A stretch of 60,549 nt of DNA, the filler included, from Sphacelaria rigidula (lineage: Eukaryota): the NCBI GenBank assembly GCA_964200075.2. It is 6 parts of 6 records of this genome, joined end to end, with 100 filler letters (N's around TTAATTAATTAA, not from the genome) between each part and the next. Parts side by side here need not be neighbours in the genome. Positions count along the whole stretch, not along the records: positions 10,112 to 20,120 come from CAXNAA020007326.1; 5 more parts are not named here. One strand, 5' to 3'. The notes beneath the pieces were generated by a model. That model was not told the DNA's origin and made no database searches. It saw nothing but the letters and a program-made list of their open reading frames with translations. Every line of letters starts with the position of its first letter. Positions within the stretch are counted from its first letter, which is position 1. Shown here piece by piece: positions 1 to 60,549 of this stretch. A program made the translations under genes and the position numbers.

Positions 1-70
1 GCATTGGAGGGATATGAGGTCAATGGTCGTATGACTATGGCATGCATGATCATGAGTACACCCCCCCTTT
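1..70 (+). repeat. Family-B structured repeat, partial copy at contig edge
   Basis: GGGATATGAGGTCAATGGTCGTATGACTATGGCATGCATGATCATGAGTACACCCCCCC matches the copies at 458-545, 33141-33220 and 58088-58177. Confidence 0.8.
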
Positions 71-239
71 GAGGGTTGGCGTTGGTTGGCAACGACGCTG
101 TTGAAAACCAGGATACGATTTTGCTTTTCCCCTCGCTTTTTTGGCGGTAACCACGGTGGTGGTCGAGCCAGATCATATTGTGTGGGGTGGGAGAACCTCA
201 ACTCCGCACAAAGAGGATGATCGTACCACGTGGTGATCA

Positions 240-545
240 CATGGTGAGACAGCCATTAGATAGTGTGTAACTCGTGGCTGTCTCTGGAAGTGGCAATACC
301 AGAGAATGAAGCAACTCATTCGAGGCTGTAATGCATGTGCAAGATAATTCGTACGCTTCGGGCCAACACCATCTTAGCACTGTGCAGCTCACCCTTCATG
401 CGACTCACCCAACATACTACGGTCCTTCCGGCTTGGTGACTGCGAGCCCGGTCCGGCGAAAACCGGGCGTGCTCTGTCCCGGCTTCGTAGGGATACGAGG
501 TCAATGGTCATATGACTGCGGAATGCAAGATCATGGGTACATCTC
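240..545 (+). repeat. Family-B structured repeat, near-full ~300-nt copy
   Basis: Colinear similarity by eye with 57885-58177 (same strand) and 57288-57617 (opposite strand), e.g. GAAAACCGGGCGTGCTCTGTCCCGGCTT and CTCACCCTT. Confidence 0.8.
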
Positions 546-1579
546 CCTCATGGTCTGTAGAGCTGTAGAAGGCTAGCTTATCCCTGCTCGCCTGAAGCCA
601 CACAAATTTGTGCAATCAGAAAACCATCACTAGCAGGTGGAAAATGACGGGCTGAAGTTACATTGTCCAACACGCCTCGTCGTGAGAACGAGATGCGCAC
701 TCGTTTGGGTATCATGACGCAGTTCCGCAGAGAATGTGTTGGCGTATACCCCAAGGCAGCACATGGAAATCCGCTGTGAAATGAGGGCGCTTCCAAGACT
801 GATCGGTATAAAAAATACACCATGCTACAAACAGTCTTGCGAGCCCCCCTCTCCCGCCGCCCCCGCGCCTCCCTTCCTTTTCGAAAGGATGAGTTTCTCG
901 TCAGGTAAAATAGAGGACTGCTCGACCTCTTAAGGCATCGCAACGTGGACTTGATATCGTTTGCCTAATTTCCCTCTTACGGTGGGCATATTGTGCCAGC
1001 CAGCCCCTTCCTCCCCATCTTGAAACAGATGCAGATACAGATACATAAAGCCCCAACAACGTATACATGAGAAAACATTTTACGGAGTCACATGGAAGAA
1101 ATAGTGTCATGTACACGAGAATCGTTTTGCTTTCAGTCCTCAATACCCATGTATTCGGGCATGTAACTTTTCCATCGGCGTTGACTGCTTATGTGACGAC
1201 CAGGAAATCCGGAAGTCATCGAAGCATCTCTGCTCATCATGGTGAGGTGAGGAAGCCCATGGCAGGGAGGGTTCAACACGTGAATCCTGAGCAGGACAGG
1301 GTGGTTTCACGTCTGCATGTTGTTCGCATCTCGCAAGTGATCCCACGGTGCGGACATCGCGAACAAGCTTAAATGGGCAAAAAAGGACTGGGACCGTTCT
1401 TGATTTCGATGCAATCGCGCGGTGAGTGTTTCTGCGCAGAGTATTTCTCGAAGATGAACCCAATTACAGCGAAAGCTGCGGGGAACAGTGATTGAGATCG
1501 CAAAGAAGGCGCGCTGTGAGAGAATGAGCATCCGCGTATCGGCACCTTCGTCTTGGCAACTGCCCAACGGTGAGTGTTG

Positions 1580-2026
1580 TCTCTTAAACCGTCACAAAAG
1601 TTAGTCGTGGGGGTTCGATCCCCATCACTGTCACTCCGAGGAGGGCGACTCCCCTTGCCAGCGTTCTATCGACTGCAATCAGGACCTCTACTGTTGTCAC
1701 TCTCACCGTACCCTAGAGTTACTTGTCTCCCCCTCTCATTTCCAGAGTGTGTGCACTGGGGTTCCAAGTAGTACACTCCAAATATAGCCACCAGGCTATA
1801 CCCGACCCTTTTTCTTTTGGGCCAATGTTAACAGAGGTTTTCTCTCCTTGGGACCAATTTTTTATCAGAGGTTTTATCTCCCCTTTTTCTTCAAAGAACG
1901 TGCGTCCGACGGGAATCGAACCAGCGACTAACTTTTGTGACGGTTTAAGAGACAACCAACTAGACTACTGACCGAGTCAGCACTGACTCGGTCAGTAGTC
2001 TAGTTGGCTGTCTCTTAAACCGTCAC
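1580..2026. mobile_element. Terminally redundant ~431-nt tRNA-like palindromic insertion with a 7-bp target-site duplication
   Basis: AGTGTTG flanks it at 1573-1579 and 2027-2033. TCTCTTAAACCGTCACA is directly repeated at 1580-1596 and 2011-2027. A 45-bp palindrome lies at 1936-1980/1983-2027. Box A-like TAGTCTAGTTGG and box B GGTTCGAT(T)CCC motifs occur on both strands. Confidence 0.8.
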
Positions 2027-2260
2027 AGTGTTGAGGCAAAACGGCGATAGGCGTTGGCTTCGATGAGGGCCAGCGTTCGCTGTACGATTTCAGACGGTAT
2101 GGCTGGTGCATGGTGTGCTTCCGAGTAGGACACGGGCCGTACTGCGCCATCTGCCAATTGAATCTAGCCTCATAATTATGCGGTGGCGGCCACAAACAGA
2201 AATCCAGCTCCATCGACAACCGAAAAAAAAGCGAGAGGAGCCCTCATGGTGCACTAGTAC

Positions 2261-2470
2261 CGTCTTCATAGCCCTCGAGAAGCTGTTCCTTTTTTCAAGT
2301 CTAGCGTCCTTCAACATCTGACCCAGCATGGCTGCCATCGCCGCCGGAAGAAGCGACGAATATACGCCTCTCTTCCCCGAGCACACGATCGAACACTTCT
2401 CGCCCTCACTGTTAATCCAAGAAATCAAATATAACACATAATCGGCAAGGTGCAGTAGGCCACTCACCAT
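2261..2470 (-). CDS. Possible 5' exon(s) of an unidentified minus-strand gene
   Basis: ATG|GTGAGT at 2470, and a stretch ...MAAMLGQMLKDARLEKRNSFSRAMKT|GTACTA ending at a donor. No recognisable domain. Confidence 0.25.
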
Positions 2471-2692
2471 ATTTACGAGTGAAACAACGGAAACAATTAC
2501 GCGGGGGTTAACTCAAACGCTGATATCATTCATATACAACACCTGGGTGTTCTTACAGCAATTTCCTGTTCTGTGCTATTCATTGCAATGTAGCGCATTT
2601 CTCACTGCTGTCACTATTTTCACGGAATCGCGCCGTCCGAACGAAGACATTTTGACCTGCAGCCGGATCCCTCCGCGAAATAGATCATCGCC

Positions 2693-4498
2693 CTATTGAA
2701 ACAGCGGGTATTGCTTTTCTTCGCTGTGCGCCCGAAGAACCCGAGGGTCGACATCCAGTACCCATTTGCCTGTCTCCCTGCTCTCGTTTCTTGGCAGCAC
2801 GGACGTCGCAACCACTGCCAATCCCCCGTCTGCAGGGAGAAGAGACTCAAGCCGCCCATGACTCGATCTCCATCGCCCACCCGCGGTGCGAGTCGTCGGC
2901 GCAAGTCGCGACCGCCCTTCGGCTCGCCCCCCACGCAATTGCACATCTTCCGCCCATCTCGGCCAATTTGGCAAGCTCGTGCGAGGCCGTCGAGAGTCGG
3001 GAGAAGCGGGAGGATTAGCAACGGCAGCAATGCTCTTTATCAAGAGGTCAGATCGTCGTCTGTGTTCAAGACTTTCTGCCAGAGCTGTGATCGGCAACGA
3101 AGAACGCCGCCTTGTGCTTAGGTATTTTAAACTATTTGTTATCGATGTAGTGTCGTCTGATGAATGACTATGGTCTTCGACACCGCCAGAGCTCGCTGTA
3201 CCAGACATGGTGGTAACACCAGCTGACACTCGTCTACTCAGATGTCTGGAGGACGGAGTCGTCGCATTACCGCTTCCTGCAGATACTATTTTGGCAGATA
3301 CCATTTTTGATTCGCCTTCTTCAGGGCTAGGTGTCCCCACCCAGCCGGCAGCCGTTCCCGTGACGGCCGGGATTGTTGGCGCTTCGATCGAGCTTGGTAC
3401 AGGTAGTAGCTGTCTCAGTGGTCGAACTATGCTGCCGCTAGCGGACGGCCTGCGTATTTTTGTTCCTGGCGATGACGTAGATCTATTTTTGGTGCTGTTG
3501 TCGGCTAGGCTTCCTTGAGAGGTGCTCACTTGGGCATCATCGCCACCAACGACATCACCATACACCGGCCTGGTGCTCGGTTTTGAGTTGCCTCCTCCCT
3601 CCGTACGTTGATGCGCCCCATATGCTACCGCCGTCGCGCTGCTCGACATCTCGCCTTCTTCATGGCAGGAAGTTGCGAGTCCTTGATTATCGGGGTCCTC
3701 GAAAGTTGGCGTGGGTGGATACGTCGGGAGTTGTTTGCCTATCACCAGTGCAGGTGGTGAAGACGACCTAGAGCGTTGAATGTGATGGGTACCCACCGTC
3801 TCCTCTCGCAACGCACTCGCTGTTGATTCAAGCAATAGTGGTCGATGGGAGGTACCACCATCCCCTAGACCCTCGTGAACCGCTGGTCTCTCGCTGCATT
3901 GCCTTGGAAGGTTCGTTTGACGGTTGATCGCTGCTGTCACGACCCTTGATCGATTTGACGATTCTATCACGTTCGACGACCTACGCGTGAGGTCGGCAAC
4001 CTTCACCACCTTCTCCGTCAGGGATACTCTCGTATTCGTTCTGTCTATTGACGCACCACGGCCGTCCTGGTACCTCCCGCTGCTATCTTGTGTACTGCCT
4101 ACGTCATGTCTTGCCAGACTTGAATCACGTGTCACCAGCGACAAGTCATGGCGAATTCGCGACGAGAGAGTCGAATTGTTTCTACCGGCATCACCATCAG
4201 CGTTCCTGGGCAGACTCTCACCACCAATACCCCCTTCTTCTCCCAGAGCACACATTTCTGGCCGATACCCAGCGTCGTTGACCCTTCTTCCTACGGCGGT
4301 GGCGGCAGTGGAAACGTCATCTTCATCTTCCCCTCGTCCAGCAATATCCACGAAGTTGGAGGTCGATGTTTCTTGGTGGAACGCTGACAGACTCCTAGGG
4401 GTGCCGCTATTTCCGCCCGTCGATCCCTCATTACTACAGCGTTCATCACCGCGACTATCACGGCGCCGGCGGACAAGGTAATCCCGATGTTTCCGCGC
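2693..4498 (-). CDS. Terminal exon of a large low-complexity (S/R/G/T-rich, probably disordered) hypothetical protein
   Basis: Acceptor GACAG|GCG at 4498, open frame ARKHRDYLVRRRRDS...EEKQYPLFQ* to TAG at 2693. Phase-compatible with a small upstream exon near 4643-4716 (...KRDEAEAAE|GT). Confidence 0.7.
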   Translation of the reverse strand, partial: ARKHRDYLVRRRRDSRGDERCSNEGSTGGNSGTPRSLSAFHQETSTSNFVDIAGRGEDEDDVSTAATAVGRRVNDAGYRPEMCALGEEGGIGGESLPRNADGDAGRNNSTLSSRIRHDLSLVTRDSSLARHDVGSTQDSSGRYQDGRGASIDRTNTRVSLTEKVVKVADLTRRSSNVIESSNRSRVVTAAINRQTNLPRQCSERPAVHEGLGDGGTSHRPLLLESTASALREETVGTHHIQRSRSSSPPALVIGKQLPTYPPTPTFEDPDNQGLATSCHEEGEMSSSATAVAYGAHQRTEGGGNSKPSTRPVYGDVVGGDDAQVSTSQGSLADNSTKNRSTSSPGTKIRRPSASGSIVRPLRQLLPVPSSIEAPTIPAVTGTAAGWVGTPSPEEGESKMVSAKIVSAGSGNATTPSSRHLSRRVSAGVTTMSGTASSGGVEDHSHSSDDTTSITNSLKYLSTRRRSSLPITALAESLEHRRRSDLLIKSIAAVANPPASPDSRRPRTSLPNWPRWAEDVQLRGGRAEGRSRLAPTTRTAGGRWRSSHGRLESLLPADGGLAVVATSVLPRNESRETGKWVLDVDPRVLRAHSEEKQYPLFQ

Positions 4499-5007
4499 CT
4501 GTCAGATATTGCGAGGTGTCGGCCCTATGTCAAAAGAGAGCATGAAAACTACGTGGCGATTACAGTACGCCAGTGGGGGTACAGATGTCCACCACTGATG
4601 GGGATTACATGTAAGTTAGCTTTAGTTCATCTTGCCTCGTACCTCGGCAGCTTCCGCTTCGTCTCTTTTCACTTCGCAATAGTTCAGGATTGGTTCCCAG
4701 CCGGGTTCACCGGGACCTGGGACTCTCCAAGGCGGCATGCCCAGGGTGGGCACGTAGTACCGCATCTGCCACGAGTGGGACCGACAAAGCACGGAAATAT
4801 TATTGTCTGGTCGAAGCCATCCGGGCCTATCAACGGTCGCCCCAATGCAAGGAACAAGCTGCTCGTAAAAGGCAAACAAAGATGCGCAGGTGTGTACCAG
4901 GCTTCCCCCCTTTTTCAAAGCCAAGTATAACCCATAGTATGGTGCCACCAGGCCCAAGCCTGCGTTCAACGCTTTGTTCAAAATGATTGAATCTCATCTT
5001 GTTCTAC

Positions 5008-6572
5008 CTGCTTGGGGTCAACGTAGTAGGGTTGTGGTTCTCCACAATTGTCAGTTACTCTGGGCCCCTCCGTCGACGCTTCTCGCCATCCGAAGTAGCT
5101 CGACTCGAGAGCGCCCCCTGAGCGCCACATTGGACGATTGTCTTCACGTTGGTCATTGCGCGACCTGCCTGACGGGAAGCTTGGACGCCTTTCACGATCC
5201 AGAGACTGTAAGTCCGAGTAGTCCCAGCTTGATCTACCCTTGGCCATGGCTTCCGCCCCCGCTGCGAGGGCTCCGGAACCACGCCAAGGGCGTCTATTCT
5301 CGTTATCTACTTCCACCGATGATACACGTGACTGCCGTACCCCCCGATGATATTCTCGATGCTGGTGATCGGCACTGGTGTTGGCTGGGGACGTTCGCGG
5401 ACGTTGAGTTCGTTGAGGCACAGGCAGATGGTACCGCTCGCCGGTGCGATTTTGTCGCTCCATGCTCTCCTCTTTTCCTTGGATGAATTTCCTTTTGTTT
5501 TGCGTATCGTCTTCGTCCCTCTTGTGCGGTTGTCGTCCCAAGCTCTGGTGGGCACTGTACCCACCCTCTTCCGCTCGTTTTCTGTGGTTGTTTTGTCGAG
5601 ACCGACTGGAGCCATCGGCGGTCCGGGGACGTACGGGGTGGTGTACATCATTTACCCATCTATCCCTTTCCATTATTTCCCCCCCCTTTATTCTTGCCGG
5701 TCCCATCGTGGTCGTGTCTAACTGATTGTTTTCCATATCATCAGAACCAGGCTCTCGCCGACCGAGCACATGATCGCCGTCACGAGATGACGCCGGTCGA
5801 GAAGTCCCACAATGCCCACTTTGCCACTGTCGCGTACGGCCGCTATCTTCCCACGGCTCCAGGCACGATTTACCTTTCCTTTTGGTTACGTCAATGGCAT
5901 GAATACCACGGGGGGTACGTTGATCAGACTCTCCTCTTCGATCTACTATTGCCGCTGTGGAGGCCCCTCTTCGCGGGGCATGACCCGAACCTTTTCGCGC
6001 TTCGTTGGTCGTCGACTGAGCACCATGGTGCAACGAGGGTTTGCGACACAGCGTGGCGTCTATTGGCGTGCGCTGGTCGGTCGTGTATGCGTCAGTGTAT
6101 AAATTCACAGGCTCTGAACCCCCGTTGTCGGGGTAGTGGTCGTCGTTTATTCCACTGGATGATCGACCTTGGATTCCGGTGGGCGAGTCGGATGTAGACC
6201 TTGTACGTCTGTGTTGCTGTTTTTCGACTTTCAATTGACTGGACCGTGCCGTTCGAGGTCCGGTGCCCCGGTTCTCATTTTTCTCCTTCGGCTTGCTCGA
6301 CGCCTCGAGCGCTGGCTCGTATCTTCTCGTCCACGCTTCAGAATTGCCTCGCTTTTGTGCACGTGTCTTTGCGGCGCTTGCTTTGCTTTCTGAAGTCCTC
6401 TTCGCCCTATTTCTCGTGACGTTCGCCCTGGTCGGACTACCCGAGCTGTTCAGCTGGTCGTATGAGGGAGGGGGCAAAGCGCGAAGCAGTTCACCGGTAA
6501 CGCGTTTAGGCAGGGAGAGTCGTGGAAACATAGAATCGCTTACGTTAATGGTGTCCAATCCAGTGATCGCAG
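5008..6572 (-). CDS. Internal giant exon of the same hypothetical protein
   Basis: Open frame of more than 520 codons bounded by TGTCAG| (6572) and CAG|GTAGAA (5008); R/S/G/E-rich. Confidence 0.65.
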
Positions 6573-7137
6573 CTGACAGGTAACTACTGCCGGCGCAGAT
6601 TCGAATTTATATCCGAAAGAAAACGTCACGTAGGTTGTGCAGCATATAGCGTTGGGGAGCCCTTCTCAGCTTTACAAGCGGTCGACGACGATGGATGGGA
6701 AAGGTGTTCCCCGTCGTTGTCAGATAACTTGGGATGAAGGGGCCGGCGCCAAGCGTCACATCATCCCGAAGGCTTTGAAAAGGGCGAATTATTCCCTGAA
6801 AATCAACTGTTGCTTTTACTCTGCACGCCCACTGGGAAGACGCCGAACCAGGTCGTCGCCAGGGGTGCTCGCAAGTATAGGGTACGCCGGGAAAACCGTT
6901 CTGTGTTATATCCTGTGCCAGAATCGCAAGCTGTACCATGAACTCTGTAAAAGTTGAGCGCCACCGTTTTCCGCCCACTTTTTGTCGTTTCTGCTCACCC
7001 TTGTATCTGTCTTGGCCAGTGATTTACCCAGGGTACGTCGACGTAATCCGCCGCCACGGTCGAGTCTGTTTAATAATAAACGGCAAGGGACAAGTACATT
7101 TTTTTCCTGTGTGCTTCATTTTTGTGTAGTCCCTCAC

Positions 7138-9956
7138 CTCCTCCGGGGTCGCGACGCTGCGGCTTGTTTCAGACGTCGTAGCCTCGTAGGCTTTCTTGAG
7201 GGTGGCTAAGGTCGCATCCTCAGCACCAGCGAGTGCCTGCCGGACCTCGGCGAGGGCAACATCGTATCGAGCCCCGCCGTCTGCTTCCACTATTCTATGG
7301 GCGAAAAGTTTCGCTAGCTCGTCGCCGGAACCCCGTGGTTTATCGACTGTTGACAGTCCCCCTTTACGCTCTGCAGCAACCATCGTTTTCTGTCCTTGGG
7401 TAATTTCATCGTTTTTCTCGTTCAGGGAAGTGGTATTCGAGACTGGGTCTGTCACTACACCGGCCCGTGATTCGCCTTCTCCCAATCCATCTACTGCAGG
7501 TAAAAGTGCTCCCGTCCCGATCTGTCTCCCATCCGTGGTTTCCTTCCCGTCAATGATGTGGTCGGGAAGATCTTCGTTGCAAGTTTCGATGACATGTGTA
7601 AGTGGGGCGACTAGCTCTCTTTCATTACTTCCTATACCAGTGTTTTGTTCAATTTGCGCTGGCAGCGCGGTTTTTTCTAAAGGGAGTCGGTCGTCAGCAT
7701 CGTCCGCCGCCCTCGTCGAGAAGGGCCTGTGGAACATTCTCCCGCCTGTACGTGGGCTCTGAAGAGGCTCAGCTCGGTTACCGTCCTTCTCGCAACTCTT
7801 TGCATACCCTTTGCCAACAGCGCTCTCACCTCCTTGTTTTGCGACTGTGTCGTTTTCTTGGTTTGGCGCAGTTTCGAGCGGCGGAACGTTTTCCTGTGGG
7901 CCTACTACACTGGCGAGAAGATCCAACCCGTGATGTTCTGCCCGAGGAGACCATGTAGAATCGAATCTTCGTGTATCCGAGGATGTGCTCTTAGCTGGGA
8001 GATGCGGTTTAAGTATCCCGACAGCATAACCCCCACGGCTTGTACGTGCATCTTGAGCATCGCTTGTCTCGGCGCATTTCCAGTTGTTTACACCACACCG
8101 TTCGACCTCTTCGGTCGCACGGAATTCCCCGTGCCCGTCTGCCCCCCACGCCCGTTCACCATTTTCCAAGGGACCACGTGACCACGGTGTTGATGCTGGC
8201 ATAGGTAAAATGTCGCCACTCATTTCCGGGTCTGTTGGCTGATGTTGTTGCGACCACCGCTTAACTCTACCAGCTATCCTCTCGCCTTGCGGCTGTACGC
8301 TCATTTCAATCACCACAGGGCTCTCCTGTCCCTCATCATTACGGTCGGACGGGGACCCAGAAGCCGTACCAATTTTGCTGAAGTGTGACTGTGTCCGAGG
8401 CCGTGCTAAGTTCAACACATCATCATCCCCGAGAGGGGACGACAGAACGGAGTGCTGTCGCCTGTGCCGGCTGCTTGTTGTTTCTTCTTTCTGTCCAGTT
8501 CCTGTAAATTTATCCTCTCGCTCAGCGTCATAAGCAACAGGTCTGGCTCGCTCGTTGTGATCGCCGAGGAACGATTGTAGCTGCGGTATCGGTGTCTCAA
8601 GTAAAAGCCTTTCATCTTGACCGTCCGTTGATTGTTTAGGGTGGTTTACATTGGAGAAGGCCTTGTGTTCGGAGGGTAGCTCGTGGCGAATATTATCGGC
8701 TTGATCAGTAGACCTGGATAACCCATTTGGATCGAAGGGACCATCAAGGGCGTCGTTGCTCGATGAAAGCGGAACAGCATCAGTTACACTCCCCAGACCC
8801 TCTAGGTCAGGTTGGTCCGCTGATGGAATCGCTGGCGCAGAAGGATCAACGCGTGCTGCAGTCGTGTGAGCTCTAGCGTTGTCTGCTCGGCCCAAACGTG
8901 TATCACCAGGCACACCGATTTCGCTACCTACCTCGGCTCTCATCGTACCTGAGCTGCCGTTGCCGACCTCACGGTGTATCCCACCGGTCTCGAGAGACGC
9001 TGCCCATGGTCCAACGCTGGCAGCGGCTAAATCATGACGACTCAGCGCTCTCTCTTTGTCACCGTCGACTTGTGGAAAGCTACGGGAGCCTTGCTTCTTG
9101 TCTAAGCTTGGAAGTGCGTTAGCGTCACTTGTCACAACAATGTGCGAAGATCTAGCCGCCAGATTGACTGATTCACGGCTGTGGCCTCTTGCAGCCCTGC
9201 ATGGGTATTCGTGCCTTTCTCCCCTCTCCACGCCACTGATCAACTCTCTCTCATTTGTCTGCGATTGGTTAGTCGTACCTTCGACGGCTACGCCTGCAAC
9301 CCCGACAAATAACGGCTCGGCAGATGTATGACATTTGCAGTGGGGAATGTTCGCGTTTCCACTCGTGGGCTCGCCTCGCAAGACCTCGCCTTGCACTACT
9401 TCGTCCGCATCAACGGGCTCACCACTACCAAACGACGGCGGGCAGGCATCGTTTTGAGACGTTTTACTTGACGCCCCCGGTATTGCGGATCCACGATCAT
9501 TAAGCAAGGTGGTCTTTCTGCCGATCCTTTCACCACTGTTTCGGGAGCTTGTATCAAATACACCTTCGACCGCAGGAGTAGTAACATCAGCAGCTGGGGG
9601 ATAGTTTGCGTCGTCCTCGACCGCTGATGACAGCAGGTTATACTCGCGGTGCTCCGAGATAGGCCTCTCGTGGTCGAATGATAAGGTCGATATGACTCGC
9701 TTCGCTGTTGTTGTGGCTACTCTCGAGGTTGCGGTACTCTGATCGTCGCAGCGATCACCTTCGACGTTCGCTAGGTCGAGTGCAACGAGACTTCTGTGCC
9801 TCGGGGAAACATGTGCTCCTCGATCGAGATAAGGTTGCTGTTTTGCGCCACCGACTGACGCTTCTTCTGCCCAAGTGGGCGACTCGACATGTGGCTCGGT
9901 GTGAAAAACGCCATCCATCGTTATCTTGTGCTTCGCTAAAACCGCGCGGAGTTGAG
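7138..9956 (-). CDS. Internal giant exon (~940 codons) of the same hypothetical protein; 5' part lies off the contig
   Basis: Acceptor TTCAG| at 9956 (QLRAVLAKHKITMDG...), donor GAG|GTGAGG at 7138. Ends in a helical-looking segment LAKLFAHRIVEADGGARYDVALAEVRQAL. Phases require at least one unresolved small exon between this and the next exon. Confidence 0.7.
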
Positions 9957-10011
9957 CTGAATAACCACAAGCGTAGGGTGCCGTGCGTGTAGGTAAGAAG
10001 TTAGGAGGGGG

Positions 10012-10111
10012 NNNNNNNNNNNNNNNNNNNNNNNNNNNNNNNNNNNNNNNNNNNNTTAATTAATTAANNNNNNNNNNNNNNNNNNNNNNNNNNNNNNNNN
10101 NNNNNNNNNNN
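10012..10111. other. Artificial contig spacer (N-TTAATTAATTAA-N)
   Basis: 100-nt block of Ns containing a six-frame stop linker. Confidence 0.99.
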
Positions 10112-10235
10112 ATCGCAAGACGACTATCATGCGCGCGAATTGAAGTCAGTACACAACCGGACAAAATCGGCGGTGGGACGGAATGGCTACACATGACAAG
10201 CCCCGAACGCCGGGTGTCGGTGAACTCTCTGCCTA

Positions 10236-13200
10236 TCACTCGTCATCATCTCCGACATGCATATCTTCATCCCCCACGTCCTCTACAGCGTTTTGTGCTT
10301 GTGTAGTTTCTGCAATAGCGGGCCACACATGATGCGGGAGTTTCGTGGTCGAAGGAAGCTTTGCGAATTTGCAGCTTATCGCTGCAACGTGCTCGAAGGA
10401 AATCGAGCGTACCCGCTTCCCGTCCACCATGCGAAACTCGAGGGTCCACCCTCCTCTTCCATATGTCGACCGCGGTGCGTTCGCAACTACCTTCTTTGGC
10501 ATGTACCATTGAAGTTCTACCTCGTCTCCATCTACCCCCTTTTTCATGGATAAAATTTGCCCGACACAGACCGACACCGGCGAGCTACTCGGCTGCGAAA
10601 AAGCAACAAACTCTCCAACCTCCACCCTGAATAGCGGCCCCGGCGTTCTACTCCGGCCGCGCCTCCCCTCTCCCCCTCCTTGTGGTACAGAGGAATCTCC
10701 AGTCGCTACTGCACTCCCTGCGATTCTGTCCCCCACCGTGGAAGACGGATCGCTCCTCACTCCAAGAGTCCGAGTGGTATCATCCGTGCTGTCATGTGTA
10801 CTTGAGCCCGAAGCCCCCCCACCATCACCTGTGTCGTCGTTTGACTCGGGCCTACTATACAGGGACAGATTCCAGTCGAAAGGAACAGGCGTTGACTTCC
10901 CGACGTCGATAACGCTTGACGCCAGTTCCGACATCAACGCCTGGTGATATTGGTTCGCCGACAACCCCTCCGGCAGCTCATCTGTGTTATTAGACGGTAT
11001 ATTGGCGTATAGTACGGTGCGTGCAGCCTCCATTAGCGATGAGATGGGAAAGCACTGTCATATCGACAACAACCATCCTGCGGGTGATTCACGGGAGTTC
11101 GTGTACGAAACGGAGCGCGAACATCCATAACTCGAGGTAGATGGCCTGTGCCGGATGGTCCGCCGCACATACATGATGGTCCGGATGGTCCCTCTTTCGA
11201 CCATTGTGAAAACCGGTGCCTACACACATCTATAGCAGGCACGACAACGGCATCTATTTTCGCACTACCTTGACGCATGGCACCGATCAACTGGGCCAGG
11301 TCATGACTGAGACTTCTCGGTGGGGGGGGGGGGTGCTCGAGTGATGCTTCGCCAAGATCACCCGTGGAATATCCAGTGGCCGTACAGACACCATCGTAGT
11401 TGAGATGCTCACACTCACCGACGCTGTGGCAGTAAGTCTCGATCCGTCGCTCGGAAGCCTCGATGCACAAGCGGTGCTGTTTCAGGGTGTGGTCGTCCAC
11501 CACTTTCCGTGGGTGATCAGGTGTATCCCGCAGGTCAGGCCAGCTCTTCATGATGGCCATGTACCCCTCGCTGTACTCGCCGTTCCTTTTTTTCCAAGCA
11601 TCACAAACGAGCGGACGGCCACGGTTTGCACTGATAATATTAATTATGCTCCTTGCTCAACCCTTCCTCACCGGTCCATCTCTTTCGATCCTCCAAGAGC
11701 AACCGCGACCACTTGTGGAAGAAAACCTGAAGAATCTACGAACATGAGTATATTTCAATCCTCTCATCCTATCCTGTTTGGCGCACCTGTTGATCACACC
11801 CCAGTCATCCCTGTAGCTTCTTTCCTGTACTTGCATCTTGACTACGCCGTCCGTAGGATCTCTCGACACCTTGAACGCCTGCGGCTTCGTTACAGAGGGA
11901 ATCGGATACATGCAGCCGACGAGAAGGTCCCGGATATTCGCACAGTTGTTCAAGTGCGTGAGGCCGACGTGGAAGTTGGGTTGGCCCGCCCTGTAGGACT
12001 CCAAGACACGTTGACCGAGAAGGGTCCGAGTTGCGGCGTCCGTCTTCTTGAGACCGGCTCCCACCCTATCCGTCAGAAACAAATGTAATAGTCCGGGAAC
12101 TGCACGTATGAGAATGTCTTCCCCAAACATTATCCTCGAGGTTACCTTGGGAACTGTTCAAAGATGCCATGCTGTCACATTCTCTAGACGCAAGGTGACG
12201 CAAGCCTCTCCGCTTGGAACATGGGGATGTACAAAATAGGTGCGGATTTTTTTTTGGGTACCTGCGCTTCAAACATTCGTGTCCATGCCCAATGTTCGAA
12301 ACATGGTCCCATTTCTATGGTTCCATTACTTCACCTACTGGTCGCTTCCGACAACAACTACCGCCATACCAAATTGGGTTCCAAAAACCGAAACGTTGGG
12401 GTCCCAGATGTAAAAAATCAGATCCGGGGTCTTTCGCCGATCCGACCAGACGCTGAAACGAGTGTTTCATCTGGGACCCCAACGTTTCGGTGTTCGAATT
12501 CCAAATTTGTGTGGCGTGTTGTGGTTGTCAGTAGCTACCAGTAGGTGAAGACATGGAACAAGATTTCAAGCGTGTGAGGACACGAAGATTGTGATGGACC
12601 TGGCGCCAATATCCAGCCAAAAAACCATATCCCGGGTGTACAGTTCCGTCTTTTGGGTGAAAACAGTACAGGGAAGACTCCCCTTACGTGATGAAGACGT
12701 CATATATCTCTTTATTTCTGCCGGCGCCAATACCCCACGAAAACCTCTACCCCATTTCTAAAACTCCGTGTTGTGGGTGAAAACTCACTACAGCATGGCG
12801 AGACCCCCTACCTGGAGAAGACCTGGTCTATCTCTGAACAGGTCAAAGGCGCCAGCATCGACGCGCGCATGTCATCCACCAGCCAGCGCCCATCACAGCA
12901 TACGCAGTTGCGGGGATTAACGTTGTTTTCGCGTTGCGCGGAGGGTGGTCGAGGGCGTGGGGTAGAAGTACACGTAAGAATAAAGGACGTGTAGGTCACA
13001 AAAAACACTGCGTGCTACTCTACGGATTCGGCGACTCAGGCGGTGAGACTGATGCCGACATAGCCCCCTCACAAAATCTGCGCCGCAAACCGTCCGTCGA
13101 AACGGCTGTGATCCCACTCTTGGGTTCGTTTGCAGCAACTTCGCCCACATGAGAGGTGTGTAGCAGCCGGAAATCAGCTTGATTTGCCCAAATTAGTCAC

Positions 13201-16200
13201 ATTGTGCAGTACTAAACAAGCTCGCCCGGCATTTCTCATCATCGACTCTGCGCACTTTTTTGGCCGCTTGGGGGGTGGGGGTATATCTCGGCAGCAGTCG
13301 TGACTGGTATCCACGGAGGGGGGAAACTTCCGCCTCATTGCCCTTTGCATCGCGAGGTCTCACCGTCGTGGGTGTGACCCTTCAGCCCGAAGTGCAGTTC
13401 GATGAAGTCGAAGAGACCATAGTACACCAGGAGGTGCAAGAATGCGAGGAAGATCCGGTTCTTGTTCTCCCTTTTCGGCAAATGAAAGGTCCATCGTGCG
13501 CGGGGCGAGGGGGATTAGTGCGATCGTGGTGTCGGTATGAGCATGTACCAACCCCCGGTCTCTCTCACCCCCCACCTCACACGTATCATTCTTCCACCTT
13601 GAACAGTTGTCCATCTGCAGGTGCAGAGCTCGAGGGAGTGTCTTGCCTTCTTTGAGACTGTCCATTATCTCCGTTAGCGTGGCGTGGAGGACTTGGATGG
13701 TGAGATTCGACCCTGATTTCACGCGGAATCGAAGACAAAATGCCAGTTACAGCGCCCTTGGTAAGAGCAAGGCGTCGCCGCTAATGTTTGCTCGAAGTGT
13801 GGTGGTCCGTGGTGTCACGGGCTGGGAGCAGTGACCACGTAATGGTCGACGCACAGTCTGGTCGATATATGGGCAGAATTTCACGCCACCTTCTCCTCAG
13901 TGCCCCCGCCCTCCCCCCGGAACCCCCTCCCTCTTTTTTAAGTAGGGGGGGGTACTGACTATCTTTTCTCTAACCATCATGCGCAGTTCAGGCGAATGCG
14001 AGGAGTTGCGTGTATGTCGGGGTCCACTTTTTGTCTCACCTGATTCCCAATTCGAACCCAGCGTGTAGAACATGCACATCCTGCCGCTCACGAGAGCGCC
14101 TATGAGTTTCAGTCTCATCTGCGACGTTGCAGGCGCGGGAAGCGATGTATTAGATACTGGGTTATATTATATAACGCTGCCGGCCCACATCTCCCGACCC
14201 CCCCCAAAAAAACATCCCTACTTAGCCTATATCGCCACGTCGTCACAACGACGTCTTTCGATTGAAATCGGGTCAAAGCCACCACAACACAGATGCGCGA
14301 TCATCCTCACTTCTAGATTGGCCTCCCGCACGATCACTGATGCAGTGCATCAATTTGGACGTACCGTCTCTTCATTGGCTGGAAACTTTTACCTTCGCTA
14401 TTACGCCACGCGGTAACTGAGTCGTTGCACACCATGTCTTCTCGGAAGATTTGTTTACTACAGCGTATTACCTTCAACCCTTTGCTTGTGTCTTTGGTCT
14501 CCTGTCTGAAGTACGGTGTGGCGTAGCTTGACTGGTCGCTCCCGTCGATCGCGATGCACAGCAACTCGTCCGGAGCAGCCTTCGCACGTGTCTTCGCTGC
14601 CATATACACCCCTCGCGACCTTTTCACATCCTGGAGAAGGTTGCGGCCAAACCATGTAGCACATTACGCGGCCGGACAAATAAGCATCTGTCATGTTACC
14701 ACGCGTCGTCATCTCGGGGTCACGACTGCATACGCACAGCTTCAATGACGCAGACCCAACCGTAGTCGGCCGTCAAAGCGCATTCGAATGTGTCACCATG
14801 GGGCAGCAGCGCCGTCGTGCACAGTGGGGAGTTGCACCCACCCACGTGCTAGGCGAAATTCAGTGAGGCCTTGCCATGGGCATCGTTTCAAATCTCTCAC
14901 GAATATCAACAACCTACAGGCTCGTCCCTGCCATTTCAGCTTCCCCGCCCGCCCGCCGCAACACCTTTCCCCCGATACAAGCAGGGTTACATCATCACGT
15001 ACGACATTTCCCAGATCGGTAAAAAAACGCCACACGTGCACACCTCGTAGTGGTCTCGGAGATGAAGTTTTATATCCGCCATTTCCTCCGTGAGCCACCC
15101 CGATCCTCCCTTTCTGCGCTGTACATCGAGGCTCTCGTTAGCAATAGTGCAAACATCGCATTTGGTGAAGCGCATGGTTTTTTTCAGCTTTATGTGCGGG
15201 CAGTCGTGCTTCCACACCGAGGTGAAGTGTGAGTACTTCGGAGGGGGGCGGCCAGAGGCTTCAACCGCATCAGACGAGCAGAAAATGTTGTACACCATCT
15301 GCAGCGCACATGGAACGGCAAATCGGCGGGAGATAGAGCGTGTAATTACGAAAGTTGCACTCTCGCTCGTAGTACGTCAAACACAGGGTGTTTCGTGCGG
15401 GGGGTGGATTTTGTTTTTGAGGACGTGCGCCGGGATAATTCAAATAATTCGATCCATCAGGGGTGCACGAAGAAAAACTCGCGCACCCACGTCCCGTTTC
15501 TTTGCTTCGGTCCTCTCAGGGGGGGGGGGTAGGATACTAGACCACCCCCCCCCCCTAGGGGGGGTTAGCATTACTCTACTCATAGGTTCCCGCCGGGGGT
15601 GGTCATGTTCGAGGATTGTGTCCGGCGATAACAACCGTCAGGTGAAGCCAAGCCAACCACCTCTCAATAGCACGCAGGTGTTCCCGACGAGAACGAGTCG
15701 TATCTGGCTCTATATACAGGCGAACAAATCGGTACATTCGACTAAGACAAAAACAGAGCGTATATTCTTTTCATTTCGGCCCTACAGGATAGTAGGCGGG
15801 TGGGGTACGCAGGTTTGCGGGATTTGACTTGTCGTGTACCCAGCAATCCACACCAAATTTTCCAATTATGAGACAATTGTTTCGTTTTGTCCATATACTG
15901 GCAGCTACTGGAAATTATCACATTCAATACAAATATCTCACCGTGGCGGACGGATACGACATGTGGATCTCGTTTTTGTCGGGCTGCAGCTCCCAGTTCT
16001 TCGCCATGTCACGTAGCCAGGCCACAATCAGCTGCGCCCCGGTGTTCGTGGCGTCGCGCTTTATCCTGATGTCACGGGGGGGGGGGTGAGGGGGCAGGGA
16101 AGGGGGGCGGGTGGGGACAGGGGACGATGGGGGGCGACTACTACAATTATCGACATCTCACTTGCGTGCTAGTTACAGTGTGCGATAAACGATGGGTCGA

Positions 16201-16866
16201 TCCACAAGGTGGGATCCGGCTGTAGTGGTTCCTCCTTCAACATTACATCCAAGATTGATGAACTCACATGTTGACGGGCCCTACTGACCCAGCCGAGCGA
16301 AGGAGGTTGAACGATGCACCCATAAGCGACCGGTAGAACTGCCAACACACGGGAATGGTGTTGAGACCGTCTCTGATATGCAGTTGCCCATCTGCCTCAG
16401 TGAAGCACGAGCGGACGTATTCCTTCCGAGCGGCTTGCGTGCCTCTACGGTATGGGGGCAAAGCGCTGCGGCACCGTGCTAAAGCCTCCGGTCCCCATTT
16501 CACGTTGCACTCCCCTCTACAACAGTAGGGCGGGTCGGTGTCTGCCGGGTTGTTTGCCTCGGCGGTGGGAGTCGAAGGGGGGCCCAGACGCCGTCGACGA
16601 AACGCGGACCCATCTACTATGCGAGCGATGGGAGTAAGCGCCTTCGGTATCGTCTCAGGTTCGGGATCTCTACGCTTACGTTTGCGACAATTATAAGAGC
16701 GACGGTGGCCAGTCCCTCGGGTTAGATCTCCTGCTGCGCTTGCTGTGACCTGGCCATTCAGGACGGCTGCAAAGCAATCGCCGAGCTGAAGTGCGCGCAG
16801 AAGCATGAACGAGGGAGTCGAGACGAACACCGAGGGCGGTCGAGATGAGTGTTCATTTGTTCTCAT
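10236..16866 (-). CDS. Spliced Sola-like (DUF7869-type) DDD transposase with C-terminal BAH/SH3-barrel-like domain
   Basis: Phase-consistent GT-AG exons: 16866-16268, ~16066-15943, 15298-15044, 14630-14472, 14118-14040, 13712-13598, 13470-13364, 12833-12812, 12065-11787, 11585-11419, then ~11057-10236 (this last junction is unresolved). Spliced motifs: VCWQFYRSLMG, FTKCDVC...HLRDH, CIAIDGSDQ, LHLQMDNCSRENKN, FGLKGHTHDEIDQVFSR, PQAFKV...W. Confidence 0.85.
12320..12559. repeat. Intronic fold-back with ~90-bp arms and a 23-bp perfect core
   Basis: CCGAAACGTTGGGGTCCCAGATG (12388-12410) is the exact reverse complement of 12468-12490. The arms extend imperfectly to 12320 and 12559. Confidence 0.85.
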
Positions 16867-17053
16867 GTTGTACGGGCCCAGGTTGCCACGTGATTAGATT
16901 TCTATTACGGTACTGTGCAGCACCGATTGATTGCGTGATGCGATAATACTGCAGCAAATGGAATGCCATCCTTAGGATCGATCGCGATACATGCAACACA
17001 ATAAAATTCGAACCACAAGAAGGGCCCTGACTACCTGGAGTGGAGTACGTGCG

Positions 17054-17600
17054 ATTATTATTATTATCATCAATTATTCTTCTTCTTAAATCCGTTACAT
17101 TAGCTCGATCTCACGAATCCGCGGTCACGGAGTGCAAGGGCATACCACCCGTACCCATAACCCAAAACAGCCCGCAGAAGAAGGCAAGGAATAAGGCATC
17201 TACACGAAAAATAGGCACCTACACGACGACAGATCCGCGTGAGACCGATTTAACTACCGGAGACCTACTGGTACTGGAATGTAGAAGTCCTCTCGTCGCG
17301 TAGAACAGACAACAATTCCAAAACAGATCTACTGACTGGAGTGTTGTTGAAAGAGATACTTTCCAGAGCCTGCGCACCGAAAACTGAACAACGCTACATA
17401 GGAAGATAAAAAAATTACCACCAAAAAAATTACCTGCTGGCAGCGAGGAGGGAAAGCAAGGAAAATGACCTCCCTCGGGTTCTGGTCAAATACCGTCGTT
17501 ATGGATACACAACAGACAGGGCGTGTCTAGCCTACACGCGGCATAATGTTATTAACAAAAACAGAGTCTGTTCAGAGTGTCAGATACCCTTCCATTAAAA
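17054..17600 (-). repeat. Probable 3' end of a non-LTR retroelement with a (TAA)n/(GAA)n tail
   Basis: TTATTATTATTATCATCAATTATTCTTCTTCTT tail adjoining a purine-rich non-coding tract; no ORF. Confidence 0.35.
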
Positions 17601-18439
17601 CATGGGATACACCAACGGTCTGTCAAAAAATATATTTCGGGACACGTCGGCTTTTTCTCTTTGATATATGCTACTGTATATCGTATACATTAGAAACACT
17701 TTTATTTTTTGTATGATCATATAAATACATATATTTATATTCATGAAAATTCATCAAGAGGCAGCATATACTTCATTATTATGAAGGTGTATAGTAATTC
17801 ACATAGATGCAATGTAATATACAGCATGTAATCCTTATGTTATATACAAAATAAATATATAAAAGGGCAGAAGCAAACATCTACCCCGCAAGGCTCACCG
17901 AACTCCTCGGGTTTTGTCAATGTTTTTTGATCAATTCTGTGCAACAAAGCTAAAAGAATATACTTTCAAAACAGGATAATTTTTTGTCGGAAAATGCCCT
18001 CTGGCATCTGAGGTCATCGGGACATAACGGGCAAGGAGCAGAAGCAGACATTCGAACCCCACAAAGCCCACCAGACTTTTCGATTTCTGTCGGCGTGAAG
18101 TGATCAATTTCTTTTGAGAAAATTAACAGAAATATGCAAAACAGTGTCTATATTGATCAAATCCTTGCGAGAAACTTGACAAAAAAAATCGAAGAAATCA
18201 TGACAATTTTCAAAAAAATACCCTCCGGGAGGGGAGGGGGGGGGCTCCGTGTCCGAATTTTTTCCCTCGACAAAACCGTTCCGATATCTGCGCGGTACAT
18301 TCGAACTGGGCATCTTATGCGGACGCCTTCCGTGGTCACAGGCGAGCAAAAGAAAAGAAATATATTAAATAGACCCGGAGTGAAAAACTCACAAAATGTG
18401 GATTCTTATTTATGCCGGAAGATAACTCATCTGTTCGCC

Positions 18440-18577
18440 TTCCCCTCCCGTGTGACCCCCGCTGATGCACCCACATATACCAAGAGGTGTGGACTGGCGT
18501 CCAGAATAGACGCACCCACATATACCAAGAGGTGTAGACTGGCGTCCAGAGTAGATGGGATGACAACACACACACAC
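18440..18577 (+). mobile_element. 3' fragment of tRNA-SINE family 1 with a (CA)n tail and an internal 45-bp tandem duplication
   Basis: Reverse-complement match to 22462-22545. Duplicated units at 18467-18511 and 18512-18556. Confidence 0.8.
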
Positions 18578-19026
18578 GGTCTGTTCACAACTTCGTGCCT
18601 GAAAGCTAGTTCTTCCAAATATGTCGTTCGGGCAGGTGCCCACGCGTTCCGAGTAACACAAAACCTCACCCCGGCTCCAACAACGACAACCATAGATTTG
18701 TGATAAGTAACACTTCGACCACCTCATCTTGCTTTGCACACAACCTTCTTGCGCTAATTTAGTATAGGTTGTTCTCAGCATCCAATTCCACATGAGCTAT
18801 GGGACTGCTGTGTAGGGATGGGTTTCGGCAAAGTACCCACCACTTGTGCAGTGTTCTTCGGCGGTGCTCCTGCATCATTCGCTCCACCTGCAGGCGGTGT
18901 CGACCCAGACGATGGTGCATCACTGGATTGTACTTGTGCTGCGACAGTTACAGTTCCGTTGCTCGCCCTCGACGCATAGAAAGCGGCGAACATTTGTCAA
19001 CCCTGTTGTGCATCGTGCAAGACCGG

Positions 19027-19147
19027 TGCAATGGGTTAGGGGACCGCGCATCGAGAGGATCGCGTCGGGGTTCAAAACACCTCACGACCGACGTTTTGGA
19101 TAACCAATCGGGCCGGCCCCTGCAAGTGCCACGCCTCTCACCCTAAC
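19027..19147 (+). mobile_element. Truncated half of the telomere-repeat MITE
   Basis: Colinear with the reverse complement of 46770-46888 (GGACCGCG...CCAATCGGGCC...CCCTAAC). Stops at the first CCCTAA. Confidence 0.75.
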
Positions 19148-20120
19148 AGTGCCACTGATCCGTGTATACAACCCGAATATCTCCTCTCATGCTTCTCAAC
19201 CGGACGACCGGGGAGGTTGATATATGGTCGGACAGACTCCGTGTCATCCGCTTTCCATGTTATATTTTTTCAGGCGACAAGATCTCGGAACATGCTAGAT
19301 GCAACTCGTTCTGTGTCTGCACTCACACTCACATCCGCTGAAAGACTCGATCTGGCGGCGTAGCGATGGTGTACAGGTGTCAGGCTGACTGTTCCCGAGT
19401 GCTCCGTGGTTGAACAGAAAAATGACTTGAGAGAGCGGGGCCGGAGGACGCCGAACTCGTTCTGGGTTATGACATCGCATGATAACACGATATCTGTTGA
19501 GCAACTTCGTCCTGGACGTTTTCGAAATGATACGCAGTTCGGACTTTTGATTACGTAACGCCATCGATAGATCGGTCAATGACTACAGTATAACACCACA
19601 TCTATTTATTGATGCAATGTAATCCAGGGTGAGATACTATCATAAGTTCCGCCGAGGAATAGAGAAAACTACCTAGGCGGTGAAACAATTTCGTCGGTAA
19701 CGTATTGAATTCACACCGTTCAGATTCAACCGATATTTTTATGAAATCTAACGGTGATCTTTCGGTTCGGTGCGATTGTCAAAAATCATTTCCGATCCGT
19801 GAACATAACCGTAATTCCGTCGACAAAGTCTGGCCTCTTCGAATATGAACAGACCCATGTTATAGGTACTTCATTAGAGCGACAGGCGGATCATGTGTGG
19901 ATCTACAATGCATCTCAATATAACAGATCATTGAAGGTGTCTCAATTTCGGTTCCGATGTCCTCGTTTATTCGCCGGCTCTGAGTTGTGCACCGTTTCTT
20001 CAAGTAAAAGTGATCACGATTCACAGCAGGACCGGGCCCGGTGGTCGAAGGGTCTCATCATCTGATGAATCGGCATCACCTTCACTTGAAAATACAGTAC
20101 ACAACGAACCAGGAGACCGG

Positions 20121-20220
20121 NNNNNNNNNNNNNNNNNNNNNNNNNNNNNNNNNNNNNNNNNNNNTTAATTAATTAANNNNNNNNNNNNNNNNNNNNNNNN
20201 NNNNNNNNNNNNNNNNNNNN
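20121..20220. other. Artificial contig spacer
   Basis: Ns with TTAATTAATTAA. Confidence 0.99.
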
Positions 20221-20744
20221 TGTACCCCTCTTGCGGGTTTTTTCCGTCCGCCCCTATGAAAGGGAAACTACTCCGTTTTGTTATAGGGTTGTGCCCCACC
20301 CCCCCCCCCCCCCCCCCGGGAAACTCGGGAACGCTGTACTGAGTGCAAGTAATACGATAAAACCAAGTTCTGACCGCCTGCACTTGGGAACCTGAGAAGG
20401 CTTATCTGGGCCAGGGATATATCCCCCACACGATCTTTGCAGTGGCATCACACTCGCCAACAATCCCCGCGCTGGTCGTTGAGTCTGGTCGATAAATTTC
20501 GCCTCGCCGTGATTGGGCAGGTCGCTCATAGACTTGTTTTTACTTATTTCACCAACACAGGGTCGGCCCTGTGTTCATGGGTGGTCGGTCCCAAAAGCGT
20601 TATTTAGAGGGGTATAGGATGCAGTACATACCTCCACGCTTGTCTAGTTCAAGCTTCCGCCCATTTTGTGTGTAGCGTGTACATGGTGCTTATTTTGACG
20701 CACATCGCTGTTTCGCTCCTTTGCTTTTGGGTGTTGGGGTGAAG

Positions 20745-23700
20745 GTGGACTACAGCAAGCCGCCTGGCTTTGACCGCGCGCGTAACCGTGAGGTGGGCAA
20801 TAAGGACATCACCCTGGAAACCCTGGAAGAGGCGTTCACCAGCGAGCACTGGATAGTGCGCATCTACAAGGTGAGGAGGGCGATGCACGTGTAATTATTC
20901 TTGTCATTGTTGAACTTTTTACGATGAAACGTTCGCTTCTGTTTCGTTATTGAATTTTTTATTATCATCATCATTTATCGTCATGTTATTAAAGTGTTGT
21001 TTATACTGTTTTTTTGTTGATCATTGCTTGCCATCATAATTTTATTGATTAATTGCTATTATTCTCTACTATTGTCTATTATTGCCCATTATTGCTATTC
21101 TGACGAAAAAAAGGAGCCGGCCCGTCGACTTGGTGCAAATTAATATGGTTCGGCTGTCATCACCAGGGTGGAGAGAACTTGCTTTCGATAATCTATGCGG
21201 TGGGGTTTTTGTCCGAAGTATCTGGTTCTCACCGTCGAAACCTTGAGTAGTACGTGAGGAAGCAAGAGCGATGTTGACTGAGTTTGTTTGACGAGACTTG
21301 TGGCGATGCCCGAGTCCTGACCCATTCGCGAGGCCAAAATGCAAGGCGTGTACCGGGCGGGCTGAGATGGGTCTATCCCTTGATATCTCATGAGATCACG
21401 GACTCGTCCGGAGGAAGGGGAGGGGTGTACTCATGATCATGCATGCCATAGGAAGGGGGGGGGGGGGCGTACTCATTTGTTGCTTGCCTTAGTCGTGTGA
21501 CCATTGACCACGCATCCCTTTCGAGACGGAGCACCGATGCCATAGGAAGGGGAGGGGGTCCTATTCAAAGTGTCACAAATAAACTGTGATTATTATTATT
21601 CATTGTTATTTATGTTATTCATTTGCTCTCTTTGTTCCACGTTCCGGAACGTGTCATTCTTTTTTCTAGTATTCTGGTGGTGTCGTTACCCAAATCTTGT
21701 TGGAGACAGTTTCTGAGTGAAGCAGAAACGAACTACCCAGCGGAGCGCTGAATGGGGCATCCATTATCGACCTGTCTATCATGCCTTTTTTTTTTTCTTG
21801 TCTCGCTTCTCGCTGGCAATCTCTCGGAAGCCCAACCCGTCCTGACAGAGTGAGAAAAGCTGTAGGACCGGTGAAGAGGAATAGACGCTGAGCCATGATG
21901 GTGTTGAAGTATCCAAGTAGCGCGACTGGAAACATGGAGTTAGGATGCACACGGCACTACACCAAGGCCGTGCTAGTTCCCAGTACTCGTAATGCACTAA
22001 CACGCATGCCATCGGAACAGAGCTTATTGGCTTCTCCTTCAATTGTTGTTGTCGGCATCAGGACTCGACCGCTTTCTGCACTGCGCAACATGTTTGTTGA
22101 CGAAATGTCGATGTTGGTCGACTGAACACGGTAGTCTTGCTCCGGGTTGGATCCGATGAGAACTCAATCAGAACCGATTTTTTTCAGCAGTTGCAAGACA
22201 GTCTAAGCAAGACGAACAAACGTTGCGTACACGAACACAACCGCTCCCATTGTAATTTCGTGCGCTTCGGTGTTTCATCGTCTCTCCCTGAACCCAACGC
22301 TGTGCCGAACTCGAGCGCCTGTCACGTCGCTGAGAGAGAGAGAGCTGTTGTATGCGATCGTTAGACAGGGTGCGCCTTTGCTCAGGTGTTCCGCATGTGC
22401 TGTCTAGCGCGGCTGCAATGCGCGGAATCTCGACGTTTTAGCATGAGGCTCTTGTGCTGTCGTTCCATCTATTCTGGACGCCGGTCTACACCTTTCGGTA
22501 TACTGTATGAGGGCGCATCAGCCGGGGTCACACAGGAGGAAGGTCAACACAGGGGCTTTTTTTCTTTTATTTGTTTATGGTACCCCACCTCCCTTCTGCG
22601 GTGCTTGCCTTTATTTTTTTACCGCGAGAGGGGTTCAGCAGTCCCTTTCCCTCGGCGACGGTTGAGTCGAATTTTGTCTACCCACGACATGGTCGCTCTC
22701 CAGTGTTGGGCATGGTGTGAGAAGGAATCCCAGATCGCTCCGAGAATTAAACCCACAACCCAACCGTCAGAAGGTTTCGAGGTCACCAACTGAGCCACCG
22801 GGGCGACCGGTCGGTTTATACACCATCGAATATTCGGTTCTCTGGGCAGCGCGAGCTAGATCAAGAGTACGTTGCTCGGTCAAGTTACCGTTCGTCCTTT
22901 CCGGCTATTTTTGTTGTCTGTGGAGCCACCTGTATCCGAGGCGAGGAAGAGAGGGAGAAAAAAAGTGACCGTGCTCGGAAATCATGTTGCCAATTTTTGA
23001 GTCGAGATACGCTCATCCTTGTTTTCGGGTTTCCATTTACTCCGTTTTTCATAATCCATCTTATCCCCCTCTCCTGCCCGCCGCCAGGTATCTTTTTCTT
23101 TCGCGAGCGTTTCCGCTTTGTTTGCCTCGGGCACTGTCGATCTTCACGGCTGGGTCCCTCTGGGGTTAGTTACTGTGCTACAATCGATCAATCAACCAAT
23201 TGATCACAGGTCGACTAGAACCACGCCGACCTACACGGAATACTTATTCTCTGTAGTTTAGTATTCCCGTTGTAATGAAGGGTGCACGGAATAGTGTTTC
23301 CCAGAGTGTTTCTTTAATTTATTGCACCGTGGATTGCGCTCGGCATCGCCCATGACACAATTTTGGGTTCTGGCCTTTTTTTGTTTTCCCCTTCCGAGAC
23401 AAGCACGCCTTTTTTCATAACACAAATATTTTGAGTGTCTGTCGAGAAATCAGTGTCGGGAAACCGCGACCGCCTTTGAAGGCTGAGCCGAGGGTGTGCT
23501 TCCGGTGTCTGTAACCATTGCTGGTGCCCATACAAAACAAGTGGTGAACGCTCGCTCTCACTGGTCCTACGATATAGCCCCTCTAAACGTGCTCTTTGCC
23601 CATGCCCTCTCGGTCGCATGTTTGAAGCCGTGCAGGCACACCTCGAGAGTGCTTGGATGATGACTATGTCGCGTTGCCCCAAGTCAATTGCACTGTCACA

Positions 23701-26700
23701 GGGATCGGGCGAATCATCAGTGGTTCGAATCACCACATATACGACTTCTAAGGCCTGATTGCTGGAAAGAGGGGAATTTTTTTTTGACCGCGTGTAAGGA
23801 AAAATCCCGTCACGGAAATTTTGAGCTTTTCCATGTACTTGCGTGGGGGTGCAACGCTGAAGACGAAGCCCAAATATTGATTCGTGCATAACGGATTCGT
23901 GCGTAACGAATCAATTGCACAAGAACAAAAAGTCGTTTTCAGCCGAATCATTGTTCGCCCGACCTTAATCCTGTTACTGCCGTACTACAGCCGCACGCAC
24001 GGCATGCCTGTGCAGTCACAAAACGGACGGTACGATTCACTTTTCCAGGGCTCCACGGCTAAGCACGAACACTGCGCGGAAAACCTGTTGTTGTCATGGC
24101 AACTACTGCATAGAGCAGCGTGCACCAAGGCTGTCTGTCTCTGCATCCAGAGTGTTTTACGGCAAGGCAGTGTGCAGCTCCCTTGACAACACCAGCGGCA
24201 AGGCAGCGGGCATTACTCCAAAATCTAAACGTACACTTCCTTCTTCTTGTTGAACAACTTGAACCGTTTGGAAACCCATTGACGGTTTTTTTTGCGAATC
24301 GGTATCATTTTGACGTAAAAATGAGAGAAATCGTCAGACGATTCTCGAAAACAGAGATCGTCAGCGGGTTCCAGAAGGGTTCCGTTTTTGATACCCAAAT
24401 AGCTACTATGGCTAGACTGCGGGGAAGACGATCCATGGGCCTTCTGTAGGGAAATATCATGGCTAAACGATGAATCAATGCAGCCAAAATGGTCACATCC
24501 TTCCCTTCGGGCTTGATGCCCGTGTTTGAGTTTTGCTGGAAATGCCTCTGCTCGATCTGGGACGCTTTTGCGACGATATTGAAACTTGTCCGCTGGAAAC
24601 CCCTCAACTATCAGCCAGTGATACTGTTCCGAGGCGAGGCTCGCAGGCAACGGGTCAGCAGGGAATATCTTGTGCTTTTACCGACCGTGAAACGTCGGTT
24701 TCGTGAAAACGTTCCAATTGATGTGCACATATTTCTGCATGGAGGAATAATTCCTGAGGCCGACTTGACAACAATTTTTATTCCGTTCGTGCAAGTCCCT
24801 TCCCCTTGAACCGATCCACACACTTGATGCACTTAATGCACTTGATACAATTTATATACTTGATGCAATGTACACACTTCATGCAATACAATTCATGTAC
24901 TTGATGCAATTTATACACGTGATGCAGTGCAGTTCATACACTTCATGTCATTCATTCACTTCGTCCAATTCGTGCAAATCATGCACAGGTTCTCCCGCGC
25001 CCAGCCATGGACCCCACAGAGGCCGCGGCTCACCTAGCGGTGATGCCGAGCAAAGTAGGCAAGGGCGTGTCAACCACCGTACCCAAGGCCGAGGATGCCA
25101 GGTATCTCGGGTGCTTCTCGTCTGAGACTTTCTTCGGCGGCAAAGAATACGTTGGGGGTGCCAGTGGGGCCAACTACAACCTTCTCTACTACCACGCCAA
25201 GCAGGTCAGGCAGAGATCAAACACCCGCAAGATCCTCACTCCCTTCTGTTCCCACTTTCTTTTTTGTTTCGCCTGGCGTGGTTTACGGCATTTTTTTTTC
25301 AATATGTTTCTCTTGTCCGTTTTTTTCACGTCTCTGTTCCGTGGGCCATTTTGGTTCATTGCTTTTTGCACATTTCCCCCTCGCGTTTTCTCCCCGTCGC
25401 GAGTGCTGAAAAAAGTGTTTTTGTATACTGTATACCTCACCTTGGGTTCGCCCTTCATGTTGTGGTCACGGCTGGAGTCATCGCGAATCTGTTTTTCAAT
25501 TCGGGGCTACGTATCGGTCAGTTCTGACATCATTTGGCGAATCCTGAAGGTTTCGGAGAATATCATGCTCTCAAAAGGAAGGCCGGCCCAGTGATGGCTG
25601 TGGTCGTGCTTTGCTTGTCTCTGCCGCTTCTGTAAGTTTGGACATGTAGTGTGGAGAACGCGAACAGTTCACGTAAGGTAGATGTCGATCCTCCCGTGGG
25701 GAACGCCCTCCCCGAAGGTTGTTTAGGGAGGAACGCAGGTACAAGCTCTCCGCGTGCTCGTTTCTCGGACCGTTCTAGGGGTACCTTGCTTGCCATAAGC
25801 ATGCAATTGAGAGCAGAGGTGAGGAGAGGGGGAAGGGTGTGCTCATGAATGGTGGATTGGAAAGTCTCTTGAGGTCTGGAGGCATGCCGCGGTTGGGGTA
25901 CGGGGGAGGGCGGGAATCGCCGCCTGAAACAGCCGGTTATAGTGGTGTGATGTGCCCTCAAACCGTGAGGCCCCTGCGTCACTTACAAGGGGCACGTGTT
26001 TTTTTCCGTTCTGTCAGTTCGTTGATCGATTGGTTCGCTGCCACCCCCGCTCTTGCATCTCCGCCATTTTGTTTCGTTTCCATGTGTCATGCACCAATTG
26101 CGTAGAACAACAAACGTTACTTCGCCGTCGCTCGCGCGATTGAGGATGGACATGCCTTCACGTTCGACTACATGGAGCCCAGGGCTCCCAAAGGAGGAGA
26201 CATGCGTCTGGAGGGGTGAGTTTCTTTCGGCCGCAATAATGGATCCTACTTTTGTTCTTGTTTTTTTTTTTCCTCGTTTCTTGGGTAGCCATGAGCACGA
26301 AAACGCCCGTTCACTCGCTTGGATTCGTGAGTGGAAGACTCGTCCCAAATCGTCGAGTATCTTCGCCATGTGTAAGAGTCAGAAGCCTTTTTGTCGTATT
26401 CCAGTTGTTTCCCCAAAATGGCGCGCGTTTGTGTGGCACGGTTTTCCCCCTCAAAACCGTTTGGGTTTTGACTGTGATGGCTCTTCAACATTACGTCTCC
26501 CTCTGTTACGAAACATGAGATCGGTTTGGATATCCCAATTACAAGATCGGTTTATCGTTGAGGGCGTGACAAACGGTGTTTTCGCACCACCTTGTTTTCA
26601 TCGTGTTTGCATCGGTAGTACAGTCAAAGAAATGGCCTTAAACAGGGGATTGTTATTATTCATCCCCTCCCATGGAATCTGTTCCCCTCCGGACAGATCT

Positions 26701-27610
26701 TTTGCAGATCTGATCGTGAGGAAAGAAAAGCGTCGTTTTTTTTCTTAATCACAAGACTAGGTTTTCGCCTGTTTTTTTGTGTAAAATCTCAGCTGTGACA
26801 CTATTTGTAGACCTGCACTTTGGAAACAGAAAAATAACGCTCCCGTTGACCGGGAGAAGATGTGCAGGGTGCCAAAAATTGGGACCTTGTGAGCGAAAAA
26901 AACAGCACAAAGCGGAAAAAAAAATCCGAAAAGGAGAAGGTATTTTTTTTCCCCGCCGAAAACGAGGTGTTCGAGGTGGGAATCGAGCCCCAGCCCTGCT
27001 CTTCCTTAGTCCAACTTGACTTTTCTCGCCAAATATCCAAACCGATCTCATGTTTCGGAACAAGGGGAGTTTATAATTTTCAAATATATGGATAGAATCC
27101 GCTACTGGAAAAACACGAGTCATAGGAAGCCGACCCTGAGCTTCATAAAAACGCGGAAAATGCGCGCAAGGTGATATATCTTGCGCTCGAATTGTCGAAC
27201 AACGGCACTGATTTTGACTAATAGCATTTTATCATATCACCCAACACTTTCCACACGCACACGCACTTACCCACCATTCCTTCCATTCCTTCCATTCTTG
27301 ATTGGCGGGGAGTTCGTGTTTCGATCGAAGTTCGCCTCTATTCTCAGCGGGCCCGGTGTGTTGCCTTGTGTCCTTCGCTTTCTGTCGTTTTGTATTGTAT
27401 CGGGTACGAATACTAAGAAGACTCCCTCGTTTGTCTCTGTTGTCCGTTTTTTTGTCCTTGAATCAATACAGGTGCGAGCGCCCCTGCGGCGACGCGAACG
27501 ACAAGGTGTGCGGCTGTACCGATGTCACTTGCACTGGTCCCACCCCGCCAGGCGAACAGCACAACCGTCGCTGGGCTGTCTACGAGATGCCTCCGCCGAG
27601 TCGCCGTTAG
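20745..27610 (+). CDS. STT3: Oligosaccharyltransferase catalytic subunit STT3, 3' exons, with a C-terminal WSC-like extension
   Basis: Exon 20745-20870 encodes [42 protein letters not shown], the STT3 C-terminal signature. Phase-matched downstream exons are 24989-25204, 26106-26215 and 27472-27610 (stop TAG). Confidence 0.85.
21135..21450 (+). mobile_element. tRNA-SINE family 2 (part A) ending in the first ~30 nt of family B
   Basis: Colinear with 38105-38378 (CAGGGTGGAGA, GTATCTGGTTC, AAATGCAAGGCGTGTACCGGG). Continues into GGGGTGTACTCATGATCATGCATGCCATA. Confidence 0.75.
21443..21552 (-). repeat. Mini family-B unit (94-nt period) between direct repeats
   Basis: ATGCCATAGGAAGGGG at 21443-21458 and 21537-21552. 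The body is near-identical to 44950-45019. Confidence 0.75.
22462..22811 (-). mobile_element. tRNA-derived SINE family 1, near-full copy
   Basis: Minus-strand head CCGGTCGCCCCGGTGGCTCAGTTGG (box A) and degenerate box B GGGTTTAATTC. The 3' part is shared with 18440-18577 and 58478-58545. Confidence 0.8.
24819..24986 (+). repeat. Degenerate 9/18-bp minisatellite (CACTTGATG/CAATTTATA)
   Basis: Repeated CACTTGATG-like units running up to the acceptor at 24988. Confidence 0.75.
26497..27069. repeat. Inverted-repeat-bounded segment (possible MITE)
   Basis: CGAAACATGAGATCGGTTTGGATAT (26509-26533) is the exact reverse complement of 27033-27057. Confidence 0.7.
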
Positions 27611-30229
27611 TATTTGATCAGTGCTTCGTGCACCCGCACTACGGGGCGAACAGGATTCTTATTGGAAATGTTTGGGTGGATCTTCCGTTTCTGTTGGATC
27701 TGGCGGAGTGTGGCGACGTGTTAGCGGGGTTTGTTTCGAAGCAGGTCCCGCGAATCATCTGATGTAGGTGTCGTTGTCGGTGTTGTGTGTGGAGTGAGAT
27801 AGATGGAAGGTCATGTGACAAAGTACACGTCTTCCATGAAAACGAGTGGTATGTGTGACAACATCGGGCAGGAAACGACAACATTGCCGTCATGGGGGGG
27901 GGGGGGCGACAATAGAGCGAACTTGAGCGATGTCGCATGACTTGTTCCTGCAGGAGTGGGATCACTGAGGTATAGCCTGTGGTATGGACGATGACCATCG
28001 ACGTGTGCACCTTCTATTTGTAAGGGAATGAGCGTGTCCGATCTTATTGCATCAGGTCGGCGCCGAGCTCCAAGGATTAGTGGTCGATTGTGGAAACCGC
28101 AGAATATTCAGCGCAATTCTTACGTCTCCAGTCTGATCGTGAGTCTTACCATTTATCGAACCTTGCTGATTGTTCCCTGTTGTGGTAGTGCTCGGATTGG
28201 CGAACCGCGGAATGTGCGAGGTGATTGAGGCATATATACATGAACGAAGGGGAGGGGAAACCCGTCCTCTGTGTGAGACTGTTATGCCCGTGAATGGGGC
28301 CCGATTTTGGGCACTATATATCGAGAAAATGGACCGACCAACTACAGTCAGTTTAATGCAGAAGAAATGAAACCTAAATGCGCTAATCAGGATCAATCAC
28401 AAGTACACGTGTCACTCGAAATGACGATGGCGCTCAAACCAAATGTACTATTCCAATTTCACAAAGTGAAGTTGGTTTCTGTTGCGGGTAAAAACTCGAC
28501 CAAGTGATTTTTTGCGACTTCGTTTTTGCATCAGGATTCTTCCGACCTGATTCTTGCGGTCGTATTCTTGCGATAGTTCTTTTGCTATATTTTTCCACTC
28601 TGAACCCTCTATTGATTTCGTTTTTTTGGGGGTCACTTCGTCAAACGGACACCAAACTCATTCTGCTTCAAGGGGGACCTGGACAAACAGCAGTTGCAGC
28701 TTCCCACCTAGTATCACTCTCCAAAGCGAAGTCTTGAGTAACAACCTCCAGTGTCAGGTACCTATGTACAAGTATGATCAACATCGAGTATCATGCTCCA
28801 AACGTACCTGACAAGGGGGCAACACCTCCGTACAGACAGCAGCAATGCTGGCGGATCTCACGACCTGACACTCTGTGACAGTCTGGCAGCCGGCAAGGTG
28901 GTTGTGGTAGTGTCTTTCTAGCGATATTCCAATTTTCAAATTGGTGTCTCAGGCTACTCCAGATTCGGCATGAAATTTCTGTAACAGAAAACAAGCTCGT
29001 TTTTTTCGGAATACTTCTCAAAAACGAGAACTTTTCGAAAAGACAAGCAGAACTCAACTACTCAAACCATGACCCCATTATATGGAGTACAGGGTACTAC
29101 ACTCAACACAAGACAACACAGCAGTTGTGCAGCATCACGAGAAATCACGCGCCGATTTATCGAGTTTGATGGGGTGGGGAACAAGTGATACAAAAAGCGT
29201 TCCGCACGAGGAGGAGAAGAAGCAACAGCAGCAGTATCAGCAGCATTTTTACTGCCAGTAGATGTACGCGGCTGGGGGTCGGTCTAAGTCAGCCGGTGCC
29301 GATTTGTGTGTACGTCAGCGCTGTTCAGCACGATGACTATCACTCGCGGGGTGCGTGGGTGTTGTCTCACGGTCGAAACACGGACCGTCTACGATCAGGA
29401 GCAGCAGCAGCAGCAGCATCGGCGCCGGTTAATTCAGACCCACCCCCAGCCATGTACATTTACTGGCAACGAATATGCTGCTGATATTGCTGCTGCTGCT
29501 GCTGCTTCTTGAGCGGACGGTCCACGGCACCTGTCAGCACCCCGCACACACACAAGATCTCGGACCTAGTTTGATATTTTGCTGGCGTCTCGTCAGTGGC
29601 TCGAAATTTCCCCCCCAGAGCGGAAAACACCTTATTTTACATTTGGGTGATTTGCGAGTCAGCATCACGCTCAAACGCGAAAATCAAACTAGGCGACGTA
29701 GCTTGGGTGTGTGGGAAGTGCGCGCAAAAAACCGCAGTCCAATTCTCCGCTTCGGTGTTGAGTTGTAAGGGTTGCGCGATCGGCACTTTTGGGTTGAGGA
29801 ATAGTAGCGTCTTTCGAGGTCGAAGATGGCAAATTAAAGAACACCGGTGCGCATTCTTCTTTTCCTGCCGAAGGCAAGTTGTGACGACATGCACTTTGGT
29901 TGCGTGCCCCCAGCCGCTTCTTTGTTCTGTGCGGCTGTGCACAAAGGGCAATTTCGCCTTTCAACGGCGAGTATCCTTTGAAGTGTCGAAGTACAGACGG
30001 AGAGTTGACAGAAGAAAGACAAAGCTGGTGGCTGCCTCATGTCAGGGCTCCAGAGCAGAAGTCAAGGCGTCGAGAGCGATTTTAGCACGAATACGTGCGT
30101 TCCATCTGCTGGCGACCGCGGTCATGTATTTAGTAACTGTCTGTATATATTATTAATAGTAATAACATCCGATTTTATATTTTGGGGTTCATACAACATA
30201 TGGGGCTGAAGTGGCATATCTGTCTTGCA

Positions 30230-30329
30230 NNNNNNNNNNNNNNNNNNNNNNNNNNNNNNNNNNNNNNNNNNNNTTAATTAATTAANNNNNNNNNNNNNNN
30301 NNNNNNNNNNNNNNNNNNNNNNNNNNNNN
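30230..30329. other. Artificial contig spacer
   Basis: Ns with TTAATTAATTAA. Confidence 0.99.
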
Positions 30330-31178
30330 AACACAGTGGCCCCGCACCGCCCGGGTCATAGAGCGCCCCAAATTCCACGAAACAAACCAGGGGTGCAAAG
30401 TCAGACCGTGGCTTTTGCCCCCCCCCCCCCCCGCCCCCTCTTCTCCGATAACCCGGCTGTAAATTGGACATGAAAGAAATGGAAGATAAAACTGTGCTTT
30501 CGGTGTCTGTTTATGTACACGGCCGCTCAAGGGACATAATTCAAGTTGCTACATGAACGCCTTTTGTGAGGGTCAACCCAAGAGGCGCCAGCAAGTGTTG
30601 TCTCACCCCATGCAGGGCAGTGCGATATCGTAACTACTTAGACTTTGGAGAACACTTGGGCCGGAAGACTCGTGAAACGTCGTCAATTTGTGGTCCACAA
30701 TCCGACTAGGCTTGAAGCAAACGATTTGAATCCTTCAGCATAGATTTCCCCGAAGTGTGGGGTGCGCTGGAGGATATAGGTGCCCTACTCGAGAAAGAGA
30801 GGAACCGCAAACAGACGGTTGAAGTAGACGCAAGATTGGCTACATCACATCAACTACACGAAGCTTGAAGCTATGTTGGTTGCATGCGCCATTCAATTGT
30901 CCTCTCTCCCTCCAAACACACCATTGAAAGGAACGGAAGAGAGTTCTCTGTGCGATGAACTAGCAAAAAAAATCATGAAGGTGTGTTGAAAGATTCAAGC
31001 GCTTATAGAAAATGAATTGTAACTTCCGAAACGCGTTCACTATTTGTTTACAAAACTCGCCAATGCGGATCGGAAAATTATGAATACTGTGCGAAAATCA
31101 GAAACCGGCCGACGTTTTGCGGGATGCCAGCAACGTAGCTTAGACTCATATTTGTCACCGCTATTGGTCGACCTTCAG

Positions 31179-34100
31179 GATATTAGGAGAATTGCAGCCA
31201 GCGCGCGCGGCGCGTCCTTCGTCCTGCCGCGAATTGGGGTGGAAACGCTGGGGGCTGCCAACAGGGAATGGGACATGCCAGTCGTGCCCTCTCAGCGTGA
31301 CGTCGTTCGAGGTATGGAGTTTGCGTCGGGTTCGTCGGTGGAGGTGGTGGCGGCGGCGGCGGTAGTAGTAGTGACATCAGCGGCGGCGAAAGGCTGTTTG
31401 TTTGAATGTTTCTGGAAGGTTTCCTCCGTCAGGGGTACTGAAATACACCGGAGAAAGATCGAGAAAATCACGCCGTAGACGCCGTTAACCTACACCATAT
31501 AACGAGCCCGTGGCCAAGGGTAGGGCACACCAATTCAGATGCCCAGTACGAATGTACCGTGCAGATATCGGAACGGCTTTTAATGTGAAGACAACAACAA
31601 CAACCGCAATTTGGTATGGTACGCCGCAGACTCAATTATTTGGGCACATCGATCCTTGCTACGTGGCTCCCGCCTGCACATAGCAATACTGTCAATACAC
31701 AGTGGAAAGGTCAATCTTGAGGCATCCCCGATTTTCAGCGAACACGCGTCTCCTCCTTCCGGTAGAAAATAGCGGAACTAATGCCGGGCGAGCCACTACT
31801 GTATATCAACCGACCCCCCCCCCCCACCCCCCTCCTTCACGCAAATCAGAACTACAAAGCCTGGAGAAGTGGCTGGCACGCGGGGGCGTCTGGGCCACAC
31901 AACCGGTACTGGCACTATTGACGGCTTGCGGTTCGGCCGTGCCGACGGGCTCAGAAGCAAAAACTGCTGACGAAGGGAAAAAGATAAAGGGGCAGCGACA
32001 GCAGAGGACGTCCGCACCGTGGAAGGGGGAGTTGGTGAACCCTTCAGACTATCCCACGGATGAAGCTCTGTCAGAGATGGTTGACAACTACGAAGCTCTC
32101 CTTTGTTGGCTGTATCTGCCCGCAGGTATGGCTCGAGGTTTCAGCGGCAGCATGTCGTTTTGTGAACGAAACGATTGAATAATACATGAGTCGTTGATTG
32201 GATCACCAAGGCTAGCATACAGAGTAGTAACTTGATATTATGAAAATGTATTCCTCGCCGTCATGTTGGCTACGCAGCGGATGCTCTTTATCCTGTGATA
32301 TGCTATCCTCTTTCATATTTATTAAACCATCACCTTCCGCAGGGCGACTCCGTACCCTTGAGCGATCAAGCCGCCTCTTCCTCGGGGCTTGGCCAGGGAT
32401 CTAAGTCGAGCATTGGCATTCCCACACTTCTTCAACTTTTATCAAAACACTCCCGCCTACTCGCGTCCTCCAGTTTTCAGACGCCGGGTACTATTGACAC
32501 TAGATTCAACCTATTAGTGTCGGGATTCGAACGAACGAAGCCGGCTCACGTGGTCGTCAATGTATTGTAGTACAAGTCTAAAGCCTTCGCATTGACTAAA
32601 TCCCGATTGTTTTCGCAGATGACTTGTCACCTTCACTTGAAAATGTGAGAGGCGGTAGGCGTTAGAAAAATAAGCAGGTCGTGTGCGGGACACGTTACCC
32701 CATATTTTGTTGTTGGAACAATACCGAGTAAAGCCCCATTCATGGACGGGGTGTTGTTGACAGTATACGCCCCAAAAACACGTGTTTTCAGCGGTAGCGT
32801 AATAGATATCGAGAAGTAAAAACGCAAAAAAAAATAATGTCAAAACGATCCGGATTGGTCATGTCAAGCGAAAATGTCAGGGAGCAAAAACGGGGGCTGT
32901 GCAGTCGTAGGCTTCCAAACGACCAGTGAGTCCGTAACTCGTTGAAAATTGTAGCCCGTGGCTGCCTCCGGAAGTGACGATATCAGAAAACTCAGGAACT
33001 CATTAGAAGCTGTCGTTCATAGGCAAGATAGTTTACACGATTCGGGCCGAATAATCTCGCCAGGACGCAGATCACCTCTCACGCGCCTCGCCCAACACCT
33101 GACGGCTCTTCGCGCTTGTAGAGTTTGAGCCTGGTCCGGCGAAAACCGGGCGTGCTCCGTCCCGGCTTGAGAAGTCAATGATCTTATGACTATGGCATGC
33201 CTGATCATGAGTACAAGCCCTCTCTGGTAGGGATCCGTGCTAACATGATTGGACACCATTAAATCGGGAATGATACTGTTATTTCGTCTTCGGTTTGTAG
33301 CACATGCACAAAAGTATCTTCGCCGACCGGTACACACAGGAACGGAATCCGTCGGCAAAGACTCTCACGACGATACCGCCGAGCGCGCCGCCGGTGGTGG
33401 AGACGCACTTTCCTGCTTCGTTGCTTACCGTGACGAAGGCAAATTGCTTTCTGCTGGTAGCGACGGTGATGATGGCGAGGCCGGCGTGGAGGGAGGCGAG
33501 GAGCAAAACCCCCCCGGATGGAGGGATACAAACGGGCAAGCCGCCGACCTCGAGAGGAAGCGCGCTGCCATCCAGGTGAGCCGCTCGATTAAAAACACGA
33601 ATCTCGACCCGAGCACTACCCGTCAATGACACAAGGGTGGGTACAGGGTGTCGGGTAAGAGCAGTGCTAGATAACTGCTCGCCCGTGGACAATGGTGCAC
33701 TGCTTGTAAAATTCAATTGAGTGACTGATTGTTACAGAATGACGGATCCGCTACGAATCCACCTGTATTCACGGGATAGACTTATCCCGAGGAAAGCCTT
33801 CGGTAGAGTTCGTCGAAGGAAACTTTGCAAAGAAGAGTGATTAACTGCAATGGACAAGGGTGAGACAAAACAAAGTGACGCAAATGCCAAGGTACGCATT
33901 TAGAACGATCTCCAGGTGACCCCCGACAGCCCCCTGCCAGAGCCGGGTAGGTTCAACGGGCTATAAAAAACAAGGAATCATTGCCGTCGACGTAGATTGC
34001 TATCCAGCTCCCTGGAGACGATACCCCTGCAAAAAATTCTCAATCATCAGCTCGACGATAAACAAGAAATAAAAATGACGGGGAACAGGGAAAGCGCAAG

Positions 34101-37100
34101 GGCAGGGAAGAAAAAAGTGGTAAGAAGAGTAGCAACAAAGAAGAGAAGTAAGAAGATAAACAGGGAATGGAGGTAAGGTTACAAACCGAGAATACAAGGC
34201 AACAGCCAAGAGAGGATTGCAAGACTATCAACTTCGAGTAGTTCACCTCCCGCGTCCCCGGACTCCCCCCGTAGGGAGAAAGCAGGCTACTCTTTCAATC
34301 TTTCCAATCTTATCGTCCTCGCGGGGTGTCGTTGCCGTTTTTGTCCAAACGTCGGCGGATCCCTTTTTTTGCCCCCCCGTAGTGCAGCAACCTGTTGTTT
34401 GTAGGTCGGATCGCCGGAGTTCGTCGCGTCGTCATGCCCCCCAAAACTCCTCCGCTCCCTTTTCGACCTCGACGTGCCGTTTGCTCTCTTTGCCCTTGTC
34501 CTCAGAGACTATGACCCACTCGTGCGAACCGTTTGCCTCAGTACAGTAGACCAGTCGCTCCCTTCATTATCCTTTACGTGGGAGGGTTTTCTAGCGGACC
34601 GAGATTCTCCCCGAGGTGGTTCCCCCAGTGTTTCGGGGCCGGTCAGCCTCCTGGGATCCTTGTTCGATCAGCCGTCCGAATATGATACGCTGCTGGAGAA
34701 GTGTTTTGTTCTACCGGACAAGGACCTTTCGGGGGCTAGCCGGGGTTGGCAGCTGCGGATATGCTCGCATCGATACGTTCGCATCTCGTCACTTCAAGAA
34801 CAGATCTGTGCGACAGCCTTGTGTCCACTGCGATCCTTCCTACGGAATTCAACTGCTCTCAGTAAGAGCTTGTGCCGGGTAGTGCGCAGGCTCTCGAAGT
34901 TCTCTGTACTCCGTACCTGTGTGGCACAACCGCATAGCATGTCTCCCACCACCTTCGCCCTGAGCATTTGGATCCCCTGTGTCGATTGGACGATCGGGGC
35001 GATTTCTGAGGTCGCCATAGGCATACCCCTGTCGTAGCTGGAAGCGCCAAGCCTTCGGCATGAAACATCAAACGTTCACTTTCATAGAACTGCCTCCTCC
35101 CGGGGATTTTCGGCAGGGTTTGGAAAACGTCGAGTCGTTTCTAAAAAACGTTCGGACGGGGATGGGGCGCGATAATGATGATCCTAGGGGAGAAATATCA
35201 AAAAGAGATACGATCGCTCCCTAGATGTGGACCGCTGAAAACGACAACCTTCCCCCTTCCCCCGTAAATTTCCGTGGGAATGACGCAGGCGCGTGCTCAG
35301 CAGAGACGAAAACAAGACGGCGTCGGAAGGTTGGACGGTTCCGACGAGTCGGGGTCATCTGGAGGGAGTTTGAGTGATGGCAGCGATGGACTTGACGACG
35401 AAGAGGTAGTTTACGGTTCACAGGAGGATGGGTTGGAACCACCAGGCTCCGTTTTTTCCCCCCTCGTCTTGCCCCTTGTCCTTAAGAAGGGCGGTGGCAC
35501 ACGCCATGTGTGTGTCCTTATTCTTGTAAAAGGTGAGGGCTAGAAGGCTGTATTCTGTGTGTGACCGTATCATCGCCTCGGTGTTCTTGTGCACACTGTC
35601 GTGTCGCGGGAGCTACCAAGCGAAATAAAAAGAGAGTGAGAGAGATGGCATGACCGTTTGTGTCTTCTAGATGCACAGGATTGGCTCAACATCGGCGATT
35701 TCAAACTTCACGGTTTCAGACTCAGTGCACCCTCCAGAGTTCGCTGGGTTCATTAATCTTCGACTTCAACCTGAGTAGGCGGCTCCTTGGACATGAAGCA
35801 CTCTCAAGTGCCGTCGTCGCTCTCCAATGACGATGTCAGCGCTATTGATGACGTCGACGCAGGCTGTGTGGTGTTGAGACTGTCAGACTCAGAGCATGCG
35901 AAAACTCCTCCTGCCTTCGTGAACGTTGGTGAATGCTTCTCCATTAACGTTATGCCATGTCCTGATGTTGAATATGAAAGCAGCTCAACAGCTGTCGTGG
36001 ATTTTTCCATCCATATGGTACGCCTCTCTTCACCGCGAGCTTACGACACGCCTCCCATTGTATCGGCTGTGTTTTCTCAGTGCACATATCGCGCCCCTTT
36101 CCTGTCCCCCCTCCTCGGCGTTCTCTGTGGCGGGACGATACAGGTGGACGCAAGCCAGTATAAGCCTGGTCAGCTGCGCGTCAGGGTCATCATGGCCGAT
36201 TCGGGGACTACTGCCCAGCTTCGACGAGCAACGGCAGAATATTTGTCAACAATTCATATCCGCAATCCCGTGAGTCCGTAAGGTGAAGAAGGCGCTATTT
36301 TACTGTTTTTCGGCAACCATCGAAAAGCACCCTGAAAGGACACTCTCTACGATAGCCCCCTCTAAAAGTGCATGGTTTGAGGAGGTAAAGTCTTCACGTG
36401 AATCGAAGTGGAAAAAGCCGAGCACAACGAGCAGCTGTGAATTCCCACGCTTGGGTTCGTTCTCGCCAATGTCGCCAACCTGAATCCAAACCTCAGACGC
36501 TGTATGACCATTTTTTTGTGACACTTTTGGGCTGGTTTCGGGAGGGGGGCTATCGTAGAAAGTCTCAAAAAACATATCAGCAATACCTACAGAGGAGCAA
36601 GAGGCGGAAGACTGATTATGTATGAGATGCTGGAAATCCACGATGAATGTATTTTTGGCTTACCATACATGTAGAGAGCTTAGCATGTGTGATCAGTACA
36701 CAACTGTACCATGGTACCCTCGGTCGTAAGATAGGCCTTGCCGTGCCACACTGTGAGACCTTCGTACTATCCGGGGATATTTCAGGCACGTTGTGGCAAG
36801 CTATTTGGACCGTACCATGGTGCGACCCGACCTAGCGGCAGAACGGTTGTGGAACCCCCGTGTTTCAAGGGACAGCTAACGTGATGGGACCACGACTGTA
36901 CTCCTAGGTGGCTCGGTACAATCGAAAGCCTTATAACCGTTTCTTATCGGATCTAGGCTCTAGGTTCGGCTGACATCAACAACAACGCTTTCACTGTGAT
37001 GAAGGTGCACATTCGTTTCAACGCACATGTAGTGCTCGTTGGAGGCACACCAAAACCGCAACAGATCTCCCACGCTCTGGTCACGAAAAATCGTGCTTGT

Positions 37101-40011
37101 GCGTCCATCGTTGCTATTGGTGACCTGTAACGTAGTCATTTACGAGCATCGGGTAAACAGGAGTTCGGCAGGAGAGTCTGGCAGACGCGTGCCGTAGGAG
37201 TAAATTCCCTCGCTGAACCTTTCCCGTCGTGCGCTCCGCGTACCGATACACGACTAAGGATCTATGTCCGGATGGGTAAGGTGACTCGTGTACAGAGTCA
37301 AGCTGGGGATCATGAAAAGAGGTTTTCTCGGTGAGGAAGACCCTACCTGGATGCTGAAGAGGGATGTTGTCAAGTCTGAGATTACTTGGGTGGGGGGGGG
37401 CACTCCCACCTTAGTGCCTACCCGTAAATCTGACCCTCAAGGACTATTCAGCCCTAGGACTGGGTACGAAAGATACGGCGAGTGGGGCGCACTCGAATAT
37501 GCCGCCCGAAACTAGACATAGCGAAATGCATGGTAGAAGGCTCCTACCTGTCCTATCTGTCTCCTGGGGACGAAAAAAGCAAAAGTACCGATACGTGAAT
37601 TGTACCTCGTTTGTACGATACTCAGGACTCGTTGGGCCCGTATTACTGTGCATTTGAGCCTCTCATGGAAACTATGCCTCCAGATATATAGTATTGAAAA
37701 AACATCCTCAAAGTATTTCAATGTTTGTTCGTTGTTACCACGACAGGTGAAGCGTAGCGCGCTGTCGGCGTTTGCCTTGCAAAAGGTGGGCACCGCACTT
37801 GGCGTTGCTAGGATATTGCGGGCGTTGCCCCCGCATATACAGGTGATCTCTGCGTGTGCCTATTGACCTGCAAGGCAAAATCGGGGCATTTGAAGTCTAA
37901 TAACGCATACATGTATCGCAGGAAATACTGACGATGATACGTGAGAACCCGCATGCGATAGGTCCTCAGCAACAGAATAAACAGATGTATAAAGCCCCTG
38001 TGAAAGAACTGAAATTGTGCAATATTTACAGGGGGGCGGATCGATTTGTTTTCATCCGACGCCCACGTATTTTACGATAAATGGCGAATACGTCTTAAGC
38101 ATTTGTAGTATGTGTAATGGTCCGACTGTCGCCATCAGGGTGGAGAAAACGAGGGTACAATTCTCGACGCGTTGGGTTTTTTCTTCGTAGTATCTGGTTC
38201 CCACCGTGGAAAGCGCGAGAACATGAGTAACCGAAGTGTAGCTGACTGAGTTTGTGTGACGAGAGTGGACGCGGTGCGGGAGTGCTGACCCAATCCGCGA
38301 GATCGAAATGCAAGGCGTGTACCGGGGAGAGATGGGTTGATCCCTTGAGACCACAGACTCATCCCCAGGAAGGGGAGGGATTCGAAGTGAGACAAATAAT
38401 GTAAATAAAAAACATAGTATGAAGTGCACGGCTTATCACCTTCTTCATGGCAACTGCAGGGTACACTCGATTTCGCTTCGTTAGCTCCTAAACACACTGT
38501 TTCTCTTGCCCGTACTCATCCATGGATAAACGTTTCACGCTTTTCCCCGTTGATCAGTCTCACGCGTTTCCCCCCAAAGTACAGTACATTGTTTCTCACC
38601 GTCATTACATCTGCAGGGTATATGAGAAACCCGGTCTCGCTTCGTCAACGCCTAACACGCACTTATGTTCTTGTCCATATATCCATCCCGGTTGACCGTG
38701 TCACGCATTTCCCCCTTGAGTAACTAACGTGACTGCACCTGTACAGCCACAACTTCTTTTTCGTCAAACTTCCAACCCCTTCTTCCTCGGTGCGAGTCCG
38801 TGGTCTCAAGGGATCAGTCCATCTCTCCACGGAACACGCTTGGCATCTTGGTCTCGCGGATTGGATCATGACCACCAGCACTCTCGCTACGCGTCAACTC
38901 TCTTCAAACAAAACTCTATCCACCTTATTTTGGCTACTACTCACATCCTGACGCCTTCTACAGCGGAAATCAAAATAAAATATTTCGGAGAAAAAAAAAG
39001 ACGAACCTGGCGGGAATCGAACAGGCACTCTCTCCACCATAATAATGGTATCCGTTGAACCATTAGACCATCGGGGCGCGGCGGAACTGCAAAGCCCAAT
39101 TTCGACGGCGCACTCATGTCTTTGACCACCTGTTGCTAATTATTCCGAGATATGGCCGGTGATCCGTAGTGTAGGTGTAAATGGATGCCACTTGAACGTG
39201 GGCGCTCACAGGAGCTGATGAAAAATACGTAATCTTGACCGACAGGCTTGCAGCGGCCTGGTCTCATGGTTGGGACGGCGGATGCCATGAGCCGTCCTTC
39301 ACCAATCGTTTGGTTGTGTGTGCTGCCGCCCCATGGTCAACACGAGGGCCGCACCCGCCACATCTCCGTTCCCCACCACGGTTGATATCGATGCATCGTT
39401 GCTTCTGGTATGTCGCCTCACGTTTATGCAGGCAATAAATATGTCCCTCCACCAAAAACCGGACATTCCAACCAACCTCAACAGACTCGTCTAGCGGATG
39501 GATGTCTAGCTAGAAACATTCGCATTGACGCGACATGAATTTAAGCGCGAACAAGCACGTTTATACACGACTCACTATGCATGACTTCGGACCTCTTTTT
39601 GATGTGCTCTAGCAAACCTCCTGATACCCCCTACTACCTATTTCCTCGTTCCCCTTCAGCAGCGATTGCTCATACGATCATTTCAATCACCAACCCTCAT
39701 CGTTGACAACGTTCGTGGGAGGGCAACTCATTTTCGTCGTGTTCCATGGCATATTCAACGGGGGCAGAAACAGGGGTCTCCGCCTTTTGCGTATTGTTAA
39801 CGAGATCGTTTGAATGTGTGCTGACGACAATATAGTCGTGTCTACATCAAAACATTCCGAGGTCCTTTCAATCAAAACCATTGCGTTTCCATGTTGTGTT
39901 GTCTGCAAGTGGATCTGTTTTGTTCCCTCTGTTTCGAGTCGATCTATTTGAACCATAGCTCGTGCAGGTCACAGGAAAAAGGCCGCCTACGTGGAAGCAG
40001 CGCTCCCGTTG
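31179..40011 (+). CDS. Multi-exon hypothetical protein (internal part, unidentified)
   Basis: GT-AG exons at about 31179-31311 (DIRRIAAS...VVR), 31850-32125 (ELQSLEKWL...LCWLYLPA), 33339-33575, 35289-35405, 35779-36017, 36143-36268 (VDASQYKPGQLRVRV...), 37747-37842 and 39968-40011. Most junctions are phase-consistent; one (35405/35779) is unresolved. Confidence 0.65.
33000..33220 (+). repeat. Family-B structured repeat, partial copy
   Basis: GGTCCGGCGAAAACCGGGCGTGCTCCGTCCCGGCTT...TGACTATGGCATGCCTGATCATGAGTAC. Confidence 0.8.
34300..35060 (-). mobile_element. Decayed RTE-clade LINE fragment (post-RT C-terminal region)
   Basis: Broken frame IQMLRAKVVGDMLCGCATQVRSTENFESLRTTRHKLLLRAVEFRRKDR resembles the RTE motif KxRMLxAxVxxxxLYGCxTW...LRxxHHxxLxRxIG. 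It contains stops and frameshifts. Confidence 0.7.
37270..37630 (+). mobile_element. Possible 5' region fragment of an RTE-like LINE
   Basis: Non-coding tract (CTCGGTGAGGAAG...GCCCTAGGACTGGGTACGAAAG...GGCGAGTGGG) that I recall resembling brown-algal RTE leaders. Not verified. Confidence 0.35.
38105..38378 (+). mobile_element. tRNA-SINE family 2 copy
   Basis: Degenerate box A (TGTGTAATGG) and box B (GGGTACAATTCTC). Colinear with 21135-21425; ends at GGAAGGGGAGGG. Confidence 0.75.
38775..39078 (-). mobile_element. tRNA-SINE family 2 copy, inverted
   Basis: Minus-strand head GCGCCCCGATGGTCTAATGG (box A)...GTTCGATTCCC (box B). Body matches 38105-38378. Confidence 0.75.
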
Positions 40012-40337
40012 GTAATGTGTACACGTAGCAGCGGGAACGTATGTCGAATTTTGCTATAGCTCTTGCGTACACTGTGCCGCATTACACGCATAAAGATGAT
40101 GAAGCACGATGAGGTAATTTGACAACCCCCCAATCCCCGACTCCCTCCTTCTCACGGTTTCTGATGATCACTGCGTAATTAACGCCATCAGAAGTGCTCC
40201 TCGCCTCCCGGCGTCTCATAGAGTTTGATGTGTCATTCATGAAACCCACGTACAGATCCCCCCCCCCCCCCCCCTGCCCCGTCTCGCACAGGCTGCGTGG
40301 GCAAGGGTGAAAAACATAAGGCAACAAACAAAGAAGA

Positions 40338-40437
40338 NNNNNNNNNNNNNNNNNNNNNNNNNNNNNNNNNNNNNNNNNNNNTTAATTAATTAANNNNNNN
40401 NNNNNNNNNNNNNNNNNNNNNNNNNNNNNNNNNNNNN
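40338..40437. other. Artificial contig spacer
   Basis: Ns with TTAATTAATTAA. Confidence 0.99.
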
Positions 40438-40496
<59 letters not shown>

Positions 40497-40506
40497 AATA
40501 ATAATA
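40438..40506. repeat. (ATA)n/(ATG) microsatellite at contig start
   Basis: Directly visible trinucleotide run. Confidence 0.95.
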
Positions 40507-41411
40507 AAGGTTAACGACCAATTGACTTCAACATTTCCCGAGGAAATGACTTCATCTGCCTCGTTTGTTGAAAGCGAAGCAGTTCGATAAGGAACCCGGC
40601 TTCGTTGACACGACGGCGTCACTCTAAGAAGGCCCGTCGGCTTGTCATAAATCCATAAAGATTACGCATGTCTCGGCCAAAAAACACCTACATTAGCGGA
40701 ACAACTGCTTGTTTTCCCTACGGCTCATAAGTACTGATAATCCAACCGCCTACAAAATGACAATGGTGGTATACACCTTAGTCGAACGCAACTATTGCCG
40801 GATTCACCGACGCACTAACATCCGAGTCACGTGCATACATATATTGCTGCAGATGGAAATCGCCTAGAGTGGCAACGAAGCCTGTACCCACATCATGCCG
40901 TCCCTTCCGGCAAGTGTGCCGTGAATACAGCGTACCTGTAACTCACGCACCGCAGTGACGACAATAGTTCCGTTATAATGGCCGCGCGTGAGTTGAAAAA
41001 CGTAGTCGCATTTGGTTAATCAAATGGAAAGCCATACTTTGACTGTGAACGGACAATGCCAGGTGTATCAAGGCAGCCTGTACCAACAAGGTCTGCTGGC
41101 AGAAGCTCGCCGGGTTCTCTGCCAACGACACAATCGCGGGCTCAAGCTGGAGCTGACTGAAGGCGTGGCGGCAGTAGGGGTGGGGAGAAACTCCATCGGA
41201 GCGGTGGTTACGGCCTCACGACCCTACAAAAAGGTAGCAGTAGTACTGAAACACGCAATCAGAGCTTACGATGCCGCGTGTTGCGGCGAGAAAGCTGTCA
41301 AACGTTCAGCGTATCGAGACGCCCAAGCCACTCTTTCACAGCGAAGGGGAACTGCACGTCAAGTATCGCAGTTGGTTTACCACTGACATTCCCGATCCCC
41401 TGTTGTTGCAG

Positions 41412-44400
41412 GTCACGTTGGAAATGTCCTCCAGCCTGACGCTGAGGGAATGCCCCGACCCACCGGGGTATATCTCAACAACGCTCGATGTCATTCAGGT
41501 TAGAGGTGTTCAGCTCAATCAGACAAGAGGAGTCAAGGGGACGTTGAACGGGTAGCCAGGAGCAGTGAAACGTAGTGCGGTTGAATGTAATATGCTTTCG
41601 TGGCGCTGAATTATGGATGCTGTCACCATGATCCACAACAGGATACGAAAAGATATGACCGGCGGGTGACGAAAGCGAATTAAAATATGTATATCCGATA
41701 TGTGCAGGTCGCCGGTTCGATTGATCGTGGCGATACTGTAGGTGACGTACAAAATCTTCTCCTTGATGACAGCCCAAACGTCAGAGATATAGGTTGACGT
41801 TAGTATGGCAGTTGACATGAGTGACAGTTGACTGACTGCTGTATCTTGAAGCGGATGGCGTTTAGTCTTGGAAGATGATCATTTGTGGAGTGTTTGGTTT
41901 GGGATAGAGGCATAAGTGCCCTCATCGGATGCTGTCCTCCCTGTATTCGGTGAGCAACATCGTAGATTGATTCAACGTCGCGTATGATGACTTCCTATGG
42001 GCAACGCAAGTGAACTGAAGTACTTGGTTGGGGACCTAGCTTTCTTTCTACGATTATGGGGCTTCTAGTGGGATCCGGTTCTCTGCTTACACTTGCAACT
42101 ATAGCACTAATCTACCAGCATGAGGTGTCAAATTTTAGAATTTCGGCAACCTGCGAGAACAATTTCTGCGCTAATACCCTCTTTCGGAACCAACATATTC
42201 CAACGAGTGAGCGAACTGCTCCACTGTCCCAGGATTCCACTGGCGTGAGCAATCTCTTCGTGCTCGATCTTTGCGATACGGCGAACACACAAGACCCACG
42301 GGATGGACGTACCAGTCTCATGACGGCGGTCATAGACAACAACGAGGTACGAGAGCAACTGACCAAGGAAACGGAGAAATAGAGGAAATGCAACGAGCGG
42401 ACACCACTTCAATCAGAGAAATATCAGCGTGCTTAGATCATGTTGCGTTGTGCCTTCGAATGCACCGCCGCTAGCTTTTAGATCGCAGGTGTTCAACCAA
42501 TCTAACCCCCCATCCTGCAGCTTATTTCTTGCAATACATATCATTGAATATTCTCTCCCGCAAGAGACTCTCCCGTGTTTGCAAATTCCCTGCACGCAGT
42601 CTTCAACAAAATTCACGGTCATGTTGAACGAACTTGGGTGGTATCTCCCTCACGGAGCAAACGTGCTTCCGACACATAGTATCTTCAGATGTCGCCCACG
42701 GTCAACCGCGATGTTTCGCGCCCGAAGAGCAATGGCAAGTTTCGATCTCCAATCGATTCTGCGCAAGGTGTACAGATCGACACCGAATCTCACATGATCT
42801 CCCGGATCGAACCTACAATGGACACATGAACGCCGTCACTGCATGTGATAAGTTGGCATGAACACACTGAAAGCTATGGCGAGAAAAACGTGCATCTCCT
42901 TAGCACCGTTATCAGCAAACGGCCCGAGTGGATCATTGCCCCCGACATTTTCCAGACATTTCGGTTCCTTCTGTAGGTCCCTGTTTCTCATGACCGGTAT
43001 GCGTGATGCGGTTAAGCGTTAGTATACCCGTACTTCGGGTTGCATCTGTTTTTCACGTGATGATTTGATCCACCTAACGAAGGCTCAGTGCCAAGCCGTT
43101 GTTTACGAAGCGCAACTCTACTCCGGGTCGTTGGTATTCATTACAATATGCCTTCACTTTGGTTTGAGTGACATTGGTTGGTTGATTGATTGACTGATTG
43201 AGGCACATGAAACTGTCTGCCAGCCAACACTGAATATAATCACCACATATCAACCACCTCTTTCCCGTCTACTTACTCTCAGGCCCTTGTGGGGCGACCG
43301 TTGACTGATAGCGTGGATAATATTATCGTCGACATGAACGGTTACACCGTCGTAGAGGTCGTAAAGCTATCATATGATCTTCCCCGTGTTTCTTAAACAT
43401 TGTTTGCGAAGTCTACATAGTTTCGCCGCTGCCGCGATCGCAAATCGCTATAATTCTTCCTACCACGCCCTTATTTACTAGTGGTTTCTCAATCTGTTTT
43501 CAAGCCTGAGTGTTCCATGTATCCCCATTTTGATCGAGCGCGGGCGTTTGCAGAGAAGACACCCGCTGAAGGCTCCGAGACCGCGTGCACCGACATGTAG
43601 AACCAAAGGGCTCTCCGTGACAACGTCGTCCGCAAACGCGATGGAACAAATAGCGCTTGTTTCCAATGACACGGATATATAAACGAAATCGTACATCGTG
43701 TATTCCCCAATCTTCCCGACTATTGCGTTTAGATTGATTCCAAAATCCGCTGATTTCCATGAACTACCGTCTCATGCACATACAACGGTAGGCGCTTGTG
43801 GAGCGGCTACTGGCTGAAGGCGTCGATATCGCGCTTGTCGACACGCAAAGTCGCACAGCTCTTCTTCACAGTGTCATCCATAAGCACGACGCCATCACTG
43901 ATATACTTCTGGCTCACCACAGCGTCATGGTCAGGAGTCGTCTCAAAGGGAAACGAACGCGTCAAGATAGAGGAGCAGCCTCTTTTCGTGGGCGCGCAGG
44001 GTATGGCACATCCAGCAAATGGGGGCAAGGGGAGAGCGGAGTGGGCGTTGCTGTTGATGGCGCATTTGATGCGGTGTCAGGCATTCAGGTTTGGACGATT
44101 CCGCCGTTCTAGCGTACTCCAACCAAAAGGATAACAACATCGCGCTCTATCACTGTAAGCTTCTACATCTTGAATGAAAAATTTCCTGCGGGGATTAAGC
44201 ATTAATCTTTACCCAGTAGGGGGGAGAGGAGGGTGGCGAGATCGGGGTGTGTGACGGGTGGTTGGATACGTGAGCTGATATGCGATATGCGAGGTTCGTG
44301 ATTTCCGTTTGCCCTGTGATCAGTGCATACACATGAGTTGATATGTTTTTGGTCATCCCGATCTCAACTCTCTGCCTCCCCCGGTACAACCCCCACATTC

Positions 44401-47400
44401 TGGTATCGTTGGTTGGACAAGTACCCCCTAACGGTGTCGACTGTCGTCAAACAAGCTTCCTTCGCCACTCAAATTCTCATGTCGAACGGCGAGAATGAAA
44501 TGCTTCTCCGAAGTAAACGAATGCATCAACCGTGGTTTGAAATGGTGCTTTTCCTCCTTGACTGATTCCTGGTGTACCCATTGAACCACCACACGGGTGG
44601 CCCCTGGGGTACCTGGAAATTCAAAATTGTACGTTACAGACGTTGCACAACGCCTGCAATATCCAATTTTTAAGTTACAGGCACCCCGGGGGCCACCCGT
44701 GCAGGGTATGGCAGTGATTGATTGGCTGAACAAATTGATCAAGTGTCGAACATGAACTGATCCTCAGAAGTCAAGTTGCGGTGACATGATGGACATACCC
44801 GAAATAAACGAAAGCGGAAATGATCGCTACGGGCAGTGAAGAAAACAGAAAGGTTGAACAGACATGAAGAAAAACTGAAAATGGCCGACCTCTGCAACAT
44901 GGCTTCAGGTGGGAAAAGTCTTGGGCAACGGAGCCATGCTACGATAGGGGGGGGGCGTACTCATTTGTTGCTTGCCTTAGTCGTTCCACGATCGACCACA
45001 TCGCTTTCGAGACGGAGCAACGATAGGGGGGGGGGGGGGGGGGGTGATTCCGCGAAAAAATAGGCTCAGATGCGCCAAAAGACCTGGAACACTCGTAGTG
45101 CGCTTGTATTTGGATAAAAGCGGTGTAAGGTAGAATGAATGAGCGTTATATATCGGGGGCGAGCGCCTTCGAACAACTGTTGGCCGCTTCAAACAGCGAT
45201 TGAAGTGGAATTTCGTGGAACCCCCCCTTCCCCCCCCCTTATCGTAGCATGGCTCAACAGCACACACATCCATACTTGATCAAGAAAAAACCCCAAAAGC
45301 CGTGGGAACAGATTACGACTCATCTAGGTTGGCCACACCGTGGGGGTACGAGCTCTCACCCATGAACCCAACGGAAACAAGGCACCATAATGCGACTGGC
45401 ATACAGCGGGAGGAACACACACATATCTAGAGGGATATTGGAAGATATAGAGAGGGAATAGAGAGGGAGACTATAGAAGTATTGAAGCCCAAAGACATCG
45501 TGCAGTAGATCAGGTACAAACACACAAACCAGGGGACGCCGCAAAATTACTGACTGAGGACAAATTAACAACCGATAGGGAAATACAGGGGTATATGAGT
45601 TTCTGTGTTAGCCCTGCTTCCTCCATCCACCGCTAGTCGTGCACAAAGCGAGTTATTTTCACGACCATGTACATCCTGGATTCCTCGAGCGCTGTTGCTG
45701 CTGTTGTGCTAGCGGTGCAAGCTCTCCGATTTGCGACTCTCGATGCAGCAGCCTCTCGTGTGTAGCGGAGGTCCGATTCACGTTTGCCTTCGCGTAGCCA
45801 CGTGTCCTCGACCTCTCCCGCCACTTTCTCGCCCCCAAGATGTCATCCACCCATATTCTTCGTCACAGTGCTACAATATAGCCATGTAATTGATATCTGC
45901 AGCCCATGTGACGATTGTACCATATTTAAAACCTTTACCGGACGGGTGTCTTGTACTCATCATCATATTTTCTCGGGTTCAAATGAACACGGCGGTCAGG
46001 TTCGCATGACCCTCAACGTTCGTTATACCTGTTGACTATCGTGTGCTATGGGATGGTCTTCTTTGACTTGTTCAAAGTGATTCTTTCGAAACCCAATTTA
46101 CTCTGTGGTGACTAGTGCGTGGGGCTTCTAGTGCTGGAGTTTATAGTACTGTGACTTAGCCAGGCAGCACACTGTCAAAGGTCAACCATGATTTTCGTGT
46201 CCAACCGAAGCAGCTAATCCTACGGCCTATTTATTTGGCCACTTTTTTCTCAAACTAGAGAAGTAGTGTACCATCGCGGCTCCCTCTGTCAATGCAACGG
46301 GAACTTCTTGCGTTGAAACGTTTGTAGGTAGGCAATGCCAGATGTTGAGTTAAACAAAAAGAACACCGTTTGCGCGTCCGTCCAGAACATCTACAATAGT
46401 TCAGATGCCTCTTTGCATATGCACGAAGTAGCACGTGTTTATTCGCCGCGCAACTCATGATTTGATTGTATGAATTCCAAACCCATGCACCGATTAGGTC
46501 GTATAAATCGTCACTTCAATTCATATAATCCCATATATTTTCGTTCAAGTTTTGGGGAAAATAGTACGCGACAAAATAGTTCTTGATAGACTGTCTCGCC
46601 GTCAAATCCGATTTTGATGGGCAAGTGAGAATGTTACCTCACCGCCGCACGATATTGTAATGCATGAGAGGACCGCATGCTTAGAGGACCGCATGCTTAG
46701 AGGACCGCATTTGAATTTGAACATCCCTATGGCTGGGGTTAGGGTTAGTGTTAGGGTTAGTGTTGGGGTTAGGGTCAGGGGCGTGGTCCCTTCAGGGACT
46801 GGCCCGATTGGTTTCGAAAAACGTCGATCCTGGGGTGTTTTGGACTACGGCACGATCCTCTAAGCCCGCGGTCCTCTCACGCATTACAATATTTCCAATT
46901 TCGATTTTCGGAATTCCTTAGCTGCATTCACAATTCATTGGATGGGCCCTCTAAGATCAATGTAGACAGGTGATGCCGCAGCAACTCCGAAGCATCGATG
47001 GAGGCATTCCAATGTAGCATCCTTTTCAACCATGAACCAGCGGGAACGGTGTTGAGTTTCCTACCACGCTGATGGAAAGTGTTTCCTCTTGTGGGCATTT
47101 TCCGCTTCACCTGCCTTCGCGTAAATCTCTGCAAGTTTGTGACAGATCTTTTTGTTGCTTCAGCGGGAAACTTCCAGAGGCATGTTTTATCGCCGGGTGA
47201 CGCTGGGTACCTTCCTTTTCTTTTTGGTCAACAATCTTCCGGTGCCCTTCGCTTGGACTTCCACATGCATATTGATATATCGAAAATAACTTTGTACTAC
47301 GACTGGTAATGGTCCTCACGTCATGTTTTCTGCTACCATTTTCACGGCCTGGTTGACTTTGACGGGTAATTTTACCTTTTGCTGTGATCGCGGGTCGGAT

Positions 47401-48969
47401 AGGAACCCACGAACTTCATACCACGAGATGGAGTATTCTGTCCACGACGTTGTTCCTGCAGGGTCGTGAGCCCTCCCTCTACAGGCCTATGTGGAAATGA
47501 ACTCAATTGGTAGGCGTTCTTTGCACACGCTTCTTCAGCACTTCTTACACGCCACAATTCCGCACAGCTTGAGCTTGCTAACCACACGCTTTTCGTCGTT
47601 GAAACGTCATCTACAGGCAATGTTGGATCAACGTGACTTCACCGGCAAGGCAGCTTTGCACCACGCTGTAACTGACATCGAGGAGCGGCACAAAGTCCTC
47701 CGATCTCTATTGGCCGCTAAAGCACAGGTGCTGTTGTCTACATTTTCTTGCGGGTGTTAATTTCTCCAAATTATTTTTAAATGTCCTAACGTCGCACCCC
47801 TCCGAAGAAATTGATCTTGGAGCTCAAAGCGAGAGTGCTATTATGCTGCAATATACCGCTGCAACTTTGCAAAAACGCTGACACTATGAGGGTTATGTAA
47901 GTCGGCGAAAGTACCGGTTGCCCAAATTGTGATTTTTTCATCGAGATGCCTGTCGTGACTTGTAGTACATCATCTAGATTTTCTCGGTGACACTGCAAGG
48001 GTTATGCAAGCCGGCACAGGTACCGGTTGCCCATATCGCAACTTTTTTCACGAACATACCTGTCGTTCATTGTATTAAAAGTGCAACATCTAGCTTCTCT
48101 TGGCGGAGCCTTCGCACTACTACAGTACTCCCAACCCATATCCGGGTTCCGAATTTTGCGAGCTCGGGATGAAGCCTCTGCATCAAGTGTTTCATGATAG
48201 CCCCCTACTGTGGAGGTGTTCATATGTCGTCAGCAAACCCTTATCAGACGTGTTCCCTTCTGCTAGGATTTCCGTCGCTATCGGTAAACAAGAATCTAGA
48301 TACTGTTAATAGCTGTCAAGTGCTGCAACCCTGTATCGGGAAACACGGGGAATTCCATTTTGTGGTCGTCGAAAAGTAATCGAATCAATGTGCATTCTAT
48401 GGCCACCTGATATTGGCCTGAATGATTGCTTATCGCATATTTACCAGTACGGGAGCGATTCAGACGTGGTTTTCAGACCAGGGTACTCAAGGAAAGCCAA
48501 ACAGGAAAACTCGGTGAAGGAAACTTGAGAAGGGAACATATGGAGAAGGATAAGACAACCGAGATAAAGTGAACGAAAGCTAAAGACAAAACGCAACGAA
48601 ACAAGGAGAAGTGGAAAGAGGAGAAAAACATGAAAAACCGGTGCCGACGAAAAGTATTTTTACAGTTGACGAGAGATGGTCGGCCTCTGCAGCATGGCTT
48701 CAGGTACAAGGTTCGTGCAAGAACAAAGACTGCGCTGAAGGTATATCATCGAATGAACAACGCAAGCGATCGTATTCCGACACAGGGCCAAACGTTGTCA
48801 TCATCCACTCCGCTGTGACTGGGTCAACTTTGTTGAAATTACCGCGATTGATTTCGTTGATTGCAGGTCAACATAAGGGACTCCAAGGGCAACTCGCCCC
48901 TGCACATTGCTTGTCAGTACGGACACGTGGATGTTGTCAAAACCCTCATCAAGTACAGCGCCAACACTG
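41412..48969 (+). CDS. Ankyrin-repeat protein (internal exons)
   Basis: Phase-0 exons 42233-42346 (...DGRTSLMTAVIDNNE), 43792-43929 (ALVERLLAEGVDIALVDTQSRTALLHSV...), 47617-47727 (...DFTGKAALHHAV...) and 48867-48969 (VNIRDSKGNSPLHIACQYGHVDVVKTLIKYSAN) give four ankyrin repeats. The upstream exon 41412-41498 is less certain. Confidence 0.9.
44592..44701. mobile_element. 110-bp palindromic MITE with CACGG termini (CMC superfamily-like)
   Basis: 54-bp arms at 44592-44645 and 44648-44701 with a 2-nt loop. CA flanks both ends. Confidence 0.7.
44941..45044 (-). repeat. Mini family-B unit (79-nt period) with terminal redundancy
   Basis: ACGATAG plus a G-run at 44941 and again at 45020. Body GTACTCATTTGTTGCTTGCCTTAGTCGT...TTTCGAGACGGAGCA is shared with 21469-21532. 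Confidence 0.8.
46656..46888. mobile_element. MITE with TGT...ACA TIRs and internal TTAGGG-like repeats
   Basis: ~35-bp TIRs (TGTAATGCRTGAGAGGACCGC), ATAT on both flanks, degenerate GGGTTA array at 46735-46780, and a 16-bp subterminal tandem repeat. Confidence 0.85.
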
Positions 48970-50370
48970 GTGAGTGATCTATTAAAAGCTGGAGTTTCTT
49001 ATGCAGAAATACCACACGTATCGATGTTGCACCTGCCGATGATGAATATCGTTCAATCACGGTCAGTCAAGGAGACCTTGCAGCGCGGTAGCCCTGAAGG
49101 TTTTGGATGAATCGAACGCCGGTAACGTGTGATTAAACGGGGATTATACGGTGTTACCGATGGTGCAAAATCACATGTCGAGGATTCCACATCGCTCCAC
49201 GCGCTTCGCCCTGCACGAACAGATAGCTACTGGTACACTCCCAGGGTTTCTTTGAAAACATGCTTATTGATCGTGCGAGCTTCTGATCTAGCATCGGCAT
49301 TTTTCAATACTTTCCAAATATCTGGCTTACAGTGCATTTTCCATGTGTTCATGTTCCTGAATCAGTTCAAAGATAGTAAGAGGAGACTTTCGACTGTACC
49401 CTGCTTTTCAAAGATAGTCGTGTATAATTATGTTCGACAGAACGGATCATGCGACTCCCGTACCGGCCAGAAAAACTCATCCGAACCGAGTTTCCATGTC
49501 AAAAACCTGCTCGCGGCGTAAGGAGGGTGTGTCGTTGTAGCGTGTGCCTTTGCGGAATAAGAAAGTTTCGTTGGACGCACATTACTCGTTCGGGGCATGC
49601 GTCGCTCATGTCAACCAGTTCATATATCACTTGACAGAATTACACGCGTCTCTTTTTTCTGGTGCACGACTGTGTATACGACATTATTGCCCGTCTATTC
49701 TGTCGCCCACTTGAACGAAGGGCATATGCCCTATGCAAAAATGGCAATGTGAGAGTTCCACTCTTGCCGTCTGATTTGAAGTTTCAAAATGATCATGTCA
49801 GCGTTGTGCCCGGGTCAAATACAGTTACGTACAAGGTGTACCTTCTGCCGTCGGGGTAAAGGATGTTCATGTGAGAGTTATGTCCGGTTCGGAGACAGTA
49901 ATGCGAGAGCTTGGCTTACGTATGAATACTCTCGGTCATTTTGTCTAGAGGAATCCTGGCGGCTGGCCACGATGCAAACCTTCTGCCTCATACAGATATG
50001 AATGTAATCGGATAGCGGAAAAGAACCGCGTCTCACTAATGCAAGGTTCGGACGAATCATCGCCGGTTCAAATCACCAAATCCACGATTTTTGAGGCCTG
50101 ACCTCTCGAATAGAAATAAAAAAAAGTGACCGCTGGTCGCGAAGATCTCCACGCAATTGTTGCGCTATTTCACGTGCCTGGGGTGCGCATACCTTGAACG
50201 CAGGGCTGTAAGTTAAGCCCAAGGATTGACTCTTACGGTACGGATCAATTCCACCAGAATCGAGTAATTTCCGGACGAAACATTAATTTGCCTGACCGGT
50301 GCAGTAATACACCACCAAAATATCTGCTTGGTTTATAAAAGCTCCAGTCCGTGGATGCTTCTTGAGGTAA

Positions 50371-50381
50371 TATTTTTGTCG

Positions 50382-50426
<45 letters not shown>

Positions 50427-50431
50427 TTGTT
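50371..50431. repeat. (TTG)n microsatellite at contig end
   Basis: Directly visible. Confidence 0.95.
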
Positions 50432-50443
50432 CGAGAGGTCAGG

Positions 50444-50543
50444 NNNNNNNNNNNNNNNNNNNNNNNNNNNNNNNNNNNNNNNNNNNNTTAATTAATTAAN
50501 NNNNNNNNNNNNNNNNNNNNNNNNNNNNNNNNNNNNNNNNNNN
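50444..50543. other. Artificial contig spacer
   Basis: Ns with TTAATTAATTAA. Confidence 0.99.
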
Positions 50544-52153
50544 CGCGGGTCGCCCATGAGTTTCGATGACGGGGGCGGGAACCTCCTGGAAAATATTAAA
50601 TACGAATATGGTATGATACGTGGGTGAGAGAATGGGGGGGTGGGGAGGGGGAAGAGTATTTCTTGAACGTGATGTGCATAAAACGCAGCAGCAGAGTTTT
50701 CAAAGAGTTGTTCCGCCAATTCTCGTAGTGATGTCGAATTCGTCCTCGATTGGACGTTTTTTCATTAAATCGGCCCATATAGCGATAATATTTTTTTTCA
50801 TGCCGGTGTACGGTAGACCACATCCTAACAGCCCACCATTCTTCTCGAATAGCAACGATTGGAATGCGTTCTCTTTCATGGCGTGTCGATGAGTGATGCC
50901 GTGATAGTCCCCTCCAGAAAAGTGGCTGGCTCGAGGATGCAAAATCTACATACGAACCAAAATGAGAGACGTCGAGCACACCGAGCAGCTGGTATATGTG
51001 CCACGCGTGGGATTGTTTCCGCCGATGTCGCCCATATGAGGCTCTTCACGCCGTTTGAAACCAGCTATCATGCGCTGCATGGCTATTTAATTTGTGACAG
51101 TGTCGGAGCTGGTTTTGGGGGGGGTCTATCACGACATCACTCCGATACACACACTGGAGCAGCATATCAAGTCTTGAGGCACCATAAAATCGTGGCCATC
51201 CCACTAATACTGATGGTGTCGGTTAGCAACTTTCAAATCCAGATATCCAATCGAGGCTCGAGCGACCTGAAAATTTACCGCCTGTCATCACCGGCAGCAG
51301 CATGATGGCACGGGTCATATAATACCCCAAGACGTCATAATATGCTCTCCCAATAGGTGTGTCGGTACGCTCTGTGAGAGAGCTAGCTCCAGGCGGCGCT
51401 ACGTGTCGGGCTATGGCGCAGCGGTATCCAAACACAAAACAATCGCCACGTGGGTTGATCTGCGGTTTTGACAAATATCGGTGGAGAACAAAACCCGCAT
51501 CTCTGTAAGATATTACCTTCGTTTACAGTCGTCTAGAGGGCTGCCAGGAGCGAGTTCCGGAAAGGAGAGCTAGCTGCTGAGAGGGGCGTGGGGTAGTTTG
51601 TTAAAAGTGGCGGCGGGAAGAGGGAAGCACGAATGCTAGACGGAAATATGACGCCCAGTTCAGAGAGTTGCTTCATCATGCAGTTTGTCTTACACAGCAG
51701 GTGCGTTTCGACTAGCTCGGCAGTGCGGTGGTGCACCCCTGGACAGGCGTATGCGGCCCCACCACTTGTTTCGACACACTTTTGAATCGGCGATATTCGA
51801 TGTGTTAACACCCCGGCGAATCACAGACGCGCTGTGTCCACCGACCATTCGCACATAGGTCATCAATAACACACGAGCGAGTGGCCAACCGATTTACGAC
51901 TACACGTTCCATGCAAAGCACGAGGTTTCCTTTCCCATTTCCTCCACGCCCTCCACATTCTCCATCTCTTCCCCCGTAGCAATCTTGGAAGCGGCCCCAC
52001 CGAGCCGTCCCCCTCGCCACCAACGGTTTGAACAAATGAACGAACCGCGCCATCTCTGTCGCCGCGAAGTCTCAAAGACGCTCGAACCCCCGCCTTCCCC
52101 TCCCCCCACATAACGCATTACACAAAAAGCCTTGAGTTCTCTGATTCACACAC

Positions 52154-55100
52154 CTGAATCGCCGTCGTTGCAACGTTGGCGTTGAGCCACACGCGAAGCA
52201 TTCGTGCCTCAGCCTCATCCGCACCTCCCGCATAGCCCGGTGCAGATAAATCAACTCCTGCATCCACCCCGCCTTCGGGTATCATGCTCCCAGCGGTATT
52301 GTTGTTGACACCATAATCACCGGCGGTGGGTGTAACTGCAGTCGTAGCTGAAGCTGCTGCAGTGGTGCCGGCGCCAGCTACATTGTTGTTGTTCCCGCCT
52401 CCCTCCGGAGGCACAGATGGTGCCGCTTTTTGTCCTTCGGTTAATGAGATGTCTTGTGTCAAGCTTGCGTTCGAGGCGTTGGTTGCTTGTTTTGCCTGGG
52501 AGGGGATTTGTCCACAAAAAACGTTATTGAAGAAGGTGAGAAGCAGTATGCGCTATTGCTGCGGATAGTGGTATCGGTAATGACAGTACTGATGTCAAGA
52601 CGCCTGGTCAGTTTGTTCAATGTGTGAATAAAAAAAGTAGAAAGTCATAACTGGTAATCACCGCATCCTCCCAGCACGTTTGGTTCCATCCGTGTGTGCT
52701 CACTTACAGTAGTGATTGCTACAGGGGATCGCGGAAGGTAGACAGACAATGATGAGGGAAAGAGAGTGCCTGGCTGGCTATTTATCGTGTTTAACCAGTA
52801 GGGTAGGGCGTTTCTCGCGAACAGTGTCCATGATAAACCGACTGTTTGGGGGAGAACACACGTATACTGCACACGTACAGCGTCATTTCGATTGATGCTG
52901 ATACAATCGAAATTAGTGCACACAAGAAGCCTGCTGTTCTTGTTTCCCACGAGGTCTATAACAATGACGGAAATGGTTGCAGTAGTACCTTCGCCCTCGC
53001 TCGCTTAGCCTGTCGATCTTTAAATTCTTTCGCCTCCTGAGCCTTGATCTGTGCGTCATTCATGAACTGCACAGATCTGCCGTCTCTCGCCCAAAAGTCA
53101 AATCTGCAAGAAAGATGGATAGATAAGGTAGACAGATGAAGAGCAAGATAGACAAGAACAAAGCGTAGTACAGTAGTATCAGGGATAGTAGTGCTCGTAA
53201 AAGTCTACGAGAAATGCTAGCGAAAGCAGCATTATTCGTTAATTTTATGCATCGCGCGACACGTTTGATTGTTTCACATACACTTGAGCTTAACACATAC
53301 AGAAGAGTAAGGCACATACATTCATATTCGAGTAATAAGGCGAGATAACTGTCCTAGTAGAAACCTAAGTCCGTGTGAAAAAATATCCGCACTCCTTCAC
53401 CCCTTAAAGTGCAACGTACCGACCGCGATATGCCCGTACGAAGGGAAAGTTGGTGAGCAGGCAGTTATCCGCGCAGCCCCTGATCGGCAACGGGTAGTGA
53501 CCTCCGTCAGCATCGAAAACGTCGAGCACGCAGGTGAACGACACAGGTTTTGCTGAACGGAAGCTAATTTCCACTGGAATTTTCTCCATTCCTGCCCCCA
53601 GCTGTTTTAGTGTGTGCGCGCGTGTGTGGTTGGGTTTCCAAACCAGAGGCGGAAGCAAAAGGTCGTTCAGGGGTTGTCGCTGTCATGTTGTATGGAGAGC
53701 CCGATGGAGAAGTGACTCGATGAATAGATAGATGCATGATAGAGTAAGACCACGAGTTTTGCTTTCATCAGGCGGGTCCGTTAAAAGAGGCAAGAGTGTA
53801 GTACCCTCTTCGTCTCTTTTTTGTGTTATTGAAAACTTCTTTCAAGTCGACGACTCCGCGCAAATCATTCGAAGCTTTTTCGTCACTCACCACCCTGCCC
53901 CCCCCTACCCTGCGTTCTCTTTCACGTGGGGCTGCGTTACCTGTGCGTATGTTCATGTTTCACGGCGGGGGAAATGAGCCGTTTGACACGCTACAACAAC
54001 ACAGGTATTCCTGCCGACACGAGGTTCGGCTTCACAAGTGCAACAAAACGCAGGTGCGAGATATTACCCGTATTGAAATATGCACATTCTGGGTCCGCTC
54101 GATTTAAGTGAAACCGGTTACTCATTATTCTGCAGGGTACCTGGCAATCGTGGTCCTCGTTTCCTCAGGCGATAGCAAAATAATGAGTTCCAAATCTTGA
54201 CTGCAAAACAAAGTGTCCACGTGCAGAGGACATACGACGGTGCTGTTTGAAATACGAAGACCAATACTGCGCGTATTTTGCATAATGTGCTGCGATGTGA
54301 ATTTGTCCGAGAACCAGATGCGGGCAATATTTTACTTGAAAATAGGTGCACAGGATCAAGTGTCTTTCTTTCTCTGCCTGCACCACTGTAATGTATATGC
54401 GGACCGCGTGCTTTTTGGACCGCGTCGGATTTCAAAACATCCCGGGACTGACGTTTCTCAAGACCGCTCGGGCCAATCCCTGCATGGACCGCGTCCCTGA
54501 TCGTAACCCTAACACTAAGCCTAAGCCAAAGCCTAACCCTAACCCTAACCCTAACCCTAACCATAGGGGTGTTTAAACTCTGATGTGATCCAAAAACCAC
54601 GCGGTCCACAGATGCATTACACCTGTCTCCGTGTCTGTCTGCCGCTACCTCCGGTGTCATCTATCGATTGTTGTATGGCAGTACACCAGTGCTCGTGCCT
54701 ATACATTATCGGGAGGTTGCACGCAACAAGTATCACGTTATATTCAGTACATGTCATAGCACAGCGCCCGTATAGTACATGTATACGCATATGCAGGTAT
54801 ATCGCAGAGACGTATCGGGCGAATCAGAAAACAGAAAAAAAAGCAGGTCCATCTATGGCTTCATCACAGGCCCTTCGGCAACTGTTGCATCATCTCCCGT
54901 TGTTGAAAAAAGAGCTAGATGGCGTTCGTTTCCTTGTATCGACCATGGATCTAATATTGAATATATGCACCCCTGTTTTCTCTTCATCACACATTCGAGC
55001 CCCCCGCGCGCGATCCTTGAGTTGAGTCCATGGTCACAAGGGATCAACAGATCTTACTCCTATACATGCTTTGGAGCTGTCATCAGTCATTGGGTCAGCT

Positions 55101-58100
55101 CCCCCTCTCCCCGTGAAATTTCATCGAATCTCAATTTTGCCATTTCGCGACAACTCGACTCCAACGGCGGAAACGTTATTCTATATGAGCAGATAACACC
55201 TGTCGGGATTCGAGTTCACCAAATCCACCCAAAACGGCAATCGGAGAGCCAATTTGACCATCGTGGTGACACGGAATACGCTCAAGATATTGAGATCTTT
55301 GTTTGTGTGTAACATTCATATCTTTCGTGATGGCAGACCAAGACCAAACCACCGCGGAAACCGAATACACAAGACGGTGTATCAGTATTCCAAAAGACGT
55401 TTCTTACGAGCGTAAATCTAAAGAGGGGGTAGAGTGAACAGCGTGATGAATATTCAGAGGCATGTGGTCGACAGGAGGAGTGCCGACTCGCTGAATGAAT
55501 GCGGCTTACGTTTTCAGAAGCAAGTACTACGGACTATTGAGAAACGAGCGCTTTTACGGTAGGGGTGCCCATTTGTTTTCTGAGGCTCTGCACTTCGGGA
55601 GCCTTTTCATGACAAACATCTGGGCCTTAGTGTGCAGCCTCAGACAACTTTTGGGCTAAAAAGAACACCTCTACTATAGAATTACTCAAGCATGGAGGCG
55701 ACCTCCAGTTTCATGTCAAGGCGCGGCTGTTTGTGGTCGGAGTACCTGCTGTCCCTCGGGGAAAGCCACCGCCAAATCCACTGGGCAATACTGCGGCAAG
55801 CGGTACGAGACTTCCATATCACTGAAACCCGAGTTGGTCACTTGAAACATGGCCCTAGATGTCACCGACAAGGGCACAACAGGGAGCTCCACCGGCATCC
55901 TGGAGAATGACAAGCAAGGATATACTCCGAATCCCTGTGGGGAACGAGCATCCATCGGAGGTGAAGGCGGGCGGAGGGGGAAGAGTAGTAGAGAGTGTTG
56001 AAATCTTTCAAACCGCGGACTGTTGTGCATAGTAGTAGGCGAAGTGAAACGCTCACGCTCAGTACTTAAGAGAGATAGGTCGAATATGGTGGTAGACACG
56101 ATACGTTCTTCAATGAAGAGCTGCGTCACGGATGACGGTAGACACAGAATATATGTTAGACCGTTTCAAGCACCAGGGGTGATTTTGGACGTTGTCTAGG
56201 GTATGTTTCACCGTTTCACTTGGTACGTGTGGCACTCTTGTACTGATTTTCTGGCTCGCGGCACTTTAAACGTCGTAGGAATCAATATCGTCTTATACGA
56301 GCGAGAAACCTTCTTACGCGATGACACCGCAAAAAAACAATGTGACTCGTCCCAGGAACGATAGTAACCAGGACATTGGAGTTCTTTCTTGTAACTCCAT
56401 TTCGACGTACAATGTATATCTGCGCATACGCATGCTGCCCAGATTTGAGTGGCTGGAGTCCAGTTAAGAGCAGGTAGCGTTCGCGGTATGTTGTGCTTCT
56501 CTTTATATTCTAGCCTGAAGGAGTGCTCGACCTTACCACGGAGATGGCACGACAAAAGGAACTATGTACCCCGTAAACCGAGACGCAAACACAGAATATC
56601 TACAGGGTCACCATTCGGAGCTCCGGCTCGTACAAACTGATTTTCCAAGGCTTATCGTCCGACGCTCATCTCTTTGGTTCAAGTAAATTTTCATGAGTTT
56701 ATTTCTCCATATTTGAAGCTAAAATTATCAGATTAGAGGGTGAAGTGCGGCTGACATTTATACACAGCGTAATTGTGTGAAAAAGTACGCTAACTTGTTA
56801 CGTACAAAAAAGAAGAAGGAATATGTATGTACCTCCGGACATTACGTGAAGATCCCTTAAGTTGGAGAAGAGGAACTTGACCAGAACCTGTTGGTGTGTA
56901 GGCACAGACGGGTGTATGCAGAGCTACCGCCGGGGTGCACAATCTGGCATCTGTGTACAGTGCAGCTGCCGAGAACATTCTGATTTTATTCTTTATAAAC
57001 CTGGGATATGTACTGCAAGACAACGGCGAGAACCCCATTGTCCAAGATTTTTCCTAATGAGTTCGTTCGGATACTCTTGTTTTGCTCTGTTTTGTTTCGT
57101 TTTACGCGTGCCATGGGTGAGATAGATATACATGTACTTGTCAAAAGAGTGTTTGCTCGTAACTCGGTCGGATGAGTGATCGCTGATACATGTCTATAGG
57201 TGCAGGTTTCAAATACACTTCTGAAGAGTCAACTTAGGCGCGATCAGATTATTTCGTCGCGTACAACAGTCACTGATACGTTTAATTGTTCAACGATAGA
57301 GTGTACTCATGATATTGCATGCCATTGTCAAATGACCGTTGACTTCGTATTCCTCCAAAGCCGGGACGGAGCACGCCGGGTTTTCGCCGGACCAGGCTCG
57401 CAATCAATCACCAAGTGCGAAGCGCCGTGATGTGTTCAGCGAGTCGCACGAAGGGTGAGCTGCATCCTGCTAAGATTGTCCGGCCCGAAGCGTACTGATC
57501 ATCTTGAAGTCGGATGACAGCCTACAATGAGTTGGTTAATTTTCTGGTGCCGCCACTTCCAGAGACCGCCATACGGCTAACACGCTGCTTCATGGATGTC
57601 TCACCATCGTTCAACGAGAGGGGGCGGGGTAAAACTAAACATTTTGTTCTTGCATGGTGAGCCGAGCGGCGTTCTCACTTTTTCCCGTTGTCAACGAATC
57701 GAAATACAAGATGTGTTGTGTGAGACAACACTTCATCCTTCCGTCCGACTGAACACATCTCGATGACTTTGTGCGAGCTTGTTCGACGGAACAACTACGG
57801 TCTAAACTTAGACAATACCATAGGAAATAAGGTTGAGACTGTGATGTTGGTGCGTATCCCCCCCCACCACCCACCCACCCACCCATTAGGCAGTGTGCAA
57901 GCCGTGGCTATCTCCGGAAATGGCGATCCCAGAAGATGAAGCAACTCATTGTAGGCTAGCATCCATACGCAAGATAAGCAGTACGCCCTGGGCCGAAAAA
58001 TCTCAGCAGGATGCAGCTCACCCTTTGTGCAACTCGCCGAATACATCACGACGCTTCGCGCCTGGTGAACGTGAGCCTGTTCCGACGAGAACCCAGCGTG

Positions 58101-60417
58101 CTCCGTCCCGGCTTTGAAGGGGTGCGAGGTCACTGGTGATATGACTATGGCCTGTACGATCATGAGTATACCCCCCACCTCTATCGTGGAACGACTCAGT
58201 CATCATCACAATAAATGTATATTGACAACGCAGAAGAGCACGGGAGCGACACACACAGTAGGTCCTAAACTTAACTTCTAGATGGCACACATATTATGCC
58301 GTACTATGCCGGATGATGGCGATACGGACAGGTTGGCTGGGACAAACAAAACGATCTGACAGACGGATGATCTTTTGATTTATTTCTTGAAAAAAACGTT
58401 CACACACGCTTCTCACCCGTGCAGTGTTATCAGCAGATCCTCGAGCCTTCCCTCCACAAAGAACATTTTGAACATTCCATAGCATATACCGAAAGGTGTA
58501 GACTGACGTCCAGAATAGATGGGATGACAACACACACACACTCACAGCATGAAAAAAACACCGCCACCACATTCCCAATGTACGCTGATAACACCACCAC
58601 ACAAAAAGGTATCTACTCGTCACTGCGGACCACCTCAGGGCGACCGCCGGGCCGCTACCCGCCGCCGCTACAACCAAACGACAAAAACAAATCCATGGCA
58701 TACTCCATTCAGCTTCCTTCACGTATGATATAATACAGAATCGGTTGTCAATTACAACAATCAAGACACTCACATGCACGTTCAGCGTAAGGTATGGCCG
58801 TGCGCCTCGCTTCGGCAGCTTCGACGCAAGCCACACCGGTAGCGCAAATGACAAAACCCCAGCCCTCTTGGGCGTGAACGTTAGCCTTATCCTTGCCTCT
58901 TCGCCAGGAGCAAGGTTTCCCTCAGTGGGGCTGACGTACAACGCGGGCGTTACAGGGCCTGCGGGTTCGGCATTATTTTGGGGTGGAGGGAGGACGGACA
59001 TCCCCGTACCCTCCACGCCGTCCGCTTCTGGTCCCGTCCCTCTCAGGTATCCGTCGTCCATTATCCAATTCAGTCCCTGGTGGTGGTGGGGAGGGGGGTT
59101 CCAAGCATTTGTCATTATTATGCGAAAGTCGTATGTTAGAATGCTGATATTGGGTAGAGCGAGGCTTCGTGGCGTTTGCACAAATATCAGTCGTCCGGAC
59201 ACAACGCAAGCATATACTTCACATCCCTCATACTTACAGGCCAACCCCTCAAACGAGTCGAGTGGAAGAAGGGTCGGCACGGGGGTGGGTATACACGAGA
59301 CAAAGGTAACCCTGAATCGATAAAAAAAAACAATCGTAGCGTAACTGCAGTGAATACATCAAAACCAGGCGGGGCACCAGAAAACACGCCGACTGCTCCT
59401 AATGATTGCCCGTATGCCCAAGCAACACCGAAGGCGAACCCAAAACCATAACCAGAAAACAGAATATCTCGTCGGCAAACGCCTTACACCCCAAAACACC
59501 GAAACGACGGTGATTGACCGACGAGACGGATTGAGTGATCGACGGAGTGATTGCTTGATCGTTGCGCACGAACTGACCCGCCGCAAACTCCGCTGTGATC
59601 ACGAGATCGGCGTACCCTAGACAAGTAAATAATAACCCTCATCGATGGCGACACGACACTCCGGAAGAGGGGTCGAATGAAAATAAATACAGAGAAACGG
59701 TCATAGGGGTAGAGTCAACTGACAAGTAGGGGGAAAGAGAAGGGATATGAGGAAATTGCTAAGCTGATATTCGTACCAATCCCGAGGAAACCCCCTACAG
59801 TTCCCTGGGAGGGCTTCCTGTCAGGCGATCGATAGTACAGAAGACAGGAGTGCGGAAGCAGGCTGCGAGTCAGCTACCTGGAGATTCCATCATCTGGGCA
59901 TGGTTTATCACCCGTCAGCTCCAAAGGAGCGAGACATACCAGTGTCATCGGCTCAGAGAGAGGGGAGAGAGGCGGTAGAGCAAAGGCGACTGAAAAGAAC
60001 GGAAAGGAAACGAAGAAAAATATCACGAAAAATGGGGGGGAAACGGGCTAAAGACGAGAAAAAAAATAGAAGGGAAGGGATCAAGAAAGAGGGCGAAAGG
60101 GGAAAAAGGCAGCCAAATAAGGGAAGGACGTGAAGGGGCATTTACTCTACCTTCTCCGAGGCGTTCCTTAGGAGGAACTCTCCCTGGTATTGCTTCAGCG
60201 CGCACGGATCGCGACTGACCACGCGGGACCCAAAATCAACCACTGTGCTCGCAAATGTTAATGTCGGTTTCAGTGCCACCGCCGTTACTTGGAGACGCAA
60301 GCGAGTTACGTGCTCGGGCGGTATGCCCTCCAGAGACATCGGGAGCTCAAAGATGTGTTCACCAGGACGCTCTGGACGGTAGACCAGGTTGAAAGATAGC
60401 CTGTCGCCAGCTGCCAC
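52154..60417 (-). CDS. CFAP47: Cilia- and flagella-associated protein 47-like (ASH/Ig-like domains), internal exons
   Basis: Phase-consistent exons 60417-60151, 59076-58774, 55934-55746, 53601-53420, 53103-52989 and 52495-52154. Motifs: KPTLTFASTVVDFG, VSPTEGNLAPGEEARIRLTFTP, GVYPCLSF..VELPVVPL, SFRSAKPVSFT...GCADNCLLT. Confidence 0.8.
54387..54621. mobile_element. Second telomere-repeat MITE in the opposite orientation
   Basis: TIRs TGTAATGTATATGCGGACCGCGTG and CACGCGGTCCACAGATGCATTACA. (CCCTAA)n at 54504-54562. Interior is colinear with 46656-46888. Confidence 0.85.
55010..55260 (-). mobile_element. Degenerate tRNA-SINE family 2 copy
   Basis: GAGTCCATGGTCACAAGGGATCA matches 38794-38816. 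Box B-like CTCGAATCCC on the minus strand near 55210. Confidence 0.5.
57288..57617 (-). repeat. Family-B full monomer (321-nt period)
   Basis: GTTCAACGA is repeated at 57288-57296 and 57609-57617. The body is reverse-complementary to 240-545. Confidence 0.8.
57885..58190 (+). repeat. Family-B copy, inverted relative to 57288-57617
   Basis: GCGTGCTCCGTCCCGGCTTTGAAGGGG...GATCATGAGTATACCCCCCACCTCTATCGTGG. Confidence 0.8.
58478..58545 (+). mobile_element. 3' fragment of SINE family 1 with a (CA)n tail
   Basis: GGTGTAGACTGACGTCCAGAATAGATGGGATGACAACACACACAC is nearly identical to 18531-18577. Confidence 0.8.
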
Positions 60418-60549
60418 CTTTTGTGCAGGCAGCCGAGAGAAGAGATGGAGGGAGGAGGGGGGGGGGGGGGGGGGGCATCAACTTGTTTTGGTCCGGAGGG
60501 CATTCGACCCTACCCCCCGCCCCCCTTCCCCGCCGGAGCCGGGGGGTGG

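Follow-up and report, generated by a model that had tools for sequence, protein, structure and literature searches.

Penelope-like elements (PLEs) are frequently truncated at the 5' end and form partial tandems that give rise to pLTRs, and they can show an adjoining inverted truncated copy, tails of 30–40 bp and non-autonomous derivatives, as described in the accessible part of a study of these elements (PMC8557442). Template switches have been invoked for PLEs in the available portions of two papers (PMC8557442; PMC11167929), and self-priming of Pol III transcripts has already been proposed for Alu, according to the excerpt of that work at hand (PMC3820591). Among brown algae, Chlamys PLEs reach 4782 copies in Ectocarpus, by the figures in the available sections of a curated transposon survey (PMC12477816). 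The same sections of the survey mention no tRNA-derived SINE, and they give no Pol III head that could be assigned to the most abundant short element of that genome (PMC12477816).

Here we describe an insertion at positions 1573–2033 of a stretch of 60,549 nucleotides from Sphacelaria rigidula (the window, meaning the whole stretch of DNA that was analysed). It combines a tRNA-like head, a target-site duplication, a short terminal redundancy and a long palindrome at one end. No description of such a palindrome-tipped family was found in the literature listings searched. Possibly, no Pol III-type SINE family has been reported before from the algal lineage of the host. If the host is a brown alga, as TTAGGG-type repeats and the "algae metagenome" label of one run suggest, a clear Pol III-type family would extend the brown-algal transposon catalogue.

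Anatomy of the insertion and its predicted transcript

The insertion is framed by a 7-bp target-site duplication, AGTGTTG, with the left copy at 1573–1579 and the right copy at 2027–2033, the first A of which is also the last base of the element. Beside this duplication, the junctions overlap with the element by 4 nt on the left and 1 nt on the right. Four of the seven bases, GTTG at 1576–1579, also fit the element's own continuation upstream of its terminal 17-mer, and this stretch may be junction microhomology. With the boundaries fixed, we estimate the chance of a 7-nt flank match at roughly 1e-4 to 1e-3.

The remaining sequence is best followed as two modules of the tRNA-like unit, whose 5' half (45 nt) we call module a and whose 3' half we call module b. 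Along the + strand, the order is the last 17 nt of module a (1580–1596, + strand), module b (1597–1640, + strand), the family body (1641–1907), the inverted unit b'a' (1908–1980), two bases (1981–1982), and a second copy of module a (1983–2027, + strand). The first 17 nt are identical to 2011–2027, which makes the terminal redundancy. Module b includes a T-arm-like hairpin. The family body belongs to the minus strand, in which sense it is A-rich, and it holds two 34-nt tandem units (1828–1847 and 1862–1881) whose number differs among copies, as shown by joints from 1848 to 1884, 1885 or 1886 among those listed and by contigs that span 1640–1953. The whole tRNA-like unit, a plus b, lies on the minus strand at 1908–1981. 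Next to it is the palindrome centre, 1981–1982, which reads CA in the window copy and CG in the consensus of other copies, and beyond the centre the second module a copy forms the outer palindrome arm.

Formally, the window copy is a 431-nt unit plus 17–19 nt. A repeat search gave an exact terminal direct repeat of 19 nt (1578–1596 = 2009–2027, spacing 431), and 1576–1596 matches 2007–2027 at 20 of 21 positions. The left terminus reads TCTCTT... and the right one ...GTCACA; these are direct repeats and not inverted ones. The palindrome arms, 1936–1980 and 1983–2027, have 45 nt each, are complementary at 44 of 45 positions (98%) across a 2-nt gap, and make up 92 bases in total. All 32 bases of 1576–1607 are complementary to 1925–1956, so that the left end continues the right arm, and the inner inverted match between the left end and the reversed unit extends over 51 nt at 88%. 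Joining both ends of the window copy restores a complete tRNA-like unit. Repeats of such lengths are far beyond chance, and the hairpin potential of the element as a single strand is strong (−91.5 kcal/mol, z −11.2).

Promoter motifs were called against box A and box B consensus sequences, which we take to be the standard ones. A box-A-like motif, TAGTCTAGTTGG, is found at 1996–2007 in the outer arm and its complement at 1956–1967, while a box-B-like motif is found as GGTTCGATCCC at 1612–1622 in module b and as GGTTCGATTCC on the minus strand at 1912–1922, the last position being within the whole unit. ARAGORN with default settings found no tRNA in the whole window, and no tRNA model of Rfam matched either strand of 1300–2300 at E ≤ 10. 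When ARAGORN was relaxed to an 80% threshold, both units were called (1554–1634, and 1900–1989 on the minus strand), with anticodons that differ and are inconsistent. The promoter call rests on two short motifs, because default ARAGORN and the Rfam tRNA model miss the head, and the box motifs point only weakly to a putative tRNA origin. The head is presumably of tRNA-Lys type.

Pol III stops at T runs and initiates some 10–20 nt upstream of box A, and the two strands of the element differ strongly in this respect. Seven runs of at least four T were found on the + strand, of which six are within the body (1809–1813, 1815–1818, 1838–1841, 1858–1863, 1872–1875 and 1884–1888) and one is at 1933–1936. 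The minus sense has a single T4 run, 1599–1596, which is the A4 of the + strand at 1596–1599 and falls exactly at the a/b boundary; otherwise it is free of T runs, as is demanded of a SINE with a terminator. Because the + sense holds seven T runs and the minus sense one, only the minus-strand unit can drive a full-length Pol III transcript. Judged from the sequence, the functional sense of the element would be the minus strand, and the predicted RNA, about 385 nt long, would run from a start near 1981, which precedes the box-A-like motif by 14 nt, to a stop at 1599–1596.

The structure of the element follows this predicted unit closely. The palindrome centre coincides with the predicted transcription start, and the outer arm ends at 2027, a base homologous to 1596 and exactly opposite the predicted T4 terminator. 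When the RNA from 1982 to 1596 was folded, its 3'-terminal 12 nt paired with nt 47–58 (MFE −131.9 kcal/mol, z −3.05). Nucleotides 1–46, which correspond to module a, stayed outside the 3'-end helix, forming a 46-nt template beside a recessed 3' end.

Much of this anatomy had been noticed in the first-pass annotation. The AGTGTTG duplication at both flanks, the palindrome at 1936–2027 with 45-bp arms, one mismatch and a 2-nt loop, and the left end that continues the right arm are all present as it described them, and its 17-mer with a period of 431 is exact and in fact part of the 19-nt repeat. T runs are found on both strands as it stated, the full count being seven and one. Its proposal of a tRNA-type promoter in each arm holds as far as the box-like motifs are concerned, but not at the level of recognition by default ARAGORN or the Rfam tRNA model.

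Abundance and recurrent edge of the family

The evidence on the family comes from contigs of four public runs (X1, X3, X4 and X6), which were placed on 1200–2400 at 80% likeness. X1, X3 and X4 are DNA runs; X1 and X4 have the same organism label, that of X3 being "algae metagenome", and the three are not independent and may include the window's own sample. The contigs placed numbered 6203 of 7,725,350 in X1, 4891 of 5,464,531 in X3, 3443 of 4,333,584 in X4, and 57 in X6. Summed depth in X1 ranged from 155,010 to 1,987,631 across 1569–1978, as compared to 66–137 in the flanks, which indicates a repeat with thousands of copies. The depth in X1 peaks over the tRNA-like modules; since the head is commoner than the body, it is probably shared with other families too. 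The outer flanks of the placed contigs are diverse, as in a dispersed high-copy repeat, and the 7-bp duplication is known from the window copy.

In X6, which was guessed to be RNA, the 57 contigs cover 1621–1987 with a depth of up to 990, as compared to 2.5 in the flank. We do not take this coverage as evidence of expression, the RNA status of the run being a guess.

Searches elsewhere gave no relatives of the element. No second copy was found within the 60-kb window by blastn with a word size of 7. A 17-mer scan of metagenome contigs returned 28 loci, all of them chance matches of at most 31 nt; scans of viral contigs returned three chance loci at most, and scans of prokaryote genome contigs returned no locus. 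A protein search made to place the host gave four proteins, all of them without a name and from assemblies of sequencing runs.

Being short, the contigs end inside the repeat, and those that start from unique flanks reach only about 25 nt into the element. Their placement covers the palindrome side of copies with the extra arm, to which the counts below refer. Among the contig ends listed, 83, 77 and 72 contigs (X1, X3 and X4, respectively) run past 1973 via the a' arm into the same palindrome centre, and a further 26, 37 and 11 show the same continuation at 1972. The recurrence of this centre makes the head-to-head junction a feature of the family. The CG centre in the consensus of other copies further implies that the family palindrome is perfect, with arms of 46 nt. 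Perfect palindromes of 92 bp in hundreds of copies break short-read assemblies, and they could act as fragile sites or give rise to small RNA.

The outer end of the palindrome recurs as well. Outside 1936, unrelated sequence was found in 83, 80 and 73 contigs of X1, X3 and X4 among the ends listed, with an agreement of 0.36–0.37 and a median loose length of 148–255. An edge at 1936 is equivalent to an edge at 2027 because the palindrome is symmetric, and the unrelated flanks beyond 1936 therefore identify the outer arm end as a recurrent boundary. Within the 8–16 nt nearest to this edge there is a weak consensus, which ends in CTGGGACC in X1 and X3 and in ATGGGACC in X4.

The two arms also vary together. 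The consensus of contigs that cross the centre lacks G1974 as well as its mirror base C1989, the loss of C1989 being seen in 41, 38 and 29 contigs (X1, X3 and X4) among the differences listed. From this mirrored loss, it follows that both arms change together, a pattern that copying of one arm from the other would produce.

A diverged version of 1410–1578 (20 mismatches and 8 gaps), which continues for about 1290 nt past 1578 in one contig per run, was considered as an empty allele and rejected. A piece of equal depth covers 2061–2142, and we read the diverged version as a probable paralogue with a different spacer.

Proposed self-annealing of the transcript and rival explanations

Our preferred reading, which we hold tentatively and at somewhat less than even confidence, is that a SINE-type retroposon with a tRNA-like head entered the site by target-primed reverse transcription (TPRT), and that its palindrome and its 17-nt redundancy arose when a self-annealed Pol III transcript was copied. 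The identity of the element as a SINE-type retroposon is held with more confidence than the individual steps of the mechanism.

In the proposed route, Pol III would start near 1981, transcribe the head (1981–1908) and the A-rich body, and stop at the T4 run, 1599–1596. At least the last 12 nt of the RNA would pair with the middle of its own head, leaving the first 46 nt as a 5' overhang. Starting from the annealed 3' end, a putative reverse transcriptase would copy the overhang up to the first base of the RNA, and this run-off would produce a DNA tail, a', with a fixed length of 46 nt. Insertion would then proceed by target-primed reverse transcription, for which the nicked + strand of the target (...GTGTTG-3') would anneal via 4 nt (GTTG/CAAC) inside a', the presumed source of the overlap at 1576–1579. 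Synthesis of cDNA would copy 17 nt of a' first and then the RNA to its 5' end, where the enzyme may jump onto the a' tail, whose 3' end lies close by, and copy this tail a second time up to its end, 2027. Finally, joining of the second strand across 1 nt of overlap would give rise to the 7-bp duplication.

A single route of this kind would account for the 17-nt redundancy, for a palindrome whose centre is the transcription start, for a fixed outer end opposite the terminator, for mirrored indels and for the 7-bp duplication. Several observations stand against it: T4 is a weak terminator, the left end lies 16–17 nt beyond T4, and the edge consensus of other copies, CTGGGACC or ATGGGACC, is absent from the window copy and unexplained by the self-annealing model. 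No reverse transcriptase or endonuclease was found in the 83 window frames scanned against Pfam. If a self-annealed transcript is indeed reverse transcribed, each copy would be a fossil record of where the transcript started and stopped, and the copies would also preserve traces of self-priming or template switching, an old proposal for SINEs for which genomes have rarely supplied documented cases.

Two other mechanisms were considered and rejected. Snap-back via the CTGAC/GTCAG hairpin would shift the palindrome centre by about 12 nt, and in L1-type twin priming the inverted piece would not be expected to overlap the direct piece completely, as it does here. A stronger version of the self-annealing model, which we regard as rather unlikely, treats the self-annealed, self-primed Pol III transcript as a nicked "dumbbell" template that is copied for more than one round, so that the start becomes the palindrome centre and the terminator the fixed outer end. 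If true, SINE copies would arise by a self-templating route, which would partly vindicate the idea of "more than one unit" without a replicon.

The inverted repeats can also be explained by DNA transposition. In this account, which we judge to be unlikely, the locus is a left-truncated foldback or TIR DNA element, a'a b – body – b' a'a, with ends TGTGACGG...CCGTCACA and a 92-bp palindrome at each, and the tRNA-like motifs would be a mere part of its long inverted repeats. The inner repeats are inverted, as required (51 nt at 88%, including 32 nt that pair without a mismatch), and the sole clearly recurrent edge among the contig ends listed is the TGTGACGG edge, which is expected if the ends are alike. 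A palindrome that lies upstream of a Pol III start is not heritable via a Pol III transcript, whereas DNA transposition keeps it. The 7-bp duplication is also within the 6–7 bp of Dada and near the range of related superfamilies, as given in the accessible part of the Dada paper (PMC3706591). However, the left end TCTCTT... and the right end ...GTCACA of the window copy are not mutually inverted, and a matching duplication is unexpected around a truncated copy. The coincidence of the palindrome centre and the outer edge with the predicted Pol III start and stop becomes accidental under transposition, the mirrored indel on both arms requires two events or gene conversion, and no transposase with these ends was seen.

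A non-autonomous element mobilised by a Penelope-like (Chlamys-type) retroelement, with partial tandems (pseudo-LTRs), adjacent inverted copies and short tails, is improbable in our view. It would account for the short tandem overlap, the inverted partial copy and a possible 8–16-nt tail consensus in other copies. The details do not agree with it, however: the inverted copy of a PLE is 5'-truncated with its 3' end outward, while here the inversion involves the first 46 nt of the transcription unit, and the overlap is only 17–19 nt, with no hammerhead found in the element and no PLE reverse transcriptase seen in the window.

The first-pass annotation itself had favoured a circular or concatemeric RNA or DNA replicon, of which the locus would be a slightly-more-than-unit copy, transcribed in both polarities. 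Part of this claim stands, as the window copy is one unit plus 17–19 nt, its joined ends give a complete tRNA-like unit, the palindrome recurs in the family, and T runs occur on both strands. The replicon itself is unsupported, and we consider it highly improbable. The annotation had seen no hammerhead core, and this is borne out by a search for CTGANGA, which found none in the element, and by Rfam at E ≤ 10, which found no ribozyme on either strand of the linear sequence 1300–2300 and returned only miRNA-family hairpins that look like the palindrome. Seven Pol III stop signals in the + sense make a full + round by Pol III unlikely, and transcription in both polarities is not needed, since it is only in the minus sense that no Pol III terminator interrupts the element. 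No circle or dimer junction was seen in the contigs, which are of a kind that would not reveal one. The annotation had also set fixed ends against its own model, and the outer arm edge, rather than varying, recurs in 73–83 contigs per run among the ends listed (83, 80 and 73 in X1, X3 and X4), which fits a fixed end. Templating over more than one unit is possible, and a self-annealed linear Pol III transcript is a simpler explanation for it than a replicon.

That an ordinary SINE copy was privately rearranged by inversion or duplication once it had inserted here would suit the single copy in the 60-kb window but is barely credible: the same centre recurs in 72–83 contigs per DNA run with unrelated outer flanks (83, 77 and 72 among the ends listed), so that the one-off inversion named by the annotation as its counter-case does not apply, and the duplication frames the insertion as a whole. 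An LTR or TRIM element was rejected as well; the 19-mer starts with TG and ends with CA, yet 19 nt is far too short, and the module beside it is in tRNA sense and not a primer-binding site.

Comparison with known systems

Retrozymes and viroid-like circular RNAs share with this locus a small non-coding unit and a copy longer than one unit, while the hammerhead motifs that define retrozymes are absent from the element. As in DIRS1-type elements, an internal segment (1908–1980) is complementary to the joined ends. DIRS elements use a tyrosine recombinase for integration, make no target duplication, and carry ORFs over a length of kilobases; the locus, in contrast, has a 7-bp duplication and termini without inversion, which separates it from DIRS.

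Long inverted repeats and a strong hairpin potential are features of MITEs and foldback elements as well. Unlike those of a MITE or a TIR transposon, the termini of the window copy are direct and not inverted, and a full-length form whose ends are inverted is conceivable. The likeness to Dada is in the length of the duplication, which is 6–7 bp in Dada according to the available part of its description (PMC3706591), but the flanks at 1400–1579 and 2034–2200 are not tRNA-like and contain no small-RNA gene target of the kind that marks Dada.

PLEs are similar in having copies of more than unit length, adjoining inverted partial copies and variable duplications in TPRT, on the evidence of the accessible sections of one paper (PMC8557442). 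The element differs from them by its lack of a hammerhead and of a PLE ORF, by an overlap of 17–19 nt, and by an inverted piece that is the 5' end of the unit.

The self-priming model for Alu is close to our preferred reading, as an internal A run pairs with the U run at the 3' end of the transcript, which then primes reverse transcription, by the account in the part of that paper at hand (PMC3820591). Here, the duplex would be formed by 12 to about 28 bp of exact pairing and not by a U run on an A run, and the first 46 nt only would be copied. To our knowledge, self-priming has never been established as the main route for Alu.

Compared with tRNA-derived SINEs, the element is unusual in that its head occurs once more, inverted, towards the 3' side, that its first 46 nt are repeated in inverse orientation (46 nt) upstream of the predicted start, and that its end has no simple A or short-repeat tail, with no LINE partner known. 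It resembles them in its box-A/B-like head, its length of a few hundred nt, its body that is A-rich in the sense strand, its terminal T run, its high copy number and its duplication. Although the head escapes formal tRNA detection, these sequence characters suggest that the element works like a tRNA-derived SINE in copy number, in target-site duplication and in its terminator.

Variation among copies of the element

The insertion at 1573-2033 is a copy of an abundant repeat family with tRNA-like modules, best read as SINE-type, and other copies are represented by contigs of three public DNA runs (X1, X3, and X4), which are not independent of one another and may include the window's own sample. 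Among these other copies, a consensus was found across all three runs in the 8-16 nt adjoining the outer edge of the palindrome arm, that is, outside position 1936, which is equivalent by symmetry to 2027; it ends in CTGGGACC in X1 and X3, and in ATGGGACC in X4. Farther out than these 8-16 nt, the sequence is unrelated between contigs, and the copy in the window is without the edge consensus. Either a short, conserved tail or a target preference could account for this consensus.

The repeat search of the window also revealed two tandem units of 34 nt each inside the element (1828-1881). Their number varies in the public contigs: copies with one unit fewer are marked by joints from 1848 to 1884, 1885, or 1886 (at most five contigs per run), while copies with one extra unit carry joints from 1860 to 1828 and from 1862 to 1831.

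Flanks of the insertion

X1, X3, and X4 each also contain, at single-copy depth, another version of the two flanks (1410-1578 and 2061-2142) that has diverged from that of the window, with 20 mismatches and 8 gaps over 169 nt. The contig with the diverged flank runs about 1290 nt past 1578, with the repeat absent. This version probably represents a paralogous copy of the locus that hosts the insertion.

The repeat search further identified an 11-mer, CGGTGAGTGTT, that occurs twice, 148 nt apart (1420-1430 and 1568-1578), the latter copy overlapping the target-site duplication, AGTGTTG. Judged by their sequence, both copies look like candidate 5' splice sites.

Telomere-like arrays and long open frames

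Two telomere-type hexamer arrays, GGGTTA (7.5 units, 46736-46780) and TAACCC (9.8 units, 54504-54562), lie in interstitial positions, one on each side of a segment. The arrays are oppositely oriented, with about 7.7 kb between them.

Very long open frames (602, 542, 138, 1011, 273, and 207 aa) follow one another in a chain along minus-strand positions 2693-11656; those scanned against Pfam gave no match. The protein search with the 602-aa frame returned only four relatives, at 99%, 43%, 39%, and 35% identity, all of them unnamed proteins from sequencing-run assemblies. The chain looks like a lineage-restricted gene for a large low-complexity protein. The window contains 440 N, including those at about 10,010-10,059 and elsewhere; one N run lies at the 5' end of the 1011-aa frame, and the long gene is therefore broken by an assembly gap.

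Two further minus-strand frames matched different portions of DUF7869 in the Pfam scan, one below the cut-off (11660-12157, E 2.6e-4) and one above it (13363-13746, E 7.1e-8). Together they look like one split or decayed gene, DUF7869 being a domain associated with KDZ-type transposases.

Follow-up and report, generated by a model that had tools for sequence, protein, structure and literature searches.

An intron-rich DUF7869 gene of Sphacelaria rigidula: a probable transposase gene with a predicted RNase H-like core and a likely BAH-like C-terminal domain

The window, i.e. the whole stretch of DNA analysed here, comprises 60,549 nucleotides of the Sphacelaria rigidula assembly GCA_964200075.2, joined from six parts, and the gene described below lies in the 10-kb part at positions 10112-20120 (CAXNAA020007326.1). 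Its coding frame is found on the minus strand exactly where the original prediction had placed it, from the ATG at 16866-16864 to the stop codon at 10238-10236. With introns taken from spliced contigs, eleven exons totalling 2652 nt yield 883 codons and no internal stop. All ten introns (127-746 nt) begin with GT and end with AG, that is 20 of 20 splice-site dinucleotides are canonical. In-phase splicing with an open frame is borne out, only the exon count is eleven and not ten as first supposed. The longest stop-free piece in the gene measures 273 aa and the gene is therefore missed by any single-ORF search, in line with the intact, intron-split gene hidden from ORF calling that had been proposed. 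The features of the locus are the following.

18841..18993, minus strand: candidate upstream first coding exon (ATG 18993-18991; donor GT 18840-18839; joint 16785->18841 with CT..AC ends, in two contigs of run X6 only)
16268..16866, minus strand: exon 1 with ATG 16866, or starting at the acceptor 16785 (donor 16268/16267 fits the joint 16064->16267, cut +1, in X7 and X8)
15942..16065, minus strand: exon 2, 124 nt (contig joints; frame; covered by the alignment with the relative P0007)
15044..15298, minus strand: exon 3, 255 nt, phase 0 at both ends, with CxxC...H (contig joints; C288 and C291 at 15149-15160, H324 at 15050-15052)
14472..14630, minus strand: exon 4, 159 nt, first catalytic candidate D355 in IAIDGSDQ (contig joints; codon 14546-14544)
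14040..14118, minus strand: exon 5, 79 nt (contig joints; frame)
13598..13712, minus strand: exon 6, 115 nt, second catalytic candidate D440 in QMDNCS (contig joints; Pfam DUF7869; codon 13611-13609)
13364..13470, minus strand: exon 7, 107 nt, RENKN...GHTHD (contig joints; Pfam DUF7869; the next intron splits the E480 codon)
12812..12833, minus strand: micro-exon 8, 22 nt, EIDQVFS with the third catalytic candidate D482 (flanked by two joints in X6, X7 and X8; codon 12828-12826)
11787..12065, minus strand: exon 9, 279 nt, C-terminal half of the DUF7869 domain (contig joints; Pfam DUF7869, below cut-off alone)
11419..11585, minus strand: exon 10, 167 nt (joint 11580->11782, cut +5, in X7 and X8; downstream joint read with a 5-nt shift)
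10236..10981, minus strand: exon 11, 746 nt, ending in the stop codon; disordered acidic/Gly-Ser linker, then conserved C-terminal domain
10293..10655, minus strand: likely BAH-like domain at the C-terminus, about aa 745-865 (alignment with the last block of the family profile)
12320..12559, no strand: palindromic MITE-like insert in intron 8 (inverted repeats I1 and I2; self-match 77% over 246 nt)
13682..17236, no strand: stretch absent from a deletion variant of a related copy (joint 13681->17237 skips 3555, with 5 shared letters; one contig each in X2 and X6)

The reading frame from the ATG at 18993 stays open and in phase over the joint 16785->18841, and therefore the ATG at 16866 may not be the true or the sole start of the protein. 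The upstream exon, which is separated by an intron of 2055 nt, would put 51 codons in place of the 27 that open the 16866 model and lengthen the protein from 883 to about 907 aa. The coding exons thus number eleven, and probably twelve with the upstream start. From 18993 to 10236 the gene occupies nearly the whole 10-kb piece, of which 124 bp remain past the stop. The joint assigned to the last intron lies at 10976/11414 and is bounded by CT..CA; read with a 5-nt shift it would be the canonical intron 10982-11418 of the same length.

Evidence for splicing comes from sequencing runs, of which X2 is DNA-like whereas X6-X9 are presumed RNA. Spliced contigs of X6-X8 contain a joint for each of the ten introns (CT..AC, the last one after the shift); X2 has none of these joints. 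The use of the junctions, on which the original prediction had made itself depend, was found in contigs that diverge by 2-9% from the window. Consequently these contigs derive from related copies; they document how genes of the family are divided into exons and do not demonstrate that this particular copy is transcribed. Exact matches to the window are low-depth contigs containing intron and intergenic sequence, and no others. Run X2 holds variant contigs alongside the window's own sequence (e.g. three variants at position 10281), together with a copy from which the internal deletion of 3555 bp has taken out the first five exons and a portion of the sixth. Related copies with at least 90% identity are apparently few, contig depths not being copy numbers, and a second copy of the gene is absent from the window. 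A comparison of exon 11 between the window and a spliced contig lists 33 coding differences, of which 16 leave the amino acid unchanged, 17 alter it and 19 fall on third codon positions. This synonymous and third-position excess points to purifying selection, which would fit a host gene and a transposase alike.

By sequence comparison the protein is a full-length member of the DUF7869 family, as had been assigned. The Pfam profile (PF25273, gathering score 26 bits) is matched by exon 6 with 32.7 bits and by exon 7 with 36.9 bits, and exon 9 alone falls short of the threshold with 21.1 bits (E 2.6e-4); the three fragments are colinear on profile positions 29-70, 70-105 and 114-187. Against a profile of 81 relatives, to which the close relative P0007 itself belongs, the spliced protein scores 461 bits with aa 50-865 on profile positions 40-760 of 765, and it carries the majority residue at 35 of 38 checked conserved positions. 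The nearest named relative is this P0007, an annotated protein of Pylaiella littoralis (CAN0386362.1) with 66% identity over aa 120-573 (457 columns, 454 query residues), an alignment that spans eight junctions. Together with the colinear DUF7869 fragments it makes the gene model more than a product of chance. A FastTree reconstruction of 79 rows, in which long-branch joins were flagged and only this pair was used, unites the window protein and P0007 in one clade. Homologues of 57-69% identity, including P0001 (61%), have the same exon 3 boundaries. With exon 3 alone as query 62 matches were obtained, and in nine of the eleven that exceed 350 aa DUF7869 lies downstream. The product of exon 1 covers positions 40-200 of the family profile and comprises a basic segment, the motif CCxxxC (C115) and a putative DNA-binding region rich in helices.

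All motifs named in advance were located in the spliced protein, namely IAIDGSD (D355), QMDNCSRENKN (D440) and GHTHDEID (E480 and D482), and splicing also restores the CxxC...H motif (C288, C291, H324). The two cysteines and the histidine of the latter are conserved in 76, 77 and 77 of 77 relatives, respectively. D355 corresponds to aspartate in 78 of 79 relatives, and the D440-asparagine pair of QMDN, the G-H-T-H sequence and the aspartate at the D482 column are invariant in all 81. Besides the domain order, relatives share with the window protein Q-x-D-N, the lysine of NKN, G-H-T-H and D-Q; the window protein and P0007 both carry glutamate at the E480 column (D421 of the relative P0061), which is occupied by aspartate in 80 of 81 relatives. 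A further difference concerns gene structure. Most of the relatives found, with about 30% identity and 750-980 aa, are encoded in one continuous open reading frame on contigs of 2.5-12 kb, in contrast with the 10-11 introns of the window gene. Relatives are encoded in 471 metagenome stretches, and among the top 15 nine carry the prefix JAAUYE01 and five JADWZK01, i.e. there are several diverged loci per assembly. The full architecture including the BAH-like tail occurs in hundreds of relatives. Two peptide patterns found no relative in viral contigs, and none of the papers in the literature searched mentions DUF7869 or a function of this family.

The fold was tested on a structure model of P0061 (32% identical to the window protein; pLDDT 88.5) and carried by alignment to D355, D440 and E480/D482 of the window protein. 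The model has the order beta1(D296)-beta2-beta3-alpha1-beta4(D381)-alpha2-beta5-helix(D421/D423), with acidic residues on beta-1 (the D355-equivalent column), after beta-4 and on the helix that follows beta-5, as in Tc1/mariner and integrase cores. These are also its best structural matches with Z 8-9.4: Mos1 with Z 9.4 (227 residues aligned over two domains at rmsd 18.7), the transposase domain of SETMAR with Z 9.1 (165 residues at rmsd 3.3) and the catalytic cores of retroviral integrases with Z 8-9 (about 135 residues at rmsd 2.7), values that barely exceed the quoted background of 7-8. The best Foldseek E-value is 1.3e-3, and the structural match to transposases and integrases is therefore modest. 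The second aspartate in a "DN" motif would be another resemblance to Tc1/mariner or integrase cores. In contrast with the latter, the DUF7869 protein lacks a sequence-level match to them, and its CxxC...H motif and BAH-like tail are additions. Among 45 relatives scanned, no match to a transposase family of Pfam reached E <= 0.1, and a PDB search with the family profile matched a BAH chain only. In the ESM Atlas one structurally similar cluster was found with DDE_Tnp_ISAZ013 on 11% of its members, a family that at E <= 0.1 was not matched in the 45 relatives either. As judged from the model, members of the family possess an RNase H-like core of the transposase/integrase type, and their conserved acidic residues stand where the DDD/E triad belongs. 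The RNase H fold without which the original prediction would have fallen is predicted for the relative, and of the proposed transposase with its triad the core and the positions of D355, D440 and D482 stand on that relative's model.

The C-terminal domain is likely BAH-like. Residues 645-743 of the P0061 model superimpose on the BAH domain of EBS (Z 8.0, rmsd 3.2, 87 aligned) and on those of MTA1 (Z 7.7), SHL (7.5), polybromo (7.0) and DNMT1 BAH1 (7.0); in Foldseek several BAH chains match this model with a probability of 1.00 and E 0.01-0.03, and the family profile matches the SHL BAH chain with E 0.028. The Pfam BAH profile (PF01426, gathering score 30.8 bits) has sub-threshold C-terminal matches in six of 45 relatives, the best with 22.7 bits and E 9.6e-5, and no match at E <= 1 in exon 11 of the window. 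Folding of the window C-terminus (exon 11, with three homologues) gave a pLDDT of 35; its homologues P0002 and P0003 are 65% and 42% identical. Fusion of a reader-type domain to an integration enzyme, plausibly for the choice of insertion sites, is likewise seen in the chromodomain integrases of Ty3/gypsy chromoviruses. In DUF7869 the module is BAH-like, family-wide and part of a DNA-transposase family, whereas the available text of bioRxiv 10.1101/2021.11.30.470311 names mostly Chromo and PHD fusions. A BAH-carrying DNA transposase is described nowhere in the titles and abstract openings that make up most of the literature searched.

Terminal-type inverted repeats or target-site duplications are not present in 10112-20120, and the 10-kb piece probably lies within the interior of an element. 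High-copy repeats sit in introns 1, 7 and 8, and the ten long open reading frames scanned in the window have no Pfam match. From 80 fetched loci of relatives those with little flank were left out and 41 were taken into the inverted-repeat analysis. A flanking inverted repeat is absent at 34 of them and present at seven, among which three (L017, L018, L047) were ruled out as terminal repeats because they are simple repeats, and a fourth (L072) because its repeat recurs elsewhere in the locus. At the remaining three (L019, L022 and L027, distant and AT-rich relatives) terminal-looking inverted repeats of 19-42 nt with similar AGTATT ends flank the open reading frame, and no target-site duplication could be read there. 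Loci of the same assembly are 65-73% alike in the coding part only, so their ends are not mappable by comparison of copies.

The original prediction regarded DNxxxxNKN and GHTxxxxD as established marks of Sola-type and related DUF7869 transposases; for Sola this marker role is putative. Sola transposases are reported to possess a DDD catalytic triad. The conserved D355, D440 and D482 constitute such a triad, which is not specific for Sola. A motif search in the accessible part of the Majorek 2014 supplement gave no DUF7869-like sequence and no "Sola1/2/3" labels, and a search for literature joining ISAzo13 with Sola turned up only unrelated papers. The view that the element belongs to a poorly described lineage was overstated: giant DNA transposons of brown algae whose transposase genes are spliced, among them a Sola-1 family of 21.5 kb, have been on record since 2025 (PMC12477816). 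According to the available portions of that paper, DNA transposons of Ectocarpus contain spliced genes and reach sizes beyond 10-30 kb with nested insertions; few copies of the giant families are intact and many degraded (supplementary table 1). Sola1-1_Ec32 measures 21.5 kb, with a 282-bp TIR and a 4-bp TSD; a TSD of 4 bp is given for Sola-1 and Sola-2, and TTAA is annotated as "possible Kolobok or Sola-3?" (supplementary table 1). The same paper names H3K79me2 as a mark of transposons in Ectocarpus, and this is one candidate for a mark that the BAH-like tail would read. The window gene and the Ectocarpus giants (Sola1-1_Ec32, KDZ and EnSpm families) have in common that the transposase gene is spliced, that the transcription unit is very long and that unrelated repeats are nested in it, and the gene may be the counterpart of Sola1-1_Ec32 or of an unclassified family. 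As far as these descriptions allow a comparison, the host group would be the same as or close to that of the window; a ParB-methyltransferase accessory gene is absent from the piece.

We consider it probable that the gene encodes the transposase of a large cut-and-paste DNA element. Its protein would consist of a Cys-rich, helix-rich N-terminal region, presumed to bind DNA, the CxxC...H motif, the predicted RNase H-like core (D355, D440 and D482, with E480 adjacent), a disordered linker and the BAH-like domain. The enzyme would bind the ends of the element, DNA may be cut and rejoined by the acidic triad with two metal ions, and the BAH-like tail possibly tethers the enzyme to marked nucleosomes by putative binding of a histone mark. 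The most serious competitor, which we regard as unlikely, is domestication. A host gene or a small gene family derived from a transposase would have lost its mobility, its DUF7869 core and BAH-like tail would act in a chromatin or DNA-processing role, and its introns would have been gained over a long stay in the host genome. The number of exons, eleven to twelve, and the intron sizes given above are in favour of this reading, as are intron positions common to copies that are 2-9% apart and exon 3 ends common to 57-69%-identical homologues. The same holds for the synonymous excess that suggests purifying selection, the annotation of the Pylaiella relative as an ordinary protein, the C-terminal domain kept at 42-65% identity in other sources and the piece without terminal repeats, and a reader-type domain would fit a chromatin protein. 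However, the catalytic candidates and the Cys/His motif are all kept, which domestication allows and does not require; the DNA-like run X2 contains two or more diverged copies as well as the internally deleted one; the full architecture in hundreds of relatives, with several diverged lineages per assembly, is the pattern of a mobile family; and spliced genes are known in brown-algal transposons, as the accessible text of PMC12477816 reports. That this copy is a silent, immobile remnant of an old transposon family, its frame open through youth or chance and the spliced RNA coming from another copy only, is very improbable: it would agree with the divergence of the spliced contigs, with intron and intergenic sequence at low word depth in the window-identical ones and with the internally deleted relative, but 883 codons free of stops and frameshifts, the fully canonical splice sites and the 35 of 38 conserved positions stand against it, neutral decay at 2-9% divergence is expected to break at least one intact feature, and contigs cannot demonstrate the absence of a rare transcript.

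Extending the favoured reading of a transposase gene to the family as a whole is more tentative. It is conceivable that a eukaryote-wide superfamily of cut-and-paste elements, possibly Sola, has DUF7869 proteins as its transposases, that an ancestral BAH-type histone reader steers insertion into marked chromatin, and that the brown-algal lineage is multi-exon, spliced and either still mobile in giant elements or co-opted as a chromatin factor. Spliced and very long transposon genes of Ectocarpus were reported in 2025 (PMC12477816), so the gene adds a further case among brown-algal transposons to a phenomenon that is already known. It provides a concrete gene model, guided by spliced contigs, for a family overlooked by routine ORF calling. 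Pfam still lists DUF7869 as a domain of unknown function, and the modelled fold now appears to tie this family to transposases and integrases. With the conserved BAH-like tail one could test, in a family of DNA transposons, whether targets are chosen by chromatin state.

The second piece of the window carries an intact, multi-exon gene of the DUF7869 transposase family with a BAH-like tail. Five N44-TTAATTAATTAA-N44 spacers (10012-10111, 20121-20220, 30230-30329, 40338-40437 and 50444-50543) divide the window into six pieces, each some 10 kb long. This means that it is a concatenation and that adjacent pieces are not necessarily neighbours in the genome. The gene is located on the minus strand of the second piece (10112-20120). 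Public sequencing runs were searched for this stretch and contigs of four of them were aligned to the second piece. Contigs from X6-X8, three runs recorded only as "RNA?" so that their RNA status is a guess, lack ten segments that are bounded by CT..AC, or GT..AG when read on the minus strand, and none of these ten joints is present in the DNA-like run X2. Placed on the window they define 11 exons with 2652 nt and 883 codons, zero internal stops and only canonical splice sites:

Exons of the DUF7869 gene, placed from contig joints
16866-16268, minus strand, exon 1
16065-15942, minus strand, exon 2
15298-15044, minus strand, exon 3
14630-14472, minus strand, exon 4
14118-14040, minus strand, exon 5
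13712-13598, minus strand, exon 6
13470-13364, minus strand, exon 7
12833-12812, minus strand, exon 8, a micro-exon of 22 nt bearing D482
12065-11787, minus strand, exon 9
11585-11419, minus strand, exon 10
10981-10236, minus strand, exon 11 (last junction inferred)

The original prediction of in-phase GT-AG splicing without a stop codon is thereby borne out, and its count of ten exons has to be raised to eleven, the micro-exon included. All its candidate catalytic motifs, i.e. IAIDGSD (D355), QMDNCSRENKN (D440) and GHTHDEID (E480, D482), as well as the CxxC...H motif (C288, C291, H324) were found. The longest stop-to-stop ORF in the region has 273 aa, so the protein is not visible in any single ORF, as had been claimed. 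As aligned, the last joint (10976/11414) shows CT..CA ends and four letters fit on either side; we infer a shift by 5 nt that would give a GT..AG intron of unchanged length and needs one substitution in the diverged transcript. An extra joint from 16785 to 18841, found in two contigs of X6 only, leads to an upstream exon with an in-frame ATG at 18993 that swaps the first 27 codons for 51 others. The true start may be located there, giving a 12-exon gene over 18993-10236.

Divergence between the spliced contigs and the window amounts to 2-9% (4 differing letters in 167, 9 in 202, 19 in 316 and 70 in 801 for the pieces listed), and the near-identical contigs also span introns and intergenic DNA at low word depth. 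Therefore, the joints reveal how the family is spliced and not the transcription of the window copy, the predicted junctions being used within the family.

Several repeats are found within the introns. The putative first intron contains a very high-copy short repeat (18128-18795, with tandem 45-nt units at 18464-18553) whose summed contig depth is by a wide margin the highest in each of the four runs and which recurs in part at 58483-58541, 22468-22549 and 31537-31580 in other pieces. Intron 8 harbours an insert of about 240 bp that is palindromic and MITE-like (12320-12559, arms 75-83% complementary). Other repeats of high depth occupy 12450-12783 and 13118-13451. In piece 1 the minus strand shows a frame that stays free of stops for at least 995 codons (7024-10011) and continues into the spacer, as well as two others at 4978-6606 (542 codons) and 2693-4501 (602 codons). 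A Pfam scan of these three frames gave no match; they are of low-complexity appearance and may represent giant exons of a disordered protein.

Family membership follows from several searches. Three ORF fragments match successive parts of the Pfam DUF7869 profile (PF25273; positions 29-70, 70-105 and 114-187), and two of these matches exceed the curated cut-off. Exon 3 alone retrieved a related protein (P0001) with 61% identity and divergence starting exactly at the exon ends. An exhaustive search with this exon yielded 62 proteins; in 9 of the 11 longer than 350 aa a complete DUF7869 lies about 110 residues downstream of the match, with spacing as in the window, and six shorter matches scanned gave no Pfam match. 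P0007, a Pylaiella littoralis sequence listed by NCBI as an unnamed protein product, shares 66% identity with residues 120-573 of the spliced protein (457 alignment columns, 454 query residues), crossing eight junctions, and exon 11 has homologues with 65% and 42% identity. All 103 proteins found in a profile search contain DUF7869; besides EukProt entries, the named ones among them are limited to uncharacterised Mytilus and Magallana proteins. A profile built from 81 relatives matches the spliced protein from end to end at 461 bits, and 35 of 38 conserved positions are retained in it. In a FastTree reconstruction of 79 rows it groups with the Pylaiella protein on a long branch, separately from the mollusc sequences, subject to long-branch warnings.

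The fold was modelled for a relative (P0061, 754 aa, 32% identical over aa 51-555) from 81 aligned sequences (mean pLDDT 88.5). An RNase H fold or a transposase profile match had been demanded by the original prediction, and in this model residues 290-433 follow an RNase H-like order: beta1 (D296), beta2, beta3, alpha1, beta4 (then D381-N382), alpha2, beta5 and a helix (D421, D423), so that the acidic residues invariant in the family occupy the three catalytic positions. Foldseek returned weak matches (best E 1.3e-3) to RNase H-like enzymes and BAH domains. Structural realignment gave Z 9.4 for Mos1, 9.1 for the SETMAR transposase domain (rmsd 3.3, 165 aligned) and 8-9 for retroviral integrase cores (rmsd 2.7); BAH domains reached Z 8.0 (EBS, model residues 645-743), 7.7 (MTA1), 7.5 (SHL), 7.0 (Polybromo) and 7.0 (DNMT1). 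These matches are modest because Z 7-8 is common background, but the location of the invariant residues lends them weight. The C-terminus of the window protein aligns to the BAH-like C-terminal block in the profile of 81 relatives. Sub-threshold Pfam BAH matches occur at the C-terminus of 6 of 45 relatives, the window's own C-terminus has no Pfam BAH match and gave a poor model when folded alone, and a search with the family profile retrieves the BAH chain of SHL (E 0.028). The alignment, the sub-threshold matches and the profile hit add some weak support for the predicted BAH-like tail. One of the 45 relatives (P0160, 1486 aa) shows a Tudor_5-type match just below cut-off (residues 1094-1142, E 3.4e-7) replacing this tail. 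This hints that reader modules have been swapped within the DUF7869 family.

The gene probably belongs to a large DNA transposon. X2 contains variant contigs alongside the window's own sequence and a copy without 13682-17236, with five letters common to both sides of the joint. Relatives are abundant (471 metagenome stretches), individual assemblies can contain several diverged lineages and the catalytic candidates are all intact. Among 41 loci examined three, encoding distant relatives, have flanking inverted repeats with similar ends:

Metagenome DUF7869 loci with flanking inverted repeats
2387-5646, locus L019
514-4451, locus L022
665-3055, locus L027

These repeats of 19-42 nt start with a similar AGTATT-type end; a target-site duplication was not readable at the repeat ends, and the loci are candidates for complete elements of 2.4-3.9 kb. 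Against mobility, no element ends were found in the second piece, copy number appears low (contig depths being no measure of it) and the annotation treats the Pylaiella relative as an ordinary gene. A domesticated host gene is distinctly less probable than a transposon. The coding differences listed for exon 11, 33 in number (16 synonymous, 17 non-synonymous), were also counted against mobility; they indicate selection on the protein and fit transposon and host gene alike. That the gene is a silent relic copy is improbable.

A 2025 Genome Biology study on Ectocarpus (PMC12477816) describes RNA-seq curation of models for "intron-containing genes", a 21.5-kb element Sola1-1_Ec32 with 282-bp imperfect TIRs and 4-bp TSDs, and MuDR and Helitron families that likewise carry spliced genes. 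An intron-rich brown-algal transposase gene is therefore already known in kind. The Sola affiliation put forward in the original prediction is hypothetical for DUF7869, which the literature searched does not mention. The most useful novelties would be the model-based fold assignment for DUF7869 and the putative conserved reader-like domain.

Follow-up and report, generated by a model that had tools for sequence, protein, structure and literature searches.

A very abundant, probably SINE-like repeat family found beside C/G runs

Introduction

The window analysed here, a stretch of 60,549 bases, carries at 57302–57605 one copy of a dispersed repeat, hereafter family B. The original prediction regarded such copies as terminally redundant monomers of a tandem or circular non-autonomous retroelement, with a covarying RNA core that either cleaves itself or recruits a reverse transcriptase. 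What kind of element is family B, and by which route did its copies reach their present sites? Several known systems offer a measure. Retrozymes and Penelope-like elements carry hammerhead ribozymes. Non-LTR retrotransposons insert by target-primed reverse transcription, a process recognisable from a single fixed end, nested 5′ truncations and duplications of variable length. In 'stringent' LINE/SINE pairs, the 3′ part of the SINE comes from the partner LINE and is recognised by the reverse transcriptase of that LINE. In the logic of Alu and L1, a homopolymer tail anneals to a homopolymer that has been nicked in the target, and this homopolymer then forms the beginning of the duplication.

Results

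Composition of the window

The window consists of six pieces of ~10 kb each, with spacers of N and TTAATTAATTAA between them, so distances that span the joins are meaningless. Its GC content is 46–55%.

10012–10111, 20121–20220, 30230–30329, 40338–40437 and 50444–50543: spacers with N runs around TTAATTAATTAA

Across the window, no tRNA gene was found and Rfam gave no match at gathering scores. The 312 stop-free open reading frames (ORFs) of at least 75 amino acids in the window contained no reverse transcriptase or endonuclease domain. Pfam domains were present in two of them, both DUF7869, and these fragments may represent a decayed mobile-element gene.

11660–12157 (−): DUF7869 fragment (Pfam, E 2.6e-4)
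13363–13746 (−): DUF7869 fragment (Pfam, E 7.1e-8)

Additionally, three consecutive long open frames (602, 542 and at least 995 amino acids) occupy 2693–10011 (−); their products are of low complexity and carry no Pfam domain, and the longest, the one product searched, returned no homolog from the protein collection. An exon-like stretch at ~58760–59000 (−) resembles an Ig domain of CFAP65 type, known from proteins of cilia and flagella (feature score 0.94), and, together with the labels of the sequencing runs considered below, points to a flagellate alga or protist. Interstitial telomere repeat arrays of the TTAGGG type lie at 46736–46780 (7.5 units) and 54504–54562 (9.8 units). Two spliced-leader motifs were negative or at chance level.

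Nine pieces with a common 3′ end

BLASTN and two nhmmer profiles located nine pieces of family B on five of the six pieces of the window, comprising four long copies (~300 nt), one copy that runs off the window start, three minis (64–69 nt) and one 25-nt end fragment.

57302–57605 (−, the sense strand): long copy of ~304 nt, with its 3′ end ...CATGAGTACA at 57302 (BLASTN and nhmmer)
57885–58170 (+): long copy, 5′-truncated by ~20–30 nt, located after C8-ACC-(ACCC)4 (57858–57884) and ending in GAGTATA
240–541 (+): long copy, full length
32939–33215 (+): long copy, in which a 9-nt deletion takes one strand of core hairpin 1; CTCGTTGAA lies just upstream
1–67 (+): 3′ part of the copy that runs off the window start, with C7 (61–67) after it
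21468–21536 (−): mini 2, 69 nt, core only, with a ~20-nt duplication on each side (21443–21467, 21537–21558) that starts at the C-run
21426–21450 (−): extreme 5′-truncated copy, the last 25 nt of the long type, with flanks GGAAGGGGAGGGG; an earlier insertion at the same site as mini 2
44956–45019 (−): mini 3, 64 nt, with ACGATA plus a G-run on both sides (44941–44955, 45020–45044)
40258–40337 (+): C17 immediately followed by mini 4 (40275–40337), which is cut by the end of its piece

With the 200–600 copy as query, BLASTN gave identities of 77.9% over 307 nt to 57607–57302 (−), 74.5% over 298 nt to 57880–58176 (+), 73.2% over 276 nt to 32950–33215 (+) and 84.7% over 59 nt to 8–66. An nhmmer profile built on the four long copies recovered seven pieces at E ≤ 7.7e-5, and a core profile recovered eight at E ≤ 3.3e-4. 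The ninth (40274–40313) appeared at E 0.17, and its alignment to mini 2 was matched in score by 0 of 2000 shuffles. The long copies are 71–78% identical to one another, indicating that the family is old. The five or more long and two mini copies of the original prediction were thus present at their places, but one of the long copies is the piece cut by the window start, and a further mini and the 25-nt fragment join the list. The core quoted there, the end-repeat periods of 321, 94 and 79 nt and the recurring ACGATAG plus G-run could all be found in the sequence.

The pieces agree at one end. All eight with a visible 3′ end share the terminus GAGTA[CT][AG], and the sense strand ends in ...CATGAGTAC(A/G). 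Their 5′ ends differ, giving lengths of ~304, ~302, ~286, ~277, 69, 64 and 25 nt in addition to the piece at the window start, and form discrete classes rather than a smear. Two long copies have the common start ATGGTGAGAC..., one of them with a duplication right there; the longest copy in the window measures ~304 nt, and homology further 5′ was seen in none of the four long copies. The 3′ module (64–96 nt) is the sole part present in all size classes (~300, ~96, 64–69 and 25 nt), and it stands alone in the three minis.

End repeats and empty sites

The end repeats of individual copies could be compared with one another and with paralogous sites within the window.

57285–57301 (−): 3′ target-site duplication of the 57302–57605 copy, holding the CTATCGTTGAAC motif; 13/15 identical to 57606–57620, with 9/3000 shuffles as good
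57606–57629 (−): 5′ target-site duplication (57606–57620), with an interrupted C-run (57620–57629) ahead of it in the sense direction
58171–58179 (+): CCCCCCACC, found again at 57860–57868; probable target-site duplication of the 57885 copy (9/9, 117/3000 shuffles, weak alone)
38368–38379 (+): paralogous empty site for both insertions at the 214xx locus, with GGAAGGGGAGGG once and flanks that align on both sides
45211–45255 (+): inverted paralog of the mini-3 target, uninterrupted and hence an empty site; 0/2000 shuffles for each flank

At the 214xx locus, GGAAGGGGAGGG occurs three times, around the 25-nt fragment and the 69-nt mini, versus once at 38368–38379, where the left flank matches at 34/40 (0/2000 shuffles) and the right flank at 17/20 (1/2000 shuffles). 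The duplication of mini 2 comprises the run plus 12 nt, with 8 nt from the start of the older fragment included (18/19 match, 0/3000 shuffles), and the mini-3 insertion duplicated the run plus TATCGT. Both end repeats, of 94- and 79-nt period, start at the C-run and reach 4–12 nt beyond it. The two paralogous empty sites identify these "terminal repeats" as duplicated target DNA. The 321-nt-period pair behaves the same, being a 13/15 direct repeat equalled in 9/3000 shuffles. Duplication lengths are variable (13/15 nt, 18/19 nt, C-run plus 6 nt, and 9 nt), and two of the four long copies, those at 240 and 32939, have no detectable target-site duplication. The proposed terminal redundancy, with an end motif belonging to the element, gives way to locus-specific target-site duplications, established by empty sites for the 94- and 79-nt cases and resting on the 13/15 repeat for the 321-nt case. 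This is one of the outcomes that the original prediction had named as counting against it.

Both target regions have features of their own. The 214xx insertions lie in a dispersed host repeat (21145–21424 and 38117–38379, 75–83% identity) that ends in GGAAGGGGAGGG. The region around mini 3 contains a ~45-nt inverted repeat, 44931–45057/45211–45255 (25 nt at 96%, 41 nt at 80%), which encloses ~150 nt; the inverted repeat at 44931–45255 is possibly a small foldback element into which mini 3 inserted.

C-runs and the recurring motif

A C-run lies 0–14 nt upstream on six of the eight visible 5′ sides and abuts five of the eight visible 3′ ends, one of these runs being interrupted; the 3′ junction of the 57302 copy has none. 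One empty site carries the C-run, which therefore pre-existed in the target, and any templated C tail of the RNA is conjectural. The window as a whole holds 12 G/C runs of at least 11 nt versus 0.03 expected (first-order resampling, 200 sets, largest value 1). Long homopolymers include 20299–20317 (C19), 60457–60475 (G19), 30418–30432 (C15), 27894–27906 (G13) and 15519–15555 (G11...C11), and most long G/C runs adjoin no recognisable family B piece. Such runs may have arisen as insertions of the tail alone, or through other elements that used the same machinery.

The ACGATAG plus G-run was assigned in the original prediction to the element itself. A motif of 14 nt indeed recurs at element ends, and the 3′ flanks at 57285 and 58180 have 13/14 nt in common (4/2000 shuffles). 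However, the recurrence at 58180 arises because an older fragment of the family sits there, so at least part of it reflects an old piece that was struck again.

58180–58202 (+): older family B fragment, matching an internal stretch of the mini-3 core at 20/23 positions (0/2000 shuffles)

We read the motif as an insertion hot spot, in which old pieces were struck again. This account does not fully cover CTCGTTGAA, which also occurs just upstream of the 32939 copy and is absent from the 3′ flank of that copy.

A predicted core fold

RNAalifold, applied to six cores, predicted three helices with 17 pairs (−9.6 kcal/mol) in the sense direction, versus 4 pairs (−2.56) in the antisense direction. 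The strand bearing the fold is the same as the RNA strand deduced from insertion polarity and truncation, and two invariant G-U pairs were found in the core, both as originally proposed. The claim of a covarying fold fared differently. The covariation term was +0.89, a penalty; nine of the 17 consensus pairs are invariant and two show one double change each, a result reached by 60 of 500 column shuffles and thus not significant. The test is weak either way, because most copies are dead and drift freely and the alignment comprises six cores. Folding z-scores of the core ranged from −1.07 to +0.17 in six copies, like shuffles, and those of the whole element were unremarkable (−0.76 and −2.03 sense, −0.37 antisense). 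Favouring structure, the mini subfamily has GAAA in place of a 9-nt loop with the stem kept, and one core pair reads A-U, A.C and G-C across copies. The starts of minis 3 and 4 coincide precisely with the 5′ edge of the closing stem, TGC(T/C)CC, mini 2 begins three nt earlier, and the ~96-nt class begins at the foot of the preceding hairpin. The strand-specific three-helix core is a possible fold, predicted without statistical support.

Ribozyme and small-RNA models

Rfam comparison at E ≤ 10 over 57200–58300, 1–620 and 21380–21600, which cover long and mini copies, returned 4, 2 and 1 matches, respectively, and no ribozyme family was among them; the prediction of no recognisable ribozyme class agrees with this outcome. 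The tRNA, 5S, 7SL and snRNA models likewise gave no match at E ≤ 10 in the family B regions examined. The hammerhead box CUGANGA was found on neither strand of eight copies. TRF detected no tandem array at any copy, and the head-to-tail arrangement typical of satellite DNA is thus absent as well. The retrozyme reading thus fails its defining tests, since ribozyme, hammerhead box and tandem array are all absent. Two other candidates were rejected. snoRNA-like matches on the antisense strand scored 17–19 bits against a gathering score of 42, which is chance level, and strings resembling an A-box and B-box, noticed by eye in the 240 copy, are not kept by other copies.

Abundance in public sequencing runs

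Contigs of four coded public runs were aligned at 80% likeness over 55500–60549 (5,050 nt); the run labels include 'algae metagenome' and 'protist metagenome'. Over this stretch X2 contributed 54,522 contigs, X9 97,163 and X8 10,170, counts that include other repeats and G-runs. In X2 the summed contig depth reached 6.6 million at 57359–57527 versus 34.5 in flanking unique DNA, although summed depth is not copy number. With the same reservation that summed depth differs from copy number, the pile-up on family B is ~10^5-fold over flanking unique DNA, and this order of magnitude fits nine pieces in 60 kb. The pile-up occurs under three organism labels, those of X8 and X9 differing from that of X2. 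Contigs leave the element at 57396–57400 into a G-run in all three (310 in X2, 296 in X8 and 95 in X9), and this shared exit indicates a discrete ~96-nt class located after a C-run. Run X10 had been guessed to be RNA; its depth was ~0.07 of that of X2 at family B and also at the unrelated repeat at 58373–58541, so X10 behaves like DNA.

Other parts of the same stretch are also repetitive. A second high-copy repeat (CATATACC...ACACAC) occurs at 58483–58541 and 18474–18577, with an X2 depth of 482,041 versus ~35 in unique DNA, and this repeat, in the 58373–58541 region, is essentially absent from X8 and X9, the two runs with other labels. The spacer between the inverted long copies (57697–57865) has ~10 times the unique depth in X2 and is also covered in X10 and X9, and is thus a low-copy repeat.

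Searches elsewhere gave little. A conserved pattern of 19 nt, scanned against metagenomes, returned 29 loci, all sharing the seed alone (19–30 nt), as expected by chance, and two scans of viral contigs for family B returned 2 and 0 loci, seed-only. Full-text literature searches by element sequence or C tail met no report of such an element among the papers listed; one antibody paper matched and was unrelated.

Discussion

Taken together, family B is likely a very high-copy, old, non-autonomous non-LTR retroposon of SINE-like kind, residing in the large genome of a flagellate alga or protist and inserting beside C/G runs via RNA. Its common 3′ end, varied 5′ ends and duplications verified by empty sites, along with a core present in every size class, support the option of a non-autonomous retroelement with a core that recruits reverse transcriptase. 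On this reading, the template would be an RNA whose strand ends in ...CAUGAGUACA(C)n, and a reverse transcriptase supplied in trans would convert it into DNA at a nick in the target (target-primed reverse transcription). Priming would take place at or beside a G-run complementary to the C-run, and the second strand would be cut 0–14 nt beyond the run, leaving each insertion flanked by a 9–25-nt duplication that begins with the C-run. We infer both the RNA intermediate and the priming on G-runs, taking the mechanism from what is established for non-LTR retrotransposons. Because a duplicated C-run persists upstream of every copy, old copies would be struck again, and re-insertion into them would yield nested or adjacent pieces that look terminally redundant. 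The 3′ module (64–96 nt) would act as the cis signal for the partner enzyme, possibly as a three-helix junction; its presence throughout the size classes suggests that it is probably both the minimal mobilised unit and the recognition signal of the partner reverse transcriptase. Fold and recognition role alike are inferred.

Classical SINEs are described as having a head from a small RNA gene and a 3′ part from a LINE (PMC7245038, PMC4494074). Family B is short, non-coding, dispersed and high in copy number (nine pieces on five of six window pieces; pile-up in four runs), with target-site duplications of variable length and 5′ truncation. A Pol III small-RNA head was not found among tRNA, 5S, 7SL and snRNA models, and a divergent or novel head is possible. 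Similar to the SINEs of stringent LINE/SINE pairs, family B combines very high abundance with a conserved 3′ module, variable-length duplications, 5′-truncated copies and old copies decayed to 71–78% identity. It differs from them in showing no detectable tRNA, 5S, 7SL or snRNA head and no partner LINE in the window, in having a C-run as tail or target rather than poly(A) or a microsatellite, and in the mobilisation of units down to 64–69 nt. As with Alu and L1, the homopolymer abutting the 3′ end opens the duplication, and insertions are concentrated at runs of this sort; here, however, the homopolymer consists of C (G on the strand that is primed) and pre-existed in the target at one empty site. 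With retrozymes and Penelope-like elements, family B shares the character of a short, non-autonomous, RNA-mediated repeat with some copies head to head, whereas hammerheads, long terminal repeats (its end repeats are 9–25 nt) and tandem units are absent.

We weighed several other explanations of the same pieces. A retrozyme-like reading, in which the copies are units of an RNA replicon that is tandem or circular, with a self-cleaving ribozyme of a new class as core and the end motif as unit junction, would account for a core that can be drawn with a three-way junction in just one of the two strands, for the starts of minis 3 and 4 at the edge of the closing stem and of the ~96-nt class at the hairpin foot, and for the 14-nt motif recurring at element ends. 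We nevertheless consider it very unlikely, given no ribozyme family at E ≤ 10 in the three regions compared, no CUGANGA box on either strand of eight copies, covariation that is not significant and a stability equal to that of shuffles. The tandem array that monomers would form is missing, the end repeats of two minis are proven target DNA by empty sites, and the back-joint named among the joints listed runs from sense ~247 to ~76, not from end to start. The proposals of self-cleavage and of tandem or circular monomers are not supported, and nothing found shows a self-cleaving or circular RNA element. A narrower variant, to which we give a similarly slight chance, takes the 64–69-nt 3′ module as a new structured RNA that would be cut, by itself or by another agent, where the closing stem begins on its 5′ side, much as HDV-like and hatchet ribozymes cleave at their own 5′ boundary; a mini RNA would then be released for retroposition. 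If true, such processing would account for the TGC(T/C)CC start of minis 3 and 4 and for where the ~96-nt class starts, and it would mean an undescribed self-cleaving motif in ~10^5 copies per genome in several species.

A less remote but still unlikely explanation is that the pieces are the 5′-truncated 3′ untranslated ends of an autonomous LINE and not a separate element, as LINE tails would likewise share a 3′ end, show nested 5′ truncations and variable duplications, and lack a Pol III-type head. Against this, two long copies share the start ATGGTGAGAC..., one with a duplication there, the four long copies in the window extend no further 5′, none of the 312 ORFs has a reverse transcriptase domain, and many contigs share one ~96-nt start abutting a C-run. 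Least probable of all, to the point of being hardly tenable, is a DNA transposon, MITE or foldback element, for which the inverted pairs 57302–57605/57885–58170 and 44931–44955/45231–45255 would be terminal inverted repeats. Two loci do show the inverted arrangement, but the long arms are ~78% alike, no closer than unlinked copies, and the left arm has its own flanking duplication. Duplication lengths vary, copies are mostly solitary and keep a single terminus, and the spacers of the two loci are unrelated.

The SINE-like retroposon, our preferred reading, makes family B apparently a main repeat of a large, poorly annotated algal or protist genome, occurring about once per 7 kb in the window. 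On present evidence it does not open a new ribozyme class, and its interest for mobile-element research is moderate. Insertion beside C/G runs and mobilised units down to 64–69 nt are unusual for an element of this kind. The minis define a minimal cis element and could help to find and study the partner reverse transcriptase. Given its abundance and its occurrence under at least three organism labels, family B matters for the masking and annotation of those genomes.
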